Positions 1-64,000 of a stretch of DNA of 64,000 nucleotides are shown here, one piece after another. This DNA is from Candidatus Eiseniibacteriota bacterium (GTDB lineage Bacteria > Eisenbacteria > RBG-16-71-46 > CAIMUX01 > VGJL01). The notes below the pieces were generated by a model that was not told where the DNA came from, did no database searches, and worked only from the letters and a program-made list of their open reading frames with translations. Position 1 is the stretch's first letter; the number at the start of each line of letters is the position of its first letter. The DNA is taken from contig JBHGAY010000004.1 of the NCBI GenBank assembly GCA_041946735.1, positions 32,001 to 96,000 on the forward strand, read 5' to 3'. The position numbers were made by a program, and so were the translations under genes.

Positions 1-112
1 CCGGCCCCCTTCGGCCCTCATGGCCGCTCCGCAACCGCCGGCAGACCGTCCCGGTGCGTCGAACGGCGCATCGGACCAGTGACCAAGCAACAAGACCGAT
101 GAGGTGAAGTAG

Positions 113-745
113 ATGAACCGTTTCCATGAAAGCGTTCGCGTGCTGCGCGGGCTCTCGATTCTTTCCGGGCTCGTCCTCGCTCTCGGCAGCGCCTCGATCG
201 TCCGTGCGCAAGAAGCGCCCGGCGGCATGTCCGAAGAGGAAATGATGAAGAAGATGACCGAGCTGGCGACCCCCGGGGAGCAGCACCAGCGGCTCGCGCG
301 TCTCGTTGGCAACTGGAAGACGAGTGTCAAGATGTGGATGGGGCCGGGGGAGCCGACCACCTCTTCCGGCACGGCGACGTGCGAGAGCGTCCTCGGCGGG
401 CGGTATGTCCAGAGCCGTCACACCGGCAATTTCGGCGGCATGCCGTTCGAGGGACTCGGGATCGACGGCTACGACAACGCGAAGAAGCAGTACTTCAGCG
501 CCTGGTTCGACAATATGGGAACGGGAATGATGACGATGACGGGGCAGCCGAGCAGCGACGGAGATGGCATGACCTACACGGGCACAAGTTTCGAGCCCAT
601 GCAGGGAAGAGATGTCAAGATCCGAGAGGAGGTTCGCTGGCTCGACCCGAACAAGTACGTCTTCACGATGTACATGGAGATGCCCGGGCAGGACGGGAAG
701 CTCCAGGAGATGCGCGTCATGGAGATGACGGCCGAGCGGCAGTAG
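113..745 (+). CDS. DUF1579-family secreted protein
   Basis: Signal peptide; PGEQHQRLARLVGNW and FEGLGIDGYDNAKKQYFSAWFDNMGTG motifs typical of DUF1579; GAGGTG RBS upstream. Confidence 0.85.
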   Translation: MNRFHESVRVLRGLSILSGLVLALGSASIVRAQEAPGGMSEEEMMKKMTELATPGEQHQRLARLVGNWKTSVKMWMGPGEPTTSSGTATCESVLGGRYVQSRHTGNFGGMPFEGLGIDGYDNAKKQYFSAWFDNMGTGMMTMTGQPSSDGDGMTYTGTSFEPMQGRDVKIREEVRWLDPNKYVFTMYMEMPGQDGKLQEMRVMEMTAERQ

Positions 746-782
746 CTGTCGCGGCGGCAGTAGCAGTCGGAGCGGCAGGAGC
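736..782. repeat. Three imperfect 18-bp tandem copies spanning the stop codon
   Basis: GCGGCAGTAGC at 736 and 754, GCGGCAGGAGC at 772. Confidence 0.75.
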
Positions 783-885
783 CCCGTAGGAGGGGCAGCC
801 GCTTCCCTCGCGCGGCGCTTGCACACCGGCCGCCGGGCCACCATCGGGATGGCGCGGCGGCCGGATCACTCGGCGCTTTCCTCCG

Positions 886-1923
886 TCATCCTCCCAGGAG
901 ACGAATGCTCGGGAGCGACACGCTCCCCGCAGATCGCTTGCCCGTCTCGACTGCGCGCTGGAACTCTTCCGCCCCTTTCGGCTTCTGCCACACGCTCTGC
1001 CGGATCGTCTGCGCGATCTCCTCGTCGGGCGCGCCACGCCGCAGCGGGCCGCGGAGATCGACGCCGAGCTGGGAGAAGAGGCACAGGCCGAGCCGGCCCG
1101 ACGCGGTCATCCGGATGCGGTTGCAGGCTCCGCAGAACGGGTCCGTCAACGAGGCGATGAAGCCGACGCCGCCGGCACCGCCCGCGAAACGGAAGCTCTC
1201 CGCGACCCGCGCGCCTCGCGCGGTCGCCGGTTCGAGCTTGCGCTCCTCCTCGATCCAGCTACGGACGCGATCGAGCGGAAGGACGAGATCCGGGCGCCAT
1301 GCGGTCCCGCAGAGCGGCATGAACTCGATGAAGCGGACCTCGATCGCGAGACGTTCGGCCATCTCGCAGAACGCGAGGACCTCGGCCCGCTCGAGATCGC
1401 GCATCGCCACGACGTTCACCTTCACGGCGAGCCCACTCGTGAGCGCCGTCTCGATCCCCCGCAGGACGAGGTCGATCTCGTCCCGGCCGGTGATGCGCTC
1501 GAAGCGCTGCCGATCGAGGCTGTCGAGGCTCACGTTCACGGAGTCGAGACCGGCGTCGGCGAGGCGGCGCGCGAGCGCGGAGAGGCGCGCGCCGTTCGTC
1601 GTGAGCGCGAGCGAGGCGATCCCTTCGATGCAGCGAAGGCGCTCGACGAGCGGGACCAGGTCGCGGCGCAGAAGCGGCTCGCCGCCGGTGAGACGGATCT
1701 TCCGGACTCCGAGGCGCGCGAAGATTCGGCATAGCCGCTCGATCTCTTCGGACGAAAGCAGCTCGTCGCGCGGCTGCAGCGCGAAGCCGCTCGCCGGGTG
1801 GCAGTAGGTGCAGCGGAAGTTGCACAAATCGGTCACCGAAACGCGCAGGTAGTCGAGCCGGCGGCCGTGGCGATCCTCGAGGCACGCCGAGCCCGTAGCG
1901 CGTTCCGCCGCATCCGGTCTCAA
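886..1923 (-). CDS. moaA: GTP 3',8-cyclase (molybdenum cofactor biosynthesis)
   Basis: LDYLRVSVTDLCNFRCTYC radical SAM motif, RLTGGEP, C-terminal FCGACNRIR...CL cluster, terminal GG; TTG start at 1923 overlaps the upstream stop (TTGA). Confidence 0.95.
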   Translation of the reverse strand: MRPDAAERATGSACLEDRHGRRLDYLRVSVTDLCNFRCTYCHPASGFALQPRDELLSSEEIERLCRIFARLGVRKIRLTGGEPLLRRDLVPLVERLRCIEGIASLALTTNGARLSALARRLADAGLDSVNVSLDSLDRQRFERITGRDEIDLVLRGIETALTSGLAVKVNVVAMRDLERAEVLAFCEMAERLAIEVRFIEFMPLCGTAWRPDLVLPLDRVRSWIEEERKLEPATARGARVAESFRFAGGAGGVGFIASLTDPFCGACNRIRMTASGRLGLCLFSQLGVDLRGPLRRGAPDEEIAQTIRQSVWQKPKGAEEFQRAVETGKRSAGSVSLPSIRLLGG

Positions 1924-2567
1924 CGTTCCGGCTCCTCCGCCGGCGCGGGCAGCCGGCCGCCGGCCGCGTCGACGACCGCGACGAGAAGCGAGAGGAGGTC
2001 GCGCAGGCATGGATAGGGACAGTCCGCGGCCTTCCCGGCCGCCAGGCCGACCCAGCTCGCGACGTGCCGCTCCAGGTACTCGGATCGAGCGCGCCGGATC
2101 TGCTCGAGACGCTCGGAATCCGTCTCCGCCGCCTCCCTCTCGCATAGATAGCCGAGGAAGTCGAGCTGGTGGCGGAGATGGTCGGAGGTCTCCTCGCTCC
2201 CCGCGGAGAGGCGCAGGCCGAACGCCGCGTAGAAGAGGATATTCTCGTGCAGGATCCGGGGGACCGGATCGCGGCGCAGATAGTGCGATTCGATCAGCGG
2301 GACGTGCGGATGCGGCGCGCCCACCTCGAACGTCTCGATGTATTGCGTCTCGTACTCCCTCGCGGACCGGGGAAGGGGCGCGGGTCCGGACAGACCGAGC
2401 CGGGCCGCGAGATCCGTCCAGGCTCCCCACGTTTCCTTCGATCGCAGGAACTCCCATTGCTCGGCGCCTGGGGGACGGAAGAGGTCGCGGACGAATCGAA
2501 AGGCCGAAGCGAGCGCGCGAGCCTCCTCGCGATCCTGCCCGTCCGTCGCCGGCGGGATGCCGCTCAC
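1920..2567 (-). CDS. TorD/DmsD/NarJ-family molybdoenzyme chaperone
   Basis: VPLIESHY...FYAAFGL...ETSDHLRHQLDFLGYL...YLERHVASW; GTG start overlaps the upstream stop (GTGA). Confidence 0.88.
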   Translation of the reverse strand: MSGIPPATDGQDREEARALASAFRFVRDLFRPPGAEQWEFLRSKETWGAWTDLAARLGLSGPAPLPRSAREYETQYIETFEVGAPHPHVPLIESHYLRRDPVPRILHENILFYAAFGLRLSAGSEETSDHLRHQLDFLGYLCEREAAETDSERLEQIRRARSEYLERHVASWVGLAAGKAADCPYPCLRDLLSLLVAVVDAAGGRLPAPAEEPER

Positions 2568-3315
2568 GGGGCGCCCCCGATCTCGCGCAGCTCGTACCAC
2601 ACGCTGTAGAACTTCAGTCCGTCCCGCTGCTGCTTCTCGCCGTCCCAAACGGCAAAGGCGATGGGCGTCCCGGCGGCGGCCGGCGGGATCTGGAAGACGC
2701 ACTCCCAACCATCGGCCGTGCGTCGGACCGATCCGGGGATCGCTTGCCCCGTGCGGGTCGTCGTCCCGCGGCCGGCCGCGATCAGCCGCTCGAAGCCGCG
2801 CGTCCCGTGCCAGTAGTAGAGGTCGACCGGATGGGCCGCGTCTCCCATCATCAGCGACGGGAAGCTGGCCGCGTCCTGCGCGTTCTGGACGTTCTGCGGG
2901 AACATCACGCAGGCGGCGTCCGCAAAACGCTCGATATCGAGCGAATGCGCCTTGTAGATCGTCGAGTCGCCGGCATCGGCGATCCTTTCCGGGGACCGCG
3001 CACGGCTGTCGGTCGGATCCGCCCACCGCATCCGCACGAAGGTCGCTTCACCATTGGAGAGCAGCGACACCGCGGCGGCGGGACGCGCGCCATCGTCCGG
3101 GGGATCTCCGACGTAGAGCGGCGGCGTGCGATTCAGGGCGACCTGCGTCTCGATCGCCCCCCGCCAGGCCGGCTCCTCTCCGGCGACGAGGCTCGCCGTC
3201 GCGGCGATCGTGCGACCGCACGGGATCGTCGCTTCCGCGGCGGCCCGGCCGGCGACGCCCGCCAAAAGCACGAGGAGCACGAGGAGCACGAATCCGAGAA
3301 GAATGCGCTGCCGCG

Positions 3316-3319
<4 letters not shown>
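2564..3319 (-). CDS. Ethylbenzene dehydrogenase gamma-like (EbdC/DOMON-like) heme b subunit
   Basis: Signal peptide; VRMRWADPT, FADAACVMFP, SLMMGD (Met ligand), AFAVWDGEKQQRDGLK (Lys ligand); ATGA overlap with the beta subunit stop. Confidence 0.85.
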
Positions 3320-4583
<1,264 letters not shown>

Positions 4584-4587
<4 letters not shown>

Positions 4588-7580
4588 GCCCTCCCCTGCG
4601 CGCTCGAGGACGCGTCCGCCCAGGCGGCGACGGGACCGTCATAGCGCTCGATGTCGACGCGGATGTCCCGGTTGTTGCCGGTCGGCCCCCAGTAGTTGAG
4701 GGCGAAGTTCAAGTGCCCGTACCCGCCGATCAGCTGCGTCGGTTTGATCTTGATGTACGTGAGCGATTGCCACCCGCCGCGCTGGAAGCCGAGGTATCGC
4801 TCCCACCCGTGGTACATCGTCAGGCGGCCCGTCTTCTCGCCCGGCAGGATCTTCGCGCGAACGACCGCTTCCCCCTGCTTGTTGAAGATCCGCACCCAGT
4901 CGTTGTCAGCGATGCTGCGCGCCTTCGCGTCGTCAGGGTGGATATAGACGATCGGCATCCCGCGCTGCAGGCGAAGCATGTAGCGATTGTCGCGCCACGT
5001 GGAATGGATCGACCAGCGCCCGTGCGGCGTGTTCCAGTAGAATGGATACTCCTCGTCCTCCACGAGCGGCTTGTGCACCGCGAGCTCTTCGCCGAGTTCG
5101 AGAAACCAGTCGTGATCGATGTAGAACTGCTGCCGGCCGGTGAGCGTGCGCCACGGGCGCTTGAGCTCGACCTGGTGGGTGAACGGCGTGTAGGTCCGAC
5201 CTTCTTCGATCTCGCTGTTCCACGTGTCGGGATCGATTCCGACGAAACGCTGCGGGCCGTCCTGCAGGCCGCGGTAGGTCATCCCCTTCGTCTCCTGCGC
5301 ATGCTCGAGGATGAAGTTCACCGCGTCCTCGTCCGTCGCGAGCTTCCCTTCTCCGGACCATGCCTCGTGGAGGCGCGTGAAGTCTCGTGTCCACTGCAGG
5401 TCCGCGTCCTCGAACGGCGCGAGTCCCCGCGCCGCGGCGATCTCCGACATCTTGCTTGCGAGAGCGGAGAAGATGTCCCAGTCGGTACGCGATTCGTAGA
5501 GCGGGTCGAGCACCTTGGAGAACGGATGGAGGAATGAGTGGCAGTCGGTCGAGTTGATGTCGGTCTTCTCATAGTAGCTCGACGCGGGGAGGACGATGTC
5601 GCTGTAGAGCGCTGTCGTGTCCATCCGGTAGTTGATGTCGACGATGAGGTCGAGATCCTTCCACAGGGATCGCAGGATCGCCTCGTTGCCCTTCGCCTGG
5701 TTCAGATAGTTCGCGCGCCACACGATGAGGGATCTCGGCTTTCGCGGCAGATCGTGCATCGTCTCCGGCGTGAGGGAGGCGAGATCCTGCTTCGGCCAGA
5801 GCGGCATCCACTTCTTCCGCACCGACTCGAGGATCCACGACTCGATCGGGCGTCCCTCGATCGGATGGGGGTCGCTCTGGCGCGAATGGAGGTAGCTCCA
5901 GAGCGTCATGTTCTGCATGCGCTGCTTCTTCGCCCCCTCGGGGAAGGCGAGCGCCTTGAAACCATGCTCCGGCCAGATCCGCTCCTGCCCGACGTAATGG
6001 TTGAAGCCGCCGCCGTTCTTGCCGACGTTCCCTGTGAGCGCGACGATCAGGATCATCGCCCGGTTCGCGAGGTCGTTGTGGTACCAGTGGTTCGTGCCGG
6101 CGCCGTGGATGATCATCGCCGGCTTGCGGGTGAACAGGCGCGCGAACTCGACGAGATCCGCTTCGGCGATCCCGCACGCCTCGGCGGCGCGGGCAGGCTC
6201 GTAGGCCGGGTCGGACAGCATCTCCTTCACACGGGCGAAGACCGTGGTCACCTCGGCCGTCGCGCCGTCGGCCAGCCGGACGGTCCAGACTCCTTCGAGA
6301 TCCGGATCGACCTGCCCCAGCTCGATGCTTCGCGCCGTCGACCCCATGCTGCCCGGCACCTGGGCCACCCGCCCGCTCCGCGCGTCGTGCACGTAGAAGA
6401 CCGCGTCCGGATCGTGCGTGAGCTTCGGCGGCTGGCTCGCAGGCGCCGTCGGATCGCTCACCTGCGATGCCGTCTTCTTCCGCTTCTCCCACGCCTCGAC
6501 CTTCGGCTCGCTCCCCCGCTCGGCCGGGTCGAGATCACTCTCGCGGAGAAGCTTGCCCGTGTCGCGGCGCACGAGCAGCGGCAGGTCTGTCTGCTCCTTG
6601 ATGTAGGGAATGTCGATCGCCCCGTTCTCGACGAGCCAGCGCGAGACGGCGTTGGCGAGGATCACGTCGCTCCCCGGGCGGATCCCGAGGAACAGGTCGC
6701 TATGGATCGAGCTGGAGTTGTAGTCGGGCGACACGCTCGCGATCGTGGCGCCGTTGTAGCGCGCTTCCCAGGCGAAGTGCGCGTCCGGGATGCGCGTCGC
6801 GTTGATGTTCGATCCCCAGAGGACGATGTGCTTCGCGTGGAACCAGTCCGCGCATTCGCACGACTCCGTCTGGACCCCCCAGGTGATCGGTTCGCCGGGC
6901 GGGAGATCGCAGTACCAGTCGTAGAAGGAGCAGAAGACGCCGCCGATGTAATGCGCGAGCCGCGAGCCGGCCGAGAACGAGACCGGGGACATCGCGGGAA
7001 TCACCGAGAAGAAGGTGTTCGTGTCGGGACCGTGCTGGTAGATGTTGTCGAGGAGCTTCGAAGCGATCTGCTCGAGCGCCTCGTCCCAGCTCGCCCGTCG
7101 CCACTTTCCCTCGCCCCGCTCGCCGGCCCGGATCAACGGATACTTCAGCCTCTGCGCGCCATACACGTACTCGACGAAGCAGGCTCCCTTCTGGCAGCCG
7201 CGCGGGTTGTAGTCGGGCACGTCCTGGCTGATTCGCGGATAGTCGGCCGCCTGCTCCTCGCGGAGCATGATGCCGTCCTTCACGTAGACCTTCCAGGAGC
7301 ACGAGCCGGTGCAGTTGGCGGAGTGCGTGGATCGCACGACCTTGTCGTAAGTGAAGCGGCCGCGGTAGAGGTTCTCCCAGCCCCGGTACGGATAGGTCCG
7401 CAGGGGATCGACGTCGACGACCTGGAACGACTCGAGCGCGCGCGTCGGCCGGCCGAGGAAGCCGAGGATTCCGATCCCCGCGCCCGCCGCGCCGACCTTC
7501 AAGAAGCCTCGCCGGTCGATCCGCTTGCCCTCGCCCACGGGGGCCTCCTTCTTCTTCCTGTTGTCCTGTCCGTCCTTCAT
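4584..7580 (-). CDS. narG: Tat-exported NarG-type molybdopterin oxidoreductase alpha subunit (periplasmic nitrate reductase/NXR-like)
   Basis: Twin-arginine DRRGFLK; THSANCTGSC...PRGCQKG FS0 motif; PAMSPVSF; FYDWYCDLPPGEP (Mo-ligand Asp); HYVGQE; TPHGRWSIHS; ATG at 7580 overlaps the cytochrome c stop. Confidence 0.85.
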
Positions 7581-9166
7581 TGCGCGGCCGCCTGTGTCGT
7601 CGTCGCTGTCGCCTCCGCGGTCGCCTCCGCCTTCGCGGTCGCCGGCGCTCCGCCTGCAGCAATCCCGAGCGTCCGGACATAGGAAACGACGTCGCGGATG
7701 TCCGCCGGTGAGAGCGCGCCGCGTGCCCCCCATGCCGGCATCGCGGTGTTCCGCCTGCCCTGGGTGATCGTCTCGATGAGGAAGGCGTCGCTCGCGTACG
7801 CCTGGAACGCCGGGGAATCGAGCGTCGGCGCGACGCCGCCCCGCCCGGCCGGGCCATGGCAACCGGCGCAGTTCTTCACGAAGAGAGACCGCCCGCGTCC
7901 CGGATCTCCGATCGGCCCCGCTGTCGCTTTCATCGGAATCTCCGAGCCGCCTGCCTCGCTGGCGGCCGGGCGGATCTCCTCGCCCGCCACCTCGCGACCG
8001 AGCACGAACGAGACGATCTGGCGGATGTCCTCCTCCGACATCCCCCCGGCCGCGAGACCCCAAGCCGGCATGATCGTTCCCCGGCGCCCGCTGCGGATCA
8101 TCGCCGCGACGTACGCCGGGCTCGCCGCCGCCTTGAACGATTCCGCGCGTACGGCCGGGATGAACGAGCGGAAGAACTTGTCGTAGCGCCCCAGCTCCCC
8201 CGTGTCGTGGCACGTGGAGCAGAAACGGTTGTACAGATCGGCGCCGGTCATCGGCGCTGGATTTGCGGACGCATAGATCATGAGATGCTTCTCGGGAGTC
8301 AGATACGAACCGGGCAGGTCGCGCTGCTGCTGCGCGAGGAGGAAGGTAGTCAACGCCTCGGTCTCGCCCCGCGACAGCCCGGGACACGGCATCTGGCTCC
8401 CGGCGACAACCGCCTGCGGGTCGGCGAAGTGTTCGATCAACCACTCCGGGACGGTGTGCGGTCCCTGGATGCCGGCCATCGGGAGATTCCCGCGGACCTT
8501 CAGCCCCTCGTTGTCGAGAGCCGGCCCCAGGCTTCCTCCGCGCCCGCCGAGCTTGTGGCAGGACCTGCAGCCCTTCGCCTCGAAGAGGGCCGCGCCGGCC
8601 GCGTACGTCTCTCCTCCGTTCTCAGCCACTTCGCGCGCTGCGTGGCAGACGCCGCACGACGACTGCGTCAGCTCGAGCGGCAGGAGGGGATAGTCCCAGT
8701 GTCGGTCCTCCGCCTTCGCGTCCTCGAAGGACATCGCGCGTCCCTGCCCGCGATGGCAGATCGTGCAGCCGAACCGGTTCGGATCGTGCCACTGGAGATA
8801 GGCCCCCGGATGGACCCGGTGGGGATTCGCCACGTCGGTCATCCGCGGATCGTCGACCCCGTTGTGGCAGGAGACGCATCGGTCGATCGTCCCGATCTCC
8901 GGCAGGACGACCTGGCGCATTTCCACATGGAAGTCGTTCGCGATCTTCCGTCCCCGGTCATCGGTCGCCTTCGCGCTCAGAATGCGCTGGTACTCCCGCT
9001 GGTAATGCCTCCAGGGATTCCACACGTTCTCGCGGAGCGCGGCAGCGCCGAGCAAGGCGATCGTCAGGACGCTCATCGAGAGCAGCGCGAGCTTCACACG
9101 CCGGTCCCGCCGCTCCGCCTCCCGGCGCGTCGCCTGCGAGATCCGGGAGCCGTCCTTCTCGTTCAT
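7577..9166 (-). CDS. Membrane-anchored hexaheme c-type cytochrome
   Basis: N-terminal TM helix; six CxxCH motifs (CVSCH, CTICH, CGVCH, CRSCH, CSTCH, CAGCH); the last three are followed by SQMP/IMPAWG/AMPAWG distal-Met motifs. Confidence 0.92.
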   Translation of the reverse strand: MNEKDGSRISQATRREAERRDRRVKLALLSMSVLTIALLGAAALRENVWNPWRHYQREYQRILSAKATDDRGRKIANDFHVEMRQVVLPEIGTIDRCVSCHNGVDDPRMTDVANPHRVHPGAYLQWHDPNRFGCTICHRGQGRAMSFEDAKAEDRHWDYPLLPLELTQSSCGVCHAAREVAENGGETYAAGAALFEAKGCRSCHKLGGRGGSLGPALDNEGLKVRGNLPMAGIQGPHTVPEWLIEHFADPQAVVAGSQMPCPGLSRGETEALTTFLLAQQQRDLPGSYLTPEKHLMIYASANPAPMTGADLYNRFCSTCHDTGELGRYDKFFRSFIPAVRAESFKAAASPAYVAAMIRSGRRGTIMPAWGLAAGGMSEEDIRQIVSFVLGREVAGEEIRPAASEAGGSEIPMKATAGPIGDPGRGRSLFVKNCAGCHGPAGRGGVAPTLDSPAFQAYASDAFLIETITQGRRNTAMPAWGARGALSPADIRDVVSYVRTLGIAAGGAPATAKAEATAEATATTTQAAAQ

Positions 9167-9200
9167 CCTCGATCCCCCTCGCGCCGGCGCAGCCTCGGCA

Positions 9201-10829
9201 TCAGTGAACCGGCCATGACGACTTGCTCCAATAGAAGCCCCAGTTGGGACCGCGCAGCTCCGATCCCACGAAAGTCAGGACGACGAAGCCGACAAGGAAG
9301 CAGAGGAACAGCGCGATCGCCGCCGCGCGCGTCGATCCGGTGCGGTGCAGGATCGCGAGGGACCATCCGGCGTAGAGGGCGGTGAGGATCGTCCCGGGAT
9401 TGAGCGCGATGATCACGATCTGCGGAATCGACGGGAACCAGGTGCGCAGCCATCCGAACCGCACGGGGATCGCGACGGCGAGCACGGCGGCGACGAGCGC
9501 GAAGAGCGCGCTCTGCGCGGCGATGCGCCTGCCCCGCGGCCCGCTCAGCACGACGCCCGCCTGCTCGCGCTCCCGGTCGAGGAACGGAATCAGCCCGAGC
9601 CCCAGGATCGCGATCGCCGGAATCACCATCCCGCCGACGAAGGCCGAGTAGGAAACCATCTCCTGGAGCCCGAGGAAATACCAGGGAGCCTTCGCCGGAT
9701 TCTCCGGAACGGCGGGATTCGCGAGCTCCTTCAGCGGCGCGTTCCAGAACAAGCCGAGGACGAGACAGGCGGCTGCGCAGGCCATGAGGACGAAGAGCTC
9801 CGCGCGCAGCACGTACGGCCACGCCGGAATCGTGTCCGCGGGATCGACGTTTACCGCGGGAGTGCGGTCACGCACGATGCACATGAGGCCGTAGGTCTTT
9901 CGCGGCGCCTCGCTCGGCGCCGCGGGCACGCTCCCCGGAATCGCCGAGCCCTTGCCCGCCGCCGTCGGCGGCCCGTCGGGACGGCCCAGCCCCCCGTCCT
10001 TGCGGATTCGCCAGAAGTGGATCCCCGCCACCATCGCGAGGGCGAGCGGCAGCACCATGACATGGAGCAGGTAGAAGCGGATCAGCGCCTCTTGCCCGAC
10101 CGCGTTGGCGCCCAACAGCAATCGTTTCTGGAACCCGCCCGGATCGAAGAAGCCGGTGATCCCGATCGCGTCGGTCAGTTCGCGGGGGGAACCGGCGATG
10201 TTCGCGCCGATCGTGATAGCCCAGTAGGCGAGCTGGTCCCAGGGGAGAAGGTACCCGGTGAAGGAGAGTCCGAGCGTCAGCACGAAGAGCACCATGCCGA
10301 CGAGCCAGTTGAACTCGCGCGGCTTCTTGTAGCTCGCCGTGAAGAACACCCGAACCATGTGCACGAGGACGGTCACGACCATCAGGTGCGCCGCCCAGCG
10401 GTGGATGTTGCGGATGAAGCGGCCGGTCGGCACGACGTAATGGATGTCCTTGATGCTGTCGTACGCCTGGTCGATCGAAGGCTTGTAGTACACCATCAAC
10501 AGGATCCCGGTCGCGACGAGGATGAGGAAGAACGAGAGCGAGGCCATCCCCATCGCCCATGTGGTCGAGAAGCGCAGCGTGCGAACATTGACGCGCGTGG
10601 AATGAAGGTGGAGGAAGAGGTTCGAGAAGATCGTCTGCGACCGCGTCCGGTCCGTCTCGGGACGCCCGTGACGGAAGAAGGAGTCCCGCAGGTTTTCGGG
10701 AAGGCGGCGCAGGTTCTCCACGAACGGCCCGAACCCGCCGTCATGCTCGCGCTCGCCGTCGCGGCCGCGTTCGCCGTCACGCTGGCGGTCGCGGTCACGC
10801 TCGCGGCCGCGCGACTCGATCGTCGCCAT
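9201..10829 (-). CDS. Cytochrome b of a Rieske/cytb complex (b6-like plus subunit IV, fused)
   Basis: IHRWAAHLMVVTVLVH and LHVMVLPLALAMVAGIH heme-ligand helices, SFTGYLLPWDQ, KAPWYFLGLQE in place of PEWY; strong GAGGAGG RBS. Confidence 0.93.
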   Translation of the reverse strand: MATIESRGRERDRDRQRDGERGRDGEREHDGGFGPFVENLRRLPENLRDSFFRHGRPETDRTRSQTIFSNLFLHLHSTRVNVRTLRFSTTWAMGMASLSFFLILVATGILLMVYYKPSIDQAYDSIKDIHYVVPTGRFIRNIHRWAAHLMVVTVLVHMVRVFFTASYKKPREFNWLVGMVLFVLTLGLSFTGYLLPWDQLAYWAITIGANIAGSPRELTDAIGITGFFDPGGFQKRLLLGANAVGQEALIRFYLLHVMVLPLALAMVAGIHFWRIRKDGGLGRPDGPPTAAGKGSAIPGSVPAAPSEAPRKTYGLMCIVRDRTPAVNVDPADTIPAWPYVLRAELFVLMACAAACLVLGLFWNAPLKELANPAVPENPAKAPWYFLGLQEMVSYSAFVGGMVIPAIAILGLGLIPFLDREREQAGVVLSGPRGRRIAAQSALFALVAAVLAVAIPVRFGWLRTWFPSIPQIVIIALNPGTILTALYAGWSLAILHRTGSTRAAAIALFLCFLVGFVVLTFVGSELRGPNWGFYWSKSSWPVH

Positions 10830-10845
10830 GATCTCTCCTCCTCGC

Positions 10846-11313
10846 CTACGCCTTGTAGAAGGTCATCGGAGGGACTTCCCGCTCCGCGTCGACCAACAGA
10901 GACCCGTCCGCCGCCTGCGACACTTCCAGCCAGCGCAGCGGGCGCGGCGCCGGGCCGCGCCGCAGCTCGCCGTCCGGCCCGAAGCGCGACCCATGGCAGG
11001 GGCAGGCGAATCCATCCTCCGATTCGCCTACGATGCATCCGAGATGCGTGCAGACGAGCGACAGCGCCGCGATGCCCCGCGCGTCGGAGATCAGCCGGAC
11101 GTTGCGCTCGGGAACGACACGCGCCGTGCCGGCGGGGAACTCCTCCGGCCTGCCGACACGGAAGCGGCTTCCCGCCTCCGGCAGCACGCTCGGCTTCGGG
11201 AGCCGGGCCATCCCGATCACAGCGCCAAAGATGGCGAGCGCGGCGCTCCAGGAGCCGGCAAGGCCGAGGAAGTCGCGGCGAGGGATCGGTTCGGGTTCTA
11301 GGCGATGCGACAT
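10846..11313 (-). CDS. Rieske [2Fe-2S] subunit
   Basis: Tat-like PRRDFL plus TM helix; CTHLGC and CPCHGSRF boxes; GPAPRPL. Confidence 0.93.
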   Translation of the reverse strand: MSHRLEPEPIPRRDFLGLAGSWSAALAIFGAVIGMARLPKPSVLPEAGSRFRVGRPEEFPAGTARVVPERNVRLISDARGIAALSLVCTHLGCIVGESEDGFACPCHGSRFGPDGELRRGPAPRPLRWLEVSQAADGSLLVDAEREVPPMTFYKA

Positions 11314-13283
11314 TTCGGGTTCTCCTGGAAATGGAACCGCTCCATCGTGATCGCTCCGGTCGGACAGCGCTCCGCGCACAGCCCGCATCGGATGCAGATC
11401 GTCTCGTCCTTGAGGATCGCGGAGGCCCGGTCCGGTTCCGTCCCGTCGAGCTGAGCCTCGAGGACGGGCGCGAGCGAGACCTCGCCGGTCAGGCGGTCGA
11501 CGGAGACGATCCTCAGGCAGAGCTCCGGACAGACGTCGACGCAGCCCCCGCACAGGATGCACTTGTCGCCGTCGAAGATCGTGTTGACGCCGCAGTCGAG
11601 GCAGCGCGATGCCTCGCGGCGCGCCTGCTCGGCCGAGTACCCGATCTCCACCGGAGCCGCCTGCGAGCGGAGCCTCTCTGCAACCGGGGCGGCCGGTAGC
11701 GCGACACGGCGGATCGCTTCGTACCCCGGCTCGCGCGCGTAGTCGGGAATCCCCAAGTGCAGCTCGAGCGCCTCTGCTCCGATCGCCCGGCCGGTCGCCG
11801 CCTCGTAGATCGCCCGCGCGACGGCCTTCCCCGACGCGACGGCGTGGATCAGTAGTTTCGGGCCGTAGGCCAGATCTCCGGCCACGAAAACGTCCGGCGC
11901 GTTCGTTCGCCCCGTCACCGGATCGCAGGCGAGAAATCCGCGCGGGGATAGCTCCAGCCCGTCTCGCTGCGGATCGACGAAGCCGACGTCGATCCCCTGC
12001 CCGATGCTCGTCAGGACCGTGTCGCACTCGATCGTTTCGGTCTGCGTCTCGTCGAATACCGGAGCGAAGCGTCGATTCTCGTCGAAGACCCGCAGGCACT
12101 TCTTGAACACCACGCCGCGCAGGCGCCCGGAGGCGTCCTTGAGGATCTCGGATGGGCCCAGCCCGTTGCGGCGCACGATCCCCTCCTCGTCCCCCTCGAG
12201 GATCTCGACGTCGTCGGCCGGCATTTCCTCGAGAGACTCGAGGGAGCAGAGCCAGACCTTGCCGGGCGCGCGGCCGCCGGGACCCGCCGCTTCCATCTCG
12301 CGCTCGATCTCGCGCAGCGCGGTGCGCGCTGCGTCACTCGCGATCTGGCGAAGGACGGTGCGGCCCACGTCGTAGGCGACGTTCCCTCCACCGATCACGA
12401 CGACCCGGTTGCCGATCGCGGGCGGACGGCCGAGGGAAACGTCACGCAGGAACTCCACGCCTCCGAGGACGCCGGCGGCGTCGGCGCCCGGGATCGGGAG
12501 CGCGCGGGATCGCTTCGCTCCCACCGCGATCACGACCGCGTCGTGGCGCGCGCGCAACTCCGCGAAGGTGAGATCCCGGCCGACCTGGCAGTTCGTGACC
12601 GCCTTGACACCCATCTCCAGAATCACCTCGACCTCGGCGCGGATCAGATCGCGCGGGAGTCGATACTCCGGCACGCCGACCGCAAGCATCCCGGCGAGGA
12701 CCGGCTCCATCTCGTAGATCGTGACCGCGAAGCCGAGCAGCGCCAGATCGTGCGCCGCTGCGAGGCCGGCCGGACCGCTGCCGATGATGCCGGCGGAGCG
12801 GCCGGAGACCGGAGGAACGTCTCCGGAAAGGAGGGACTGCAGAAGGGGGAGGATCTCGTCGACGTCCCGGCAGGGCTGCGGCGCATGGCGACGGGCGGCC
12901 TCTTTCAGGAGCTCGATCAACGAACGGCCGGTGTGGGGCGTCGATGCGGGCACCGCCTCGACGCCGTACTTCTCGCAGACGAAACGTTTGAGGGCGCGGA
13001 TGGCGATCGGCCGGTCCAGTTCGCCGCGGCGGCACGCAACCTCGCACGGCGCGCCGCAGATCCGCCCACAGATGGAGGCGAGAGGGTTCGGCCCTCGGGC
13101 GATCAGGTAGGCCAGCTCGTCGTCCCCGGCCGCAATGGCGCGCACGTAGCCGCGGGCGTCGGTGTGCACGGGGCAGGCCGCCTGGCATTTGATCTGCTCC
13201 TTCCAATAGGAGAGATCCGGCACGCGGACCTCGGCGCCGTTCGAGGAGTCGATCGGCTCCCAGCCGTTGCCGTCGCGGCTCAC
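11298..13283 (-). CDS. GltD/NfnB-like FAD/NAD(P)-binding oxidoreductase with C-terminal 2x[4Fe-4S] domain
   Basis: CQAACPVH, CGRICGAPCEVAC, GSGPAG, GGGNVA, EASRCLDC, CILCGGCVDVCP, CIRCGLCAERCP; no signal peptide; GTGA overlap with the Rrf2 stop. Confidence 0.9.
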   Translation of the reverse strand: MSRDGNGWEPIDSSNGAEVRVPDLSYWKEQIKCQAACPVHTDARGYVRAIAAGDDELAYLIARGPNPLASICGRICGAPCEVACRRGELDRPIAIRALKRFVCEKYGVEAVPASTPHTGRSLIELLKEAARRHAPQPCRDVDEILPLLQSLLSGDVPPVSGRSAGIIGSGPAGLAAAHDLALLGFAVTIYEMEPVLAGMLAVGVPEYRLPRDLIRAEVEVILEMGVKAVTNCQVGRDLTFAELRARHDAVVIAVGAKRSRALPIPGADAAGVLGGVEFLRDVSLGRPPAIGNRVVVIGGGNVAYDVGRTVLRQIASDAARTALREIEREMEAAGPGGRAPGKVWLCSLESLEEMPADDVEILEGDEEGIVRRNGLGPSEILKDASGRLRGVVFKKCLRVFDENRRFAPVFDETQTETIECDTVLTSIGQGIDVGFVDPQRDGLELSPRGFLACDPVTGRTNAPDVFVAGDLAYGPKLLIHAVASGKAVARAIYEAATGRAIGAEALELHLGIPDYAREPGYEAIRRVALPAAPVAERLRSQAAPVEIGYSAEQARREASRCLDCGVNTIFDGDKCILCGGCVDVCPELCLRIVSVDRLTGEVSLAPVLEAQLDGTEPDRASAILKDETICIRCGLCAERCPTGAITMERFHFQENPKCRIA

Positions 13284-13774
13284 CGCGTCCGCCGTCCCGC
13301 CGCGGCCACCTTGCCGCGCGCCTGCTGCGCCACTTTGCCGCCGGGCGCCTGCTCCGCCGCCTTGGCGCCGCGCGCCTGCGCGACCGCCTCGCCGAGCGTG
13401 CGCTTCCGGAGGGAATCGACCAGCGCGTCTCTCAGCTCGCTCCATTCCCAGTGAAGGATGCAGGCGCTCGTGTCGGAGCAGCGCGATTGCCCGAGCAGGC
13501 AGACCCGCTTCGTCCCGAACGTGTCGAATGCCTGGACGATCTGCAGCAGCGAAATGCGGCCGGCGGAGCGAGCGAGGCGAAAGCCTCCCGTCTTCCCCCG
13601 CTGGCTTTCCAGGATCCCTGCGGAGGCGAGCACGCGAAGGATCTTCGCCAGATATTGCGGAGGAAGATCGACGACGCGAGCGATCTCGCGGTTGAGGAAC
13701 CAGTCTCTCTCCTCGCTCTCGGCCGCCATGTACGCGAGGGCGCGGATGGCGTATTGGGCGCTCGTGGAAATCAT
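13280..13774 (-). CDS. Rrf2-family transcriptional regulator (probable Fe-S sensor)
   Basis: SAQYAIRAL, YLAKIL, SQRGKTGGFRLAR; CLLGQSRCSDTSACILH with three Cys. Confidence 0.92.
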   Translation of the reverse strand: MISTSAQYAIRALAYMAAESEERDWFLNREIARVVDLPPQYLAKILRVLASAGILESQRGKTGGFRLARSAGRISLLQIVQAFDTFGTKRVCLLGQSRCSDTSACILHWEWSELRDALVDSLRKRTLGEAVAQARGAKAAEQAPGGKVAQQARGKVAAAGRRTR

Positions 13775-13781
13775 GAAGGGG

Positions 13782-13810
13782 ATATTAGGACCCGTTAGTC
13801 CGAAATGCAA
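13782..13810 (-). promoter_or_regulatory. Sigma70-type promoter with embedded inverted repeat
   Basis: Minus strand TTGCAT-N17-TAATAT ending 7 nt before the Rrf2 ATG; spacer holds GGAC-N6-GTCC. Confidence 0.65.
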
Positions 13811-13853
13811 GAGGAGATCGAGTCGGACCCGGGGGCCCGGCGCCGATGCTCCC

Positions 13854-14486
13854 TCAAACAGTCTCGGTCAGATCTTCCCGGCGGTTCACGTTGCGGAGGG
13901 CGCTCGCGACCCGGATTCTCCCGACGAAAGCGGCGGAGAGAAGGGTCGCGCCCACGCTCTCGATCACCCGGTGCATGGACGTTCCTTCGGGTGCCGAGGA
14001 GAACGCCCGTAGGACGGATCGGTGGTACAGGCCGGGGAACGGATGCAGTCGCCCGCCGGGCTCCCCATAGCAGACGACCGGCTCCGTCCGTCCTGCGGCT
14101 GGCCCGGTGCCACCGGCCCGGATCGACGCGAGAAGTGGGCGGAGCACTGCAGAGGTCACTCCGGGCATGTCGACGGCGAGGATGAGCGCCCAGTCGGACG
14201 ATTCGCTTGCAGCATGGGTGAGCGCGACCCTCACCCCCTCCACGGGACCGAGGCCGGGACGCTCACCCGTCAGGACAGGGGCGCGATACCGCCGGAAAGG
14301 CGCCGGATCGGGAGCGACGATCCGCGGATGGATGTTCAACTCCCGCATCGCCCGAAGCGCGAGCGCGAGGAGACTCCTCCCCCGGTGCGTCGCCAGGGCC
14401 TTGTTCGATCCGAACCGCCGCGACGCGCCACCGGCGAGAACGAAGCCGGAGACGCGCTCGTTCCCCTTCGTCCCGGCCCTCCTCAA
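13854..14486 (-). CDS. mobA: Molybdenum cofactor guanylyltransferase
   Basis: VLAGGASRRFGSNKA, GLGPVEG, LAVDMP, HPFPGLY, NVNRREDL. Confidence 0.9.
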   Translation of the reverse strand: MRRAGTKGNERVSGFVLAGGASRRFGSNKALATHRGRSLLALALRAMRELNIHPRIVAPDPAPFRRYRAPVLTGERPGLGPVEGVRVALTHAASESSDWALILAVDMPGVTSAVLRPLLASIRAGGTGPAAGRTEPVVCYGEPGGRLHPFPGLYHRSVLRAFSSAPEGTSMHRVIESVGATLLSAAFVGRIRVASALRNVNRREDLTETV

Positions 14487-15868
14487 TGGAGGAACAACAG
14501 CTTCCCGCGGCCCGCCCCGTCGGTTCCGCGCACCTCGTAGAAGTACGCCCCGGCCGGAACGGCCCGGCCCGCGTCGTCCTTGCCGTCCCAGCGCACGCGA
14601 TGCGATCCCGCCGCGTCATGCGAACGTTCGATGCTGCGCACCTGACGCCCCGACGCGTCGTGGATCGTGATCGACACCACTCCGGCGTCCACCGCTCGAT
14701 AGCGGATCCACGTGGCGCTGCGGAACGGGTTCGGCGAGGCGAAAGAGAGCAGAAGCCCGCCCCCTCCCTCCGCGCTCTCGATCCCGGCCGGGGCAAGCTG
14801 CCGGTAGAGGATGAGCTGGGTCTGCAGTGACCAAATCGGCTCGGTGTGCCCCGTGTAGTTGTAGTTGCAGTCTGTGCAGGTCTGTCCCGACACGCAGTTG
14901 GGATTGTCGGGGCGGCAGTAGTTCTCGTACGGCATGATGCCGTAGTCGAGCACGGCGGTCTCCCCCGGAGTCACCGACTCGGTGATGTCGGCGTCCCACG
15001 GGTCGACCTTGTCGCCCGGACACCACCCGGCGCGGTCGTACTGCCACGTCCCCCCCTGCGGGCTGCACAGGTTGCTCTCGCAGTCGGAGCGCCAGACATT
15101 GTGCCAGATCGAGTCGGCGTTCGCCTTGATCCAGTGGCGGCGATTGCAGAATTCGGCGCAGTTCAGCGTGTTCCCCTGGCCGTGACCGGTCGCGATCGCG
15201 CGGAACTTCACCGCGTCGGTTCCCTCCGGAATCGCAACTTCCATCGGACGCAGGTGGTTCTCGTGCGGATCGTTCGGATTGCCGTAGACGAGGTAGCCGT
15301 TCGTCCACAGGTTGCGCACCTCCACGGGAACGAGCGACGGCGTTCCTTCGACGAACGCGAAGTCGATCGTGACGAGCCAGCCGCGCGTCCCTCCGATCCA
15401 GCTCTCGATGTAATTGACGAGCGTCACCTCGTCGTGCAGGAGCATCCGGTAGTCGGTGACGTCCAGAACCCAGGTGCACGTCCCTGGCCTCGGGCCTCCG
15501 GTAATGTCGTACGGGGTGACGATGCGGGCGATCTCGATGTCTCCCCCGGGGCGCTGGACGCGAAGCCATCCGAGCCGGTCCCAAGGATCACAGTCATCGG
15601 GCGTGGGCGGACAGCCGATCTGATAGAAGAGGAGGACCTTGTCGCAAAGGAGCTCGAGTCCGGGAAGCGTAAAGGTCCGTACGTGCGGTTCGGCCCAGTT
15701 GTAGAAGTCCTGGTCGAAGGTCCGCACCCAGGTGGTGTCGCCCGGCGCAGCGGCGGCAGCGGAGAAGACGCCGGCGAACAGCAGCAGGGCGAGAGCGCCG
15801 GTGAACACGCGCGAAGCGGACGCACCGGCAATCTTGATCGAGAACGAGTTGCAGGAGCTGTCCCTCAT
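14483..15868 (-). CDS. Secreted peptide-N-glycosidase F-like protein with FlgD-type C-terminal domain
   Basis: DPWDR, EIARIVTPY, TGHG, CAEFC, RAGWCPG; C-terminal PNPF...WDGKDDAGRAVPAGAYF; GGAGGT RBS. Confidence 0.85.
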   Translation of the reverse strand: MRDSSCNSFSIKIAGASASRVFTGALALLLFAGVFSAAAAAPGDTTWVRTFDQDFYNWAEPHVRTFTLPGLELLCDKVLLFYQIGCPPTPDDCDPWDRLGWLRVQRPGGDIEIARIVTPYDITGGPRPGTCTWVLDVTDYRMLLHDEVTLVNYIESWIGGTRGWLVTIDFAFVEGTPSLVPVEVRNLWTNGYLVYGNPNDPHENHLRPMEVAIPEGTDAVKFRAIATGHGQGNTLNCAEFCNRRHWIKANADSIWHNVWRSDCESNLCSPQGGTWQYDRAGWCPGDKVDPWDADITESVTPGETAVLDYGIMPYENYCRPDNPNCVSGQTCTDCNYNYTGHTEPIWSLQTQLILYRQLAPAGIESAEGGGGLLLSFASPNPFRSATWIRYRAVDAGVVSITIHDASGRQVRSIERSHDAAGSHRVRWDGKDDAGRAVPAGAYFYEVRGTDGAGRGKLLFLH

Positions 15869-16196
15869 CGGACCTCCGACCCATCCGGCCGTCCGGATGG
15901 GACTGTGGATGCTGCGCCGGGTGGGCTGCGCCGGTCGCCTGCCCAAGTCCGGCGGTGGACCGCGCTTTGCGCGAGTCTCGGGCGGATCGCGACGACCATG
16001 GGATGCGGCCGAATCGACCGTGGAGAAGACTAGCCGTTCCGCCATCGAGCCCGCAATATCACGGATCTTGACGGAACACGGAACACGGCCGCAGAGCCCT
16101 CGCACCGCAACTCTCCCGGCACAGGCGCGAAGAGCCTCCGCAGACTTTCATTGGCGCGCGTAGGCCCTCGATCATCGCCAATCGCCGAAGGAAGAA

Positions 16197-19100
16197 TCAG
16201 CGGATGCGAAGGACTCTCGCAGTCGCCGACTCGGAGCCGGCCCGCAGCCGCAATAGATAAAGGCCGGAGACGACGTCTACTCCGGCCGCGTTCTTCCCAT
16301 CCCAATCGATCCGATTCCGACCGGACGGCAAAGGTCCGTTGACAAGCGTGCGGACGAGCCGGCCGCCGACGTCGAACAGCTCCAGGATCACCGGGCGGCT
16401 CCCGGCGCCGGAGGGGATCTCGAGCGAGATTGTCGTCCTCTGCGAGAACGGCGCCGGCGAGAGCGAGACGATCTGCGCCGTGCGGACTACCTGCCCTTCG
16501 TCCTCCGGCGCGCCGCCGACCCCGCAGGAAACCGGCCAGGCGCCGATCAGACCACAGTCGGGATTCGCGTCCGGGGCGCACGGGGAATCTTCGTTCAGAC
16601 CGAACGGCGCCGCCGGCTCCGACTCGCCGCAGTAGCGGGGATCCTCGGAGATGTTCCCGTACTGGCCGAGAAGCTGCCCCCACGTGCCCATCCAGTCCCC
16701 CCCCGCGTTCCCCCAGAAATCGCAGCACTCGATCGTCACATCGTCGCCCGCGAACATCGACCCGCCGCTGCTCCCGGTGATGATGTTGTTGCGGAGGACC
16801 ATGGGCGAGTTCTCCCAGGCCGCGATCGCGCCACCGGAGCCGCCGGAATTGCCGTGGAAGGTGCAGTTCTCGATGAGCAGATCCTGCCACGGGTCGGTCG
16901 TGCCGATCGCGCCTCCGCCGACGGTCGCCTCGTTGTCGAGGAACGTGCAGCCTTGAATCAGGATGTTTCCCCCGCCGGAATGTATGGCGATCGCGCCGGC
17001 CGCGTTGGAGACGTTGCGGAGGAACGTGCATCGCGTGATCTCCACGTGCATGTTCTCCCCAGCGATCGCCCCGCCGCCGTCCGCCGCCTGGTTCTTCTGG
17101 AAGACGCAATCGAAGAGCTTCACGCCGTCGGTGTTCTGGAAGAAGATGGCGCCCCCCGCGCTCATCGCCCGGTTCTCGACGAAGCGGCAATTGCGGATCG
17201 TGGGATCGCTGCCGTTCAGGCAGCGGATCGCTCCCCCGTGTTGGGACGAAGGCGAGCCATCCAGCCAGGCATGGCCACCCTGGATCGTGATCCCCTCGAT
17301 AACAGAGTCGTTTCCCTCCCCCGTGATGAAGTCGAATCCCCGATGCGGATGGGCTGGGGTGCCTTCGCAGTCGATCACGCAGGTCTCCGGGTTGCCCGAG
17401 GCCGAGCGAACCGTGATCGCCTTTCCCCGGAAGGAGACGTCGCGGTTGCCGGGCCCGCGATAGATGCCATCTTCGAGCTGCACGATCTCCCCCGGGAGCG
17501 CCCCGGATACTGCGGCGTCGATGGTCGGGTAGTCGCCGCTTCCGTCCGCCCGCACGACGAGAATCGACATGCACTCCACCGTGTGCGATCCGATCTGCCA
17601 GCAGTCGCCCACGTATTGCGGAGCGCAGGGAGAGTGGCTCTCGAGGCCGAGGTCGTAGCGGGCCGCATCGCAGAAGATCGGGTCGACGGAGCGATTGCCG
17701 TTCAGCTCACCCTGCCCGGCGATGCAGCCAACCCAGTCCCCACCGTTGTGATAGAGATCCGAACATAGGAGCGTGACTGTCGCGCCTGCCGCGCAGCCGA
17801 TCGCATCCCCGCCGGTGTTCCAGGCCGCGATCGTCTTCGCAATCTCGTGCTCGCCCCCCTCGAAGTGGACCGCCGAGCCGTCGGGCGCCGAGTTACCGAC
17901 CAGGGTGTTGCGGGCGAGTCGAGGCTGGCACAGCAGCCCGCAGTCGAGCGCGCCGCCTTGGTAGGCCGCCTGGTTCGCCGCAATGTCGCAGTCCTCCACG
18001 GTCGGAGATGCCTCGTTCGCGCAGGCGATTCCCCCTCCTGCCCCGGCCGCGCGATTCTCGAGCAGACGGCAGCGACGGACTAGGGGCGAAGCGCCTTCGC
18101 AGAGAACCGCGCCCCCGTCACTCTCCGCGTAACCGCCGCGGATCGTGACGGCCTCGAGGACCGTCCCGCTTCCCTCCCCTTCATGTATCCAGAAGCCGCG
18201 ATGCGGCTCCGGCCCGCTGCCTCGGCAATCGATCGTGCAGGCGGCCGGATCGTCCGACTCCGAGCGAATCCGGATCCGCTTGCCGCGCAGCTCGATATCG
18301 TGGTTGCCGTCCCCGGAGAACGTCCCGTCGGCGAGGAGGATCACTGCGCCGTCGGCCGCTGCGTCGATCGCGGCCTGGATCGTCGGGTGGTCTCCGGATC
18401 CATCCGGCCGGACCGTGAGGACATCCCACTCGCACCCGCGCCCGAACGCCCCGATCCGACCGCAGACGGGACTGTTCGTCGAGTCGCACGGGGAGATCTG
18501 GGAAACGCGATAGTCGTCCGCCTCCGGGTCACAGAAGAGTGGGTCGACGTGCAGGTTGTCGTTCGTGAGTTGCCGCCCGTCCAGGGCACCGATCCAGTCC
18601 CCATCGGAGTTGCCGAAGATGTCGGTGCATTCGATTCCCAACGAGGCGAATTGAGTCCACGTGATCGCCTTCCCGGCACCATTCGAAGCAAAGATGCAGC
18701 GCTCCACGCTGCTCGGATACGACCAAAGGGCCGCGAGCGCGGAGCCATCGCCGACTGCCGCCCGGTTGCCGACGAAGGTACAGCGAGTGACATCCATGTA
18801 CCCTTCCTGACGAATCAGCACGGCGCCGCCCGGCTCCAGGTCGCAACTGTTCCGCAGGAATAGACAGTCTTCGAGCGTGAGGTGAGCGCCGCCGTCCGTG
18901 AAGGCCGCGCCGCCTCCCCAACCAGCGTGGTTCTCGCGAAACACGCAGCGCCTGACCGTCGCCCGCGTGAGGTTCGACAGGTAGATGGCGCCGGCGTATT
19001 CCTTCGCCCGGTTCCCTTCGAACAGGCAGCCCTCAATGACACCCTCGTAGTAGGTGGTCGGGCCGAACCAGTAGATCGCCCCTCCGTGTTGGACAGTGGT

Positions 19101-19634
19101 GTTGCGGAGGAACTGACAGCGGTAGAGAGTCGGTGTCGTGGACTGGTCCTGGTACCACGCTGCCACGCCGTCTCCGTCGCGGAAGATGCAGTCGCGGATC
19201 GTCGGCCGGGCGCCGCCGCCGCAGAAGATTGCCGACCCGTCCCCCGTCCCGTTCGCCACGGTCACCCCCTCGAGCTTCGCCATCGGAGATTCGTGGCTGA
19301 GGAAGTGAAATCCACGATGCGCTCCTGCGCAATCGACGACGCATGCTTCGGGATGGCCCGACCTCGACCGGATCGTGATCGACTTGCCGTGGTAGTTCGC
19401 GTCCCAGTTGCCGGGGCCGGTGAACGTTCCGTCCGCGAGCTCGAGGACATCCCCGCCGCCGCAGCCGTCGATTCCTGCCTGGATCGTCGGGAAATCCCCG
19501 GTCCCATCGGGACGGATCTGATAGACATCGCCCATTGCGGGCGAATGGATGAGGGGGACCGACACGAAGAGGACCAGAATCGTGAAGACTGCGCGCCTCG
19601 CGGAGGAGAGCAAGGGGAGCGGGGCGGCTTGCAT
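16197..19634 (-). CDS. Secreted right-handed beta-helix protein, three tandem modules plus FlgD-type domain
   Basis: Three RxDGxGDxPTIxAxx-initiated modules with GGAI/FxxN repeats; C-terminal WDGKNAAGVDVVSGLY; AGGAGG RBS. Confidence 0.88.
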   Translation of the reverse strand: MQAAPLPLLSSARRAVFTILVLFVSVPLIHSPAMGDVYQIRPDGTGDFPTIQAGIDGCGGGDVLELADGTFTGPGNWDANYHGKSITIRSRSGHPEACVVDCAGAHRGFHFLSHESPMAKLEGVTVANGTGDGSAIFCGGGARPTIRDCIFRDGDGVAAWYQDQSTTPTLYRCQFLRNTTVQHGGAIYWFGPTTYYEGVIEGCLFEGNRAKEYAGAIYLSNLTRATVRRCVFRENHAGWGGGAAFTDGGAHLTLEDCLFLRNSCDLEPGGAVLIRQEGYMDVTRCTFVGNRAAVGDGSALAALWSYPSSVERCIFASNGAGKAITWTQFASLGIECTDIFGNSDGDWIGALDGRQLTNDNLHVDPLFCDPEADDYRVSQISPCDSTNSPVCGRIGAFGRGCEWDVLTVRPDGSGDHPTIQAAIDAAADGAVILLADGTFSGDGNHDIELRGKRIRIRSESDDPAACTIDCRGSGPEPHRGFWIHEGEGSGTVLEAVTIRGGYAESDGGAVLCEGASPLVRRCRLLENRAAGAGGGIACANEASPTVEDCDIAANQAAYQGGALDCGLLCQPRLARNTLVGNSAPDGSAVHFEGGEHEIAKTIAAWNTGGDAIGCAAGATVTLLCSDLYHNGGDWVGCIAGQGELNGNRSVDPIFCDAARYDLGLESHSPCAPQYVGDCWQIGSHTVECMSILVVRADGSGDYPTIDAAVSGALPGEIVQLEDGIYRGPGNRDVSFRGKAITVRSASGNPETCVIDCEGTPAHPHRGFDFITGEGNDSVIEGITIQGGHAWLDGSPSSQHGGAIRCLNGSDPTIRNCRFVENRAMSAGGAIFFQNTDGVKLFDCVFQKNQAADGGGAIAGENMHVEITRCTFLRNVSNAAGAIAIHSGGGNILIQGCTFLDNEATVGGGAIGTTDPWQDLLIENCTFHGNSGGSGGAIAAWENSPMVLRNNIITGSSGGSMFAGDDVTIECCDFWGNAGGDWMGTWGQLLGQYGNISEDPRYCGESEPAAPFGLNEDSPCAPDANPDCGLIGAWPVSCGVGGAPEDEGQVVRTAQIVSLSPAPFSQRTTISLEIPSGAGSRPVILELFDVGGRLVRTLVNGPLPSGRNRIDWDGKNAAGVDVVSGLYLLRLRAGSESATARVLRIR

Positions 19635-19685
19635 GAGTGCCTCCTGGGTGGTAGCACGAAGATCGCTTCGAAAAGGGGCGTAACT

Positions 19686-19714
19686 AGTATAGTGCCCAGG
19701 CGCTCTTCGAACAA
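19686..19714 (-). promoter_or_regulatory. Possible sigma70 promoter for the beta-helix gene
   Basis: Minus strand TTGTTC-N17-TATACT about 50 nt upstream of the ATG. Confidence 0.4.
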
Positions 19715-19878
19715 CGTAACGCATGCGCCACAACTCTTGACGTTACCCATCCGCCGGCCTGCTCTTGATCGCATCGCTTCGGTGCGGTAGCTTCGCGCGT
19801 TCGCCGCGCGGCGGCGGCGTTCCTTCCAAACGCCGGAATCCAAGCTTCGAGCGCACGCAAGCGCGTAGGAGGTCAGTG

Positions 19879-20340
19879 GTGATCGACGAACCGACGATTG
19901 TGGAGACGACCGAGCAGAACTGCGCCGTCATCCGGCTCACGATCCCGCGCGAGGAGATCCGCAATATGATGGGTCCGGCGATGGAGGAAGTGATCACCAC
20001 CGTCGCCTTACAGAAGATCGGTCCGGCCGGCCCGCTTTTCTCGTATCACCTGCGCCTGGATCCTGCCGTCTTCGACTTCGAGGTGGGGGTTCCAGTATCG
20101 GCGCCGGTGAGCCCGACCGGCCGCGTTGTCGAAGGGAAGCTGCCGGCTGCGAGGGTGGTGCGGACCATCTACCGCGGGCCGTATGAAGGTCTTCCCGATG
20201 CATGGAAGGACTTCAACGGATGGATCGGCAAGGCGGGACACAAGCCGGCCGGCGACCTGTGGGAACGCTACCTCGTCGGCCCGGATTCCAGCCAGGATCC
20301 GTCCCAGTGGCAGACGGAGCTGAGCCGCCGTCTCGCGTAG
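19879..20340 (+). CDS. GyrI-like small-molecule-binding domain protein
   Basis: FDFEVGVPV, LPAARVVRTIYRGPYEGLPDAW, WERYLVGP; AGGAGG RBS. Confidence 0.85.
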   Translation: MIDEPTIVETTEQNCAVIRLTIPREEIRNMMGPAMEEVITTVALQKIGPAGPLFSYHLRLDPAVFDFEVGVPVSAPVSPTGRVVEGKLPAARVVRTIYRGPYEGLPDAWKDFNGWIGKAGHKPAGDLWERYLVGPDSSQDPSQWQTELSRRLA

Positions 20341-20552
20341 GGCAGCCTATCGAGAGACGGAAACGCGTCGGTCGAGGGGCGAAGGGGTAGAAGCAGAAGC
20401 GGCGGGCGGAACCTCTGCAGATTCCGCCCGCCGCTCGTCGCCCGTCGCTCGTCGCTCGTCGCTCGAGACCGAGCTGAACGCGACCGGACCGATGCGAACC
20501 GAGACGAACCGAAGCGAGCGAAGCGACCGAACCGGCCGGCCGGCGACGCCTG

Positions 20553-23500
20553 CTAGAGCGCCTCGGCCAGCTCCGGAACTCCTGCGCCCTGCAGCCCTTC
20601 GTCGACCGTCTCGATCGCCTCCGGCCGCTCGGTGACCGGCACGCGCACGCGGGCCACCAGCACGTAGATCGCGGGGACGACGAAGAGGGTGAACGCCGTT
20701 CCGATGATCATCCCGCTCACGAGCGTGATTCCGATCGAGTTCCGCGCGCCCGCGCCCGGACCGTGCGCGAAGACGAGCGGCAGGTGACCGAAGACCGTGG
20801 CCGCGGTCGTCATGAGGATCGGTCGCAAGCGGGTCCCCGCCGCTTCGATCACCGCATCGAGCTTGCCGAGTCCGGTTTCCTGGAGATGGTTCGCGAACTG
20901 GACGATCAGGATCCCGTTCTTCGCGATCAGCCCGACGAGCGTGATCAATCCGACCTGGCTGTAGATGTTCAAGGTCGTGAACCCCAGGAACGTGAAGAGC
21001 AGCGCGCCCGAGAGGGCGAGCGGCACCGACCCGGCCAGGATCACGAACGGATCGCGGAAGCTTTCGAACTGCGCGGCGAGCACGAGATAGATCAGGATCG
21101 CCGAGAGAAGGAAGACCGCGAGAAACCTGCCTCCCTCGGTGCGCAGCTGGCGCGACTCCCCCGCGTAGTCGATCGTGAATCCGGGAGGCAGGATCTGCTT
21201 CGCCTCCTCCTCCAGGAACGTCAGCGCCTTGTCCAGCGAGACCTGCGGCGGGACGACGCCCTGAATCCGCACGGCGTTCAGCTGCTGGAAGCGCTTCAGC
21301 TCGCGCGGCTCCGTGGTCGTCTTCAGGGTGGCGAAGGTCGAGAGCGGCACGAGCGCGCCCTTCGGTCCGCTGACGTAGATCTCCTCGAGCTGCTCGGGCG
21401 TGAGCCTCTCGCTCCGCTTCACCTGCGGGATCACCTTGTAGCTTCTTCCCTGGATGCTGAAGCGGTTCACGTAGTCCCCGCCGAGAAGCGTCGACAGGTC
21501 CTGCCCGGCCTGGCTCATGTCGACTCCCTGCGACCGCACCTTGTCTCGATTGAACACGACCTCCGCCTGGGGCTGGTCGAACTTCAGATCCGCGTCGGCG
21601 AACATGAACAGGCCGCTCTGATACGCCTTCTGGACGAGCTGGCCGGCGAATTCCAGCAGCTGTTCCGGTTCCGCGGTCGATGCGATCACGAAGTCGACGG
21701 GGAAGTCCCCGCCGCCCGGGAGCGACGGCGGCACGATCGGGATCACGCGGATCCCGGGGATCTGCGACAGTGCGGCCGACGACTCCATCTGGAGCTGGGC
21801 CGTGCTCTTGTTGCGGTCGCTCCACGGCTTCGTCACCATCCCGCCGAAGCCTCCGGTCGGGAACGTGATCTGGAAGGTGTTCTCCGTCTCGGGAAAGGAC
21901 TTGTAGACGTCGTACACCTTCTTCGTGAACATCGTCGTCTGATCGATCGTCGCGTTCGGCGAAGCCTGGACGATCCCGAACACCACCGACTGATCCTCCG
22001 CCGGCGCCAGCTCCTTCTGCGAGAACATGTAGAACGGGATCATCAGGAGGACGACGATCCCCCAGAGGACCAGAACGACCTGGCGGTAGGCGAGCGTGCC
22101 GGACAGAGCCCGGCGGTACCAGTCGCGTACCGCGTCGAAGTGACGGTTGATCATTCCGGCGAATCCGCGCTCCTCCTGGCCGCGCCGCAGCAGCTTCGAG
22201 CCCATCATGGGGGACAGCGTGAGCGCTACCACTCCGGAGACGAGCACCGCCCCCGACAATGCGAACGCGAACTCACGGAAGAGCGACCCGGTCAGACCGC
22301 CCTGGATGGCGACCGGCGTGTAAACCGCCGCGAGGGTGATCGTCATCGCGATGATCGGACCGACGAGTTCCCGTGCGGCATCGATCGCCGCCTTGAACGG
22401 CCGCTTCCCGCTGCGTAAGTGCCGCTCGATGTTCTCGACCATGACGATCGCGTCGTCGACGACGAGACCCACCGAGAGGACGATCGCGAGCAGCGTCAGC
22501 AGGTTGATCGTGAAGCCCGCGACCGCCATCAGGAAGACCGATCCGACGAGCGAGATCGGAATCGCGATCGCCGGGATGATGAGGCCGCGCACCGAACCGA
22601 GGAAGAGGAAGATGATCACGACCACGATCAGGAGGGTCTCGGTCAGCGTCTTCAACACCTCGTCGATGGCGTTCTCGATGTAGACGGTGGAGTCGTACGG
22701 AATGCCCGCCTTCATCCCGACCGGAAGCTGCTTCTGGATCTCCGGCATCGCGTCCCGCACCCGCTTGATCACGTCGAGCGAGTTGGCCGTAGGCAGGACC
22801 CAGAGGCCCATGAAGGTCGCCTTCTGGCCGTTGAAGCGGACCTCCTGCTCGTAGTCCTCGGCGCCGAGCGCCACGTCCGCGATGTCGCCGAGGCGAACGA
22901 CGGCGCCGTCCTCCTGCTTGACGATCAGTTGGCGGAACTCCTCGGGTGTCTGCAGATCGGTGTTCGCGACCATGTTCACTGAAACCATCGTCCCCTTCGT
23001 CCGTCCCAGGGCCGACAGATAGTTGTTGCGGGCGAGGGCGTCGCGCACCTGCGACGGGGAGATGCCGAGCGCCGCCATCTTCTCCGGCTTCAGCCAGATC
23101 CGCATGGCGAAGGTACGGTCGCCGAGGATGTCCGCGCGCTGCACTCCCTCGATCGCGGAGAGCTTCGGCTGCACGACACGGGTCAGGTAGTCCGTGATCT
23201 GGTTCTGGTCGAGGTCGTCGGACGCGAACCCGAGGTACATCGCCGCGAACTGGTTGTCGGCCGTCTCGAGCTCGATGACCGGCGCCTCCGCCTCGGGCGG
23301 CAGGTCGTTACGGACCTGCGCCACCTTCGACTGGATCTGCGTGAGCGCCGCGTTGGTGTCGTAGTTCAGCCTCAGATGGACGGTGATCGTGCTCAGCCCC
23401 TGCGCGCTCGAGGACTCGAGATAGTCGATCCCATCGGCGCTCGCGATCACCCGCTCGAGCGGAGAGGTGATGAACCCGCGCACGAGGTCCGCGTTCGCCC

Positions 23501-23657
23501 CGATGTACGCGGTCGTCACCCGCACCACCGCGACGTCGCTTCTCGGGAACTGCCGCACGCTCAGCGAGCGGATCGACTGGATTCCCGCGATCAGGATGAT
23601 CAGGTTGACGACGATCGCGAGAACCGGCCGCCGGATGAAAAGGTCGGTGAACTTCAT
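20553..23657 (-). CDS. RND efflux permease (AcrB/MexW-like)
   Basis: 1034 aa; FIRRPVLA, GLVVDDAIVMVEN, AKNGILIV, RLRPILMT. Confidence 0.96.
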   Translation of the reverse strand: MKFTDLFIRRPVLAIVVNLIILIAGIQSIRSLSVRQFPRSDVAVVRVTTAYIGANADLVRGFITSPLERVIASADGIDYLESSSAQGLSTITVHLRLNYDTNAALTQIQSKVAQVRNDLPPEAEAPVIELETADNQFAAMYLGFASDDLDQNQITDYLTRVVQPKLSAIEGVQRADILGDRTFAMRIWLKPEKMAALGISPSQVRDALARNNYLSALGRTKGTMVSVNMVANTDLQTPEEFRQLIVKQEDGAVVRLGDIADVALGAEDYEQEVRFNGQKATFMGLWVLPTANSLDVIKRVRDAMPEIQKQLPVGMKAGIPYDSTVYIENAIDEVLKTLTETLLIVVVIIFLFLGSVRGLIIPAIAIPISLVGSVFLMAVAGFTINLLTLLAIVLSVGLVVDDAIVMVENIERHLRSGKRPFKAAIDAARELVGPIIAMTITLAAVYTPVAIQGGLTGSLFREFAFALSGAVLVSGVVALTLSPMMGSKLLRRGQEERGFAGMINRHFDAVRDWYRRALSGTLAYRQVVLVLWGIVVLLMIPFYMFSQKELAPAEDQSVVFGIVQASPNATIDQTTMFTKKVYDVYKSFPETENTFQITFPTGGFGGMVTKPWSDRNKSTAQLQMESSAALSQIPGIRVIPIVPPSLPGGGDFPVDFVIASTAEPEQLLEFAGQLVQKAYQSGLFMFADADLKFDQPQAEVVFNRDKVRSQGVDMSQAGQDLSTLLGGDYVNRFSIQGRSYKVIPQVKRSERLTPEQLEEIYVSGPKGALVPLSTFATLKTTTEPRELKRFQQLNAVRIQGVVPPQVSLDKALTFLEEEAKQILPPGFTIDYAGESRQLRTEGGRFLAVFLLSAILIYLVLAAQFESFRDPFVILAGSVPLALSGALLFTFLGFTTLNIYSQVGLITLVGLIAKNGILIVQFANHLQETGLGKLDAVIEAAGTRLRPILMTTAATVFGHLPLVFAHGPGAGARNSIGITLVSGMIIGTAFTLFVVPAIYVLVARVRVPVTERPEAIETVDEGLQGAGVPELAEAL

Positions 23658-24781
23658 CAGCTGTCCTCCGGCCGCGGCGCGGGGCTGTTCGAAGGTTGCA
23701 CGTTGTTGTTGACGAGGACCGCCGCGCCGTTACGGAGCTTGAACGCTCCGGAGGTCACGACTTCCTCACCCGGGTTCACGCCGGAGAGAACCGCCACCTG
23801 GTCGCCTCGAGAGCCGCCCAGCTTGACGAACTGCTGGCGGACGCCGCGGTAGGTCCGTCCCTCGGGACTCTTCACATCCTCGACGATGAAGACCGAGTTG
23901 CCATACGGGGCATAGCTGACCGCCGAAGCCGGAAGCGTCACGAGGGTGCTGCCCGGACCAAGCGTCACCTGAACCTCGACGAACATTCCGGGCCGCAGCA
24001 CGCCGGCCGGATTCTGCAGAATCGCCTGCACCTTCACGTTTCGGGTCGCCTCGTCGATGATCGAGTTGATCGCGCTGATCGTCCCCTTCATCGCCGACTC
24101 GATCCCCTCGGAGGAGACTTCCACCTCGCCGCCCAGATGCAGCTGTCCGACGTCCTGCTGGGGGACGGCGAAGTTGACGTAGATCGGATCGAGGGACTGC
24201 AGTGGGACGATCGCGTCGCCGCCGCTCACGTACTGGCCCACGTCGACCTGGCGGATTCCGAGCGTGCCGGAGAACGGAGCGCGGATCGTCTTGCGATCGA
24301 TCATCGCCTGGATCTCCCCGACTCGCGCTTCCGCCTGCTTCCGCTCCGCGTCGGCTCGATCGAATTCCGCCTGGGACGTGACCCCCTTCTCGCGAAGCTC
24401 GCGGAACCGAGCGAAGTTCTGGTCGACCAACTCCCGTTGCGCCTGCGCGGCTGCCAGCTGCGCCCGCTCCTGCCGCGTGTCGAGCGACACGAGGAGATCG
24501 CCGGCCTTCACCGACGCGCCCGACTGGAAGTGGATCTTCTCGACGATTCCCGGCATGTCGGCGCTGACCGTGACGCCATGCACCGCCTCGACGCTCCCGA
24601 TCGAGCCGAGCGTCGAAGGCCATACTTCCTGATTCGCCATGATCGTCGTCACCGCCTCGGGGGGCGGCTGCCACGCCATGCCTTGCGCGATCGCCGTTTG
24701 GATCTGCTTGTACTTCACGAATCCGATGGCCCCGAGAAAGAAGGCCACCGCAACCAGCATGAGGATCATTCGCTTTTTCAT
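23657..24781 (-). CDS. RND periplasmic adaptor (membrane fusion protein)
   Basis: N-terminal anchor, IRAPFSGTLGIRQV, LRPGMFV; directly upstream of the permease. Confidence 0.95.
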   Translation of the reverse strand: MKKRMILMLVAVAFFLGAIGFVKYKQIQTAIAQGMAWQPPPEAVTTIMANQEVWPSTLGSIGSVEAVHGVTVSADMPGIVEKIHFQSGASVKAGDLLVSLDTRQERAQLAAAQAQRELVDQNFARFRELREKGVTSQAEFDRADAERKQAEARVGEIQAMIDRKTIRAPFSGTLGIRQVDVGQYVSGGDAIVPLQSLDPIYVNFAVPQQDVGQLHLGGEVEVSSEGIESAMKGTISAINSIIDEATRNVKVQAILQNPAGVLRPGMFVEVQVTLGPGSTLVTLPASAVSYAPYGNSVFIVEDVKSPEGRTYRGVRQQFVKLGGSRGDQVAVLSGVNPGEEVVTSGAFKLRNGAAVLVNNNVQPSNSPAPRPEDS

Positions 24782-25038
24782 GGACGGACACTCCCTCTTC
24801 GGTTCGGATCAGGCTCGACTCGTGTGCGAGTTCGTTCGGACTCGGGTTGGACTCGGTGCTCGGACTCGGTTCGGCTGGACTCGGGCTGGACACGGCGGGC
24901 GGACTCGGTCCAACCGGACTCGGTTCCCTCGACCTTCCGCCGTTCACGGCTCGCTCGGACTGCTCGGACTTCTGGGCCCCATTCGCCTGGCCGCAGGCGC
25001 GGCACAGCTCGGACCCCTCCGACTCCTGTCGCTCTCAT
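24778..25038 (-). CDS. Possible 86-aa low-complexity linker ORF containing GGACTCGG repeats
   Basis: ATGA overlaps at both ends (TolC stop and adaptor start); repeated TES/VQPES units. Confidence 0.3.
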   Translation of the reverse strand: MRATGVGGVRAVPRLRPGEWGPEVRAVRASRERRKVEGTESGWTESARRVQPESSRTESEHRVQPESERTRTRVEPDPNRRGSVRP

Positions 25039-26609
25039 TCGATCTCCCTCCCGTCGATGTCCCGCTCGTCCAGCAGGGAGCCGGTGGCGCGCGCGATCTC
25101 GGTGCGCGCGTTCCGATAGGCCGTCAGGGCTGAGATCTCCTCGAGTCGCGCCCGCGAGAGATCGTTCTGCCGTGTGAGGACGAGGAAGTTCGTCGAGAGC
25201 CCGACCGCGTAGCGGTCCTGCTCCGCGGAGAGCTGCACCTCGGCGGCCTCCCGACCCGAGCGCGCGGCCTCGATCCTCTGCCTCGCCGTCTCCAGCGCGG
25301 CCGCAGCGTCGAGCACTTCCGCACGGATCGACTTGCGCATTCGCGAGACATCCGCCTGCGCCTGGTCCAGGGCGCTCCTCGCTGACGACGCCGCGGCTCG
25401 CGCCGACCGATTCGAGATCGGGACCTCGAGGACCAGACCGACCTTCACCGCGTCGTAGTCGCTGTCCCCCAGGCTCTGGAACGCGTCGCCGAGACCGCCC
25501 GACCAGCGATCGGGAAGATCCCCTCCGTCATCCAGAGGATTGCGGGATCCGGCCAAGCCGTAGCGGTCGTACGATAGGACCGCGTCAAGGGACGGATAGA
25601 CCGAGTTGCGAGCGAGGGACGTCTCCGCTCGCCGGCGTTCGATCGCGGCCGCTCCGGCGCGCAGCTCGGGACGCCGATCGAGGGCCTGGTCCATCAAGGC
25701 GGCGACGTCCACGGGCGACGGGTCGACAGTCGGCTCGTCCGCGGGAATCAGCCTGTCGGCCCAAAGCGGATCCTCATCCGAGAGGATCTGCACCTTCAGC
25801 GCGTTCTCGGCTCTCGAGAGGTTCTCGCGGGCGGCAAGCAGGTCCCCTGTCCTTCGCTGGAGCTCCGCGCGAGGCTGGGCGGTCTCGGTTTCCGGCGCTG
25901 CGCCGGTCTTCACACGACTCTCGGTCTCCTCGAGCTGCTCTTGAGCGAGGCGAACGCTCTCCTCGAGCACATCGACCGCCTGGCGCGCGGCGATCAGCGA
26001 CCAGTATCCCTGCTCGACCGATGCGATGGTCTCCGTGACCGTGCTGCGAAGGGCGGCCTCGGCGCCGCTTCGTTGCGAGCGGGCGACGCGGACATTGGCG
26101 CGGGCCGGGTCGATCGCGAATCCGCGCAGAAGCGGCTGCCGCAGCTCGACGCCGATCTGCGTCGAGTTGGCCGGAGTCAGCAGGGCGAGACTGCCGCTGG
26201 TCGTCTCGTGCGCCGCCCGTCCGGCGATGGAAAGCGACGCGCCGGTCGGAAGCAGCTGCCGGATCGAGAGCGTTCCTTCACTTGCCTTGTAGGTCGGCGC
26301 CGATCCGAGCGGCACTCCCGAGAAGGACGAGTTCAACGGCTCCCGGGAGCGCTGCCATCCGCCGCTGATCTGGAGCAGCGGATCGTACGCGCCTCGCGCA
26401 CCCGTGAGGCCCGCCTTCGCGGCCGAGAACGACTCGCGATCGATCGCGATCTGCTCGTTGTGGGACAGAGCCAGTTCGATCGCCTCGTCGAGCGTGAGCG
26501 CGTGCTCTGCCGCCCGCGCGGCACGGGGCGCCGCGAGCGATGCGGCGCCGGCGATCAGAATCGGCAAGAACGCGGCCCGCGCGGCCCGGGAAATCGTTTG
26601 CGGGTGCAT
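25035..26609 (-). CDS. TolC-family outer membrane efflux protein
   Basis: Signal peptide, LTLDEAIELAL, two OEP-like repeats, AEQDRYAVGLSTNFLVL. Confidence 0.92.
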   Translation of the reverse strand: MHPQTISRAARAAFLPILIAGAASLAAPRAARAAEHALTLDEAIELALSHNEQIAIDRESFSAAKAGLTGARGAYDPLLQISGGWQRSREPLNSSFSGVPLGSAPTYKASEGTLSIRQLLPTGASLSIAGRAAHETTSGSLALLTPANSTQIGVELRQPLLRGFAIDPARANVRVARSQRSGAEAALRSTVTETIASVEQGYWSLIAARQAVDVLEESVRLAQEQLEETESRVKTGAAPETETAQPRAELQRRTGDLLAARENLSRAENALKVQILSDEDPLWADRLIPADEPTVDPSPVDVAALMDQALDRRPELRAGAAAIERRRAETSLARNSVYPSLDAVLSYDRYGLAGSRNPLDDGGDLPDRWSGGLGDAFQSLGDSDYDAVKVGLVLEVPISNRSARAAASSARSALDQAQADVSRMRKSIRAEVLDAAAALETARQRIEAARSGREAAEVQLSAEQDRYAVGLSTNFLVLTRQNDLSRARLEEISALTAYRNARTEIARATGSLLDERDIDGREIE

Positions 26610-26842
26610 CACACTCCTCCCTGGAGGTCGGTTTTCTGTAGCCGTGGATCGAGAGCCTCGGCGAATCTCGCGAGACGACGGGAGTCGATCGACTGCAGCG
26701 CGTGCAGCTCGCAAGGAGTCAGTTGGAATCCCCGCTCCACCAGCTCCTGGAGCGCTGCGCCCGGATCCTTCGAAAAGCGGCGCCGGAACGCCTCGTCGGT
26801 CGCCAACCATCCAATGACCCGCTCCACCGTCGAATGACTCAT
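26609..26842 (-). CDS. NHLP-clan (Os1348/Franean1_4349-like) small protein
   Basis: MSHSTVERVIGWLATDEAFRRRFSKDPGAAL...LTPCELHAL matches the nitrile-hydratase-leader-like pattern; coupled to the TolC start. Confidence 0.75.
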   Translation of the reverse strand: MSHSTVERVIGWLATDEAFRRRFSKDPGAALQELVERGFQLTPCELHALQSIDSRRLARFAEALDPRLQKTDLQGGV

Positions 26843-26871
26843 GAGTCTTTCTCTCCCTCGGCGGGCCACTA

Positions 26872-26887
26872 CACCAGGACCGTGCCA
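26872..26887 (-). promoter_or_regulatory. Putative sigma54 (-24/-12) promoter
   Basis: TGGCACG-GTCC-TGGT, perfect -24 and degenerate -12, 30 nt upstream of the NHLP ATG and next to a sigma54 activator gene. Confidence 0.55.
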
Positions 26888-27249
26888 GGGGCGAGCGCCG
26901 GGCTTCGCGCGCGCGCTTCCGCGCCGCGGGACGCGGTTTGCGAGGGCCGGGGACGATGAAGGCCGTGCGCGCGGACATACGGGGAGCGGGAAGCGGGTTC
27001 GACCACCTGCGGAGATATCGACAAGTTGTCGGAAGATCCGCGCGGATGCGGAGACAGCCTGGAGACTGAGAGAGACGGAGATGGATTAGGGATAAAGGGA
27101 AGGAGAAGGAGATCCAGACGGAAGCCGAAGCGCCGGAGAAGCGTCCGGTCGCTTCCCCGGACGTCCGGACCGTATCACGGCATCGGCGCGGGTGTCAGCG
27201 CATCGGGGCGCAAGTCGCCGGCGCCCAGTACGCGCCGACCCCCGCTCTT

Positions 27250-27290
27250 CTTCTAGGTAAGGCCGTGCTCCTTCTAGGTAAGGCCGTGCT
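27250..27290. repeat. 21-bp-period tandem duplication covering the activator stop codon
   Basis: CTTCTAGGTAAGGCCGTGCT at 27250 and 27271. Confidence 0.9.
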
Positions 27291-29400
27291 TCTCGAGGCG
27301 CGTGTAGAGTTGCGCGCGGGAGAGTCCGAGAAGACGGGCCGCCTTCGACTTGTTCCCCTTCGCCTGATGGAGAGCCGCTTCGACGTACCGGCGCTCGACC
27401 GAGTCGAGATCGACACCGGCGGGCGGGATCAGCCCACCCGCGCCGGGCAGTCCCGCAGCGCCGTTGGGCGACGCGACTGCCGGCCTAGCCATCGCCGCCG
27501 GCAGGTGCTCACGGGTGATCAGCCCGCCGTCACAGAGCAGGATCGCTCGCTCGATGGCGTTGCGAAGCTCGCGGACGTTCCCCGGCCAGGTATGGGAGAG
27601 CAGCCAGTCGCGCGCGTCGCGCGAGATCCCCGCTGCGGGGCGTCCCATCGTCCGACCGAGGTCCTCGAGGAACGCCTCCGCCATCGGAAGCACGTCTTCC
27701 GGCCGCTCGCGCAGCGGCGGGATGTGGATCTGAAACACGTTCAATCGATAGTAGAGGTCCTCTCGGAACTCCTGGCGGGCGATGGCGGAGTCGAGGTCCC
27801 GGTTGGTCGCCGCGATGACCCGGACGTCCGCGCGGTAGGTGCGCGATCCTCCGAGCCGCTGGAACTCCCGCTCCTGGAGAACGCGCAGGAACTTCGCCTG
27901 CACTACGGGGCTCATCTCACCGATTTCGTCGAGGAACAGAGTCCCGCCCGCGGCTTGCTCGAGGCGGCCGATCTTCGTTGCGATCGCCCCCGTGAAAGCT
28001 CCCTTCTCGTGTCCGAACAGCTCGGATTCCAGGAGGTGCTCGGGCAGCGCCGCGCAGTTGATCGCGACGAACGGCTTCCCGGCGCGCGGCGAGCCGCGGT
28101 GGATCAGATGGGCGAGCACCTCCTTGCCGGTGCCCGACTCGCCAGTGATCATCACCGTCGTTTCCGACGGGGCTACGCGCCCGACCTGCAGCACCGCGTC
28201 GCGCCACGACCGCGAGATGCCTACGATCCGTCCGCGGCCGCGAGACTCCATTTCGCGGGTGAGCGTCTCGACGGTCGCTGCGAGGCGCTCCGCGCGCTCG
28301 CGCGCCTCCGCCGCGATGCGCGCCTCCTCGGCAAGACGCTGGTGAGAGAACATGAGCGCGATACGGTCGGCGATCCGAATCGCCACCTCCGCATCCTCGC
28401 GCCCGAAGCGGGAAGGTTCCGCGTGGAAGAACCCGAGACTTCCGCGAACCTCGTCCGACATGCGGACGGGCACTCTCAGCCAGGATCGCATTCCCGAGGA
28501 GAGAATCAGGCGCTGGCGCTCGGTCGTCGGCGGCATCTCGACCTGAATGTCCTGCACGATCTCGAAATCGCGCGAGCGGCGCTCCATCTCCTCATCGGTC
28601 AAAGAGACGGGATCTTGGGGAACAGGGCGATCGACGCAACCGGCGAGCGCGATGATGCGAATCGACCGGGCCCGCAGATCCAGCTCCGTCAACACCATGA
28701 TCGAGTGCTCGAGAACCGGCTGAATCCCCTCGGAAAGGCGCTCGAACACCTCTCGGATGTCGAGCGATTCCGCGAGCGTGCCCATCAGCTCCTCGACCCG
28801 GTTGAGCCGTTCCTGCCGGCGGCGGTCGGCGTCCCAGATCCGCCAGTGCTCCACGGCGGAGCCGAGTATCGCGGCGATCGGGCGGAGAAGCCGCTGGTGC
28901 TCCTCCGTGAACGCGCTCGGGGCCGTCGAGCTGAGCCAGACGCCGCCTGCGAAAGGCTCGCCGTAGTGGAACGGCTCCCACAGCGCCGATCGGACTCCGC
29001 CCTGGAGGATTCCCGCGTCGCCGGGGAAGGAAGGGTCGAGCTCGCTCTGCGCATCATCGATGCGCCGGATCGGTCCGGGGCGCGGTCGCATCCGCGGGGA
29101 CCAGTCGGTCAGCGGGAACGGCGCCGAGCACGGCGATTCGGCGCAGCCGAGCGTCGTGGCGTGCGCGACCGCCCACTGTCCTTCGAGGACGCGGATCACA
29201 CCCATGTGCTCGAGCGGAATCAGCTCACGGACGGAGGTGGCCACGTGATGGAAGACGTCCTGGAGCTCGAGGGTCTGAGACGCCGTGACGGCGATGTCGG
29301 TCATGACGCGGGCGAACGCGGGCGGATCGACCAGGCGGTCGAGGAGATCGATAGCGCCGTGACGCTCCACGGTCTTCTGGTTCGGTGTTCGGGGGATCAT
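27274..29400 (-). CDS. Sigma54-dependent activator (2xGAF-AAA+-Fis HTH)
   Basis: [49 protein letters not shown]. Confidence 0.95.
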
Positions 29401-29771
29401 GAGGGGAAAGGTAGCAAAGTCGGGTAGCGAGGCGGCCAGAGGGAAGTGGCATGCGCGTTACTTCACAAGCGGCGAGGCCGCTCTGGCGCGCCGCCTGGTG
29501 CGAAAGTGTTTTCGGTCGAGCTCGCCGGCCGGATCCTCAGGGTCCCCGGAGCACACAGCAGAGAATGGGGGCGAGCGAGCACGGCCCCGGGGCGGGGGTC
29601 GCCGTTCCTTCCCGGAGAACGATCCCTCGGGAATCGACTGTGACCCGTGTGATTCCGATCCGGGCGCATCGTCTCCGGTATGGGCAGATCCGCGCCCTGC
29701 GTACCCCGGGACGCGACGACCGGAGGGGTGTCTGTACGCTGCGCCCGGAGCCCGCCCGAAGGGAGGAGACG

Positions 29772-30512
29772 GTGAGAGAGATCTTCTTGGCGCTCATGGC
29801 AGCCGCCTTGCTCGGAGGTGTCGTGCTTCCGACATCCGGGGAAACGATTTACCTGTACGCTGACTTCAATGACCAGCCGCTCGACCAGCCGATCGGAACG
29901 GGCGGACCGGAGCTGGGCCAACCGATCGAGGTGGATCCTTTCATCTCGACTGCCGTGCGAGAGGATCCGATGGGATCTGCGAGCCTCGAGATCCGGGACG
30001 CAGATGACTACAGCGCGGGCTCCGTTTGTTTCGAGCTGCTCGACGGCGCCGAACTTTCCAGCGGCCGCGTCGTGATCGCCGCCGATCTCTGGTTCCAAGC
30101 GCTTGCGGACGGCTACAGCTTCTTCTTCGGTGTCCGGGAGCACGGGGGAAACGCCCAGACCTTCGCATCGCTCAACTTCGTGTATGAAGGATCGATCACG
30201 CTCCGCGACAAGCAGGGCCCAGCCGGAATGATCGGACGCTACGAGATCGGCCGCCGGACCCACCTCGTTCTCGACTATGACCTGGACGCAGGAACGTACA
30301 GCGTGATGGTGGACGGCTCAGTTCTGGTGGCGGACCGGGCACATGGTGTGACCGGCAGGGGGATCGGCCGCCTCCTCATCGGCTGTAACAACGATTCCGA
30401 CCTCGATGGCGTGTTCAACGTGGATCTGATCACCGTGACCGACACCATCCGGGAAGTCGCGGCCGCAACGACGACCTGGGGGAAGGTAAGGGCGAGCTTC
30501 GGCAGGCGCTGA
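29772..30512 (+). CDS. Secreted hypothetical protein (beta-sandwich-like) with TWG C-terminal motif
   Basis: GGAGG RBS plus GTG, signal peptide, ends AAATTTWGKVRASFGRR. Confidence 0.75.
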   Translation: MREIFLALMAAALLGGVVLPTSGETIYLYADFNDQPLDQPIGTGGPELGQPIEVDPFISTAVREDPMGSASLEIRDADDYSAGSVCFELLDGAELSSGRVVIAADLWFQALADGYSFFFGVREHGGNAQTFASLNFVYEGSITLRDKQGPAGMIGRYEIGRRTHLVLDYDLDAGTYSVMVDGSVLVADRAHGVTGRGIGRLLIGCNNDSDLDGVFNVDLITVTDTIREVAAATTTWGKVRASFGRR

Positions 30513-30803
30513 TCGAGTGCCGTCGGGTCTGAAAGTCGGCGAACGAACATCTCCTCCCCGGAGCCAAACACGCCGCCGCCACGAACATTCGAGGAAGCTG
30601 GCGCGTGCTCGCCGTCATTGCGGCCGGGTTCGGCTGCTTCTCGATCGAAGCAACCGCTGAATTAGCCGTTGAAGTAGCCGTCCCCGGCCGCTATCCTCTC
30701 CCGTTCGTTTCGACGCTTGCCCCCGCCCGGCGCGACGGCGGTTCCACGATCGATCCCTTTTCGTCATCCACGATATCTGGCGGCCGCCATGGAGGTTCGT
30801 GTC

Positions 30804-33440
30804 ATGCGTTCACAACGCCGCCTCGACTGCGCAGGTCGATCCCTACTCCTCGTCGCGCTGACTCTCACGCCGTTTGCCGGCGCGGTCGCTCAGTCCCCGA
30901 GCTTGAGCTGGGACCGCGACCAGTCGCGGAACAACGTCGTGTTCGACAGCGAGGAGGGTCTCTTGCGACAGGACTTCCTGCGGTATCGGGCGGCTCACGA
31001 GCTCGAATCCGAGGAAGGGCAGGCGGACCTTCTGGGCGACAACGAGACGGCCGTCGTCGTGAACCCGGCCGATCCGTCGAACGTCGCCTATGCCTCGCTC
31101 TGGGAGCTGCGCGTCTCGATCGATGGCGGTCAGACCTTCCAGCCGCCGGTCGCCTCGTCCATCCCGCCGACCCATTACGCCGTCGGAGATCCCTCGCTCG
31201 CCTTCGACGCGGACGGCCGCCTCTACTGGACTTACCTCGCAAGCCTCGTCGATGACACGCACACCGACATCTTCCTCGCTCAATGCGATCCGGCGACCGG
31301 CGAGGTCCTCCCCGGCTATCCGGTCAACATCTCCGCGCAGACCGGATTCGAGTCGTGCACCGACAAGGAGTGGCTCGCGGTCGACTCCTGGCCGGGCAGC
31401 CCCTTCGCCAACCGGCTCTACGTCACCTGGACCGACATGGGCTCCGGCTGCTCGTTCGCCAATGACAATCAGAGATTCACCTACTCGACCGATCACGGGC
31501 TCACGTGGGCGACGAAGCAGACGCTCGCCACCGGGAGCTCCTGGCCGGTGAGCATGGCGGTCGCCAGCAACGGTGACGTCTACGTCGCCTATCACGGTTG
31601 GACGCAGATTGCGAACGAGCCCGGGACCGGCTTCGTGAAAATGGTCCGGTCGACGAACGGCGGAGCGAGCTTCGCTCCGGCGACCGATCCATTCCCGCCG
31701 GGCAGCGCCAGCATCACCACGAACATCGACCGCGATCTCCCGCACGTCCGCTTCTGGCTGCAAGGAAGTTTGCAGGCCTGGATCCTTCCCGATCCGCATG
31801 CGCCGTCCCACCTTGCCGTCATCGCCTGCGATGACCCGGAGAACGATTTCTCCTCCGGCGATCCGTCGGACGTCATGATCGCGCGGTCGACGAACAGCGG
31901 GCAGACGTGGACGGTCCCGCAAAGGGTGGAGTCGAGCGCCTCGGGGCTGCTGCAGGTGATGCCTTCGGCTGCCGTCGATCGGACGACGGGCAACATTGCC
32001 GTGACCTGGTACGACAATCGCGAAGGAGGCGTGAACGCGGACGGAAACTATCTTCTCGACACCTACGCGGCCGTGAGCACGGATGGAGGAGCCTCGTTCC
32101 TCGACGCCTTCCGCATCAGCGACGTCCCCTTCGACCCGGACCTGCGCGCGCCGTGCAGGTTCAACTGCCCGCCCCGCATCTTCACGTCATGGGACGGAGG
32201 AGCGAACTGCGCCTACATCTGCGGCAACGCCGTCTACAAGTGGAACGGAACGAGCTGGGCGCCGGTGAACCCCGGCGGAACGGCTCAGAAGAACGGCGTT
32301 TGGGGCGCCTCCCCCTCGGCGGTCTGGATCGTTGGGAACTCCGGCGAGATCCGCTTCTGGAACGGCACGCAGTGGTCGGGTCAGACGAGCCCTACCAGCT
32401 TGAGCTTGTACAAAGTGCACGGACAATCGGCGACAAATGTGACAGCCGTGGGCAACGGCGGCGCGATCGTCCACTGGAACGGGACGAACTGGTCGTTGCA
32501 GCCGAGCGGTTTCAACGGCAGTCTGCGCGGCATCTGGACGCTTCCCGGAGGTACCGCCTGGGCTGCCGGCCGCGCGGGCACCGTCCTCCATTTCGACGGC
32601 GTGTCCTGGAGTCCCGCGACTCCGATCCCCACCGATCAGCACCTGCAGGACGTCTGGGCCACCTCCGACGCGAACGTCTGGACCGTCGGCCTGAACGGCG
32701 GCATCTATCACTGGAACGGGTCGAGCTGGACCACGATCGAGTCCAACCTCTCGAGCCTCACCGCGGTCTGGGGCAGCGGACCCGACGACATCTACTTCGC
32801 GGGATGGGGAAACGACGTCCTTCACTGGAACGGTCAGGAGATGGAGCGGCAGGCGATCGGCGGAGACGTGTTCGACATCAACGGCGCCGGTCCCGACGAC
32901 ATCCTGATGTCTCGAAACCCGGGAAGGGCGACCCGCTTCGATGGAAACTCATGGGTCGAGCAGCCGGTGCCGGTCCTACCTGCGACGGCCGTGCTCCGAA
33001 TCGGCGAGTACACCGGCACCGCAGTTGCTGGTGTGCGCGGTCTCGCTACATGGACCGGAAATTCCACGAGAGGAGATTCCGACCCGCCCGCGCAGGCCGC
33101 CTTCTTCGACGTCTTCCCGGCCGGCGGGCCCGCTTCCGCCGGAGAGATCGCGGCCGGTCCCTCGCTTCTGCTGCTCGAGGGTGGGCATCCGAATCCATTC
33201 CGGTGGGTGACGGAGATCGGCTATTCGCTTCCCGAACCGAAGCACGTCTCCGTCCGCGTCTTCGACGTCTCCGGACGGCTGGTCGATCTGCTCGACTCCG
33301 GTATGCGCGACGCGGGGCCCCACGATGTGACGTGGGACGGGCGCGATGCTTCCGGGAGAGCCGCCCCGGCGGGCACATACTTCGTGAGGCTCGAGGCGGA
33401 GGGCAAGGCGAGCACCGCAACGATCGTCCTGTCGCGTTGA
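30804..33440 (+). CDS. Secreted BNR/Asp-box (sialidase-like) propeller plus Trp-rich propeller plus FlgD-type domain
   Basis: Asp-boxes SIDGGQTF, STDHGLTW, STNGGASF, STNSGQTW, STDGGASF; repeated HWNGxxW; C-terminal PNPF...WDGRDASG. Confidence 0.82.
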   Translation: MRSQRRLDCAGRSLLLVALTLTPFAGAVAQSPSLSWDRDQSRNNVVFDSEEGLLRQDFLRYRAAHELESEEGQADLLGDNETAVVVNPADPSNVAYASLWELRVSIDGGQTFQPPVASSIPPTHYAVGDPSLAFDADGRLYWTYLASLVDDTHTDIFLAQCDPATGEVLPGYPVNISAQTGFESCTDKEWLAVDSWPGSPFANRLYVTWTDMGSGCSFANDNQRFTYSTDHGLTWATKQTLATGSSWPVSMAVASNGDVYVAYHGWTQIANEPGTGFVKMVRSTNGGASFAPATDPFPPGSASITTNIDRDLPHVRFWLQGSLQAWILPDPHAPSHLAVIACDDPENDFSSGDPSDVMIARSTNSGQTWTVPQRVESSASGLLQVMPSAAVDRTTGNIAVTWYDNREGGVNADGNYLLDTYAAVSTDGGASFLDAFRISDVPFDPDLRAPCRFNCPPRIFTSWDGGANCAYICGNAVYKWNGTSWAPVNPGGTAQKNGVWGASPSAVWIVGNSGEIRFWNGTQWSGQTSPTSLSLYKVHGQSATNVTAVGNGGAIVHWNGTNWSLQPSGFNGSLRGIWTLPGGTAWAAGRAGTVLHFDGVSWSPATPIPTDQHLQDVWATSDANVWTVGLNGGIYHWNGSSWTTIESNLSSLTAVWGSGPDDIYFAGWGNDVLHWNGQEMERQAIGGDVFDINGAGPDDILMSRNPGRATRFDGNSWVEQPVPVLPATAVLRIGEYTGTAVAGVRGLATWTGNSTRGDSDPPAQAAFFDVFPAGGPASAGEIAAGPSLLLLEGGHPNPFRWVTEIGYSLPEPKHVSVRVFDVSGRLVDLLDSGMRDAGPHDVTWDGRDASGRAAPAGTYFVRLEAEGKASTATIVLSR

Positions 33441-33692
33441 CCGCGGGTCGCCGGCCGCGACATGCCGTGATCGAGCAGTCGGCGCCCTGTTCCCGTTGCG
33501 GGAGAACCGCAGGGGATGGGGGCGCCGGCCCCTTTCCCAACGGCAAGCTGGCTCCGATATAGCGAAGTCCACCGTCCGAACCGGATACTTCGCGGCGCTT
33601 CGCCGGACACGGTCATCGGATCACAGCCACCGGATCTTGGACGGTCGGCGAGACGGCGATAGACTGGCACCGGTTCGGCATCGGGGGCCCTC

Positions 33693-36600
33693 GTGGACCA
33701 CTCCGCACACGACTCCCCCGGGAGCGAGCCGGCGAGAGGACATCGCTCCCGAGAGGGCAAGGAGATCCCGGCAGCCATCGGCCGCTATCCGGTCACCGGT
33801 GTGCTCGGCCGCGGCGGCATGGGGATCGTGTATGCCGGGGAAGATCCGCAGCTCGGGCGAGCGATCGCGATCAAGGTTCTGCATCCCAGGATCGCTGTCG
33901 ACTCTGCCGGTCGGACCTCGTTCGAGCGAGAGGCGCGGCTCCTCGCCGCTCTGAATCACCCGAACATCGCGACGATCTACTCGCTGGAGCGACAGGACGA
34001 GCGCGATTTCCTGACGATGGAGCTCGTGTCCGGCGATAGTCTCGCCGACCGGATCGCGCGTGGGCCGGTCTCTCCCAGCCAGTCGATCGAGTTCGCGCGC
34101 CAGATCGCCAGCGGCCTCGAAGCCGCTCACGCCGCGGGGATCCTCCATCTCGATCTGAAGCCGACCAACATCAAGATCACGCAGGACGAGCGGGTGAAAC
34201 TGGTCGATTTCGGACTGGCCCGCATTCGCTCATCTCAAGAAGCTGCGTCGAGCGAGCGGGCAGCGATCGCCCAACCGGCGACGATCGAGATGGAGATCCA
34301 GGGCTCTCCGGGATACATGAGTCCCGAGCAGCTCCGGGGAGGCCCGTTCGACACGAAGAGCGACATCTGGGCGCTCGGATGCGTGCTCTTCGAAATGTTC
34401 GCCGGGCGTCCCGCGTTTCCGGGCCCCACGGTTTCCGATCGGATCGCCGCGACCCTCCAGACCGTGCCCGACTGGGTGGCGCTCCCCACGGATACGCCGC
34501 TTCGGATCCGCTTCCTGATCCAGCAATGTCTCGAGCGGGACGTGGACCGCCGGCTCGATTCGATGACCCGCGCTCGTCGGATGCTGGAGGGGGAGATCGC
34601 ATCCGCCATGCAGGAGCCGATTCCCGAGCCTACTTCCCCGGAGGCCGGCCAACATCCGACCAACCTTCCGCTGGCTCTGACATCGTTCATCGGCCGTTCC
34701 GTCCTTCTCGAGGAACTGGCGCGGCGACTTGCGGAAGAGCGGCTCGTTACGCTGACGGGTCCGGGCGGCTGTGGAAAGACCCGGCTGGCGCGTGAGGCCG
34801 GCCGCAGGCTCCTCCCGGCGTTCCCGGATGGGGTCTGGCTGGTGGAGCTGGGGCCGGTCCGCGAGCCGGAGATGGTTCCGCACGCGGCCTGTGCAGCCCT
34901 CGGGATTCGCGAAGACTCCCAGCGCCCGCTGACGGAGACGCTGCGCCTCGAGCTCAAATCCAGGCAGATGCTCGTCATCCTGGACAACTGCGAGCACCTG
35001 GTCGATGCGAGCGCCCGCCTGGCCCAGTACCTGTTGGAGGTCTGCCCGAACCTCCGCGTTCTCGCCACCAGCCGGGAGCGGCTCGGCGTCGCAGGGGAGT
35101 CGCTCTGCCCGCTGCCGCCGCTGGCGATTCCCGGGAGCATGGAGTTCCGTTCCGTATCGGATCTTGAGCAGATCGAGTCCGTACGGCTCTTCCTGGATCG
35201 TGCGCAGGCCGCCGACGCGCGCTTCACGCTCACGCCGGACAACGCGGAGCTCGTCGCTCAGGTGTGTACAAGGCTCGATGGCATTCCCCTCGCCCTGGAG
35301 CTTGCGGCGGCTCGAGTCGGAGTGCTTCCGGTCGAGGAGATCGCTCAACGCCTCGACGATCGCTTCCACCTCCTCACGACGAGCACGCGGACATCGATCC
35401 CCCACCATCGGACGCTGCATGCGCTGATCGACTGGAGCCATGACACGCTCACGGATGCGGAGAGCCTCCTTTTCCGGCGGCTGGGGATCTTCAGCGGAGG
35501 TTGGTCGCTGGAGGCGGTGGAGGAGATCTGCGCTCCGGGCGACATCGAGCCGTGGAACGTCCTCGACCTGCACTCCCGCCTCGTCGAGAGATCGTTGATC
35601 GAACGGGACGTCGATGGCGAACGCCGGGCCGGTCAGGTCCGCTACAGGGCTCTCGAGACGATCCGTGAATACGCCCGGGAGAAGCTGCGCGAAGCGCTGG
35701 AAGAGGAGATGTTGCAGCTCCGGCATCGGGGCTTCTTCCTGGCCCTCGCGGTCGGGTCCTCGGCACATCTCGTCGGACCGGACCAACGGGTCTGGTCCCA
35801 GCGTCTGGAGGTCGATCACGACAACCTGCGATCCGCGATCGCAGGCGCCTGCGCTCCGGGGCCACAGCGCGACGTCGAGGCCGCCGTGAAGATTGCCGCT
35901 TCGCTCGGGCGGTACTGGTACGGACGCGGCCGCTGGACCGAGGGGCGCACCCTCATGAAGGAGGTGCTCGCGCTCCCCGGCGCCGCTACGAGAAACGCGT
36001 GTCGCGCGCAGGCGCTCGCCTGGACGGGCTGGATCGCGCTCTGGCAGGGCGATCTGGACGAGGCGTGGACGACGAATCAGGAGAGCCTGGCGATCCGGCG
36101 GGAGCTGGGGGATCGGATGGGCATCTCCCAGTCACTCAACAACCTCGGCGCCGTGGCACTGGAGCGGGCGGATTTCGCGGCATGCCGTGCGTTCTACGAA
36201 GAGAGCCTCGCGTTGCGGCGAGCCGAGGGGAACCTCCGCTATCAGGCGGTCTCCCTTCACAACCTCGCCGAGCTCTGCTTCCGCACCGGCGATCTCGAAG
36301 AAGCACGACGATTCAACGAGGAGAGCCTGGCGCTTCGACGGGAGGTGGGAGATCTGATGGGGATCGCCGACTCCCTCTGTGCGCTCGGCATGGTCGCGGA
36401 ACGAATGTCGGATCTCGCAGGGGCCCGCGAATTCCACGAAGCGAGCCTCGCAAACCGCATGGACAGGGAGGATCCGATGGGAATCGGCGAGTCCTTGCAC
36501 AATCTCGCAGGGATCGACGCGCAGGAAGGACGCTTCGACACCGCCCGGCTTCGTTACGCGCGAAGCCTGTCGATCCGGAAGGGCCTCGGAGATCGGCTTG

Positions 36601-36872
36601 GGATCATCGAATCGCTGGAGGCCATCGGGTTTCTCGAGATCGAGGCGGGCGACTATCGCAGGGCTGCGTGCGTTCTCGGGGCGGCGGCAGCCGTGCGGGC
36701 GGAGATCGAGGCGGCGGTTCCTCCTCCCCGTGAGAGACAGCTCGAGAAAGCGCTCGGCAGGGCTCGCCGGCAACTCGGGCATTCGGCCGTCGAAAGCGAG
36801 TGGGAGCGCGGCCGACGCATGACGATTCCGGAAGCGGTCGAATGCGCTGCGTCCGGTCTGCCGGGAACATGA
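33693..36872 (+). CDS. Ser/Thr protein kinase-STAND (NB-ARC-like) NTPase-TPR protein
   Basis: GRGGMG, AIK, HLDLKPTN, DFG, YMSPE; GPGGCGKT, ILDNCEH; TPR repeats (SLNNLG, SLHNLA). Confidence 0.92.
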   Translation: MDHSAHDSPGSEPARGHRSREGKEIPAAIGRYPVTGVLGRGGMGIVYAGEDPQLGRAIAIKVLHPRIAVDSAGRTSFEREARLLAALNHPNIATIYSLERQDERDFLTMELVSGDSLADRIARGPVSPSQSIEFARQIASGLEAAHAAGILHLDLKPTNIKITQDERVKLVDFGLARIRSSQEAASSERAAIAQPATIEMEIQGSPGYMSPEQLRGGPFDTKSDIWALGCVLFEMFAGRPAFPGPTVSDRIAATLQTVPDWVALPTDTPLRIRFLIQQCLERDVDRRLDSMTRARRMLEGEIASAMQEPIPEPTSPEAGQHPTNLPLALTSFIGRSVLLEELARRLAEERLVTLTGPGGCGKTRLAREAGRRLLPAFPDGVWLVELGPVREPEMVPHAACAALGIREDSQRPLTETLRLELKSRQMLVILDNCEHLVDASARLAQYLLEVCPNLRVLATSRERLGVAGESLCPLPPLAIPGSMEFRSVSDLEQIESVRLFLDRAQAADARFTLTPDNAELVAQVCTRLDGIPLALELAAARVGVLPVEEIAQRLDDRFHLLTTSTRTSIPHHRTLHALIDWSHDTLTDAESLLFRRLGIFSGGWSLEAVEEICAPGDIEPWNVLDLHSRLVERSLIERDVDGERRAGQVRYRALETIREYAREKLREALEEEMLQLRHRGFFLALAVGSSAHLVGPDQRVWSQRLEVDHDNLRSAIAGACAPGPQRDVEAAVKIAASLGRYWYGRGRWTEGRTLMKEVLALPGAATRNACRAQALAWTGWIALWQGDLDEAWTTNQESLAIRRELGDRMGISQSLNNLGAVALERADFAACRAFYEESLALRRAEGNLRYQAVSLHNLAELCFRTGDLEEARRFNEESLALRREVGDLMGIADSLCALGMVAERMSDLAGAREFHEASLANRMDREDPMGIGESLHNLAGIDAQEGRFDTARLRYARSLSIRKGLGDRLGIIESLEAIGFLEIEAGDYRRAACVLGAAAAVRAEIEAAVPPPRERQLEKALGRARRQLGHSAVESEWERGRRMTIPEAVECAASGLPGT

Positions 36873-36987
36873 CGACGCTGGGCGGGACGCCGTTTCTCCG
36901 GCGCCCCCACCCACCGTCCTGCTCGTTCTGCTCGTCAGAATCGCGCTTCTGGAGGCAAGCTACCGAAACGCGTTACCCCAGCCAAGG

Positions 36988-37359
36988 CTACCAGCGGCCG
37001 TGATCGGTATGGCCGTGGTGCCCGTGGTGGCCCGTAGAGTCGCAGCCTCCGCCGCCATGATGTCCGCCGTGGCCGGTTGTATCGCAGCCTCCTCCGCCGT
37101 CATGGCAGCCGCCGGGGCAGTTCGGATCGCAGTCCCCACCGCCCATCATGCAGTCCATGTGGTTCGGACAGGTGCAGCTATCGGCCGGGCAGCCCATGCA
37201 GTCGCCGCAGCCACCACCACCACCGCCTCCCGCTCCGTGAAGGCTCTCTGGAGTGATCACCGAGTTGCGACCGCCTGTGGAGCCCGGATCGTCCGCGCAT
37301 CCCCACGCGACCAGGAAGAGAAAGAGGACCGGAATCGACCAGGCCAGAACTCGACGCAT
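36988..37359 (-). CDS. Small Cys/His/Gly-rich predicted lipoprotein
   Basis: MRRVLAWSIPVLFLFLVAWG-C lipobox; 12 Cys and 12 His; purine-rich RBS. Confidence 0.65.
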   Translation of the reverse strand: MRRVLAWSIPVLFLFLVAWGCADDPGSTGGRNSVITPESLHGAGGGGGGGCGDCMGCPADSCTCPNHMDCMMGGGDCDPNCPGGCHDGGGGCDTTGHGGHHGGGGCDSTGHHGHHGHTDHGRW

Positions 37360-37675
37360 CTCACTTCCCCCTTGTGGCTCGCCAGCGATATCGACACATG
37401 GAATGTCACCAGAGTGACGCCTGAAGATTTTCTCCGGCCTCGCGCGTAGATGGAATTTCATTCTTCTGAAGTTCAAGATGGCGTGGGCTTTTTGTGCTTA
37501 GCTTCACGACGTGCTCCGTCCTCATCTTCGCTGGGATCGGTCAGATCGGGTGTGCCGCCGAGGTGCCATCGCGGACGGATTTGACTCTGCCGGGCGGGCC
37601 GGCGTAGCGTCCGCTCCGGTGTGAGCGCCGCGCGAGGGCGAGGGCGCGGGCGGAGGAAGGGAGGCGGTTCCCCTC

Positions 37676-38638
37676 ATGCGACGACGTCGGTTCCTTTCGG
37701 CCAGCGCGGGGTGGGTCGCTGCGAGCCTGGCTCCTGCCTCGATTCCATTCGGGATCCCCGACTCGCCTGCCCGGGCCTTCGGAACGCCGGCCCTGGCGTC
37801 TGCTGCTTCTGGCGCCGATCCCACGTCGATTCCGCTTCTCGCCGTTGCGCACGGTCCTGATCCCGCGTCGATCGCGGCCGCGGCGATCGACGCGCTCGGC
37901 GGTGTCGGCCGTTTCGTCTCACTCGGCGATCGGGTGGTGCTGAAGGCGAACATCGGCTGGGACCGCACCCCCGAGCAGGCGGCGAACACGAACCCGGAGT
38001 TGCTCGCGGGTCTCGTCCGTCTTTGCCTGGGCGCGGGCGCGAAGTCGGTCCTCGTCTTGGACAATCCCTGCAACGATCCGCGCCGCTGTTACACGCGGTC
38101 GGGAATCGAAGCAGCCGTCAAGGCGGCGGGAGGACGGGTCGAGTTCTTCGAGGAAGCGCGCACGCGCAAGATGAGCGTCGGCGGATCGGCCGTGAAAGAG
38201 TGGCTCGTTCATCCCGCATTCGTCGAGCGGGACGTGCTGATCAACGTGCCGATCGCCAAGCACCACGGCCTCGCCGGAATCACCCTGGGGATGAAGAACT
38301 GGCTCGGCGCGCTCGGAGGCCCTCGCAACCGGCTGCATCGAGAGATCGACCGCTCGATCGTGGACCTGCAGGCGTTCTTCCGCCCCGACCTCACGCTGAT
38401 CGACGGCGTGCGGATCCTCAAGCGTGGCGGACCGCAGGGGGGAAGCCTCGACGACGTCGAGCGGCTGGACACCGTCGTCGCCTCCGCCGATCCGCTCGCG
38501 GCCGAAGCGCGCGGCGCGGCTCTCCACGGACGCCGCGCGGCAGATCTCCCTCACATCCGTATCGGCCTCGAGCGCGGTCTCGGCAGGATCCAGTGGGAGG
38601 CGGGCGAAGAGCGCGTGCTCGAGGTCCCTCGAGGCTGA
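37676..38638 (+). CDS. DUF362-domain protein with Tat signal
   Basis: MRRRRFL; GDRVVLKANIGW...ANTNPE; INVPIAKHH; LGMKNWLG. Confidence 0.9.
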   Translation: MRRRRFLSASAGWVAASLAPASIPFGIPDSPARAFGTPALASAASGADPTSIPLLAVAHGPDPASIAAAAIDALGGVGRFVSLGDRVVLKANIGWDRTPEQAANTNPELLAGLVRLCLGAGAKSVLVLDNPCNDPRRCYTRSGIEAAVKAAGGRVEFFEEARTRKMSVGGSAVKEWLVHPAFVERDVLINVPIAKHHGLAGITLGMKNWLGALGGPRNRLHREIDRSIVDLQAFFRPDLTLIDGVRILKRGGPQGGSLDDVERLDTVVASADPLAAEARGAALHGRRAADLPHIRIGLERGLGRIQWEAGEERVLEVPRG

Positions 38639-38642
38639 CCGG

Positions 38643-40250
38643 ATGCTGCGCCGCGTCCGGATCGCCGTGCAGCTCGCGAGCCTTGCGCTCTTCCTCTATC
38701 TGCTCGCGCGCACGGTCGGAATCGGCGAGGACCAGCTCGGCCCTCCCGTCCGGATCTTCCTCGAGATCGACCCGCTGATCGGCATCACGACCTGGCTCCG
38801 GACGGGCGCGCTGCATGGTCTGCTTCCGCTGTCGCTGGCGACGCTCGCCCTCGCCTTCCTGCTCGGCCGCTCCTTCTGCGGGTGGATCTGCCCTCTCGGG
38901 ACCCTCTCGCAAGCCAGCGGGCGCCTGCGGCGGCCGCGCGCCACGGAGAAGACCGCCGACCGTTACCGGCCATCTCAGCGATGGAAGGTCTGGATCCTCC
39001 TCGCGGTCCTTGCCAGCTCCGCGGCCGGCTTTCTCGTGACGGGGATCCTCGATCCCATCACGATCCTCGTTCGCTCGCTCGCCCTCGGCCTCGGGCCGGC
39101 GATGGAATCGACGATTCGCGCGGGGGCGAACGGGCTGGCCGCCACTCCGGCAGGGGGCGTGACCGACCGCGTCTACTTCTATATCCGTGACCACGCAATG
39201 GCGCCGCATCCTCCTCGCTTCGAGCAGGGGATGCTCCTCACCGGGATCCTGATCCTCCTTCTGGGGCTTGCCTGGATCCGGAAGCGCTTCTGGTGCCGGA
39301 CCCTGTGTCCGCTCGGAGCGCTCCTCGGGATCTGCGCGCACGCCGGGACACTGCGGCTGCGGCAAGATGACGTCACCTGCACGAGCTGCGCGCTCTGCAC
39401 ATTTCATTGCCAGGGGGCCGCCGATCCTCATAAGCCGGGCGGCTGGCGCGCCTCGGAATGTTTCGTCTGCGGCAACTGCACCGCGGCCTGCACGCGGAAC
39501 GGCCTCTCTTTTACGATCGGCTCGCCGAGGATAGCGCGGACTCTGGGGGGGTGGATCCCGCGCCGTCGCGCGCCCGCGAGACGCCCGCACCCGGCAGGCG
39601 CCGTCCTCGACATCGGACGCCGCCAGCTCCTGCTCGCCGGCGGCATCGGTCTTGCGGCCGGAGCGCTCGCTCCGCTCTCCCCTTCGCGCGCGCATCCGAG
39701 GGACGGCGTGATCCGGCCGCCGGGCGCGGGGCCCGAGCCGGAGTTCCTCGACCAGTGCATTCGCTGCGGGGAATGCATGAAGGTCTGCACCGGCAACGGC
39801 CTTCATCCCGCCGCTCTCGAGGAGGGCCTGCAGGGCCTGTGGGCGCCCATCCTGCGGCCGCGCCTTGGCTATTGCGAATACGAGTGCACGCTCTGCGGCC
39901 AGGTCTGCCCGACCGGTGCGATCCCGCTCCTCGATGCGGCCGAGAAGAAGCGGACGGTGATCGGCATCGCCTATGTCGATGCCGGCCGTTGCCTGCCGTT
40001 CGCCTCGCTCGCGCCGTGCATCGTGTGCGAGGAGCACTGCCCGACGTCGCCCAAGGCGATCCAGCTCGACGACATCGAAGCGGCGCGGCCCGGCGGCGAG
40101 CGCGTGCGGCTGAGGAGGCCGCGCGTAGTGACCGAGGCGTGCGTGGGATGCGGAATCTGCGAGTTCCGGTGCCCGATCGAGGGAAGCGCGGGAATCCGGA
40201 TCTCGGGAAGTGCCCGGACCGATCGGCTGGCGCCGGCCGCACAGGGCTAA
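38643..40250 (+). CDS. Membrane polyferredoxin (NapH/MauN-like fused to NapG/MauM-like)
   Basis: TM helices with FCGWICPLG and FWCRTLCPLG; six further 4Fe-4S-type Cys clusters such as CIRCGECMKVC and CVGCGICEFRCP. Confidence 0.88.
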   Translation: MLRRVRIAVQLASLALFLYLLARTVGIGEDQLGPPVRIFLEIDPLIGITTWLRTGALHGLLPLSLATLALAFLLGRSFCGWICPLGTLSQASGRLRRPRATEKTADRYRPSQRWKVWILLAVLASSAAGFLVTGILDPITILVRSLALGLGPAMESTIRAGANGLAATPAGGVTDRVYFYIRDHAMAPHPPRFEQGMLLTGILILLLGLAWIRKRFWCRTLCPLGALLGICAHAGTLRLRQDDVTCTSCALCTFHCQGAADPHKPGGWRASECFVCGNCTAACTRNGLSFTIGSPRIARTLGGWIPRRRAPARRPHPAGAVLDIGRRQLLLAGGIGLAAGALAPLSPSRAHPRDGVIRPPGAGPEPEFLDQCIRCGECMKVCTGNGLHPAALEEGLQGLWAPILRPRLGYCEYECTLCGQVCPTGAIPLLDAAEKKRTVIGIAYVDAGRCLPFASLAPCIVCEEHCPTSPKAIQLDDIEAARPGGERVRLRRPRVVTEACVGCGICEFRCPIEGSAGIRISGSARTDRLAPAAQG

Positions 40251-40271
40251 CGCTCGGCCGGCCGCGGTAGA

Positions 40272-41477
40272 GTGATGCGCATGGGACTTCCCGGCCTGCG
40301 CCGCGCTTCCGTTCCCGCGACGCGCGGCGTTTCGATCCTCGATCTGCTCGGCGCGGTCCTGGCGCTCCTCGCCGGCGTTGCCGCGTCGCGGATCGCCACG
40401 ATCGACCGTCCCCTCGTCGAAAGCGTGTACGCGCGCGGCCTCTATCCTTGGATCGCCTTCGCCCTCGCCGTTCCGGCGCGAGCCGCCGCCTCGTTCTGCA
40501 TCGCCCCTTTCCTCACGGGCGCGCTCGCGATCGCGGCGATCGTGTGGATCGCTGCCGGCGTCCGGCCGGGCGGAGCGCCGCGGGCCGCGGTCCGGCTCCT
40601 CTCCGTGGCAGCGCTCGCGGTCTGGTTCTTCCTGCTCTTCTGGGGCTTCAACCATGCGCGACCGGCTCTGCTCGACCGCCTCGGCCTCCCGCGCGTCCCC
40701 GCCACGGCGGAAGCTCTCGCCCGGCTCTCCGCCTCCCTGTCGATCGAGCTGGAGCAGGCGCAGCGTGAGGCCGCCGCATCGGGCGAGATCGTCTGGCCCT
40801 CCGACGGCAGCGGAAGTCCGCTCGATCCTTCACCGGCGGGGACGGATCCCGGCGGCCGGGCGGAGACCGGCGGACGTCTCGCCATCCCGCTCGACAGGCT
40901 GTCCGAGCGCCTGGCGGCCGGCCACCGCTCGTTCACTCCGGTCGCGATCGGGCGCGTGCGCTACGCGCGGCCGAAGACGTCCCGCTTCCTGAGCTACCTC
41001 TATACGAGGATCGGGATCGCCGGCATCTACTCCCCCTTCACCGGCGAGGCGACCTACAACGGAGCGATGCCGGATGCGGCGATCCCCTTCGCGATCGCGC
41101 ACGAGATGGCGCACCAGCGCGCGACGGCGCGCGAGGATGAGTCGAACTTCTTGGCGTTCGTCGCTTGCCGGAAGAGCGGCTCGCCGGCCGCGCGATACAG
41201 CGCGGCGCTCGGCGCCTGGCGCACGGCGATCGCCGCGTACGCGAGCGTCGCGCCCGACTCCGCGCGAGCGCTCGCCGCTCGGATCCCCGAGCCTGCCCGC
41301 CGGGATCTTCGAGCGATCCGGTCGTTCTGGCAGCGTCACGCCGGACCGACCGCCGACGTCGCGGAGCGAGTGAACGACGCCTATCTGAAGGCGAGCGGGG
41401 ACCGGCGCGGGGTTCGGAGCTACGGCCGGATGATCGATCTCCTGCTGGCGTACGAGGAGACGGTCAACCGCCCGTAG
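40272..41477 (+). CDS. DUF3810-family membrane protein (zincin-like HExxH)
   Basis: VESVYARGLYP, WGFNHAR, GIYSPFTGEA, HEMAHQ, EDESNF; start approximate. Confidence 0.85.
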   Translation: MMRMGLPGLRRASVPATRGVSILDLLGAVLALLAGVAASRIATIDRPLVESVYARGLYPWIAFALAVPARAAASFCIAPFLTGALAIAAIVWIAAGVRPGGAPRAAVRLLSVAALAVWFFLLFWGFNHARPALLDRLGLPRVPATAEALARLSASLSIELEQAQREAAASGEIVWPSDGSGSPLDPSPAGTDPGGRAETGGRLAIPLDRLSERLAAGHRSFTPVAIGRVRYARPKTSRFLSYLYTRIGIAGIYSPFTGEATYNGAMPDAAIPFAIAHEMAHQRATAREDESNFLAFVACRKSGSPAARYSAALGAWRTAIAAYASVAPDSARALAARIPEPARRDLRAIRSFWQRHAGPTADVAERVNDAYLKASGDRRGVRSYGRMIDLLLAYEETVNRP

Positions 41478-41514
41478 CCCGGCGGCGATGCGCTCCCGCG
41501 GCGCCCGCACCGAA

Positions 41515-42699
41515 TCAGCGGATGGGCATCGCCCCCGCGATCGACGCGAGCCGGTGCAGGAGCGCTTCGCGATCGGCGGCGTAGAGGACGAGGAGCAGCT
41601 CGGCGCCCGATCGCGATCCTCCGCTCCATCGTCCCGCCTCGTCATGGCCGATCACGAAGACGTCGATCCCTTCGACCGCCTCCGGCTCCAGGGGAAAGAG
41701 AGCGAGCCGGACCTTCTCCCCCGCGCGCGCCGCTTCTTCGCCGCCGCCATACTCGATCCAGAGGACCGTCTCGGCGCGATCGCTGCTCCCGCCGCAAGGA
41801 GCCAGCAGGAGCTGCGAGCTCTCCGGATCGAGCTGGAGCAGATTGTCCCCGGCCGAGGCAAAGACGGGAAGGGCGCGGAGCGCCGGCCAGGAGCGGGCGA
41901 AGACGATCGAGTCGGCCTCGCAATCGGCGGCGGAGCGCCGCAGGGCGGCGGCGAACTCGCGAACGCGTTGCGGCGGGGCCACGACGTTGCGGCGTCCCAC
42001 GATTCCCCGGGCGATCTCGAGCACGGCGGCGCGCGAGGAGCCCGTGTCGCGCCAGGCCGCGATCTTGCCGTAGAGATCGGCCGACCAGAAACGCAGGGTC
42101 GCGCGATCGAGGAGCGCGTGGGGGAAGCTCGAGGAGTCCGCCGGGTCGCCGGAGGGAGCGAGGAGCGAGATCCGTTCGCCGCGCCAGTCGAGGGAGAGCA
42201 GGCCGAAGGCGTCGTCGGAGCTTCCCATCCAGTACAGCTCGACGACGATTGGGCCTTCGCCGGCCGCCTCGCCTTCCGGAGCCGCCTGGTACTGCCGCAC
42301 GTCGAGATGATCGAAGCGATAGCCGGTGTAGATCTCGCCCGCGCCGTCCATGTAGTCGTAGATCGTCCGCGCGTCGTAGGTCGCCGATGCCGAGTCGTCG
42401 AGCATCCACGCGCCGTCCGCCGCAACCGGCGGGACGACGACGGCGGGACGGCGAGGCGCGAAAGCCCGGCTCCCCGGCGCGGAGGGAGATGGCATCTCCT
42501 CGGGCGGGGCGGCTCGCGAGGGGAGAGGGAGCAACGCGGCGGCCGCGATGACTGCCACGATAGCCACCATGATGGCCGCCATGATGGCCGCCATGATGGC
42601 CTTCATGCCGGCGGCCACGTGGGCGGCCGCGGCGAGCCTCCGAAGCAGGCCGCCCCGCCACGGGCCGGCCTGCCGGCCGAGCCGGCGTGTCTTACGCAT
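41515..42699 (-). CDS. DUF6599-like secreted protein
   Basis: TIYDYMDGAGEIY and IVVELYWMGSSDDAFGLLS; repetitive AAIM signal region; start uncertain. Confidence 0.7.
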   Translation of the reverse strand: MRKTRRLGRQAGPWRGGLLRRLAAAAHVAAGMKAIMAAIMAAIMVAIVAVIAAAALLPLPSRAAPPEEMPSPSAPGSRAFAPRRPAVVVPPVAADGAWMLDDSASATYDARTIYDYMDGAGEIYTGYRFDHLDVRQYQAAPEGEAAGEGPIVVELYWMGSSDDAFGLLSLDWRGERISLLAPSGDPADSSSFPHALLDRATLRFWSADLYGKIAAWRDTGSSRAAVLEIARGIVGRRNVVAPPQRVREFAAALRRSAADCEADSIVFARSWPALRALPVFASAGDNLLQLDPESSQLLLAPCGGSSDRAETVLWIEYGGGEEAARAGEKVRLALFPLEPEAVEGIDVFVIGHDEAGRWSGGSRSGAELLLVLYAADREALLHRLASIAGAMPIR

Positions 42700-43654
42700 C
42701 GATCTCCCTTATCCGAAGCTTTCCGATGTCGATCTCCCCGACGCCGATCTCGTAGGCCGCGCCGATGTGAGCGACCGAACGAGGCTCGAGGTCGAAGAAG
42801 CGCGTCGCGAACGAATCGACGGCGACCGGATCGATCCCGGCGATCACCTGCTGCGGGGCGATGACCTTCCCTGGTCCGACCGGCCCGTTCGTCAGGAGGA
42901 CATGGTTCGCGTCCATCAGAACCAGGTCGTGGCGCACGGCGGAACTCGTCTCCGCGATGCAGCGATCGAGGTCGACGGCGTGGAAGTGCAGCCTGTCCCA
43001 GACGATCCCCATCAGATTCTTCATCGCTCCCGTGTAGCGCGTCGCCGCGTGATGCTTCGCGATCGGCATGTTGATGAAGACGTCCGACTCCAGGACTTCC
43101 TTCGCCAGGCCGACCTCCGGAAGCACGCGCCCGCGAGGGACGAGAATCCGCTCGAAGTGCTCCGCGAGGCCGAGCGGGCGCAGGATGCCTCCTTCTCGCG
43201 TGACCTCGGCCGCGGTGCCGTTCGCCTGCATCGCGCGGGGCTCGTCGTGACTCGCCACGACGACCCGTTGCGCGCCGACACGCAGGCACTCGCGCACGAC
43301 CGCGCCCACCATCTCCGGATGCGTGCAGACCGCCTGCTCGGGCGGCGCATTCCCCACGGGGTTTGCCTTGATCGTCACTCGATCCCCCGGCCGGACGAAC
43401 TTCGCCATCCCGCCGAGCGCGTCGATGGCGGCGAGGACGTTCCGTGCGGGAGAAGCGCCGCGCGCAATGACGAGGTCGATCTCCGGCAGGAAGCGTTCCC
43501 GGACCGAGCCAAGACCGAGGCCAAGGCCGAGACCGGAGCCGAGGCCGGAGCGGAAGCCGGAGGCGAAGGCGGGACGGAAGGGGAGCTGCGACGCGAAGAG
43601 TCCCGCGCCCACCGTCGCCGTCCGCTTCAGGAACGACCGCCTGTCGAGGAGCAT
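42692..43654 (-). CDS. Second DUF362-domain protein with Tat signal
   Basis: DRRSFLK; GDRVTIKAN, CTHPE, INMPIAKHH, GAMKNLMG, DPVAVD. Confidence 0.9.
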   Translation of the reverse strand: MLLDRRSFLKRTATVGAGLFASQLPFRPAFASGFRSGLGSGLGLGLGLGSVRERFLPEIDLVIARGASPARNVLAAIDALGGMAKFVRPGDRVTIKANPVGNAPPEQAVCTHPEMVGAVVRECLRVGAQRVVVASHDEPRAMQANGTAAEVTREGGILRPLGLAEHFERILVPRGRVLPEVGLAKEVLESDVFINMPIAKHHAATRYTGAMKNLMGIVWDRLHFHAVDLDRCIAETSSAVRHDLVLMDANHVLLTNGPVGPGKVIAPQQVIAGIDPVAVDSFATRFFDLEPRSVAHIGAAYEIGVGEIDIGKLRIREIDA

Positions 43655-43752
43655 CCTCCCTCCTTCGATGGTCCCCGGCGTCTCGATTCCTGGCCTCCCG
43701 ATGGCACCTGGCCGCCCGGTGGCACCTGGCCTCCCGATCGTTCCTCGCCTCC

Positions 43753-45342
43753 TCATCGCTGCCCCGATCCCGCGGCGCGGAGCCGCTCCAGTCCCGCCTG
43801 CGCTTCGGCCGCCTGCGGCCCGGAGGGCACCAACTCCAGGAAACGCTCGAACGAGGCGATGGCCTGCTCCGTCCTTCCGAGCCTCTCGTAGATCGTGCCG
43901 AGCATGAAGTGGGAATTCGAGAAGTCGGCGTTCAGACGGACGGCGGTTTCGTACTCGCGCGCGGCCTCCTCGATCCTGCCCGCGCTGAGATATCCCTCGC
44001 CCAGGCTGTCATGCGAATTCGGATCCTCGGGAGCCAGCTGGGCGTAGCGCTGGAAGTAGGGAAGGGACGCGGTGGCGTCTCCCGCGGCGAGGCAGTTGTA
44101 GCCGATCAGATTGAGGACGAGCGTGTCGTCCGGGTGACGGTCGAGGTAGAAGCGGTACTCCCGCACCGCCTCCTCGCTGCGTCCCGCCTGCCCGTACGCG
44201 TAGCCGAGGTTGAGATGGGCCGCCTCGTCGCCGGGCCGTAGGGCGACCGCCTTCTCCAGCGCCTCCGCGGCGCGCGGCGAGCGCATCTGGAGCAGACTCG
44301 CGCCGAGGATCCCCCAGGTCTCGCCGTCCGCCGGATCGCTTCGCGTCTGCTGCTGGAGCTCGGCGATCGGGCGCCAGCTCTCCTCGACCGTCGTGCGGGC
44401 CAGGTCGCGGCGCGGGCTGTCCGGGTGCTCCTGGAGGAACAGGTCCAGCCGGCGGCACCCTTCGACGTAGTCGCCATCCCGGAGAGTCTCGAGCGTGATC
44501 TTCCGGTACTCGGCGCACTGCGCGAGCACCGCACCGGGACGGCCGGACAGAACGCTGTCCGCATTGGCGAGCGCTTCCTCGTAGCGCCGTGCGGCGATGA
44601 GATCGGATCCGCGCGCGTAGGCAAGGTAGGGAGCCCAATCGAGCGATTCGTGCTTGGAGATCCAAACGCGGCGGGCCAGCGAGGCGGCGAGGAGCGGCGA
44701 GGTGGGGTACGACTCGATCAGCCGGCGGAGGTGGGCGGCCGCCCGAGCGGAGTCGCCCTGGGCCGCGTACGCGGTTCCGAGCCGGAACTCCGCCACGGCC
44801 GCCGTCTCCGCGGACGGAGCGATCGAGAGCAGACGCTCGGCCGCCGCCACGCCGCGCGACGGGTCGCCAGTGCGGTCGTAGCAGCTTCCCGCGCGCTCCG
44901 TAACCTCGCGGAACCACGAGTCCGGCATGGCCGAAGCTCCGCCCGCCGGGGCACGCGACAGCGCCTCCATGTACAGGTCGCCCGCGGCGCCCCACTGCTT
45001 GCGCGCCTCGGCACAAGCGGCTTGCGCTCGCAGCGCCCCGGGGGCCCAGCCTCCGTCGCGGTCGATCGCCGCCACCCGACGGTAAGCATCAAGGGCCGCC
45101 TGCGTGTCGCGCTCGGCCGAGAGAAAGAGGTTCGCGATCGCCATCGCGGCGACCGGCGCGAGACGGTCATCGGGATTGCGGGTGAGAAAGTCCTCGTACT
45201 GACGGCGAGCTCCGGCCGCGTCGCCGGCCAACGCGAGGCGGGTCGCCCGGTCGAACTGCGCGGGCGCTCCGCTCTCCGCGAAGACCGAGCCGCACACGAC
45301 GACCGCGAGGACGGCGGCGCAAGCGAGCGGCCTTCCCTTCAT
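43753..45342 (-). CDS. Secreted tetratricopeptide-repeat protein
   Basis: Signal peptide; TPR motifs AHLNLGYAY, SHDSLGEGY, SHFMLGTIY. Confidence 0.85.
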   Translation of the reverse strand: MKGRPLACAAVLAVVVCGSVFAESGAPAQFDRATRLALAGDAAGARRQYEDFLTRNPDDRLAPVAAMAIANLFLSAERDTQAALDAYRRVAAIDRDGGWAPGALRAQAACAEARKQWGAAGDLYMEALSRAPAGGASAMPDSWFREVTERAGSCYDRTGDPSRGVAAAERLLSIAPSAETAAVAEFRLGTAYAAQGDSARAAAHLRRLIESYPTSPLLAASLARRVWISKHESLDWAPYLAYARGSDLIAARRYEEALANADSVLSGRPGAVLAQCAEYRKITLETLRDGDYVEGCRRLDLFLQEHPDSPRRDLARTTVEESWRPIAELQQQTRSDPADGETWGILGASLLQMRSPRAAEALEKAVALRPGDEAAHLNLGYAYGQAGRSEEAVREYRFYLDRHPDDTLVLNLIGYNCLAAGDATASLPYFQRYAQLAPEDPNSHDSLGEGYLSAGRIEEAAREYETAVRLNADFSNSHFMLGTIYERLGRTEQAIASFERFLELVPSGPQAAEAQAGLERLRAAGSGQR

Positions 45343-45751
45343 TCCTCGACCCCCATCGACCCTCGAGCACGTCCGGCCCTCCGCCGGCAGGAACGGAGCG
45401 AAACCGGCTTCTCCAACCCGAGCCGGCAGTGTACGCCTTCCGTTCGTCTCACGGAACGAGCGATCGAGACCGTCCGCCGGTTCGCGCTCCCGCACCCGTT
45501 CGGGATTCGGCAGTTCAGGTCGCCGCATCCCGGCTCGGGCACCGGCAAGCGTTCTGCACAAAACCGGGCGATTTCTTCGTCATTCCTTCGTGGAAGGAAT
45601 GTCATTCAATGCTCCACGACTAGAAGGTTCGCGCCGGTTAGGATCTTCTGGAGTGGTCGCTTTGCGAGGCGACGGAAGACAGTGGAACCACGCGGGGATC
45701 TCTCCGGTCCCCATCGATGAATACGAATGCACAGCAGGACAGGAGGAAAGC

Positions 45752-46441
45752 ATGAAGCTCATTGCGATCGCCAGCCTCGTTGGGTTGACGTTCGTCGCGG
45801 GCTCCGCATCGGCTACTTCCTATGAAATGGTGATCGAAAATCTCGTGCCAGGGGGACCGGCGACGGGGCAGCCGCTCTCGCCGCCGGTGGTCGCGATCCA
45901 CTCCAACGGTTACAGATTGTTCGAAGTCGGCCACGCGGGGACTCCCGGATTGGACCTTCTCGCCCGAGAGGGCATTCCGGACGATCTTGCTCTCGAAGCG
46001 GAGCAGCCCACATCGGTGTTCCAAGTGCTCGTGGGCAGCGGTCCATTCTACGATCCACAGACGATCCGCTTCGACGCGGATCCCGGCGACCTGCTCTCCG
46101 TCGCGATGATGCTCGGTAGGACCAACGACCTGTTCACGGGAATTTCCGCCGAGGAGCTTCCCTCGAGCGGTGAGCGCGTGTTCTATACCGACGCCTATGA
46201 TGCAGGAGCGGAGGTCAACTCCGGGCTCGTCCAGGACATTCCGTTCTACGGAAATCACAACGCGGGAGCCGACGAGCGCGGCACCGTGGCGGTCGTCAAC
46301 TCCTACTCTGTCTACGACGACCCGCTGTACGGGCAGCTCGACTGGACCTTCCCCCCCGCGGCTCGCATCACGGTCCGGGTCCTCGGTCCGACCGCCGCCC
46401 AGGAGACCACCTGGGGCGAGGTGCGCGCGCTGTACCGCTGA
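45752..46441 (+). CDS. Spondin_N-domain secreted protein with TWG C-terminal motif
   Basis: QPLSPPVVAIH, LAREG, MLGRTNDLFTG, AYDAGAEVN; ends QETTWGEVRALYR; AGGAGG RBS. Confidence 0.85.
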   Translation: MKLIAIASLVGLTFVAGSASATSYEMVIENLVPGGPATGQPLSPPVVAIHSNGYRLFEVGHAGTPGLDLLAREGIPDDLALEAEQPTSVFQVLVGSGPFYDPQTIRFDADPGDLLSVAMMLGRTNDLFTGISAEELPSSGERVFYTDAYDAGAEVNSGLVQDIPFYGNHNAGADERGTVAVVNSYSVYDDPLYGQLDWTFPPAARITVRVLGPTAAQETTWGEVRALYR

Positions 46442-46547
46442 TCGTCTTTCGAGAATGCGCATCGTCTATCGATGACGACGGGCCCCGGACGGGAGCGATC
46501 CGGCTGGAGCCTGAGGACGAGGAGGCGGGACCACCCGCCTCCTCGTT

Positions 46548-46627
46548 TTTCGTCTCCCGCTCCTTCGTCTCCCGCTCCTTCGTCTCCGGCTTCTTCGTCT
46601 CCGGCTTCTTCGTCTCCTGCTTCTTCG
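46548..46627. repeat. About five tandem 15-bp repeats (TTCGTCTCCNGCTYC) between convergent genes
   Basis: Directly visible. Confidence 0.85.
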
Positions 46628-46634
46628 CCGCCCG

Positions 46635-47309
46635 TCAAGGCTGGACGATCGGCCGTCCCTCCTGCATCCTCACCCGCGCCGCGGCGATCCATCCGATCAC
46701 CTCGGGATACAGTTCCCGCTCGGCCGCCTGCACACGGGCGGCAAGCGTATCCGGCGTATCGTCCGGAAGGACCGGGACGATCCGGCGCGCGAGGACCGGG
46801 CCGTGGTCGTAGTCCGGGTCGACGAAATGAACCGAGCAGCCGGTCTCCGTCTCGCGCGCCGCGAGGACCGCCTCGTGCACGTGGTGCCCGTACATTCCGT
46901 GGCCGCCGAAGCGCGGGAGCAGCGCGGGGTGCACGTTGACGACCGGATATCGCTCGAACACTTCCGGTGAGAGCCGGCTCATGAATCCAGCCAGGACGAT
47001 CAGGTCGATCGGTCCGTGGCGGTCGAGCGCCTCGAGCAACGCTCTCGAGTATCCCTTCTCGTCGAAGACCTCGCCGGCGACGAAAGCCTTGCGCGGCAGG
47101 ACCGCGACGGGCAGCCCACGCTCGCAAGCCCGTTCGATCCCCGCTGCCTTCTCCCGACTGCTCACGACGACCCGGATCGTCGCGTCGAGCCGCCCTTCGG
47201 CGATGCGATCGGCCAGGTTCGCCATCGTCGTCCCGCCGCCGGAGAGCAGGACGGCAAGGCCCAACCTCTTGGGGCGGGTCGGAAGCTGATCGGGTCGCGG
47301 AATCTGCAT
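46635..47309 (-). CDS. purN: Phosphoribosylglycinamide formyltransferase
   Basis: AVLLSGGGTT, LAGFM, VNVHPALLPRFGG, GCSVHFVDPDYDHGP. Confidence 0.93.
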   Translation of the reverse strand: MQIPRPDQLPTRPKRLGLAVLLSGGGTTMANLADRIAEGRLDATIRVVVSSREKAAGIERACERGLPVAVLPRKAFVAGEVFDEKGYSRALLEALDRHGPIDLIVLAGFMSRLSPEVFERYPVVNVHPALLPRFGGHGMYGHHVHEAVLAARETETGCSVHFVDPDYDHGPVLARRIVPVLPDDTPDTLAARVQAAERELYPEVIGWIAAARVRMQEGRPIVQP

Positions 47310-47388
47310 CACGACGCTCTCGGTCCTCTTCGCTCCGACGGACTCACCGCCCGCAGATCGGTCGCCTTCACTCGAACGTCGCTCGCCT

Positions 47389-48996
47389 TCACTCGAACAT
47401 CTCCTCGGCCGGCACGATCTCGCTGCGCACGATGCCGAAGGGCATCGCACGAATCTGCGCATCCTCCGCGCGAATCTCCTCGGAAGCGCTTCCGCCCGAG
47501 TAGACGATCGGAGTGTCTTCGTCGGAAGTCATGATGGCGCGGATCGAGTCGGCATGCGCGCATACCATGACGATCCCGATCTCGTGCCCGCTCAGGCGGC
47601 GGCGCAACGCTTCGTTCACCTGCTCCCGAGTCACGGTCTCCAGCGCGCGCTGCATCGACTCGACGACGTCCCCCTCGATGCCTTCGTGCCTCGCGTCGAT
47701 GGCGAATCCGAGCCGGCGTTGCAGCGTCTGCCTCCACAGCTGACTGACGTTGCGCAGGTGATCGCGGGAAGTTTCGAACTCTTCCGGCGTCAGACCCTGC
47801 TCGATCCATCGCCGCATTTCCCATAGCGCCTGGCGGACCGCGAACGGACCGTTCGCAGGCTGCACCGGCCGGATCCAGATCGAGAAGTGCGGGATCTCGC
47901 GCCACAGGTTCGGCCGGTTGAACCGCGACCAGCTGTCTTGATCGAACGCGTCGAGGTACGCGTAGTCGCCGTAGTTCAGCCCGCGAGCCGACCGCATTCG
48001 ATTCTGCAGCCGGCCGTGGAACGTCCGGTGCTCACCAAGCGCGGTCGTCGCAAGAAGGAGCAGGACGTAGTCGGGATCGGAGCGATGCACGTCGTGCAGG
48101 AAGCCGATCGAGACGGCGGTCGCCCGAGCCTCGGGCTTCTCTATCAGCAGAAGCTCGGCCGAGCCGGGAGGGTCAGCCGGGACATCGGCGGTCAAACGCG
48201 GCCGCGCAAGCGTCTCGCCGGCCGAGTCTCCATCCTGACCCGGCGCGATCCGGGAGAGGAGTGAGCGCAGCTCCCCGACAGCGGCCGGCTCGAAGCCCCC
48301 CGCGATCCCGACCACGACACCCTCGCGGTCGACCGCTGCATCGTGGAAGGCGCGCAAGTCGTCATCCTCGATCCCCTGGATCCCCGACTCGGTCCCGGCA
48401 GCCGGGTGAGCCCATCGTGTGTTCCGGAACAGGCGCGCCTCGAGACCCGCCTTGCCGAGCTGCTCGTCGTTGCCGCCGCGCAGCTCGTTGCGCAACCATC
48501 CCAGCGTGTTCTCGCGCACGCGCGCGATGTCTTCCGCCGCGTACCGGGGCCGGAAGATGAGATCGAAGAAGACCGGGATCATCGTGTCGAGATCGGCGCG
48601 CCGCACCGTCGTCTCGAAGACGACCGCCTCCTTGTCGACCTCCAGCCGAACCGAGGCCGCCATCGGATAGAGAAGGTCGGCCACCTCCTTTTGTGTGAGG
48701 CTCGGCGTCCCCCCCTCGGCTGCGGCGCGCATCGCGAGGTTGCATAGCCCTTCCTTCCCGGAGGGATCGTCCGCGGAGCCGACCGGGATCAGCACGCGCA
48801 AGGCGACGACCGGGGAGTCCTTCACCGGCATCTCGAGAATCTGGGGAGCGAGGGGCGCCGACGCGGAAGCGGCCGGCGACGAGCCGGGAGCCGCCGAGCC
48901 CGCCGCGTGCGAGCCGGGAGCCACGTAGGCACCGGACAGGAGACCAAGAACCAGCCCGAAGGCGATTCCTCGCCGGCGATGCGCCGCCGCCCTCAC
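47389..48996 (-). CDS. M16 peptidase family, non-catalytic partner subunit
   Basis: GSADDPSGKEGL without HxxEH; RSARGLNYG; signal peptide; GTGA-coupled to the catalytic subunit. Confidence 0.85.
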   Translation of the reverse strand: MRAAAHRRRGIAFGLVLGLLSGAYVAPGSHAAGSAAPGSSPAASASAPLAPQILEMPVKDSPVVALRVLIPVGSADDPSGKEGLCNLAMRAAAEGGTPSLTQKEVADLLYPMAASVRLEVDKEAVVFETTVRRADLDTMIPVFFDLIFRPRYAAEDIARVRENTLGWLRNELRGGNDEQLGKAGLEARLFRNTRWAHPAAGTESGIQGIEDDDLRAFHDAAVDREGVVVGIAGGFEPAAVGELRSLLSRIAPGQDGDSAGETLARPRLTADVPADPPGSAELLLIEKPEARATAVSIGFLHDVHRSDPDYVLLLLATTALGEHRTFHGRLQNRMRSARGLNYGDYAYLDAFDQDSWSRFNRPNLWREIPHFSIWIRPVQPANGPFAVRQALWEMRRWIEQGLTPEEFETSRDHLRNVSQLWRQTLQRRLGFAIDARHEGIEGDVVESMQRALETVTREQVNEALRRRLSGHEIGIVMVCAHADSIRAIMTSDEDTPIVYSGGSASEEIRAEDAQIRAMPFGIVRSEIVPAEEMFE

Positions 48997-50489
48997 GACC
49001 TCACCTCCTTCCCGGTGACCGTGATGGTGATCGAGTTCTTCTCGAGGAGGAACTGGCTCGCTGCGCGCCGGAGCTGCGATGGATCGGACGCCCGCAACGC
49101 GTCCACGAAGCGTTCGATTTCCTGCGGATCCCCTGTCAGCCCGATCCAATCCGAGAGGCGCCACGCGACGCCCGCCGGGGTTTCGAGCGACAGGGCGAGC
49201 TGCGCGAGATACCGCCGCTTGGCCGCTTCCAGCACCGCGCCATCGATCCCGGCGGGAGCGCTCGCTTCCTGCAAGGCAGCGAGGATCCGCGCGCGGACCG
49301 GCTCGAGCTGCCCGTCGTCGTACAGGCGCACCGAAACCGTGAAGAGGTACGGGTCGCGGTTCCGGCCGGCCGAGGCGGAGAGCGATTCGGCGAGCCTCCG
49401 GTCGAGGACCAGCTCGCGGTACAGCTTCGACGTGGGGCCGAAGACGGCTTCACGCAAAAGCTCCAGCGCAGCCGCGGTCGGCACCGATGTCGCGTAGGCG
49501 GGCGTGCGGAAGGAGATCTGGAGGATCGGCCGCGTCGGACCGTTCCACCGGATCGAATCCCTGATCGCCGAAGCGAGCGGCCGCTCCACGGGGATCTCCG
49601 TGCCGTATCCGCCGCGCTCCCAGCCGCCGTACGCCGCCCGCACCGCGTCGGCGGCCCGGGTAGGATCGAAATCACCACAGATCAGGATCGCGCAGTTCTC
49701 GGGGCGGTAGTAGCGGTCGTAGAACTGACGGCTGTACTGGTACCCGTCGGGCATCGCCCGGACGTCCGCTTCGGTTCCGAGGACGGTGTGCCCGTACGGA
49801 TGGCGGGGGAAGGCGTGCGCCAGAAGCCTCTCCTCGAGCAGCGTCTCGACATTGGCGTGACCGATCGCGAACTCGCCGAGCACGGCGCCGGCCTCCTTTC
49901 GGAACTGCTCCTCCGTGTACGAGAGATTCCGGAACCGGTCCGCTTCGATCTCGATGACCTGGTCGAGGCCGCTCGCCGGCAGGGTGTTGAAGTAGTTCGT
50001 CTCGTCCATTCCTGTCGACGCGTTGCCATCCGCCCCCAGCACGTCGAGGAGCCGCTGGTACTCGGCCTGCGGGAACCGCTTGGTTCCCCGAAACATCACG
50101 TGCTCGAAGAAATGGGCGTATCCCGTGCGCCCCGGCTCGATCTCGTTCCTCGATCCCGCGCGCACCACCGTCTGGTAGTGCACGACGCCGGGCGACGCCA
50201 TCGGAACCATCACGAGCAGCAGTCCGTTGTCGAGCTTCACCGTCTGGATGGTGTAGGGGAATCGATCTCCGGCCGCCACACTGCCCGCGGCCGCGAAACC
50301 GGCGGGGACGAGGGCGCCGAGCAGGCAGGCGAGCAGCACGGCAAGGGGCGCGGCGAGTGGCCGCAGGCGGCAGGCGAAGAGGGAGATGAGGGAGATGAGG
50401 GAAGGCGGCGAGATGCGCAGCGAGACGGGCGGCGAGATGCGCAGCGAGACGGGCGGCGAGACGGGCGGCGAGATGCGTCGATCCAACAT
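48993..50489 (-). CDS. M16B (pitrilysin-family) zinc peptidase, catalytic subunit
   Basis: GSRNE...GYAHFFEHVMFRGT, NAST, FYDRYYRPEN; N-terminal ISPPVSLR repeats. Confidence 0.92.
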   Translation of the reverse strand: MLDRRISPPVSPPVSLRISPPVSLRISPPSLISLISLFACRLRPLAAPLAVLLACLLGALVPAGFAAAGSVAAGDRFPYTIQTVKLDNGLLLVMVPMASPGVVHYQTVVRAGSRNEIEPGRTGYAHFFEHVMFRGTKRFPQAEYQRLLDVLGADGNASTGMDETNYFNTLPASGLDQVIEIEADRFRNLSYTEEQFRKEAGAVLGEFAIGHANVETLLEERLLAHAFPRHPYGHTVLGTEADVRAMPDGYQYSRQFYDRYYRPENCAILICGDFDPTRAADAVRAAYGGWERGGYGTEIPVERPLASAIRDSIRWNGPTRPILQISFRTPAYATSVPTAAALELLREAVFGPTSKLYRELVLDRRLAESLSASAGRNRDPYLFTVSVRLYDDGQLEPVRARILAALQEASAPAGIDGAVLEAAKRRYLAQLALSLETPAGVAWRLSDWIGLTGDPQEIERFVDALRASDPSQLRRAASQFLLEKNSITITVTGKEVRS

Positions 50490-50536
50490 CGGACCTCCAT
50501 GGAAGCGGGTCGCGGGCGTTTCGATCCTCTCGCGCG

Positions 50537-51436
50537 TCACTCTCCGGCGTCCCAGACGGCCGCCCCGGCGACCTGATCGAGACGGACCTTGCCCGGCTGG
50601 ATCCGCTCGAGGCTGCGCCGCAGCTTCTCGAGCGCCTCCTCGAAATCCGGCATTCCCTTGCGTGCCCGCGTGAGGGGATTCGCGCGCGCGACGAGATAGC
50701 TCTTCAGGTACGGATGCTTGACCCCGCGCGATTGGATCTCTTTCACCTTCTCGCTCAGGATCTCCTCGGCCTGCAGCACCATCGCCGCCCGTTCGAGACG
50801 CTGCGGGTAGGCGTTGCGCAGGGAGGACCGGAGGAACCGGTCGACCCTCCGCAGGATCGGCGTGAAGGCCGACCCGGGGAAGCGGGCCCGCTCTTCGTAT
50901 ACGAAGCCGAGCGTGATGAAGTGGGCCTGCTCCAGCTCGAACGCGAACTCGTTCTCGCGGCGCGAACCGTCCTGTTCGAGAAGCGCTTTGTACATTCGAG
51001 CGACTTCGAGCGCCTTCTCCTTGAGGTTGTGCGCCTTCTCCGTGTTCAGGGCGAGGATCTGGAACGCGACCTGGACCTCGGGGATCAGGATCGCCGGAAT
51101 GTATTTGCCGCCGCGAGACTCGAGGGCCGAACGCCGGTGATTGCCGTTGGGAGTCCAGTAGACGCCTGGTTCGGGAGAGACGACGACGATCGGATCGACG
51201 AAGCGTTGCAGCCGCTCCAATACATCGGCGAGCCGCTTCTGGTGGGCGGGGGAGAGATCGCGCTGGAACGGAGTCGGGGAGACCTTCTCCATCGGTAGCA
51301 GGACGAAGAGATGCCACTTGCCGGCGACCGGCTCGCGGTAGCCGGCGAGGAACCTGCCTCCGTCCTTCTCGACCTGGTCTGCGAGCGGCTGCAGCGCGCG
51401 CGGCAGTTCGCGTTCGGGCGTTGGAGAGGGGGCCAT
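50537..51436 (-). CDS. ParB/Srx N-terminal-domain protein
   Basis: PTPFQRDLS, FVDPIVV, WTPNGNHR, LALNTEK; AGGAGG RBS. Confidence 0.8.
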   Translation of the reverse strand: MAPSPTPERELPRALQPLADQVEKDGGRFLAGYREPVAGKWHLFVLLPMEKVSPTPFQRDLSPAHQKRLADVLERLQRFVDPIVVVSPEPGVYWTPNGNHRRSALESRGGKYIPAILIPEVQVAFQILALNTEKAHNLKEKALEVARMYKALLEQDGSRRENEFAFELEQAHFITLGFVYEERARFPGSAFTPILRRVDRFLRSSLRNAYPQRLERAAMVLQAEEILSEKVKEIQSRGVKHPYLKSYLVARANPLTRARKGMPDFEEALEKLRRSLERIQPGKVRLDQVAGAAVWDAGE

Positions 51437-51594
51437 GCTTCCTCCTAGCCGCCCCATGATACCCGCTCCGCCGCGCAAGCGGGGCTCGAACGAGTCCCGG
51501 GAACGCGGAACGCGGGACGCGGGAGCGGGGATGCGCGGGCGACCTGCCCCGGCCGGCCGCCCGCCCGCCCACCTCGGCCGAGAAGCAGGGCTGG

Positions 51595-52710
51595 TCAGCG
51601 AACGAGGCGGTAGAGCCCGACTTCCTCCGCGATCCGGAGCGCCTCGCAGTGTTCGTCGCGTGTGAGCCGCCGGTCGATCTCCGAGTATCGGCCGCGCCCG
51701 ACGAGCGCGGCGGGGCGGTAGCCGTTCATCACGTGCGTCATCGTCGCGGGCGAGATCTCCTTCGCGACGAAGGAGAGCACGGCGCGCGTCTCGTCGAGGA
51801 GGTTCGGCATGACGAGATGGCGGACCAGCAGCCCCCGAATCGCCAGACCGTCCTCGCCGAGCACGAGATCGCCCACCTGGCGATGCATCTCGCGCAGCGC
51901 CTCGCGGGCGACGCGCGGATAGTCCGCGCGGCCGAGATAGCGCGCGCTCCGCTCCTCGCTCCAGAGCTTGAAGTCCGGGAGGTAGACGTCGATGCGGCCC
52001 TCGAGGCGGCGCAGCGCCTCGACCGAATCGTAACCACCCGAGTTGTAGACCACCGGGACCGTGAGGCCCAGGTCGCGCGCCCGGTCGAGGCTCTCGAGGA
52101 TCTGCGGAAGGACGTGCGACGGGCTCACGAGATGGACGTTGTGAGCTCCGTTGCGCTGCATCCGCAGCATCAACTCGGCCAGATCGCCGGCCGTCCGCTC
52201 CGCGCCGTTTCCCCAGTGGCTGATCTCGTCCTCCTTGCAGAAGACGCACCGAAGGTTGCAGCCGGAAAAGTACAGGAGCCCACTCCCCTTCCAGCCGCTG
52301 AGGCACTTCTCTTGCGCCAGGTCGGGGCCATACGAAGCGATCCTCGCCGTCCTCCCTACGCCACAGAATCCGTGCCGCGTCTCGGTCGTCCGGTCGATGC
52401 CGCAGGAGACCGGGCAGACCTGACAGGACGGACCGGCGTCCGCGGCGGCGAGCGACGCGGAAGCGAGCGACGCGGAAGCCGGAGAAGGCCCGGCGGCGAA
52501 GGCAACCGGCCCGCCATCCGCCGGTCTTGCAGCGCGCCGGCGCCCGGCCGCTGGCGCGGAGGGCCTTACAGCCGGGGCAGACGGCCTGATGACGGGCGGC
52601 GTATCGGTCGCGGGCAATGCGGACGCCATGGGCGGCAGAGAGGCGGCCATGCGCGCGGCGGTCGAAGTGGAAGGGAGAAGGGGCGGCGCGATCCGACTGT
52701 GAGGATTCAT
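51595..52710 (-). CDS. PflX-like radical SAM protein
   Basis: CQVCPVSC...C, FSGCNLRCVFC, VYNSGGY, YLPDFK, LLVRHLVMP; start uncertain. Confidence 0.85.
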   Translation of the reverse strand: MNPHSRIAPPLLPSTSTAARMAASLPPMASALPATDTPPVIRPSAPAVRPSAPAAGRRRAARPADGGPVAFAAGPSPASASLASASLAAADAGPSCQVCPVSCGIDRTTETRHGFCGVGRTARIASYGPDLAQEKCLSGWKGSGLLYFSGCNLRCVFCKEDEISHWGNGAERTAGDLAELMLRMQRNGAHNVHLVSPSHVLPQILESLDRARDLGLTVPVVYNSGGYDSVEALRRLEGRIDVYLPDFKLWSEERSARYLGRADYPRVAREALREMHRQVGDLVLGEDGLAIRGLLVRHLVMPNLLDETRAVLSFVAKEISPATMTHVMNGYRPAALVGRGRYSEIDRRLTRDEHCEALRIAEEVGLYRLVR

Positions 52711-53143
52711 CTGTTCGAAGCCTGCTTCCTCGGCCGTTTCGATCGTTATTCGTTGCGTCGCGCTCGTTCACCGGCTTCGGTGGCGTCTCACAGCGGCGAA
52801 GATCCTCATGATCGCCATCGGCCGTGATTCGAATCTTACAAGCGGATCATGAAACCGCGTACACAATTCAACTCGATATTTGCTAGCCATAACGAGTTGC
52901 GGCGTTCGATCGTTCGTGACGAATCGTTCATGGAGGTGCCGCGGGGCTGTGGCCGGCGAAGGCGGGCGTCCAGGCAGATGTGTGCGGATCCACGGATGAC
53001 TGGGGCGCACATGGCTTCCGCCGGGACCGGAAGAAGCTGCCGGCCGACACGCCCCCGCCGGCCTCGAAGCACCACGCGGCAACGAGTTGCGAGCGCGGAG
53101 CCCCGCCCCCGGCAAGGCATGCATCGTGCTACCCCCACGTCAG

Positions 53144-54811
53144 ATGCCCATCTCGATGCAAGACCCCGGCGACATGTCGCGCGGTGCCTGCGGGCCGTCG
53201 CCTTCCGGACGGCTGCACGCGGTTAGCGCGGTACTGGCCGTCTCGTTGCCGCTTTCGCTGCTACTTCTGCTGCTGCTCCTCCTCTTCTCCTTCTCCACGA
53301 GCTGCGCGGCGGCAGACGCGGCGGCCACCGGACTTCCGCCGCAGGCGGGCGGGATGCGCGCGGATGCCGCGTCGCCCGGCGAGCGACCACCGCTCTCGTC
53401 CGCGGCGCCCGAGCCCGCACAGGCGACACTCCTCGGCAGCCAGGAGGGCGGAGAGGGCGGCCTGGACCTCACGGCTTTTCAGTCCCACCCGCGAGTGGCC
53501 GCTTATCTGAAGTGGTTCCAGGGACCGGGGCGCGCGAGCATGGATGCCTGGCTCTCGCGCGGTTCGGGGTACGTGCCGTGGATCGTGAGGGAGCTGCGAG
53601 ATGCCGGCCTGCCGCCGGAGCTGAGCACCATCCCGATGATCGAGAGCGGGTTTTCGAATACCGCGGTGAGCAGGGCCGGAGCTGTCGGCCTCTGGCAGTT
53701 GATGCCCGGCACCGCCCGCTCCTATGGACTGCAGGTCGACCGGTTCGTGGACGAGCGACGCGACCCGGTGCTGGCCACGCGGGCGGCAGTGCGTCATCTT
53801 CGCGACCTGGCCGAGCGCTTCGAGTCCCCGTACCTGGCCGCTGCCGCATACAACGCAGGGGCCGGTCGCGTCCTCGACGGCTTGAAGCGGCTGCCGCTCG
53901 CCGACAGGGCGTCCGAGCCGCTGCCTTCTCAGCGGCTGCCTTCCGAGCGGGAGCCGTCCGAGTGGGAAGATCTCTCTCTTCCCGGCTCCGCCGCCGCGAC
54001 CCCGTTCTTTCGTCTAGCCGACAAAGCGCTCCTCGCTCGCGAGACTCGCAACTACGTCCCGCAGTGGATCGCGGCCTCCCTGATCGCCCGCGACCCGCGC
54101 CGATTCGGCTTTGACGTCGCCGCCGCGCGCGCGGCGCCCGCATCCGATTCGCTCGTCTTCGAAAGAGCGGTGCGACTGGACGAGATCGCCGAACAGCTCG
54201 GCCTCTCGCCCACAGCCCTGCGCCTCGCCAATCCTCAGTTCCTCCGCGGCATGACGGCGCCCGGCCGGCGCTCGGTCGTGCGGATTCCCGGCGCGGTTTC
54301 GAGCGATCTGGCGGAGCGCCTCCGCACGATCCCCGACGCGAGGATTCCGTCCATGGCTCCCCGCCTCTTTGGAGGAACGAGCCGGCTGCGTGGAGTTGCG
54401 CGCTCGGCATCGAGCGCTCGCACGCCCTTCGATGAGGAGCAAGTCCGGTCGAGGCTCGAAGCGACCGCGCGCCGCCTCTCCAGCTGGGGCGACGTCACCT
54501 CATCCGCCGGCTTCTCCGCGGCCTACTCCGCCGCCTCGTCCGGCGCTTCGTCCGGCGCTTCGTCCATCTCGTACGCCTCGTCCCGCGCGCCGTCCGTCTC
54601 CTCCGCCTCGTCCCGCGCCTCGTACGCCTCGTCCCGCGCCGCCACCGAGACGACCGGCTCGCACGCTCCCCACCGGATTCGTGCACGTCGAGGAGAGACG
54701 CTCTCCGCAGTGGCGACGAGATACGGAGTCTCCGAAGAGGATCTGCGGCGGGCCAACGCCCTGCCCCCCGCCTTCCGGCTTCGCCCCGGACAGCTCCTCC
54801 TCATCCCCTGA
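53144..54811 (+). CDS. MltD-like lytic transglycosylase with LysM domain
   Basis: IESGF, AVGLWQLMPGTA, DERRDP, AAYNAG, ETRNYVP; C-terminal GETLSAVATRYGVS; start uncertain. Confidence 0.88.
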   Translation: MPISMQDPGDMSRGACGPSPSGRLHAVSAVLAVSLPLSLLLLLLLLLFSFSTSCAAADAAATGLPPQAGGMRADAASPGERPPLSSAAPEPAQATLLGSQEGGEGGLDLTAFQSHPRVAAYLKWFQGPGRASMDAWLSRGSGYVPWIVRELRDAGLPPELSTIPMIESGFSNTAVSRAGAVGLWQLMPGTARSYGLQVDRFVDERRDPVLATRAAVRHLRDLAERFESPYLAAAAYNAGAGRVLDGLKRLPLADRASEPLPSQRLPSEREPSEWEDLSLPGSAAATPFFRLADKALLARETRNYVPQWIAASLIARDPRRFGFDVAAARAAPASDSLVFERAVRLDEIAEQLGLSPTALRLANPQFLRGMTAPGRRSVVRIPGAVSSDLAERLRTIPDARIPSMAPRLFGGTSRLRGVARSASSARTPFDEEQVRSRLEATARRLSSWGDVTSSAGFSAAYSAASSGASSGASSISYASSRAPSVSSASSRASYASSRAATETTGSHAPHRIRARRGETLSAVATRYGVSEEDLRRANALPPAFRLRPGQLLLIP

Positions 54812-54954
54812 CCGTCGCGGGGCGACCGCAAGCCTCGGGCCGCAAAGTCCCTCCAAGATCGAGAGGTAGGCGACCGGCGGGTTGCGGAGGCTGCCTTCAG
54901 CCTGTTAGCGTCCCTGCCGGACAGGGTGGAAGCAGGCGGAAACCAGGGGGACGA

Positions 54955-55962
54955 TTGAACCAGTTTCAGAAGTTCGAACAGGTCACGACACGCCATCGAA
55001 GCTCCGTCTTCTGGACGCTGACCCTCTTCGGCCTTTTCGTCCTCTGGTCGAACTCCTTCCATGCGATCGCCTGGCTGCGCCGCTCGCTCGGCGCCTACGA
55101 GCTCTTGCTCGCCCGGTTTGCGCCGGTCGGGGCGTTCGCGCTCGCATGGGGGGTGTCCTCGGGCCTCCGCGAAAACCTGCGGCTGCTGGCCCGCTACCCG
55201 ATCCGGCTCCTCGTCCTCGGCCTCCTGCAGGTGCCGGTCTACAACCTGCTCCTGAACTGGGGGCAGGGGCAGGTACCGGCGGGAACCGCTTCGCTTCTGA
55301 TCGCGATGAACCCGCTCTTCACCTATCTGCTGGCGCTTGTGATCGGCCAGGAATCGCACCGGATCCGAAAAACGATCGGGCTTCTGGTCTCGTTCACCGG
55401 CGTCTACGTCCTGCTCGTAGCGCAGGGGAGGTCCTTCGGGGCAGGATATGGGCTCCACGCGTTGTCGGTCCTCGGCGCCCCGCTCTCCTGGGCTACGGCC
55501 ACGGTCGTCTGCAAGCCGCTCGTGAGCCGGCATTCGCCGATGCGCATCACCTTCCTCTCCCTCGCGATCGGCAGCATCCCGTTTCTCTTCATCGCTCCGT
55601 TCGACCACTCGTTCCGCGAGGCCCTCGGGCGGTTCGGCCTCGCCGACTGGGTGGCGATCACGCACCTCGGGCTGATGTGCACAGTGGTGGGCTTCGCCGT
55701 CTGGTACGTCGCGCTGAGCCACCTCCCCGCCAGCAGCGTCGCCGCGTTCGTCCTGCTGAACCCTCCGCTGACGATCGCCTTCGGCCCCATCTGGGGGACC
55801 GACCAGCCTTCTCTCTCTCTGCTCGGCTTCGGCGCCTGGATCCTGGCCGGCGTGATCCTCAGCAGCTATCGCTTCGGAGATCGGGTCGTTCGGATCGGGG
55901 CCAGAGCGGCGACCGAGGTGCTCGAGTCGGCCCGATCGACGATCCATCGATCCGGATCCTGA
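54955..55962 (+). CDS. EamA/DMT-family transporter
   Basis: About 10 TM helices in two EamA-like repeats. Confidence 0.88.
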   Translation: MNQFQKFEQVTTRHRSSVFWTLTLFGLFVLWSNSFHAIAWLRRSLGAYELLLARFAPVGAFALAWGVSSGLRENLRLLARYPIRLLVLGLLQVPVYNLLLNWGQGQVPAGTASLLIAMNPLFTYLLALVIGQESHRIRKTIGLLVSFTGVYVLLVAQGRSFGAGYGLHALSVLGAPLSWATATVVCKPLVSRHSPMRITFLSLAIGSIPFLFIAPFDHSFREALGRFGLADWVAITHLGLMCTVVGFAVWYVALSHLPASSVAAFVLLNPPLTIAFGPIWGTDQPSLSLLGFGAWILAGVILSSYRFGDRVVRIGARAATEVLESARSTIHRSGS

Positions 55963-55984
55963 CGAGGGATCGGGCCGCCCCGCC

Positions 55985-57547
55985 GTGACGAAATCGACCG
56001 TCCGGGAGGTCTCTCGAGGCAGCCTGTACCTGGGGCTCGAGCAGCTCACCTCCGTCTTCGGCGGGGTCCTCTACTCGATCATGGTGCTCCGCATGCTCGG
56101 TCCTTCCACCTACGGCGTGCTCAACCTCGGGCAAGCAGCAATCGGACTCGCGGGCGCGCTCACCACGAACATCGAGACCTACCTGGAGCGCTTCGTGGCG
56201 GAACTGCACGCGAGGGGCAAGGGGGGATCGCTCCGGCGTCTGGTCGCGAAGGTCCTCGGCCTGAAAACGGTCCTCGCGCTGATCGCCGGGATCCTCGTCG
56301 CGCTCCTCGCCGACGCGATCGCCGGCCTCTATGGATACCGCGATCTCCGCCGGCTCCTCCCCGTGCTCGCCCCGCTGATCTTCCTCGAAGCGGCGAGCTA
56401 CGGCCTGCGCCAGACGCTCTTTGGGCTCCAGCGATTCCGCTCGATCTGGCTCGTCGCCCTCGGGAACAACCTCCTCAAGCTGGTCCTCGTCTTCGCCCTC
56501 TGGAGCATGAAGGAGGGGGTCGTCGCTCTCGTCGCCGCGATCGTGGTGGTCCAGATCATGACAGTGCTCGTGCAGATCCTCCTCGTCCTGCGCTTCCTGC
56601 CTCCCACCAGCGGGCCGGCCGACGAGGTGCCGACCTACCGCCGCATCTGGGCCTACGTCCTGCCGCTCTATGGAGGACGGATCTTCTTCCTGTCCGGCCA
56701 GCATCTGAACCGGCTGATCCTGGGAGCGCTGCTCTCCGCGCATCAGCTCGGCCTCGTTTCCTTCGCCCTGCTCACCATCGAACGGTTCATCGCGCTCGCG
56801 GGCGCAGTGCCGAATGCCCTGCTGCCCGCCCTTTCGCGGTTGAAGGGGGAGGGGAAGGACGAGGCGATCGAGCAGGTGGTCACCGAAGGGTATCGTGTGG
56901 TCGCTGCCGTCTCCGTCGTGCTGACGATCGGGATCTTCGCCCTCGCCCGCGAGGTGACCCTGATCACCGGGGGCCCGGAGTTTTTGCCCGCGCTGATTCC
57001 GCTGCAGGTGCTCGCGCTCGTCCCTCTGTTCCGGACGATGCAGCAGCCGCTGAACATGGGCTTCTACACCTACGAGAGGACGCACGTCGTCTTCTGGCTC
57101 GCCCTGCTGAAGTTCGTGGTCGAGCCGGCCCTCTATCCGCTCCTGATTCCGAAGTTCGGCATCGCCGGCGTCGCGGCGGCGAGCCTCCTTTCGTCCGTCG
57201 CCGTCTTTGGGCCGTCGCTCCGGATCGCGGGGCGCATGTTCCCCCGTACCGCCGCCGTCCGCTCGCGCGTCACGTGGAGAGCCTGGGGCGTCGCCGCTCC
57301 CGTCCTGCTCCTCGGGGCCACCATGCACCGGCTGGCCGAGCCCTGGCCCGGACTGGCGGCGCGCGCCGTCCTCGTCCTCTTGGGGATCGCCCTCACGCTC
57401 CGATTCGGCGGGATGGTCGCGGGCGACGACCTGCGGCGGCTCGCGGAGACGACGATGCGGCCCGGGATCCGGCGCGGCCTCGACGCTTCGGCCGCCTGGC
57501 TCGATCGGGCCCAGGGCCGTCGCGCCCCCGCTTCGCGTTCCGCCTGA
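55985..57547 (+). CDS. Oligosaccharide flippase (Wzx/MOP family)
   Basis: LRMLGPSTYG, ALLPALSRL, LIPKFGIAGVAAA; 12-14 TM helices. Confidence 0.82.
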   Translation: MTKSTVREVSRGSLYLGLEQLTSVFGGVLYSIMVLRMLGPSTYGVLNLGQAAIGLAGALTTNIETYLERFVAELHARGKGGSLRRLVAKVLGLKTVLALIAGILVALLADAIAGLYGYRDLRRLLPVLAPLIFLEAASYGLRQTLFGLQRFRSIWLVALGNNLLKLVLVFALWSMKEGVVALVAAIVVVQIMTVLVQILLVLRFLPPTSGPADEVPTYRRIWAYVLPLYGGRIFFLSGQHLNRLILGALLSAHQLGLVSFALLTIERFIALAGAVPNALLPALSRLKGEGKDEAIEQVVTEGYRVVAAVSVVLTIGIFALAREVTLITGGPEFLPALIPLQVLALVPLFRTMQQPLNMGFYTYERTHVVFWLALLKFVVEPALYPLLIPKFGIAGVAAASLLSSVAVFGPSLRIAGRMFPRTAAVRSRVTWRAWGVAAPVLLLGATMHRLAEPWPGLAARAVLVLLGIALTLRFGGMVAGDDLRRLAETTMRPGIRRGLDASAAWLDRAQGRRAPASRSA

Positions 57548-57643
57548 TTGCGATCGCGCATGCGTGCGGGGCTCGAGGCCAGGGCCAGCGCCGCCCTGGG
57601 CACGCCTGCGTGCGAGCGTCGAGATGACGCCGCACTAGCTAGA

Positions 57644-57675
57644 GGAAGCGGCCGGCGTTTCCGCCGACCGCTTCC
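57644..57675 (-). terminator. Stem-loop between convergent flippase and C25 genes
   Basis: GGAAGCGGTCGGCG-GAAA-CGCCGGCCGCTTCC on the minus strand; no clear U-tract. Confidence 0.6.
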
Positions 57676-57714
57676 ATCATGGGGATAGGACCGCGCGCGA
57701 TCGATCCGCTCCCG

Positions 57715-60700
57715 TCACTGCAATAGCATCATCTTACGCGTCGCGCCGCGCTCCGTGGAGTCCAGACGATAGAGATAGATTCCGGAAGGCAGCGGATGGC
57801 CCGAGTCGTCGCGTCCGTCCCAAACAGCCGAGTGGCTGCCGGCCGCGAGAGGCCCTTCGACGAGGTGGCGGCGGGCGCGTCCCTGCACGTCGAAGATCAC
57901 CAGGCTCGCGGGGCCGGCGCTCGGGAGCGAGAATCGGATCGTCGTCCGTGGATTGAACGGATTCGGCCGATTCTGCTCGAGGGCGAATCGCAGCTCCTGC
58001 TCCTCCCCGGCGCTCGCAAGTTGGATCCCCGTGAAGAGGACCTCCACGTCGTCGATCGCCGCCTCCACCACGGACGGTTCTCCGGTGTCCGAAGCCACGA
58101 AGCGGATGCGAACGGCGTCCGTGTAGTCGATGTAGCGGCTCAGATCGAACTCGAACAGCCGCCAGGAGCGATCGCTTTGCGTCGTCCGCTCGAGATCGAC
58201 CCATGTCTGTCCGTCGTCGTCCGAGGCTTGGACGACCCAGGGGTCGTCCGAGGGACCGGTGCCGGTGTCGTTGCTGAACCACCGCCAGTAGCGAAGGATC
58301 ACGATGCCGTCGACGTCGAGGAAGATCCTGGGGGAGGTGAGCGTGGTCCGGCCGTTGTCGACGTCGGCCGAGGTTTCCGGAAGGCCGGGGAGCGCGTTCC
58401 CCGTCACCCAGGCGGTCACTCCAGGGTCGGCGCTGTGATCGTCTTCCGGCTGCACGAGACCGCCTTCATGGTACGTCCCGTTCGGATCGACCCGCACCCA
58501 ACGACCGCCCGTCGCGTCGTCTTCGGGCGACACGTTCGACCATCCCGGGTTCTCCACCTCCATGTCGTCCGCAAGGACTTGCAGGGTCGGAGCAACGTAG
58601 AAGACATAGAGCGATTCGGGAGCGCCGGTCGGATCCGTCCCTACGTTCTCGCCAACGTCGGCCGCCTCGACGTAGTACTCGACCTTCGTCGGCCAGCTCT
58701 GGCCGGGGATCTCCCCCCTGTAGAAGACGCCCGCGAGATGCGTCAGCGGGACCGCGACGAAGTCCCCACCGTTGGTCCGGTAGTACAACGTCGCCGACGC
58801 GAGCGGAGAAGGATCGGAGATCTGAACGTCCACCCTGTACGGTCCGATCGAATCGTTCGTCGTCGGCACTTGCGCGGCATGGATGCTCGGAGGGGCGATG
58901 TCGCGAAGCGAGAAATCGACCTGCACGGCCCCTCCCGCCAGGACGACCACCGCCGAGACCGTGTCGGGCGCGAAGCCATCGTGCGCGGCGGTCAGGGTGT
59001 AGACCCCCGTCGTCTCGGCGGCCAGGTACCCCCCATTCCCGCCGCTCACGTATTCGTGGCCGTTCTCGAGGACGGTGACCGTCGCCCCCGGCAGCCCGGC
59101 GCCCCCCGCGGTCTCGTTCGTCACCGTGCCGTAGATCGTCCCGGTCACCACCTCGCGCGTCGGAACGAAGCGAACCGCCCGGTTCGCCGCGAGCGTCGCC
59201 GCGCCGGCCGGATACTGGCCGAAGAACGTGTAGAGCAGGCCGTCGCTGTGATCGGCGTTCTCGATCCCGACGGTGCAGTATCCGTCGACCGGATCGGGGT
59301 TCGAAACCGTGTTGTACTGAAAGACGATCACTCCGTCGCCGGTCTCCGTCGTGACGTAGGCGGGATCGTAGAAGATCGCCTCGACCACCTCCGGCTGATT
59401 GTTGTAGGCGTTGCGCAGGCGGCTCCATTCGACGATCCATCGGTGCTCCGCCGCATCGTAGCGCTGGAGCACCTTCGAGCCGCCCCCCTGGTACAGATCG
59501 TCCCAGAAGAGCGCGATCAAATTCTCCGGCCCGCCCGCCGCCGGGATCGTCCAGTTCCGGTACTCGGCCAGGTACGTGGAGCCCATCGCGATCCACCCGT
59601 TCGAGCAGATCGTCGCCCGCGTGAAGCCCTTGCCGTAGAACTGGAACGGGAACGGGATGTCTACGGTGATCGACTTGTCCTGCCCGTCGCCGTAGTCGTT
59701 CAGCGGCACCTCGACGCCGCCGCTTCCTCCGTAGGCCGGATCCAGCTCGATCCAGTTGTAGACCGGCGCCTCGGGGTAGGAGACGTCCGTGTTGTCGAAT
59801 GCGTAGTAGCCATACCGGTCCGGACCGATCGGGTCGGTCGAGGCGCGCGTCCCAACGGGAATCGTGACGTACGTGGTGTCGCGCAGTCCGCCGGAACACT
59901 CCGTCACGATCTTGAAGTGCGCCTGGTAGCCGGGATAGGTCGCCGCATCCGCCTGGATCGTGAAAGTGTCGCTGGTGTTCTCCCCCTGCGCGCCTCCAGG
60001 AATGGTCGGATACGTGCCGGTCGCGTCCTGGATCGTGGCGAACTCGCTCATCGACAGGAGAGTCGCCACCGGACTCACCGCTGCCACGTTCCCTTCATTC
60101 GTGAGCTTGACGGAGACGCGCACCGTCTCGCCTGGATCAAGCTTTCCATTGGCGCCCGCGTCGAAGAGCGTGTAGCCGCCGTCGCAGACGAGGTCGGGAG
60201 CGGAGACCGGGACGTCGATGAGCGAGTGCCAGACATCCGTGCCCGAGGAGATGTCGAGGCCGAGCCGGACCACGTGAGCGTTCGGGCAGGCGGCGGAGAC
60301 GGTGAGCCCGAAATCGTCCGCCGACCAGGCGCTTCCCCCGCCCGGAATGTCTCCGAAAGTTTCGGCGTCGTCGTCGATCGATACATACGGATCGGCGCAT
60401 GTCAGCGTCGCGTTCACGCCGGAGGCCGAGAGAATGCCGTAGTTGCGTAGCTGAACGCGAAGCTCGATCGACTCCCCTGGATTCAGGATGCCGTCGCCAT
60501 CCCCTTGGCTCTCCCCGACCGCGTCGTCATCGATCTGCGACGCCACATACGCGACGTACCTCTGCTGCCCCTGCACCGGAACGGTCGCGAGGTAGGGGTA
60601 CTGATCGTGCTTGGTGACGGTGAGGAGCATGTTTCCCGCCGAAGCGGCGTGGATCGGCAGTTCCGCCCGTCCCTCGGCGTCCGTGAGGCCGACCGCAAAG

Positions 60701-62553
60701 GTCTCTTCGCCCTTGTACAGGCAGACCTGCGCCCCCGCCTCCGGCACTCCATGGTCGGAGACCTGGACTACGAACGAGTTCGCCCCGAGCGGGATCGACG
60801 CCTCGTGCTGGACGGCCATCTCGTACGGATAGCCGGTGAAGCACTCGAGCGCCGGATCGCCCATCAAGTTGTTCCAGTGCGACCAGATAATGACACGGTT
60901 CGGATCGACCGTCTGGTAGTTCAGCCAGAGCTCGAGCTTGCCGCGCGTCAGCGCCGCCCCCAGCTCGTAGTCCTCGTTGTAGAGCAGGCCATAGAGAATC
61001 CCGTAGTGGATGCAGTTGTTGAACCGGGTGTGCGTTCCGATGGTGGCGGTCCCGATCGCCCCGATTCCGCCCCTCGGCGTCGTGGGGGTTCCGGCGCGCA
61101 AAAACCCCTCGCTCCTCGACGTTCCATTCGCGAACGATCCGGTGTCGCATGTGATGGTGACGACGAAGGGCAGCTTCCACCCGTTCGTGAGCGCGTAGGT
61201 GTTGTTGTTCCCCCAACCGCTCATGTTGTAGTAGCCGCGATAGCTGAAGACCGTGTCGCCCCGGTTGAGGGCAGTCGCCATCTGCGGAACGAAATCGCCG
61301 CTGAAGACGGTGTCGATCTGCGTGTATCCCAGCTGGCGGAGCCGCACCTTCGCCCATTGCTGGATTTGCACGCAGCTCGGGCCGGAGGGGTACGGGTCGC
61401 CGACGAGGCAAGCCCGCTGGAACCAGTTGGGATCGGCCAGGGAGGGAGCGCTTTCGTACCCGACGATCTTGGCGACGATCGTTTCCAGCTCCGTATAGCT
61501 GGAGAAGGAGAGGCGCCCGACGTGCGCGTCCGCGAGGACGTCACTCCCTTCGAGCTGCGTGTACGGATGGTCCCCTTCGCCGTAATAGCCCGAGACGTTC
61601 TCGTAGAACGTCGGAACCGAATACGACCCGTTGGCGTCGCCCGCGAGGACGATGAACTCGGGAGGGTTCGGCCAAGTGTTGTACGCGTTCTGGATGTACG
61701 CCTTGATCTGTTCGGCTGTCGTCCCGGTCTGCTGCGTCGTGACCGACACGACCGGCATCCCCTTTCGCTTGCGCCACTCGATCAGAGGCTGCAGGCGCGT
61801 GAGGACCCCCGCATCGCTGGAACTGATCAATAGCCAGGTGCCGTTCTCGACCACCAGGTTCTCGCCGCCGCCGGGCGCCGGATAGTTCATGACGACATCG
61901 CGGTAGATCCGGTCGAAGCTTCGCGGGATCGCGCTGCCCGGCAGGCCGCTCTCGAGGCTCCCCGGCTTTCCGCCGACGAAACGCACCTCGACCGACATTC
62001 GCTCCGTCACTCGCAGCGCGCGGCGGGCCGCGTCGTAGGCGATCGGGCGGAACGTGACCGGGACGAGCCGCAGCCCGCGCATCCGGGCCTGCTCCCCCGC
62101 TGCCGCCAGGTCTTCGTCTCCGTACCCGGGCCTCTCGTAGGCCGCCCGGTCGATCGTGAACGATCCCCCTTCGTCGGGTTGAAGCGGCGCGAGCAGGACT
62201 CCCGGCATCTCCTCGACCGTCTCGGCGCGCGCCTCGACCTGGACTTCGGCGTCCTCCGGCACCATCACGAGCCGGGTGAAGACAGGGATCGCAGGCTGGC
62301 CCACCTCCCCGATCCGAGCCCCTCCCGGGATCGTGACGGCCTGGAACCGCTCGCTTCCCTCTACGACGTCCACGACCTCCAGGACTGGGACGTCGAACCG
62401 CAGACGCACGCCGGAGTCATCCGATGAAAGGACTTCGATCGCCGGAAGGCTTCCTGGATCGGAGCCCGCCTCGCTTCGAATCTCGGGGAGGGCGGAAGCC
62501 GATCCGGAAACGACCAGGACGCCGAGCAGGCCCAGAAGTGGGAGCAGACGCAT
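57715..62553 (-). CDS. Peptidase C25 (gingipain-like) multidomain secreted protein with FlgD-type domain
   Basis: Propeptide GQPAIPV, WKRKRG-like IEWRKRKG, VGRLS, TITCDTGSF, NLMGDP; GPDRYGY domain; C-terminal NRPNPFNP...WDGRDDSG; AGGAGG RBS. Confidence 0.9.
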   Translation of the reverse strand: MRLLPLLGLLGVLVVSGSASALPEIRSEAGSDPGSLPAIEVLSSDDSGVRLRFDVPVLEVVDVVEGSERFQAVTIPGGARIGEVGQPAIPVFTRLVMVPEDAEVQVEARAETVEEMPGVLLAPLQPDEGGSFTIDRAAYERPGYGDEDLAAAGEQARMRGLRLVPVTFRPIAYDAARRALRVTERMSVEVRFVGGKPGSLESGLPGSAIPRSFDRIYRDVVMNYPAPGGGENLVVENGTWLLISSSDAGVLTRLQPLIEWRKRKGMPVVSVTTQQTGTTAEQIKAYIQNAYNTWPNPPEFIVLAGDANGSYSVPTFYENVSGYYGEGDHPYTQLEGSDVLADAHVGRLSFSSYTELETIVAKIVGYESAPSLADPNWFQRACLVGDPYPSGPSCVQIQQWAKVRLRQLGYTQIDTVFSGDFVPQMATALNRGDTVFSYRGYYNMSGWGNNNTYALTNGWKLPFVVTITCDTGSFANGTSRSEGFLRAGTPTTPRGGIGAIGTATIGTHTRFNNCIHYGILYGLLYNEDYELGAALTRGKLELWLNYQTVDPNRVIIWSHWNNLMGDPALECFTGYPYEMAVQHEASIPLGANSFVVQVSDHGVPEAGAQVCLYKGEETFAVGLTDAEGRAELPIHAASAGNMLLTVTKHDQYPYLATVPVQGQQRYVAYVASQIDDDAVGESQGDGDGILNPGESIELRVQLRNYGILSASGVNATLTCADPYVSIDDDAETFGDIPGGGSAWSADDFGLTVSAACPNAHVVRLGLDISSGTDVWHSLIDVPVSAPDLVCDGGYTLFDAGANGKLDPGETVRVSVKLTNEGNVAAVSPVATLLSMSEFATIQDATGTYPTIPGGAQGENTSDTFTIQADAATYPGYQAHFKIVTECSGGLRDTTYVTIPVGTRASTDPIGPDRYGYYAFDNTDVSYPEAPVYNWIELDPAYGGSGGVEVPLNDYGDGQDKSITVDIPFPFQFYGKGFTRATICSNGWIAMGSTYLAEYRNWTIPAAGGPENLIALFWDDLYQGGGSKVLQRYDAAEHRWIVEWSRLRNAYNNQPEVVEAIFYDPAYVTTETGDGVIVFQYNTVSNPDPVDGYCTVGIENADHSDGLLYTFFGQYPAGAATLAANRAVRFVPTREVVTGTIYGTVTNETAGGAGLPGATVTVLENGHEYVSGGNGGYLAAETTGVYTLTAAHDGFAPDTVSAVVVLAGGAVQVDFSLRDIAPPSIHAAQVPTTNDSIGPYRVDVQISDPSPLASATLYYRTNGGDFVAVPLTHLAGVFYRGEIPGQSWPTKVEYYVEAADVGENVGTDPTGAPESLYVFYVAPTLQVLADDMEVENPGWSNVSPEDDATGGRWVRVDPNGTYHEGGLVQPEDDHSADPGVTAWVTGNALPGLPETSADVDNGRTTLTSPRIFLDVDGIVILRYWRWFSNDTGTGPSDDPWVVQASDDDGQTWVDLERTTQSDRSWRLFEFDLSRYIDYTDAVRIRFVASDTGEPSVVEAAIDDVEVLFTGIQLASAGEEQELRFALEQNRPNPFNPRTTIRFSLPSAGPASLVIFDVQGRARRHLVEGPLAAGSHSAVWDGRDDSGHPLPSGIYLYRLDSTERGATRKMMLLQ

Positions 62554-62839
62554 GCAGTCCTCCTGCGGTCTCGCCGAGAGCGGAACAGCAACACACGATG
62601 GGGCCGGACGCGGTCCGCGTGGAGCCGCATCAGGACGGTTGCCATCAAGGATAACCGATTCGGCGCATGCCCGGAAGCCGCCCGTGAGGCCGCTCGCGAG
62701 ATCGCTCGTGAGGTCGCCGCGCTTGCGGGGCCGGCCAAATCGCAGCGGGAGGAGAGGTTGCCTGCCGGAGGAGAGGGGCGATGTGGTAGAATTGGCGTGC
62801 TCACTACGAGGTCGAGGCATTCATCTGGGGGATCCACGA

Positions 62840-64000
62840 ATGAAGAGATCGGTCGCTCTCGCGGCTCTGCTCCTTGCGTACGTGGGCGTCGCTCACGGCG
62901 TGATCCGGCAAGTGCCCTCGCAGTACCCGACGATCCAGGCGGCAGTCGATGCGTGCAATCCGGGGGACATCGTGCAGGTCGCCGCCGGAACCTACTCCGA
63001 CGTCACGCACCTTCCCGGCGGGCCGGACACGACCCTCTGCGCCGTCGTGATGAAGTCCGGAATCACCGTCCAGGGAGCCGGTCCCAATCTCACGATCGTC
63101 GATGCGGACTCGGCCGGACGCATCTTCCACTGCGACGGCGTCACCAACTCCACGATCCGCGACCTGAAGATCCGCCGGGCCTTCGCCCAGGCCCACGGCT
63201 GCGGGATCTTCTGCATCAACGGGTCGACCCCGACGATCGTCAACTGCGACATCGTGGAGAATGGCGATGGCGCGATCATCTGCCTGAACTCCTCTCCCAC
63301 GATCACGAACTGCAGGATCAACGACAACTCCTCCAAGCAGGGCGGCGGGCTGGCCTTCGAAGTGGGCTCGGCGCCGAGCGTGACCGATTGCCAGATCCTG
63401 CGGAATCAGGCGCCGGTCGCCGGCGGCGTATTCGTGCGAGGCGGCTCGGCCGCGATCTTCACGAACTGCGACATCAGCGACAACTTCGTAAACGCGCCGC
63501 TTGGACCCGGGGGAGGGCTCCAGGTGGTCAGCGCCCAGGCGACCCTGAACAACTGCCAGATCACCGGAAACCGGTCCGGAGGACCGGGGGGAGGACTCGC
63601 GATCTACGACGACGCCTCCGTCACCCTGAACACCTGCAACGTCTCGAGAAACAGGACCGTGGCGGCCGCTCCGTACACGCACGGCGGCGGATTCTTCATC
63701 GACAACTCGAACGTCACGCTGGAGGACTGCCTCATCACGCGCAACAAGGTCACGAGCGCCCAGTCCGAGGGCGCCGGCATCTACGTGACCGACTACATCG
63801 ATCCGACCCACTGGATCCTGAACGTCCACCAGTGCACGATCGCGCAGAATGAGAACCTCGCGAACCATCATGGGGGAGGCGGGATCACGACGGAGATGGC
63901 GTCACCCATCATTCAGCACTCGATCATCGCCGGGAACTTCGTCGCGATGCACTGCATCGATCCGGCCGACGACCCGGTGGTCTCGTGCAGCGACATCTTC
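62840..64000 (+). CDS. Secreted right-handed beta-helix protein (partial, runs off the window; absent from the ORF track)
   Basis: My translation: MKRSVALAALLLAYVGVAHG-VIRQVPSQYPTIQAAVDACNPGDIVQVAAGTY..., with GGG and CxIxxN repeats and no stop seen. Confidence 0.85.
   Translation, partial: MKRSVALAALLLAYVGVAHGVIRQVPSQYPTIQAAVDACNPGDIVQVAAGTYSDVTHLPGGPDTTLCAVVMKSGITVQGAGPNLTIVDADSAGRIFHCDGVTNSTIRDLKIRRAFAQAHGCGIFCINGSTPTIVNCDIVENGDGAIICLNSSPTITNCRINDNSSKQGGGLAFEVGSAPSVTDCQILRNQAPVAGGVFVRGGSAAIFTNCDISDNFVNAPLGPGGGLQVVSAQATLNNCQITGNRSGGPGGGLAIYDDASVTLNTCNVSRNRTVAAAPYTHGGGFFIDNSNVTLEDCLITRNKVTSAQSEGAGIYVTDYIDPTHWILNVHQCTIAQNENLANHHGGGGITTEMASPIIQHSIIAGNFVAMHCIDPADDPVVSCSDIF

What the first reader, a model, noticed from the sequence alone, without database searches (positions are those of the whole stretch)
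4584..7580. Alpha subunit resembles archaeal-type periplasmic NarG rather than PcrA/SerA/EbdA or cytoplasmic NarG
Seen: Tat motif, about 998 aa, and THSANCTGSCSW, IPAMSPVSF, FYDWYCDLPPGEPITWGVQT, SNINATRIPDA, GFNHYVGQE. From recall these track haloarchaeal NarG closely and keep the Nar/NXR active-site Asn, Asp and Gln-Thr. Inference: a nitrate/nitrite-interconverting enzyme facing the periplasm, perhaps a bacterial relative of archaeal pNar. Reaction direction cannot be read from sequence.
Basis: partly seen in the sequence, partly recalled or inferred. Interest (0 to 1): 0.75.

Follow-up and report, generated by a model that had tools for sequence, protein, structure and literature searches.

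The report
Bacterial periplasmic Nar-type nitrate reductase
This gene encodes the catalytic subunit of an outward-facing, nitrate-reductase-type molybdenum enzyme from a large, unstudied bacterial branch, and it always sits next to genes for an unusual quinol-oxidising membrane complex that carries an NAD(P)-binding subunit.

Summary
Window 4584-7580 (-) encodes a 998-aa, Tat-signalled alpha subunit of a type II DMSO-reductase-family enzyme, and all five quoted motifs are present.

The protein is NarG-like at every diagnostic residue checked. These are the FS0 loop with Asn and Trp, the pattern Y-4x-D-11x-QT, the His of NHWYH, and Glu where PcrA has its gate Trp. It lies outside the PcrA and ClrA-type clades.

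It does not track haloarchaeal NarG closely. Identity is 43-46% to haloarchaeal NarG and equally 43-46% to PcrA. In three trees it falls in its own bacterial clade (100/100). A 99/96 branch separates that clade from the haloarchaeal one.

Members are 62-79% identical and come mostly from uncultured Acidobacteriota, plus at least seven other phyla. All 22 of 22 loci with enough flank keep one eight-gene module:
- NAD(P)-binding FeS flavoprotein
- Rieske protein
- cytochrome b
- hexahaem cytochrome c
- alpha, beta, haem-b gamma and chaperone

The Rieske/cyt b part matches the NAD(P)-oxidoreductase-bearing complexes of the anammox bacterium Kuenenia.

The most likely function is periplasmic nitrate reduction fed by quinol. 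Direction and substrate remain untested.

The parts
4584..7580 (-). Alpha subunit, 998 aa: Tat-exported Mo-bisPGD catalytic subunit of Nar type. RRGFLK is at nt 7514-7497. The FS0 loop HSANCTGSCSW is at nt 7325-7293. The Mo-ligand loop FYDWYCDLPPGEPITWGVQT is at nt 6926-6867, with Asp225 at 6908-6906. His498 is at 6089-6087. The gate residue Glu533 is at 5984-5982.
   Evidence: (TIGR03479 1115.9 > 984.75).
3316..4587 (-). Beta subunit, 423 aa: four-cluster FeS electron-transfer subunit with 15 core Cys, plus a roughly 95-aa C-terminal extension. The GTG start overlaps the alpha stop (GTGA).
   Evidence: TIGR03478 493.2 > 480.7, residues 5-325.
2564..3319 (-). Gamma subunit, 251 aa: EbdC/Orf7-like periplasmic haem-b protein with an N-terminal hydrophobic signal or anchor. 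The ATG overlaps the beta stop (ATGA).
   Evidence: TIGR03477 90 bits, below its cut-off of 169.85; PF09459 EB_dh 43.6 > 33.3.
1920..2561 (-). Delta: NarJ/TorD-type assembly chaperone. The start is uncertain because the ORF runs upstream to 3026 and overlaps gamma.
   Evidence: TIGR03482 90.8 bits, below cut-off 152.3; PF02613 Nitrate_red_del 57.6 > 22.2.
7577..9166 (-). Membrane-anchored hexahaem cytochrome c, 529 aa, with six CxxCH motifs.
   Evidence: 23 of 24 family orthologues also have six CxxCH; one has four.
9201..10829 (-). Cytochrome b, 542 aa: a b6-like N-terminal half fused to a subunit-IV-like part and further helices.
   Evidence: ExtP 247.3 bits, cytochrome b6 185.2 bits, ExtQ 46.3 bits on residues 338-454, all below their cut-offs; PF00033 131.3 > 27.2.
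10846..11313 (-). Rieske [2Fe-2S] protein, 155 aa, with an RRDFL leader and the boxes CTHLGC and CPCHGS.
   Evidence: PF00355; the two best of 73 PDB matches are 9rk4 (2.6e-22) and 9rk3 (4.6e-16)..
11298..13445 (-). Cytoplasmic NAD(P)-binding FeS flavoprotein of GltD/NfnB type with an extra C-terminal 2x[4Fe-4S] domain. The ORF is 715 aa. Orthologues are 618-642 aa, so the true start probably lies further in.
   Evidence: (best PDB 9bov/9bp5, 1.2e-80).
13280..13810 (-). Rrf2-family transcription regulator of unassigned subtype. A homologue sits at the same upstream place in 6 of 32 family loci; a seventh locus (L041) has one downstream of the module.
13854..14486 (-). MobA-like molybdenum cofactor guanylyltransferase, needed to make the guanine dinucleotide form of the cofactor.
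   Evidence: all matches below the equivalog cut-offs.
886..1881 (-). MoaA (GTP 3',8-cyclase), the first step of molybdenum cofactor synthesis. The ORF runs to 2457, and the family match begins at residue 193 of it.
   Evidence: TIGR02666 338.9 > 284.05.

Best explanation
The gene encodes the catalytic subunit of a Tat-exported, periplasm-facing Nar-type oxyanion reductase, most likely a respiratory nitrate reductase. It belongs to a distinct, widespread bacterial clade that is neither haloarchaeal pNarG, nor PcrA, nor cytoplasmic NarG.

Shown here:
- The domain family and the Tat leader.
- NarG-type residues at every diagnostic position checked.
- The clade placement.
- An eight-gene module that was complete in every locus with enough flank to judge.

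Inferred path of electrons: menaquinol is oxidised by the co-encoded Rieske/cytochrome b complex. One electron then passes from the Rieske cluster to the hexahaem cytochrome c, the haem-b gamma subunit, the four FeS clusters of beta, FS0, and finally Mo. Nitrate is reduced to nitrite outside the cytoplasmic membrane, so no nitrate importer is needed. This follows the model proposed for the haloarchaeal Rieske/cyt b-Nar cluster.

The cytoplasmic NAD(P)-binding flavoprotein is probably a further subunit on the inner face of cytochrome b. Its role is open.
For: Family and export:
- TIGR03479 scores above its cut-off over residues 23-978.
- The Tat model scores above its cut-off.
- 99 of 116 family leaders carry a twin-arginine motif.

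Residues:
- The FS0 loop HSANCTGSCSW has the Asn and Trp of NarG. All 8 PcrA-clade rows shown lack the Trp (5 His, 2 Phe, 1 Gln).
- Y220-4x-D225-11x-Q237-T238 is the NarG form of the Mo-site pattern. Passages of PMC6050957 give QN for Nitrospira and QM for Nitrotoga.
- His498 is as in bacterial NarG.
- Glu533 stands where PcrA has the gate Trp461. 8 of 8 PcrA-clade rows and 3 of 3 sister rows shown have Trp.
- That Trp461 is Glu in NarG comes from figure legends of PMC6650914 and passages of PMC8301774.
- FYDWYCDLPPG and HYVGQE occur in 120 of 120 close relatives.

Trees:
- Family 100/100, PcrA 100/99, haloarchaeal 100/100, all within a NarG superclade at 100/100 apart from ClrA-type proteins. 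This is the careful IQ-TREE run on 38 hand-picked rows.
- The same groups appear with 48 rows and 85 rows.

Synteny:
- 26 of 32 family loci have all seven partner genes.
- The six misses are all cut by contig ends.
- 22 of 22 loci with enough flank are complete.
- Four-base start/stop overlaps join cyt c, alpha, beta and gamma.

Nitrogen-oxide context:
- Genes outside the module are not conserved.
- The few recurring neighbours are an Rrf2 regulator (5 of 30 loci), NnrS (4 of 30) and a DUF438-hemerythrin-PAS protein (4 of 30).
- Their link to NO or nitrite stress is from my own knowledge.

Relatives with a known function on all sides reduce nitrate. Haloferax NarGH has a Km for nitrate of 0.82 mM (Table 1 of PMC8301774, seen as a passage). 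Growth of haloarchaea on nitrate is antimycin-sensitive (passages of PMC3509893).
Against: - No member of this clade has been assayed, and every close relative found is from an uncultured organism.
- The narG equivalog model TIGR01580 scores 645.5, below its cut-off of 1084.15. That model describes the larger cytoplasmic enzyme.
- The best solved relative is a perchlorate reductase. Nar-type enzymes also reduce chlorate and perchlorate in vitro (passages of PMC8301774 and PMC6299022), so substrate range is not fixed by these residues.
- Enzymes of this family run in both directions, and nitrite oxidoreductases have arisen several times within it (passages of PMC6050957).
- The window holds no nir, nor, nos or nrf gene.
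- The gamma and chaperone matches to the TIGR models fall below their cut-offs.
Confidence: 0.68

Rival explanations
1. It is a nitrite oxidoreductase working in the oxidative direction. Nitrite is oxidised in the periplasm, and the Rieske/cyt b complex with its NAD(P)-binding subunit serves reverse electron flow to make NAD(P)H.
For: - The periplasmic orientation matches the NXRs of Nitrospira, Nitrospina, Nitrotoga and anammox bacteria, and NXR has evolved repeatedly in this family (passages of PMC6050957).
- The only organisms in which this kind of NAD(P)-oxidoreductase-bearing Rieske/cyt b complex has been studied are anammox bacteria (PMC12954380, abstract and passages).
- The window's Rieske protein is closest to theirs.
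- One source labels some relatives 'nitrate reductase / nitrite oxidoreductase, alpha subunit'.
Against: - Similarity to Kuenenia NxrA is low: 216 bits against 890 for PcrA and 546 for NarG.
- The Mo-site pattern ends in QT as in NarG, not QN or QM.
- No terminal oxidase or carbon-fixation gene lies in the module or recurs beside it.
- Short fragments bearing the same Mo-loop motif come from MAGs labelled Thermincola, Bacillota, Thermotogae and Bipolaricaulia. I recall these lineages as anaerobes, but clade membership of the fragments was not tested.
- Electrons from nitrite (about +430 mV) cannot reduce quinone or NAD(P)+ without energy input. This is established thermodynamics.
Confidence: 0.14
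2. It is a (per)chlorate reductase, or its main physiological substrate is chlorate or perchlorate.
For: - PcrA is the best solved match, full length, 886-890 bits.
- Identity to PcrA-clade proteins is as high as to haloarchaeal NarG.
- Periplasmic Nar enzymes of archaea reduce chlorate and perchlorate, and Archaeoglobus respires perchlorate with a Nar-type enzyme and no chlorite dismutase (passages of PMC6299022).
Against: - The gate Trp that distinguishes PcrA is Glu here and in 120 of 120 relatives.
- The W461E mutant structure 5e7o scores higher than the wild type 4ydd.
- The family is a clade apart from PcrA and its Trp-bearing sisters (100/100).
- No chlorite dismutase homologue occurs in the first 20 kb of the window or in any of 82 loci, using the Alicycliphilus cld as tblastn query.
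- No Pfam chlorite dismutase domain was found among the 27 window ORFs scanned.
Confidence: 0.06
3. It acts on another substrate of type II enzymes, such as selenate, dimethyl sulfide or a hydrocarbon, as SerA, DdhA and EbdA do.
For: Membership of TIGR03479, which covers all these enzymes. The gamma and chaperone subunits are of the EbdC and EbdD type.
Against: - Identity is 35% to ClrA, and EbdA scores 395 bits against 890 for PcrA.
- The ClrA-type proteins and four unnamed relatives form the outgroup, separated by a 100/100 branch.
- They lack the YDWY.DLPP and HYVGQE loops.
Confidence: 0.04

Closest known systems
Haloarchaeal periplasmic nitrate reductase NarGH with NarB/NarC (Haloferax mediterranei pHM300; Haloarcula)
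   Same: - Tat-exported alpha with a NarG-type FS0 loop, Mo loop and Glu gate.
- Gene order Rieske - cyt b - alpha - beta - EbdC-like haem-b protein - TorD-type chaperone.
- A Rieske/cyt b complex is proposed to feed a periplasmic haem b, then NarH and NarG (passages of PMC3509893).
   Different: - Identity is only 43-46%.
- It forms a separate clade across a 99/96 branch.
- YDWYCD here against YDWYSD there, and His498 here against Asp there.
- None of 40 haloarchaeal loci has the NAD(P)-flavoprotein or the hexahaem cytochrome c.
- The haloarchaeal cytochrome b is only 26-40% identical to the window's.
- The haloarchaeal complex is reported to be related to actinobacterial and Thermus complexes (PMC3509893 abstract). 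The window's cytochrome b scores best against b6-type models.
Perchlorate reductase PcrAB (Azospira; PDB 4ydd, 5e7o)
   Same: Best solved relative, aligned over residues 62-983. It is periplasmic, with Asp as Mo ligand and the gate residues Phe and Tyr conserved.
   Different: - Gate Trp461 is Glu here.
- The Mo loop is DLPPGEP against DHPTGQT.
- The FS0 loop ends in Trp against His.
- It is a separate clade.
- No cld gene lies nearby.
- The partner genes differ.
Cytoplasmic membrane-bound nitrate reductase NarGHI (E. coli; Cupriavidus necator pHG1)
   Same: Identical FS0 loop type, YDWYCDLPP, NHWYH and HYVGQE. In the careful tree it branches on the same side as the family (91/85).
   Different: - Identity is 34%.
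- It is about 250 residues longer and has no Tat leader.
- It has Arg where the family has Lys in GCQKG.
- It has a NarI membrane anchor instead of a haem-b gamma plus a Rieske/cyt b complex.
- TIGR01580 is not met.
NAD(P)-oxidoreductase-bearing Rieske/cytochrome b complexes of Kuenenia stuttgartiensis (Kuste4569-4574, Kustd1480-1485)
   Same: - The subunit set is the same: Rieske, b6-like cytochrome b with a subunit-IV-like part, hexa- or octahaem cytochrome c, and a putative cytoplasmic NAD(P) oxidoreductase (passages of PMC12954380).
- The window's Rieske protein matches Kuste4569 (9rk4) and Kustd1480 (9rk3) better than any other of 73 PDB hits.
- The window's flavoprotein's best PDB hit is 9bov/9bp5. 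The paper names 9bp5 as the structural homologue of the Kuenenia subunit.
   Different: - Here the complex is encoded in one operon with a NarGH-type enzyme.
- Cytochrome b and the subunit-IV-like part are fused.
- There is no HAO-like octahaem protein.

Membership tests
Type II DMSO reductase family, alpha subunit (TIGR03479) | Whole-protein score above the curated cut-off | tested here: met
   1115.9 bits against a cut-off of 984.75; residues 23-978 on profile positions 1-913.
Type II DMSO reductase family, alpha subunit (TIGR03479) | Asp ligand to Mo, and an N-terminal H/C-x3-C-x3-C FS0 motif | tested here: met
   Asp225 aligns with the Mo-ligand Asp of PcrA and NarG. HSANCTGSC is present.
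Type II DMSO reductase family, alpha subunit (TIGR03479) | Partner beta (four FeS clusters), haem-b gamma and chaperone encoded alongside | tested here: met
   Beta: TIGR03478 493.2 > 480.7. Gamma and chaperone match the TIGR models only below cut-off, but pass Pfam EB_dh and Nitrate_red_del.
NarG-type nitrate reductase (active-site definition) | FS0-loop Asn and Trp, Y-4x-D-11x-QT, His equivalent to E. coli His546, and Glu at the PcrA Trp461 position | tested here: met
   All are present in the window protein and in all 11 family rows shown. The roles of these residues are taken from passages of PMC8301774, PMC6650914 and PMC6050957.
NarG-type nitrate reductase (active-site definition) | narG equivalog model TIGR01580 above its cut-off | tested here: not met
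   645.5 bits against a cut-off of 1084.15, in five stretches. The model is built on the roughly 1240-aa cytoplasmic enzyme.
NarG-type nitrate reductase (active-site definition) | Nitrate reductase activity | not testable with these tools
   No member of the clade has been assayed, as far as and the literature searches show.
Haloarchaeal periplasmic NarG clade | Placement inside the clade in a tree | tested here: not met
   The haloarchaeal clade (100/100) excludes the window protein. A 99/96 branch lies between them. The AU test of a joint clade gave p = 0.0115, with the group named after the tree was seen.
Haloarchaeal periplasmic NarG clade | Rieske and cytochrome b genes directly upstream of narG | tested here: met
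   Window; Haloferax and Halomicrobium. Cytochrome b was found in 40 of 40 haloarchaeal loci and Rieske in 33 of 40.
Perchlorate reductase PcrA | Aromatic gate with Trp461 | tested here: not met
   Glu533 in the window protein; HYVGQE in 120 of 120 relatives.
Perchlorate reductase PcrA | Placement in the PcrA clade, and chlorite dismutase nearby | tested here: not met
   The PcrA clade (100/99) excludes it. P0272 anchors that clade at 1852 bits to 4ydd. cld was found in 0 of 82 loci and not in the window.
Periplasmic nitrite oxidoreductase (Nitrospira / anammox / Nitrotoga types) | Close similarity to a known periplasmic NxrA, and the Mo-site pattern ending in QN or QM | tested here: not met
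   Kuenenia NxrA 7b04_B scores 216 bits, E = 8.6e-63. The pattern here ends in QT.
Periplasmic nitrite oxidoreductase (Nitrospira / anammox / Nitrotoga types) | Placement in a tree with named NxrA sequences | not tested
   No NxrA sequence was available as a stored protein.
NAD(P)-oxidoreductase-bearing Rieske/cytochrome b complex (anammox type) | Rieske, b6-like cytochrome b with a subunit-IV-like part, multihaem cytochrome c and an NAD(P)-binding FeS flavoprotein encoded together | tested here: met
   The definition is from passages of PMC12954380.
NAD(P)-oxidoreductase-bearing Rieske/cytochrome b complex (anammox type) | Physical association of the flavoprotein with the membrane part | tested here: inconclusive
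   Complex prediction gave weak support: score 0.47 against a best control of 0.00 (the counts are in the full report).

The most novel reading that the evidence does not exclude
The eight-gene module encodes one supercomplex in which periplasmic nitrate reduction is the downhill branch of a quinol-based electron bifurcation. One electron from menaquinol runs through Rieske, the hexahaem cytochrome c, gamma, beta and alpha to nitrate (about +430 mV). The other is driven through the b haems and FeS clusters to the cytoplasmic flavoprotein to make NAD(P)H (-320 mV).

This is the mechanism proposed, but unproven, for the anammox complexes. For one of them (Kustd1480-1485), no downhill partner reaction has been proposed. 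Here the partner would be written into the operon. It would also be widespread in soil Acidobacteriota and at least seven other phyla.
Probability: 0.2. Interest if true: 0.8.

Novelty: new variant of a known kind. Interest (0 to 1): 0.55.

Why it matters
Many genes counted as narG or nxrA in soil and sediment metagenomes probably belong to this unassayed clade. The protein search found 120 listed relatives at 64-79% identity, out of 7997 hits among the 8000 candidates scored. In the genome scan, 22 of 32 loci were from Acidobacteriota.

If these enzymes reduce nitrate in the periplasm through a Rieske/cyt b complex, they differ from textbook NarGHI in three ways:
- energy yield
- need for nitrate transport
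- inhibitor sensitivity

The fixed coupling to an NAD(P)-binding subunit offers a second, non-anammox system for testing whether Rieske/cyt b complexes can make NAD(P)H by bifurcation.

The tree also suggests that cytoplasmic NarG and PcrA both arose among periplasmic Nar-type enzymes. That would bear on the history of nitrate respiration.

Tried and rejected
1. The search of 50%-identity representatives gave no separate full-length representative for PcrA or haloarchaeal NarG. After the window's own cluster (P0052, 70%), the next hit is at 43%. It therefore could not supply references.

   - None was of the PcrA type.
   - No Methanoperedens, Nitrospira, Hydrogenobacter or cultured member of the family was seen.
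   - Absence from this truncated scan means nothing.

3. The PDB chain of PcrA could not be used in a tree because it is not a stored sequence. I reached PcrA-clade proteins through a 242-aa PcrA-like fragment (P0211) searched with lengths 'longer'.

4. I considered the Methanoperedens nar cluster as a possible member. Passages of PMC4683180 describe a different set: NarG, NarH, NarJ, Orf7, two HCO-II-like proteins and a NapH-like protein, with the Rieske/cyt b genes elsewhere. No sequence comparison was possible.

5. Literature searches for an earlier description of the bacterial module found none.
   - Bacterial candidates for periplasmic Nar in Firmicutes are mentioned in PMC6299022, citing Martinez-Espinosa 2007.
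   - That paper, and ten Brink 2013 on multiple Rieske/cyt b complexes, are not in the library and were not read. Either may bear on novelty.

6. PMC10100899, PMC9751292, PMC3903129 and bioRxiv 10.1101/2020.05.19.103440 were read as passages only and said nothing on this clade.

7. The window's Rrf2 regulator could not be assigned to NsrR. It scores 47.1 bits against a cut-off of 182; only the superfamily model passes.

8. No structure prediction or fold search was run, because a 45%-identical solved structure exists.


Full report
**1. What is in the sequence**

The minus strand carries an ORF ending at 4584. Read from the ATG at 7580 it gives 998 residues. The mechanical ORF extends to a GTG at 8444, but that stretch overlaps the upstream cytochrome c gene.

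The ATG at 7580 overlaps the cytochrome c stop as ATGA. The beta start overlaps the alpha stop as GTGA, and the gamma start overlaps the beta stop as ATGA. These overlaps fix the start and indicate translational coupling of four genes.

The leader holds DRRGFLK and passes the Tat model TIGR01409 narrowly, at 17.1 bits against a cut-off of 16.7.

The protein passes the curated model for alpha subunits of type II DMSO-reductase-family enzymes. TIGR03479 scores 1115.9 bits against a cut-off of 984.75.

**2. The operon**

Going upstream to downstream on the minus strand, searches give:

| Gene | Coordinates | Notes |
|---|---|---|
| MobA-like guanylyltransferase | 13854-14486 | |
| Rrf2-family regulator | 13280-13810 | |
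| NAD(P)-binding FeS flavoprotein | 11298-13445 | GltD/NfnB type, extra C-terminal two-cluster ferredoxin domain |
| Rieske protein | 10846-11313 | own RR leader |
| Cytochrome b | 9201-10829 | fused, b6-like |
| Hexahaem cytochrome c | 7577-9166 | membrane-anchored; six CxxCH |
| Alpha | 4584-7580 | |
| Beta | 3316-4587 | four FeS clusters; TIGR03478 493.2 > 480.7 |
| Gamma | 2564-3319 | EbdC/Orf7-like haem-b protein |
| Chaperone | about 1920-2561 | NarJ/TorD type |
| MoaA | 886 to about 1881 | |

Among the 27 other ORFs scanned against Pfam, none is a chlorite dismutase, nitrite reductase, NO reductase or N2O reductase.

**3. Relatives**

*Large protein collection.* A 743-aa partial protein is 100% identical to the window protein. 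One source names it as coming from a Candidatus Eisenbacteria MAG. The other 119 listed hits are 64-79% identical and carry generic names or none.
- All 120 have FYDWYCDLPPG and HYVGQE.
- 118 have NCTGSCSW.
- 112 have IPAMSPVSF.

*Solved structures.* The best match is perchlorate reductase PcrA of Azospira, full length, at 886-890 bits. Then come E. coli NarG (546), ethylbenzene dehydrogenase (395) and Kuenenia NxrA (216). The W461E mutant of PcrA scores slightly higher than the wild type, because the window protein has Glu at that position.

*Plasmid records.* The best matches are haloarchaeal NarG at 43-47%, then ClrA at 35% and cytoplasmic NarG/NarZ at 33-35%.

*PcrA-clade proteins.* These were not directly retrievable. 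I reached them through a PcrA-like fragment. One of them, P0272, scores 1852 bits against 4ydd and anchors the clade.

*BLASTP identity of the window protein*:

| Group | Identity |
|---|---|
| Family members from genomes | 62-77% |
| Second bacterial group (includes Anaeromyxobacter MAGs) | 45-53% |
| 17 sampled PcrA-clade proteins | 43-46% |
| Haloarchaeal NarG | 43-46% |
| ClrA | 35% |
| Cytoplasmic NarG | 34% |

The protein is therefore equidistant from PcrA and haloarchaeal NarG.

**4. Trees**

All row sets were hand-picked from 328 sequences of 850 aa or more. I built three trees:
- FastTree on 85 rows.
- IQ-TREE quick on 48 rows.
- IQ-TREE careful on 38 rows, with LG+C20+F+G4 and both ultrafast bootstrap and SH-aLRT support. 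For this run I dropped ten rows from the 48: P0127, P0003, L075, L073, P0331, P0307, L005, P0366, P0129 and P0358.

All three recover the same groups. Support in the careful tree:
- The family: 100/100.
- PcrA: 100/99, with three Trp-gate sisters at 100/100.
- Haloarchaeal NarG: 100/100.
- The Anaeromyxobacter group: 100/100.
- Cytoplasmic NarG: 100/100.
- All of these together form a NarG superclade (100/100) apart from ClrA-type and four unnamed proteins.

A branch with 99/96 support separates {haloarchaeal NarG, P0349, outgroup} from {PcrA, family, Anaeromyxobacter group, cytoplasmic NarG, L074}. The family is sister to (Anaeromyxobacter group + cytoplasmic NarG + L074) at 91/85.

Cytoplasmic NarG sits on a long stem (0.97), so its exact place is unsure.

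Forcing all Tat-type, Glu-gate proteins, including the haloarchaeal ones, into one clade costs 19.65 log-likelihood units (p-AU 0.0115). I named that group after seeing the tree, which weakens the test.

**5. Diagnostic residues**

| Position | Family | Cytoplasmic NarG | Haloarchaeal NarG | PcrA clade |
|---|---|---|---|---|
| FS0 loop | HSANCTGSCSW | same type, ends in Trp | same type, ends in Trp | ends in His, Gln or Phe |
| Mo loop | FYDWYCDLPPGEP | FYDWYCDLPPASP | FYDWYSDLPPGQP | F[FY]DWY[GS]DHPTGQT in most |
| His of NHWYH (E. coli His546) | His | His | Asp | His |
| Gate (PcrA Trp461) | Glu | Glu | Glu | Trp in 8 of 8 rows shown, and in 3 of 3 sisters |

The meaning of these positions comes from passages of PMC8301774 and figure legends of PMC6650914. 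Those papers in turn cite Youngblut 2016, which I did not read.

**6. Synteny**

I used tblastn with the window's proteins against 82 loci.
- In 26 of 32 family loci all seven partner genes are present in the same order.
- The six exceptions all end at a contig edge.
- All 22 of 22 loci with at least 6.5 kb upstream and 2.6 kb downstream are complete.
- One outlier lineage, L074 (a Clostridiales MAG), has the full set at lower identity.
- The 40 haloarchaeal loci have cytochrome b (40), Rieske (33), beta (38) and gamma (35), but none has the flavoprotein or the hexahaem cytochrome c. Weak matches may have been missed at E = 1e-6.
- Loci of the Anaeromyxobacter group lack the Rieske/cyt b genes.
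- A chlorite dismutase homologue was found in 0 of 82 loci.

Genes outside the module are not conserved. The most frequent flanking families, out of 30 loci, are an Rrf2 regulator (5 loci), NnrS (4), a DUF438-hemerythrin-PAS protein (4) and an alginate-export-like porin (3).

The 32 family loci come from:
- Acidobacteriota: 22
- Unclassified bacteria: 3
- One each from Ignavibacteriota, Zixiibacteriota, Pseudomonadota, Armatimonadota, Verrucomicrobiota, Planctomycetota and Eiseniibacteriota

**7. The Rieske/cyt b part**

The window's Rieske protein matches two PDB entries better than any other of 73 hits: 9rk4 (E = 2.6e-22) and 9rk3 (E = 4.6e-16). Table 1 of PMC12954380 identifies these as Kuste4569 and Kustd1480 of Kuenenia stuttgartiensis.

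Passages of that paper describe their parent complexes as holding:
- a b6-like cytochrome b with a subunit-IV-like protein;
- a hexa- or octahaem cytochrome c;
- a putative cytoplasmic NAD(P) oxidoreductase.

The paper proposes that these complexes make NAD(P)H by quinol bifurcation. For Kustd1480-1485 no downhill partner reaction has been proposed.

The window's flavoprotein has 9bov/9bp5 as its best solved match. The paper names 9bp5 as the structural homologue of the Kuenenia subunit.

I ran a complex prediction of cytochrome b (residues 61-542) with the flavoprotein (residues 198-715), each with my own 17-row alignment. It gave weak support:
- The score was 0.47 in three runs, against a best control of 0.00.
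- The runs agree in at least 62% of contacts, and the partner's pLDDT is at least 74.
- In calibration, 116 of 157 solved complexes and 2 of 215 mismatched pairs reached the mark.
- At a score of 0.60 or under, only 18 of those 157 solved complexes reached it, along with both passing mismatches.
- These counts hold only roughly, because my own alignments were used.

**8. Reading**

*Shown:* a Tat-exported, NarG-type catalytic subunit of a distinct bacterial clade, locked into an eight-gene module with an anammox-type Rieske/cyt b complex.

*Inferred:* quinol feeds nitrate reduction in the periplasm through Rieske, cytochrome c, gamma and beta. This follows the haloarchaeal model, which itself rests mainly on gene order and antimycin sensitivity (passages of PMC3509893).

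*Open:* direction, substrate range and the job of the NAD(P) subunit.

I put the readings at:
- nitrate reduction: about 0.68
- nitrite oxidation: 0.14
- (per)chlorate reduction: 0.06
- other substrates: 0.04

**9. Limits**

- The genome scan was truncated.
- SerA, DdhA, periplasmic NxrA, Methanoperedens NarG and thermophilic archaeal NarG were not in the trees.
- No enzyme of the clade has been tested.
- Two relevant papers in subscription journals were not readable.

Noticed in passing
window 3316-3600 (-), C-terminus of beta: The beta subunit carries a roughly 95-aa extension beyond the family model, with four extra cysteines at residues 388, 399, 402 and 408. Orthologues in the nearest subclade are similarly long (L009 396, L012 429, L033 388, L075 416 aa). 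Acidobacteriota ones stop at about 335 aa. Whether it binds a metal is unknown.
   Followed up: partly
proteins P0350, P0342, P0352, seen: Three unnamed proteins form a 100/100 sister group of PcrA. They share the gate Trp (GQW) but keep a Nar-like D[LF]PPGST Mo loop and an FS0 loop ending in CRW or CRF. They look like a possible intermediate between Nar-type and Pcr-type enzymes.
   Followed up: no
loci L031, L039, L062, L048, L082; proteins P0357, P0358, P0363, P0365, P0368: A second bacterial Tat-type, Glu-gate NarG-like clade, including Anaeromyxobacter MAGs, is 45-53% identical to the window protein. It has no Rieske/cyt b genes upstream. In the careful tree it groups with cytoplasmic NarG (97/94).
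   Followed up: partly
loci L090, L104, L117 (638-base fragments): Archaeal MAGs labelled Desulfurococcales or 'uncultured archaeon' carry the bacterial-type loop FYDWYCDLPPGEP rather than the haloarchaeal YDWYSD form. Only the short fragment was held, so their clade is unknown.
   Followed up: no
window 14483-16105, 16197-19733, 30717-33440, 57715-62820: Four large predicted secreted proteins end in a FlgD_ig-like domain. They are a PNGase-F-like protein, a beta-helix/PMP-repeat protein, a 907-aa protein with no other domain, and a 1701-aa C25 (gingipain-type) peptidase. The shared C-terminal domain suggests a common sorting signal.
   Followed up: no
window 20553-26978 (-) and 27274-29400 (-): An RND efflux set (AcrB-type pump, HlyD-type adaptor, outer-membrane factor) lies next to a GAF-domain sigma-54 activator. 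It appears unrelated to the nitrate reductase module.
   Followed up: no
window 37676-40250 (+) and 42692-43756 (-): Two DUF362 proteins are present. One lies next to a 608-aa multi-[4Fe-4S] protein. Their function is unknown.
   Followed up: no
window 11298-13445 (-): The first 60-80 residues of the flavoprotein ORF are Arg/Gly/Ala-rich and have no counterpart in orthologues of 618-642 aa. The true start is probably internal. The ORF also overlaps the Rieske start by 16 bases.
   Followed up: partly
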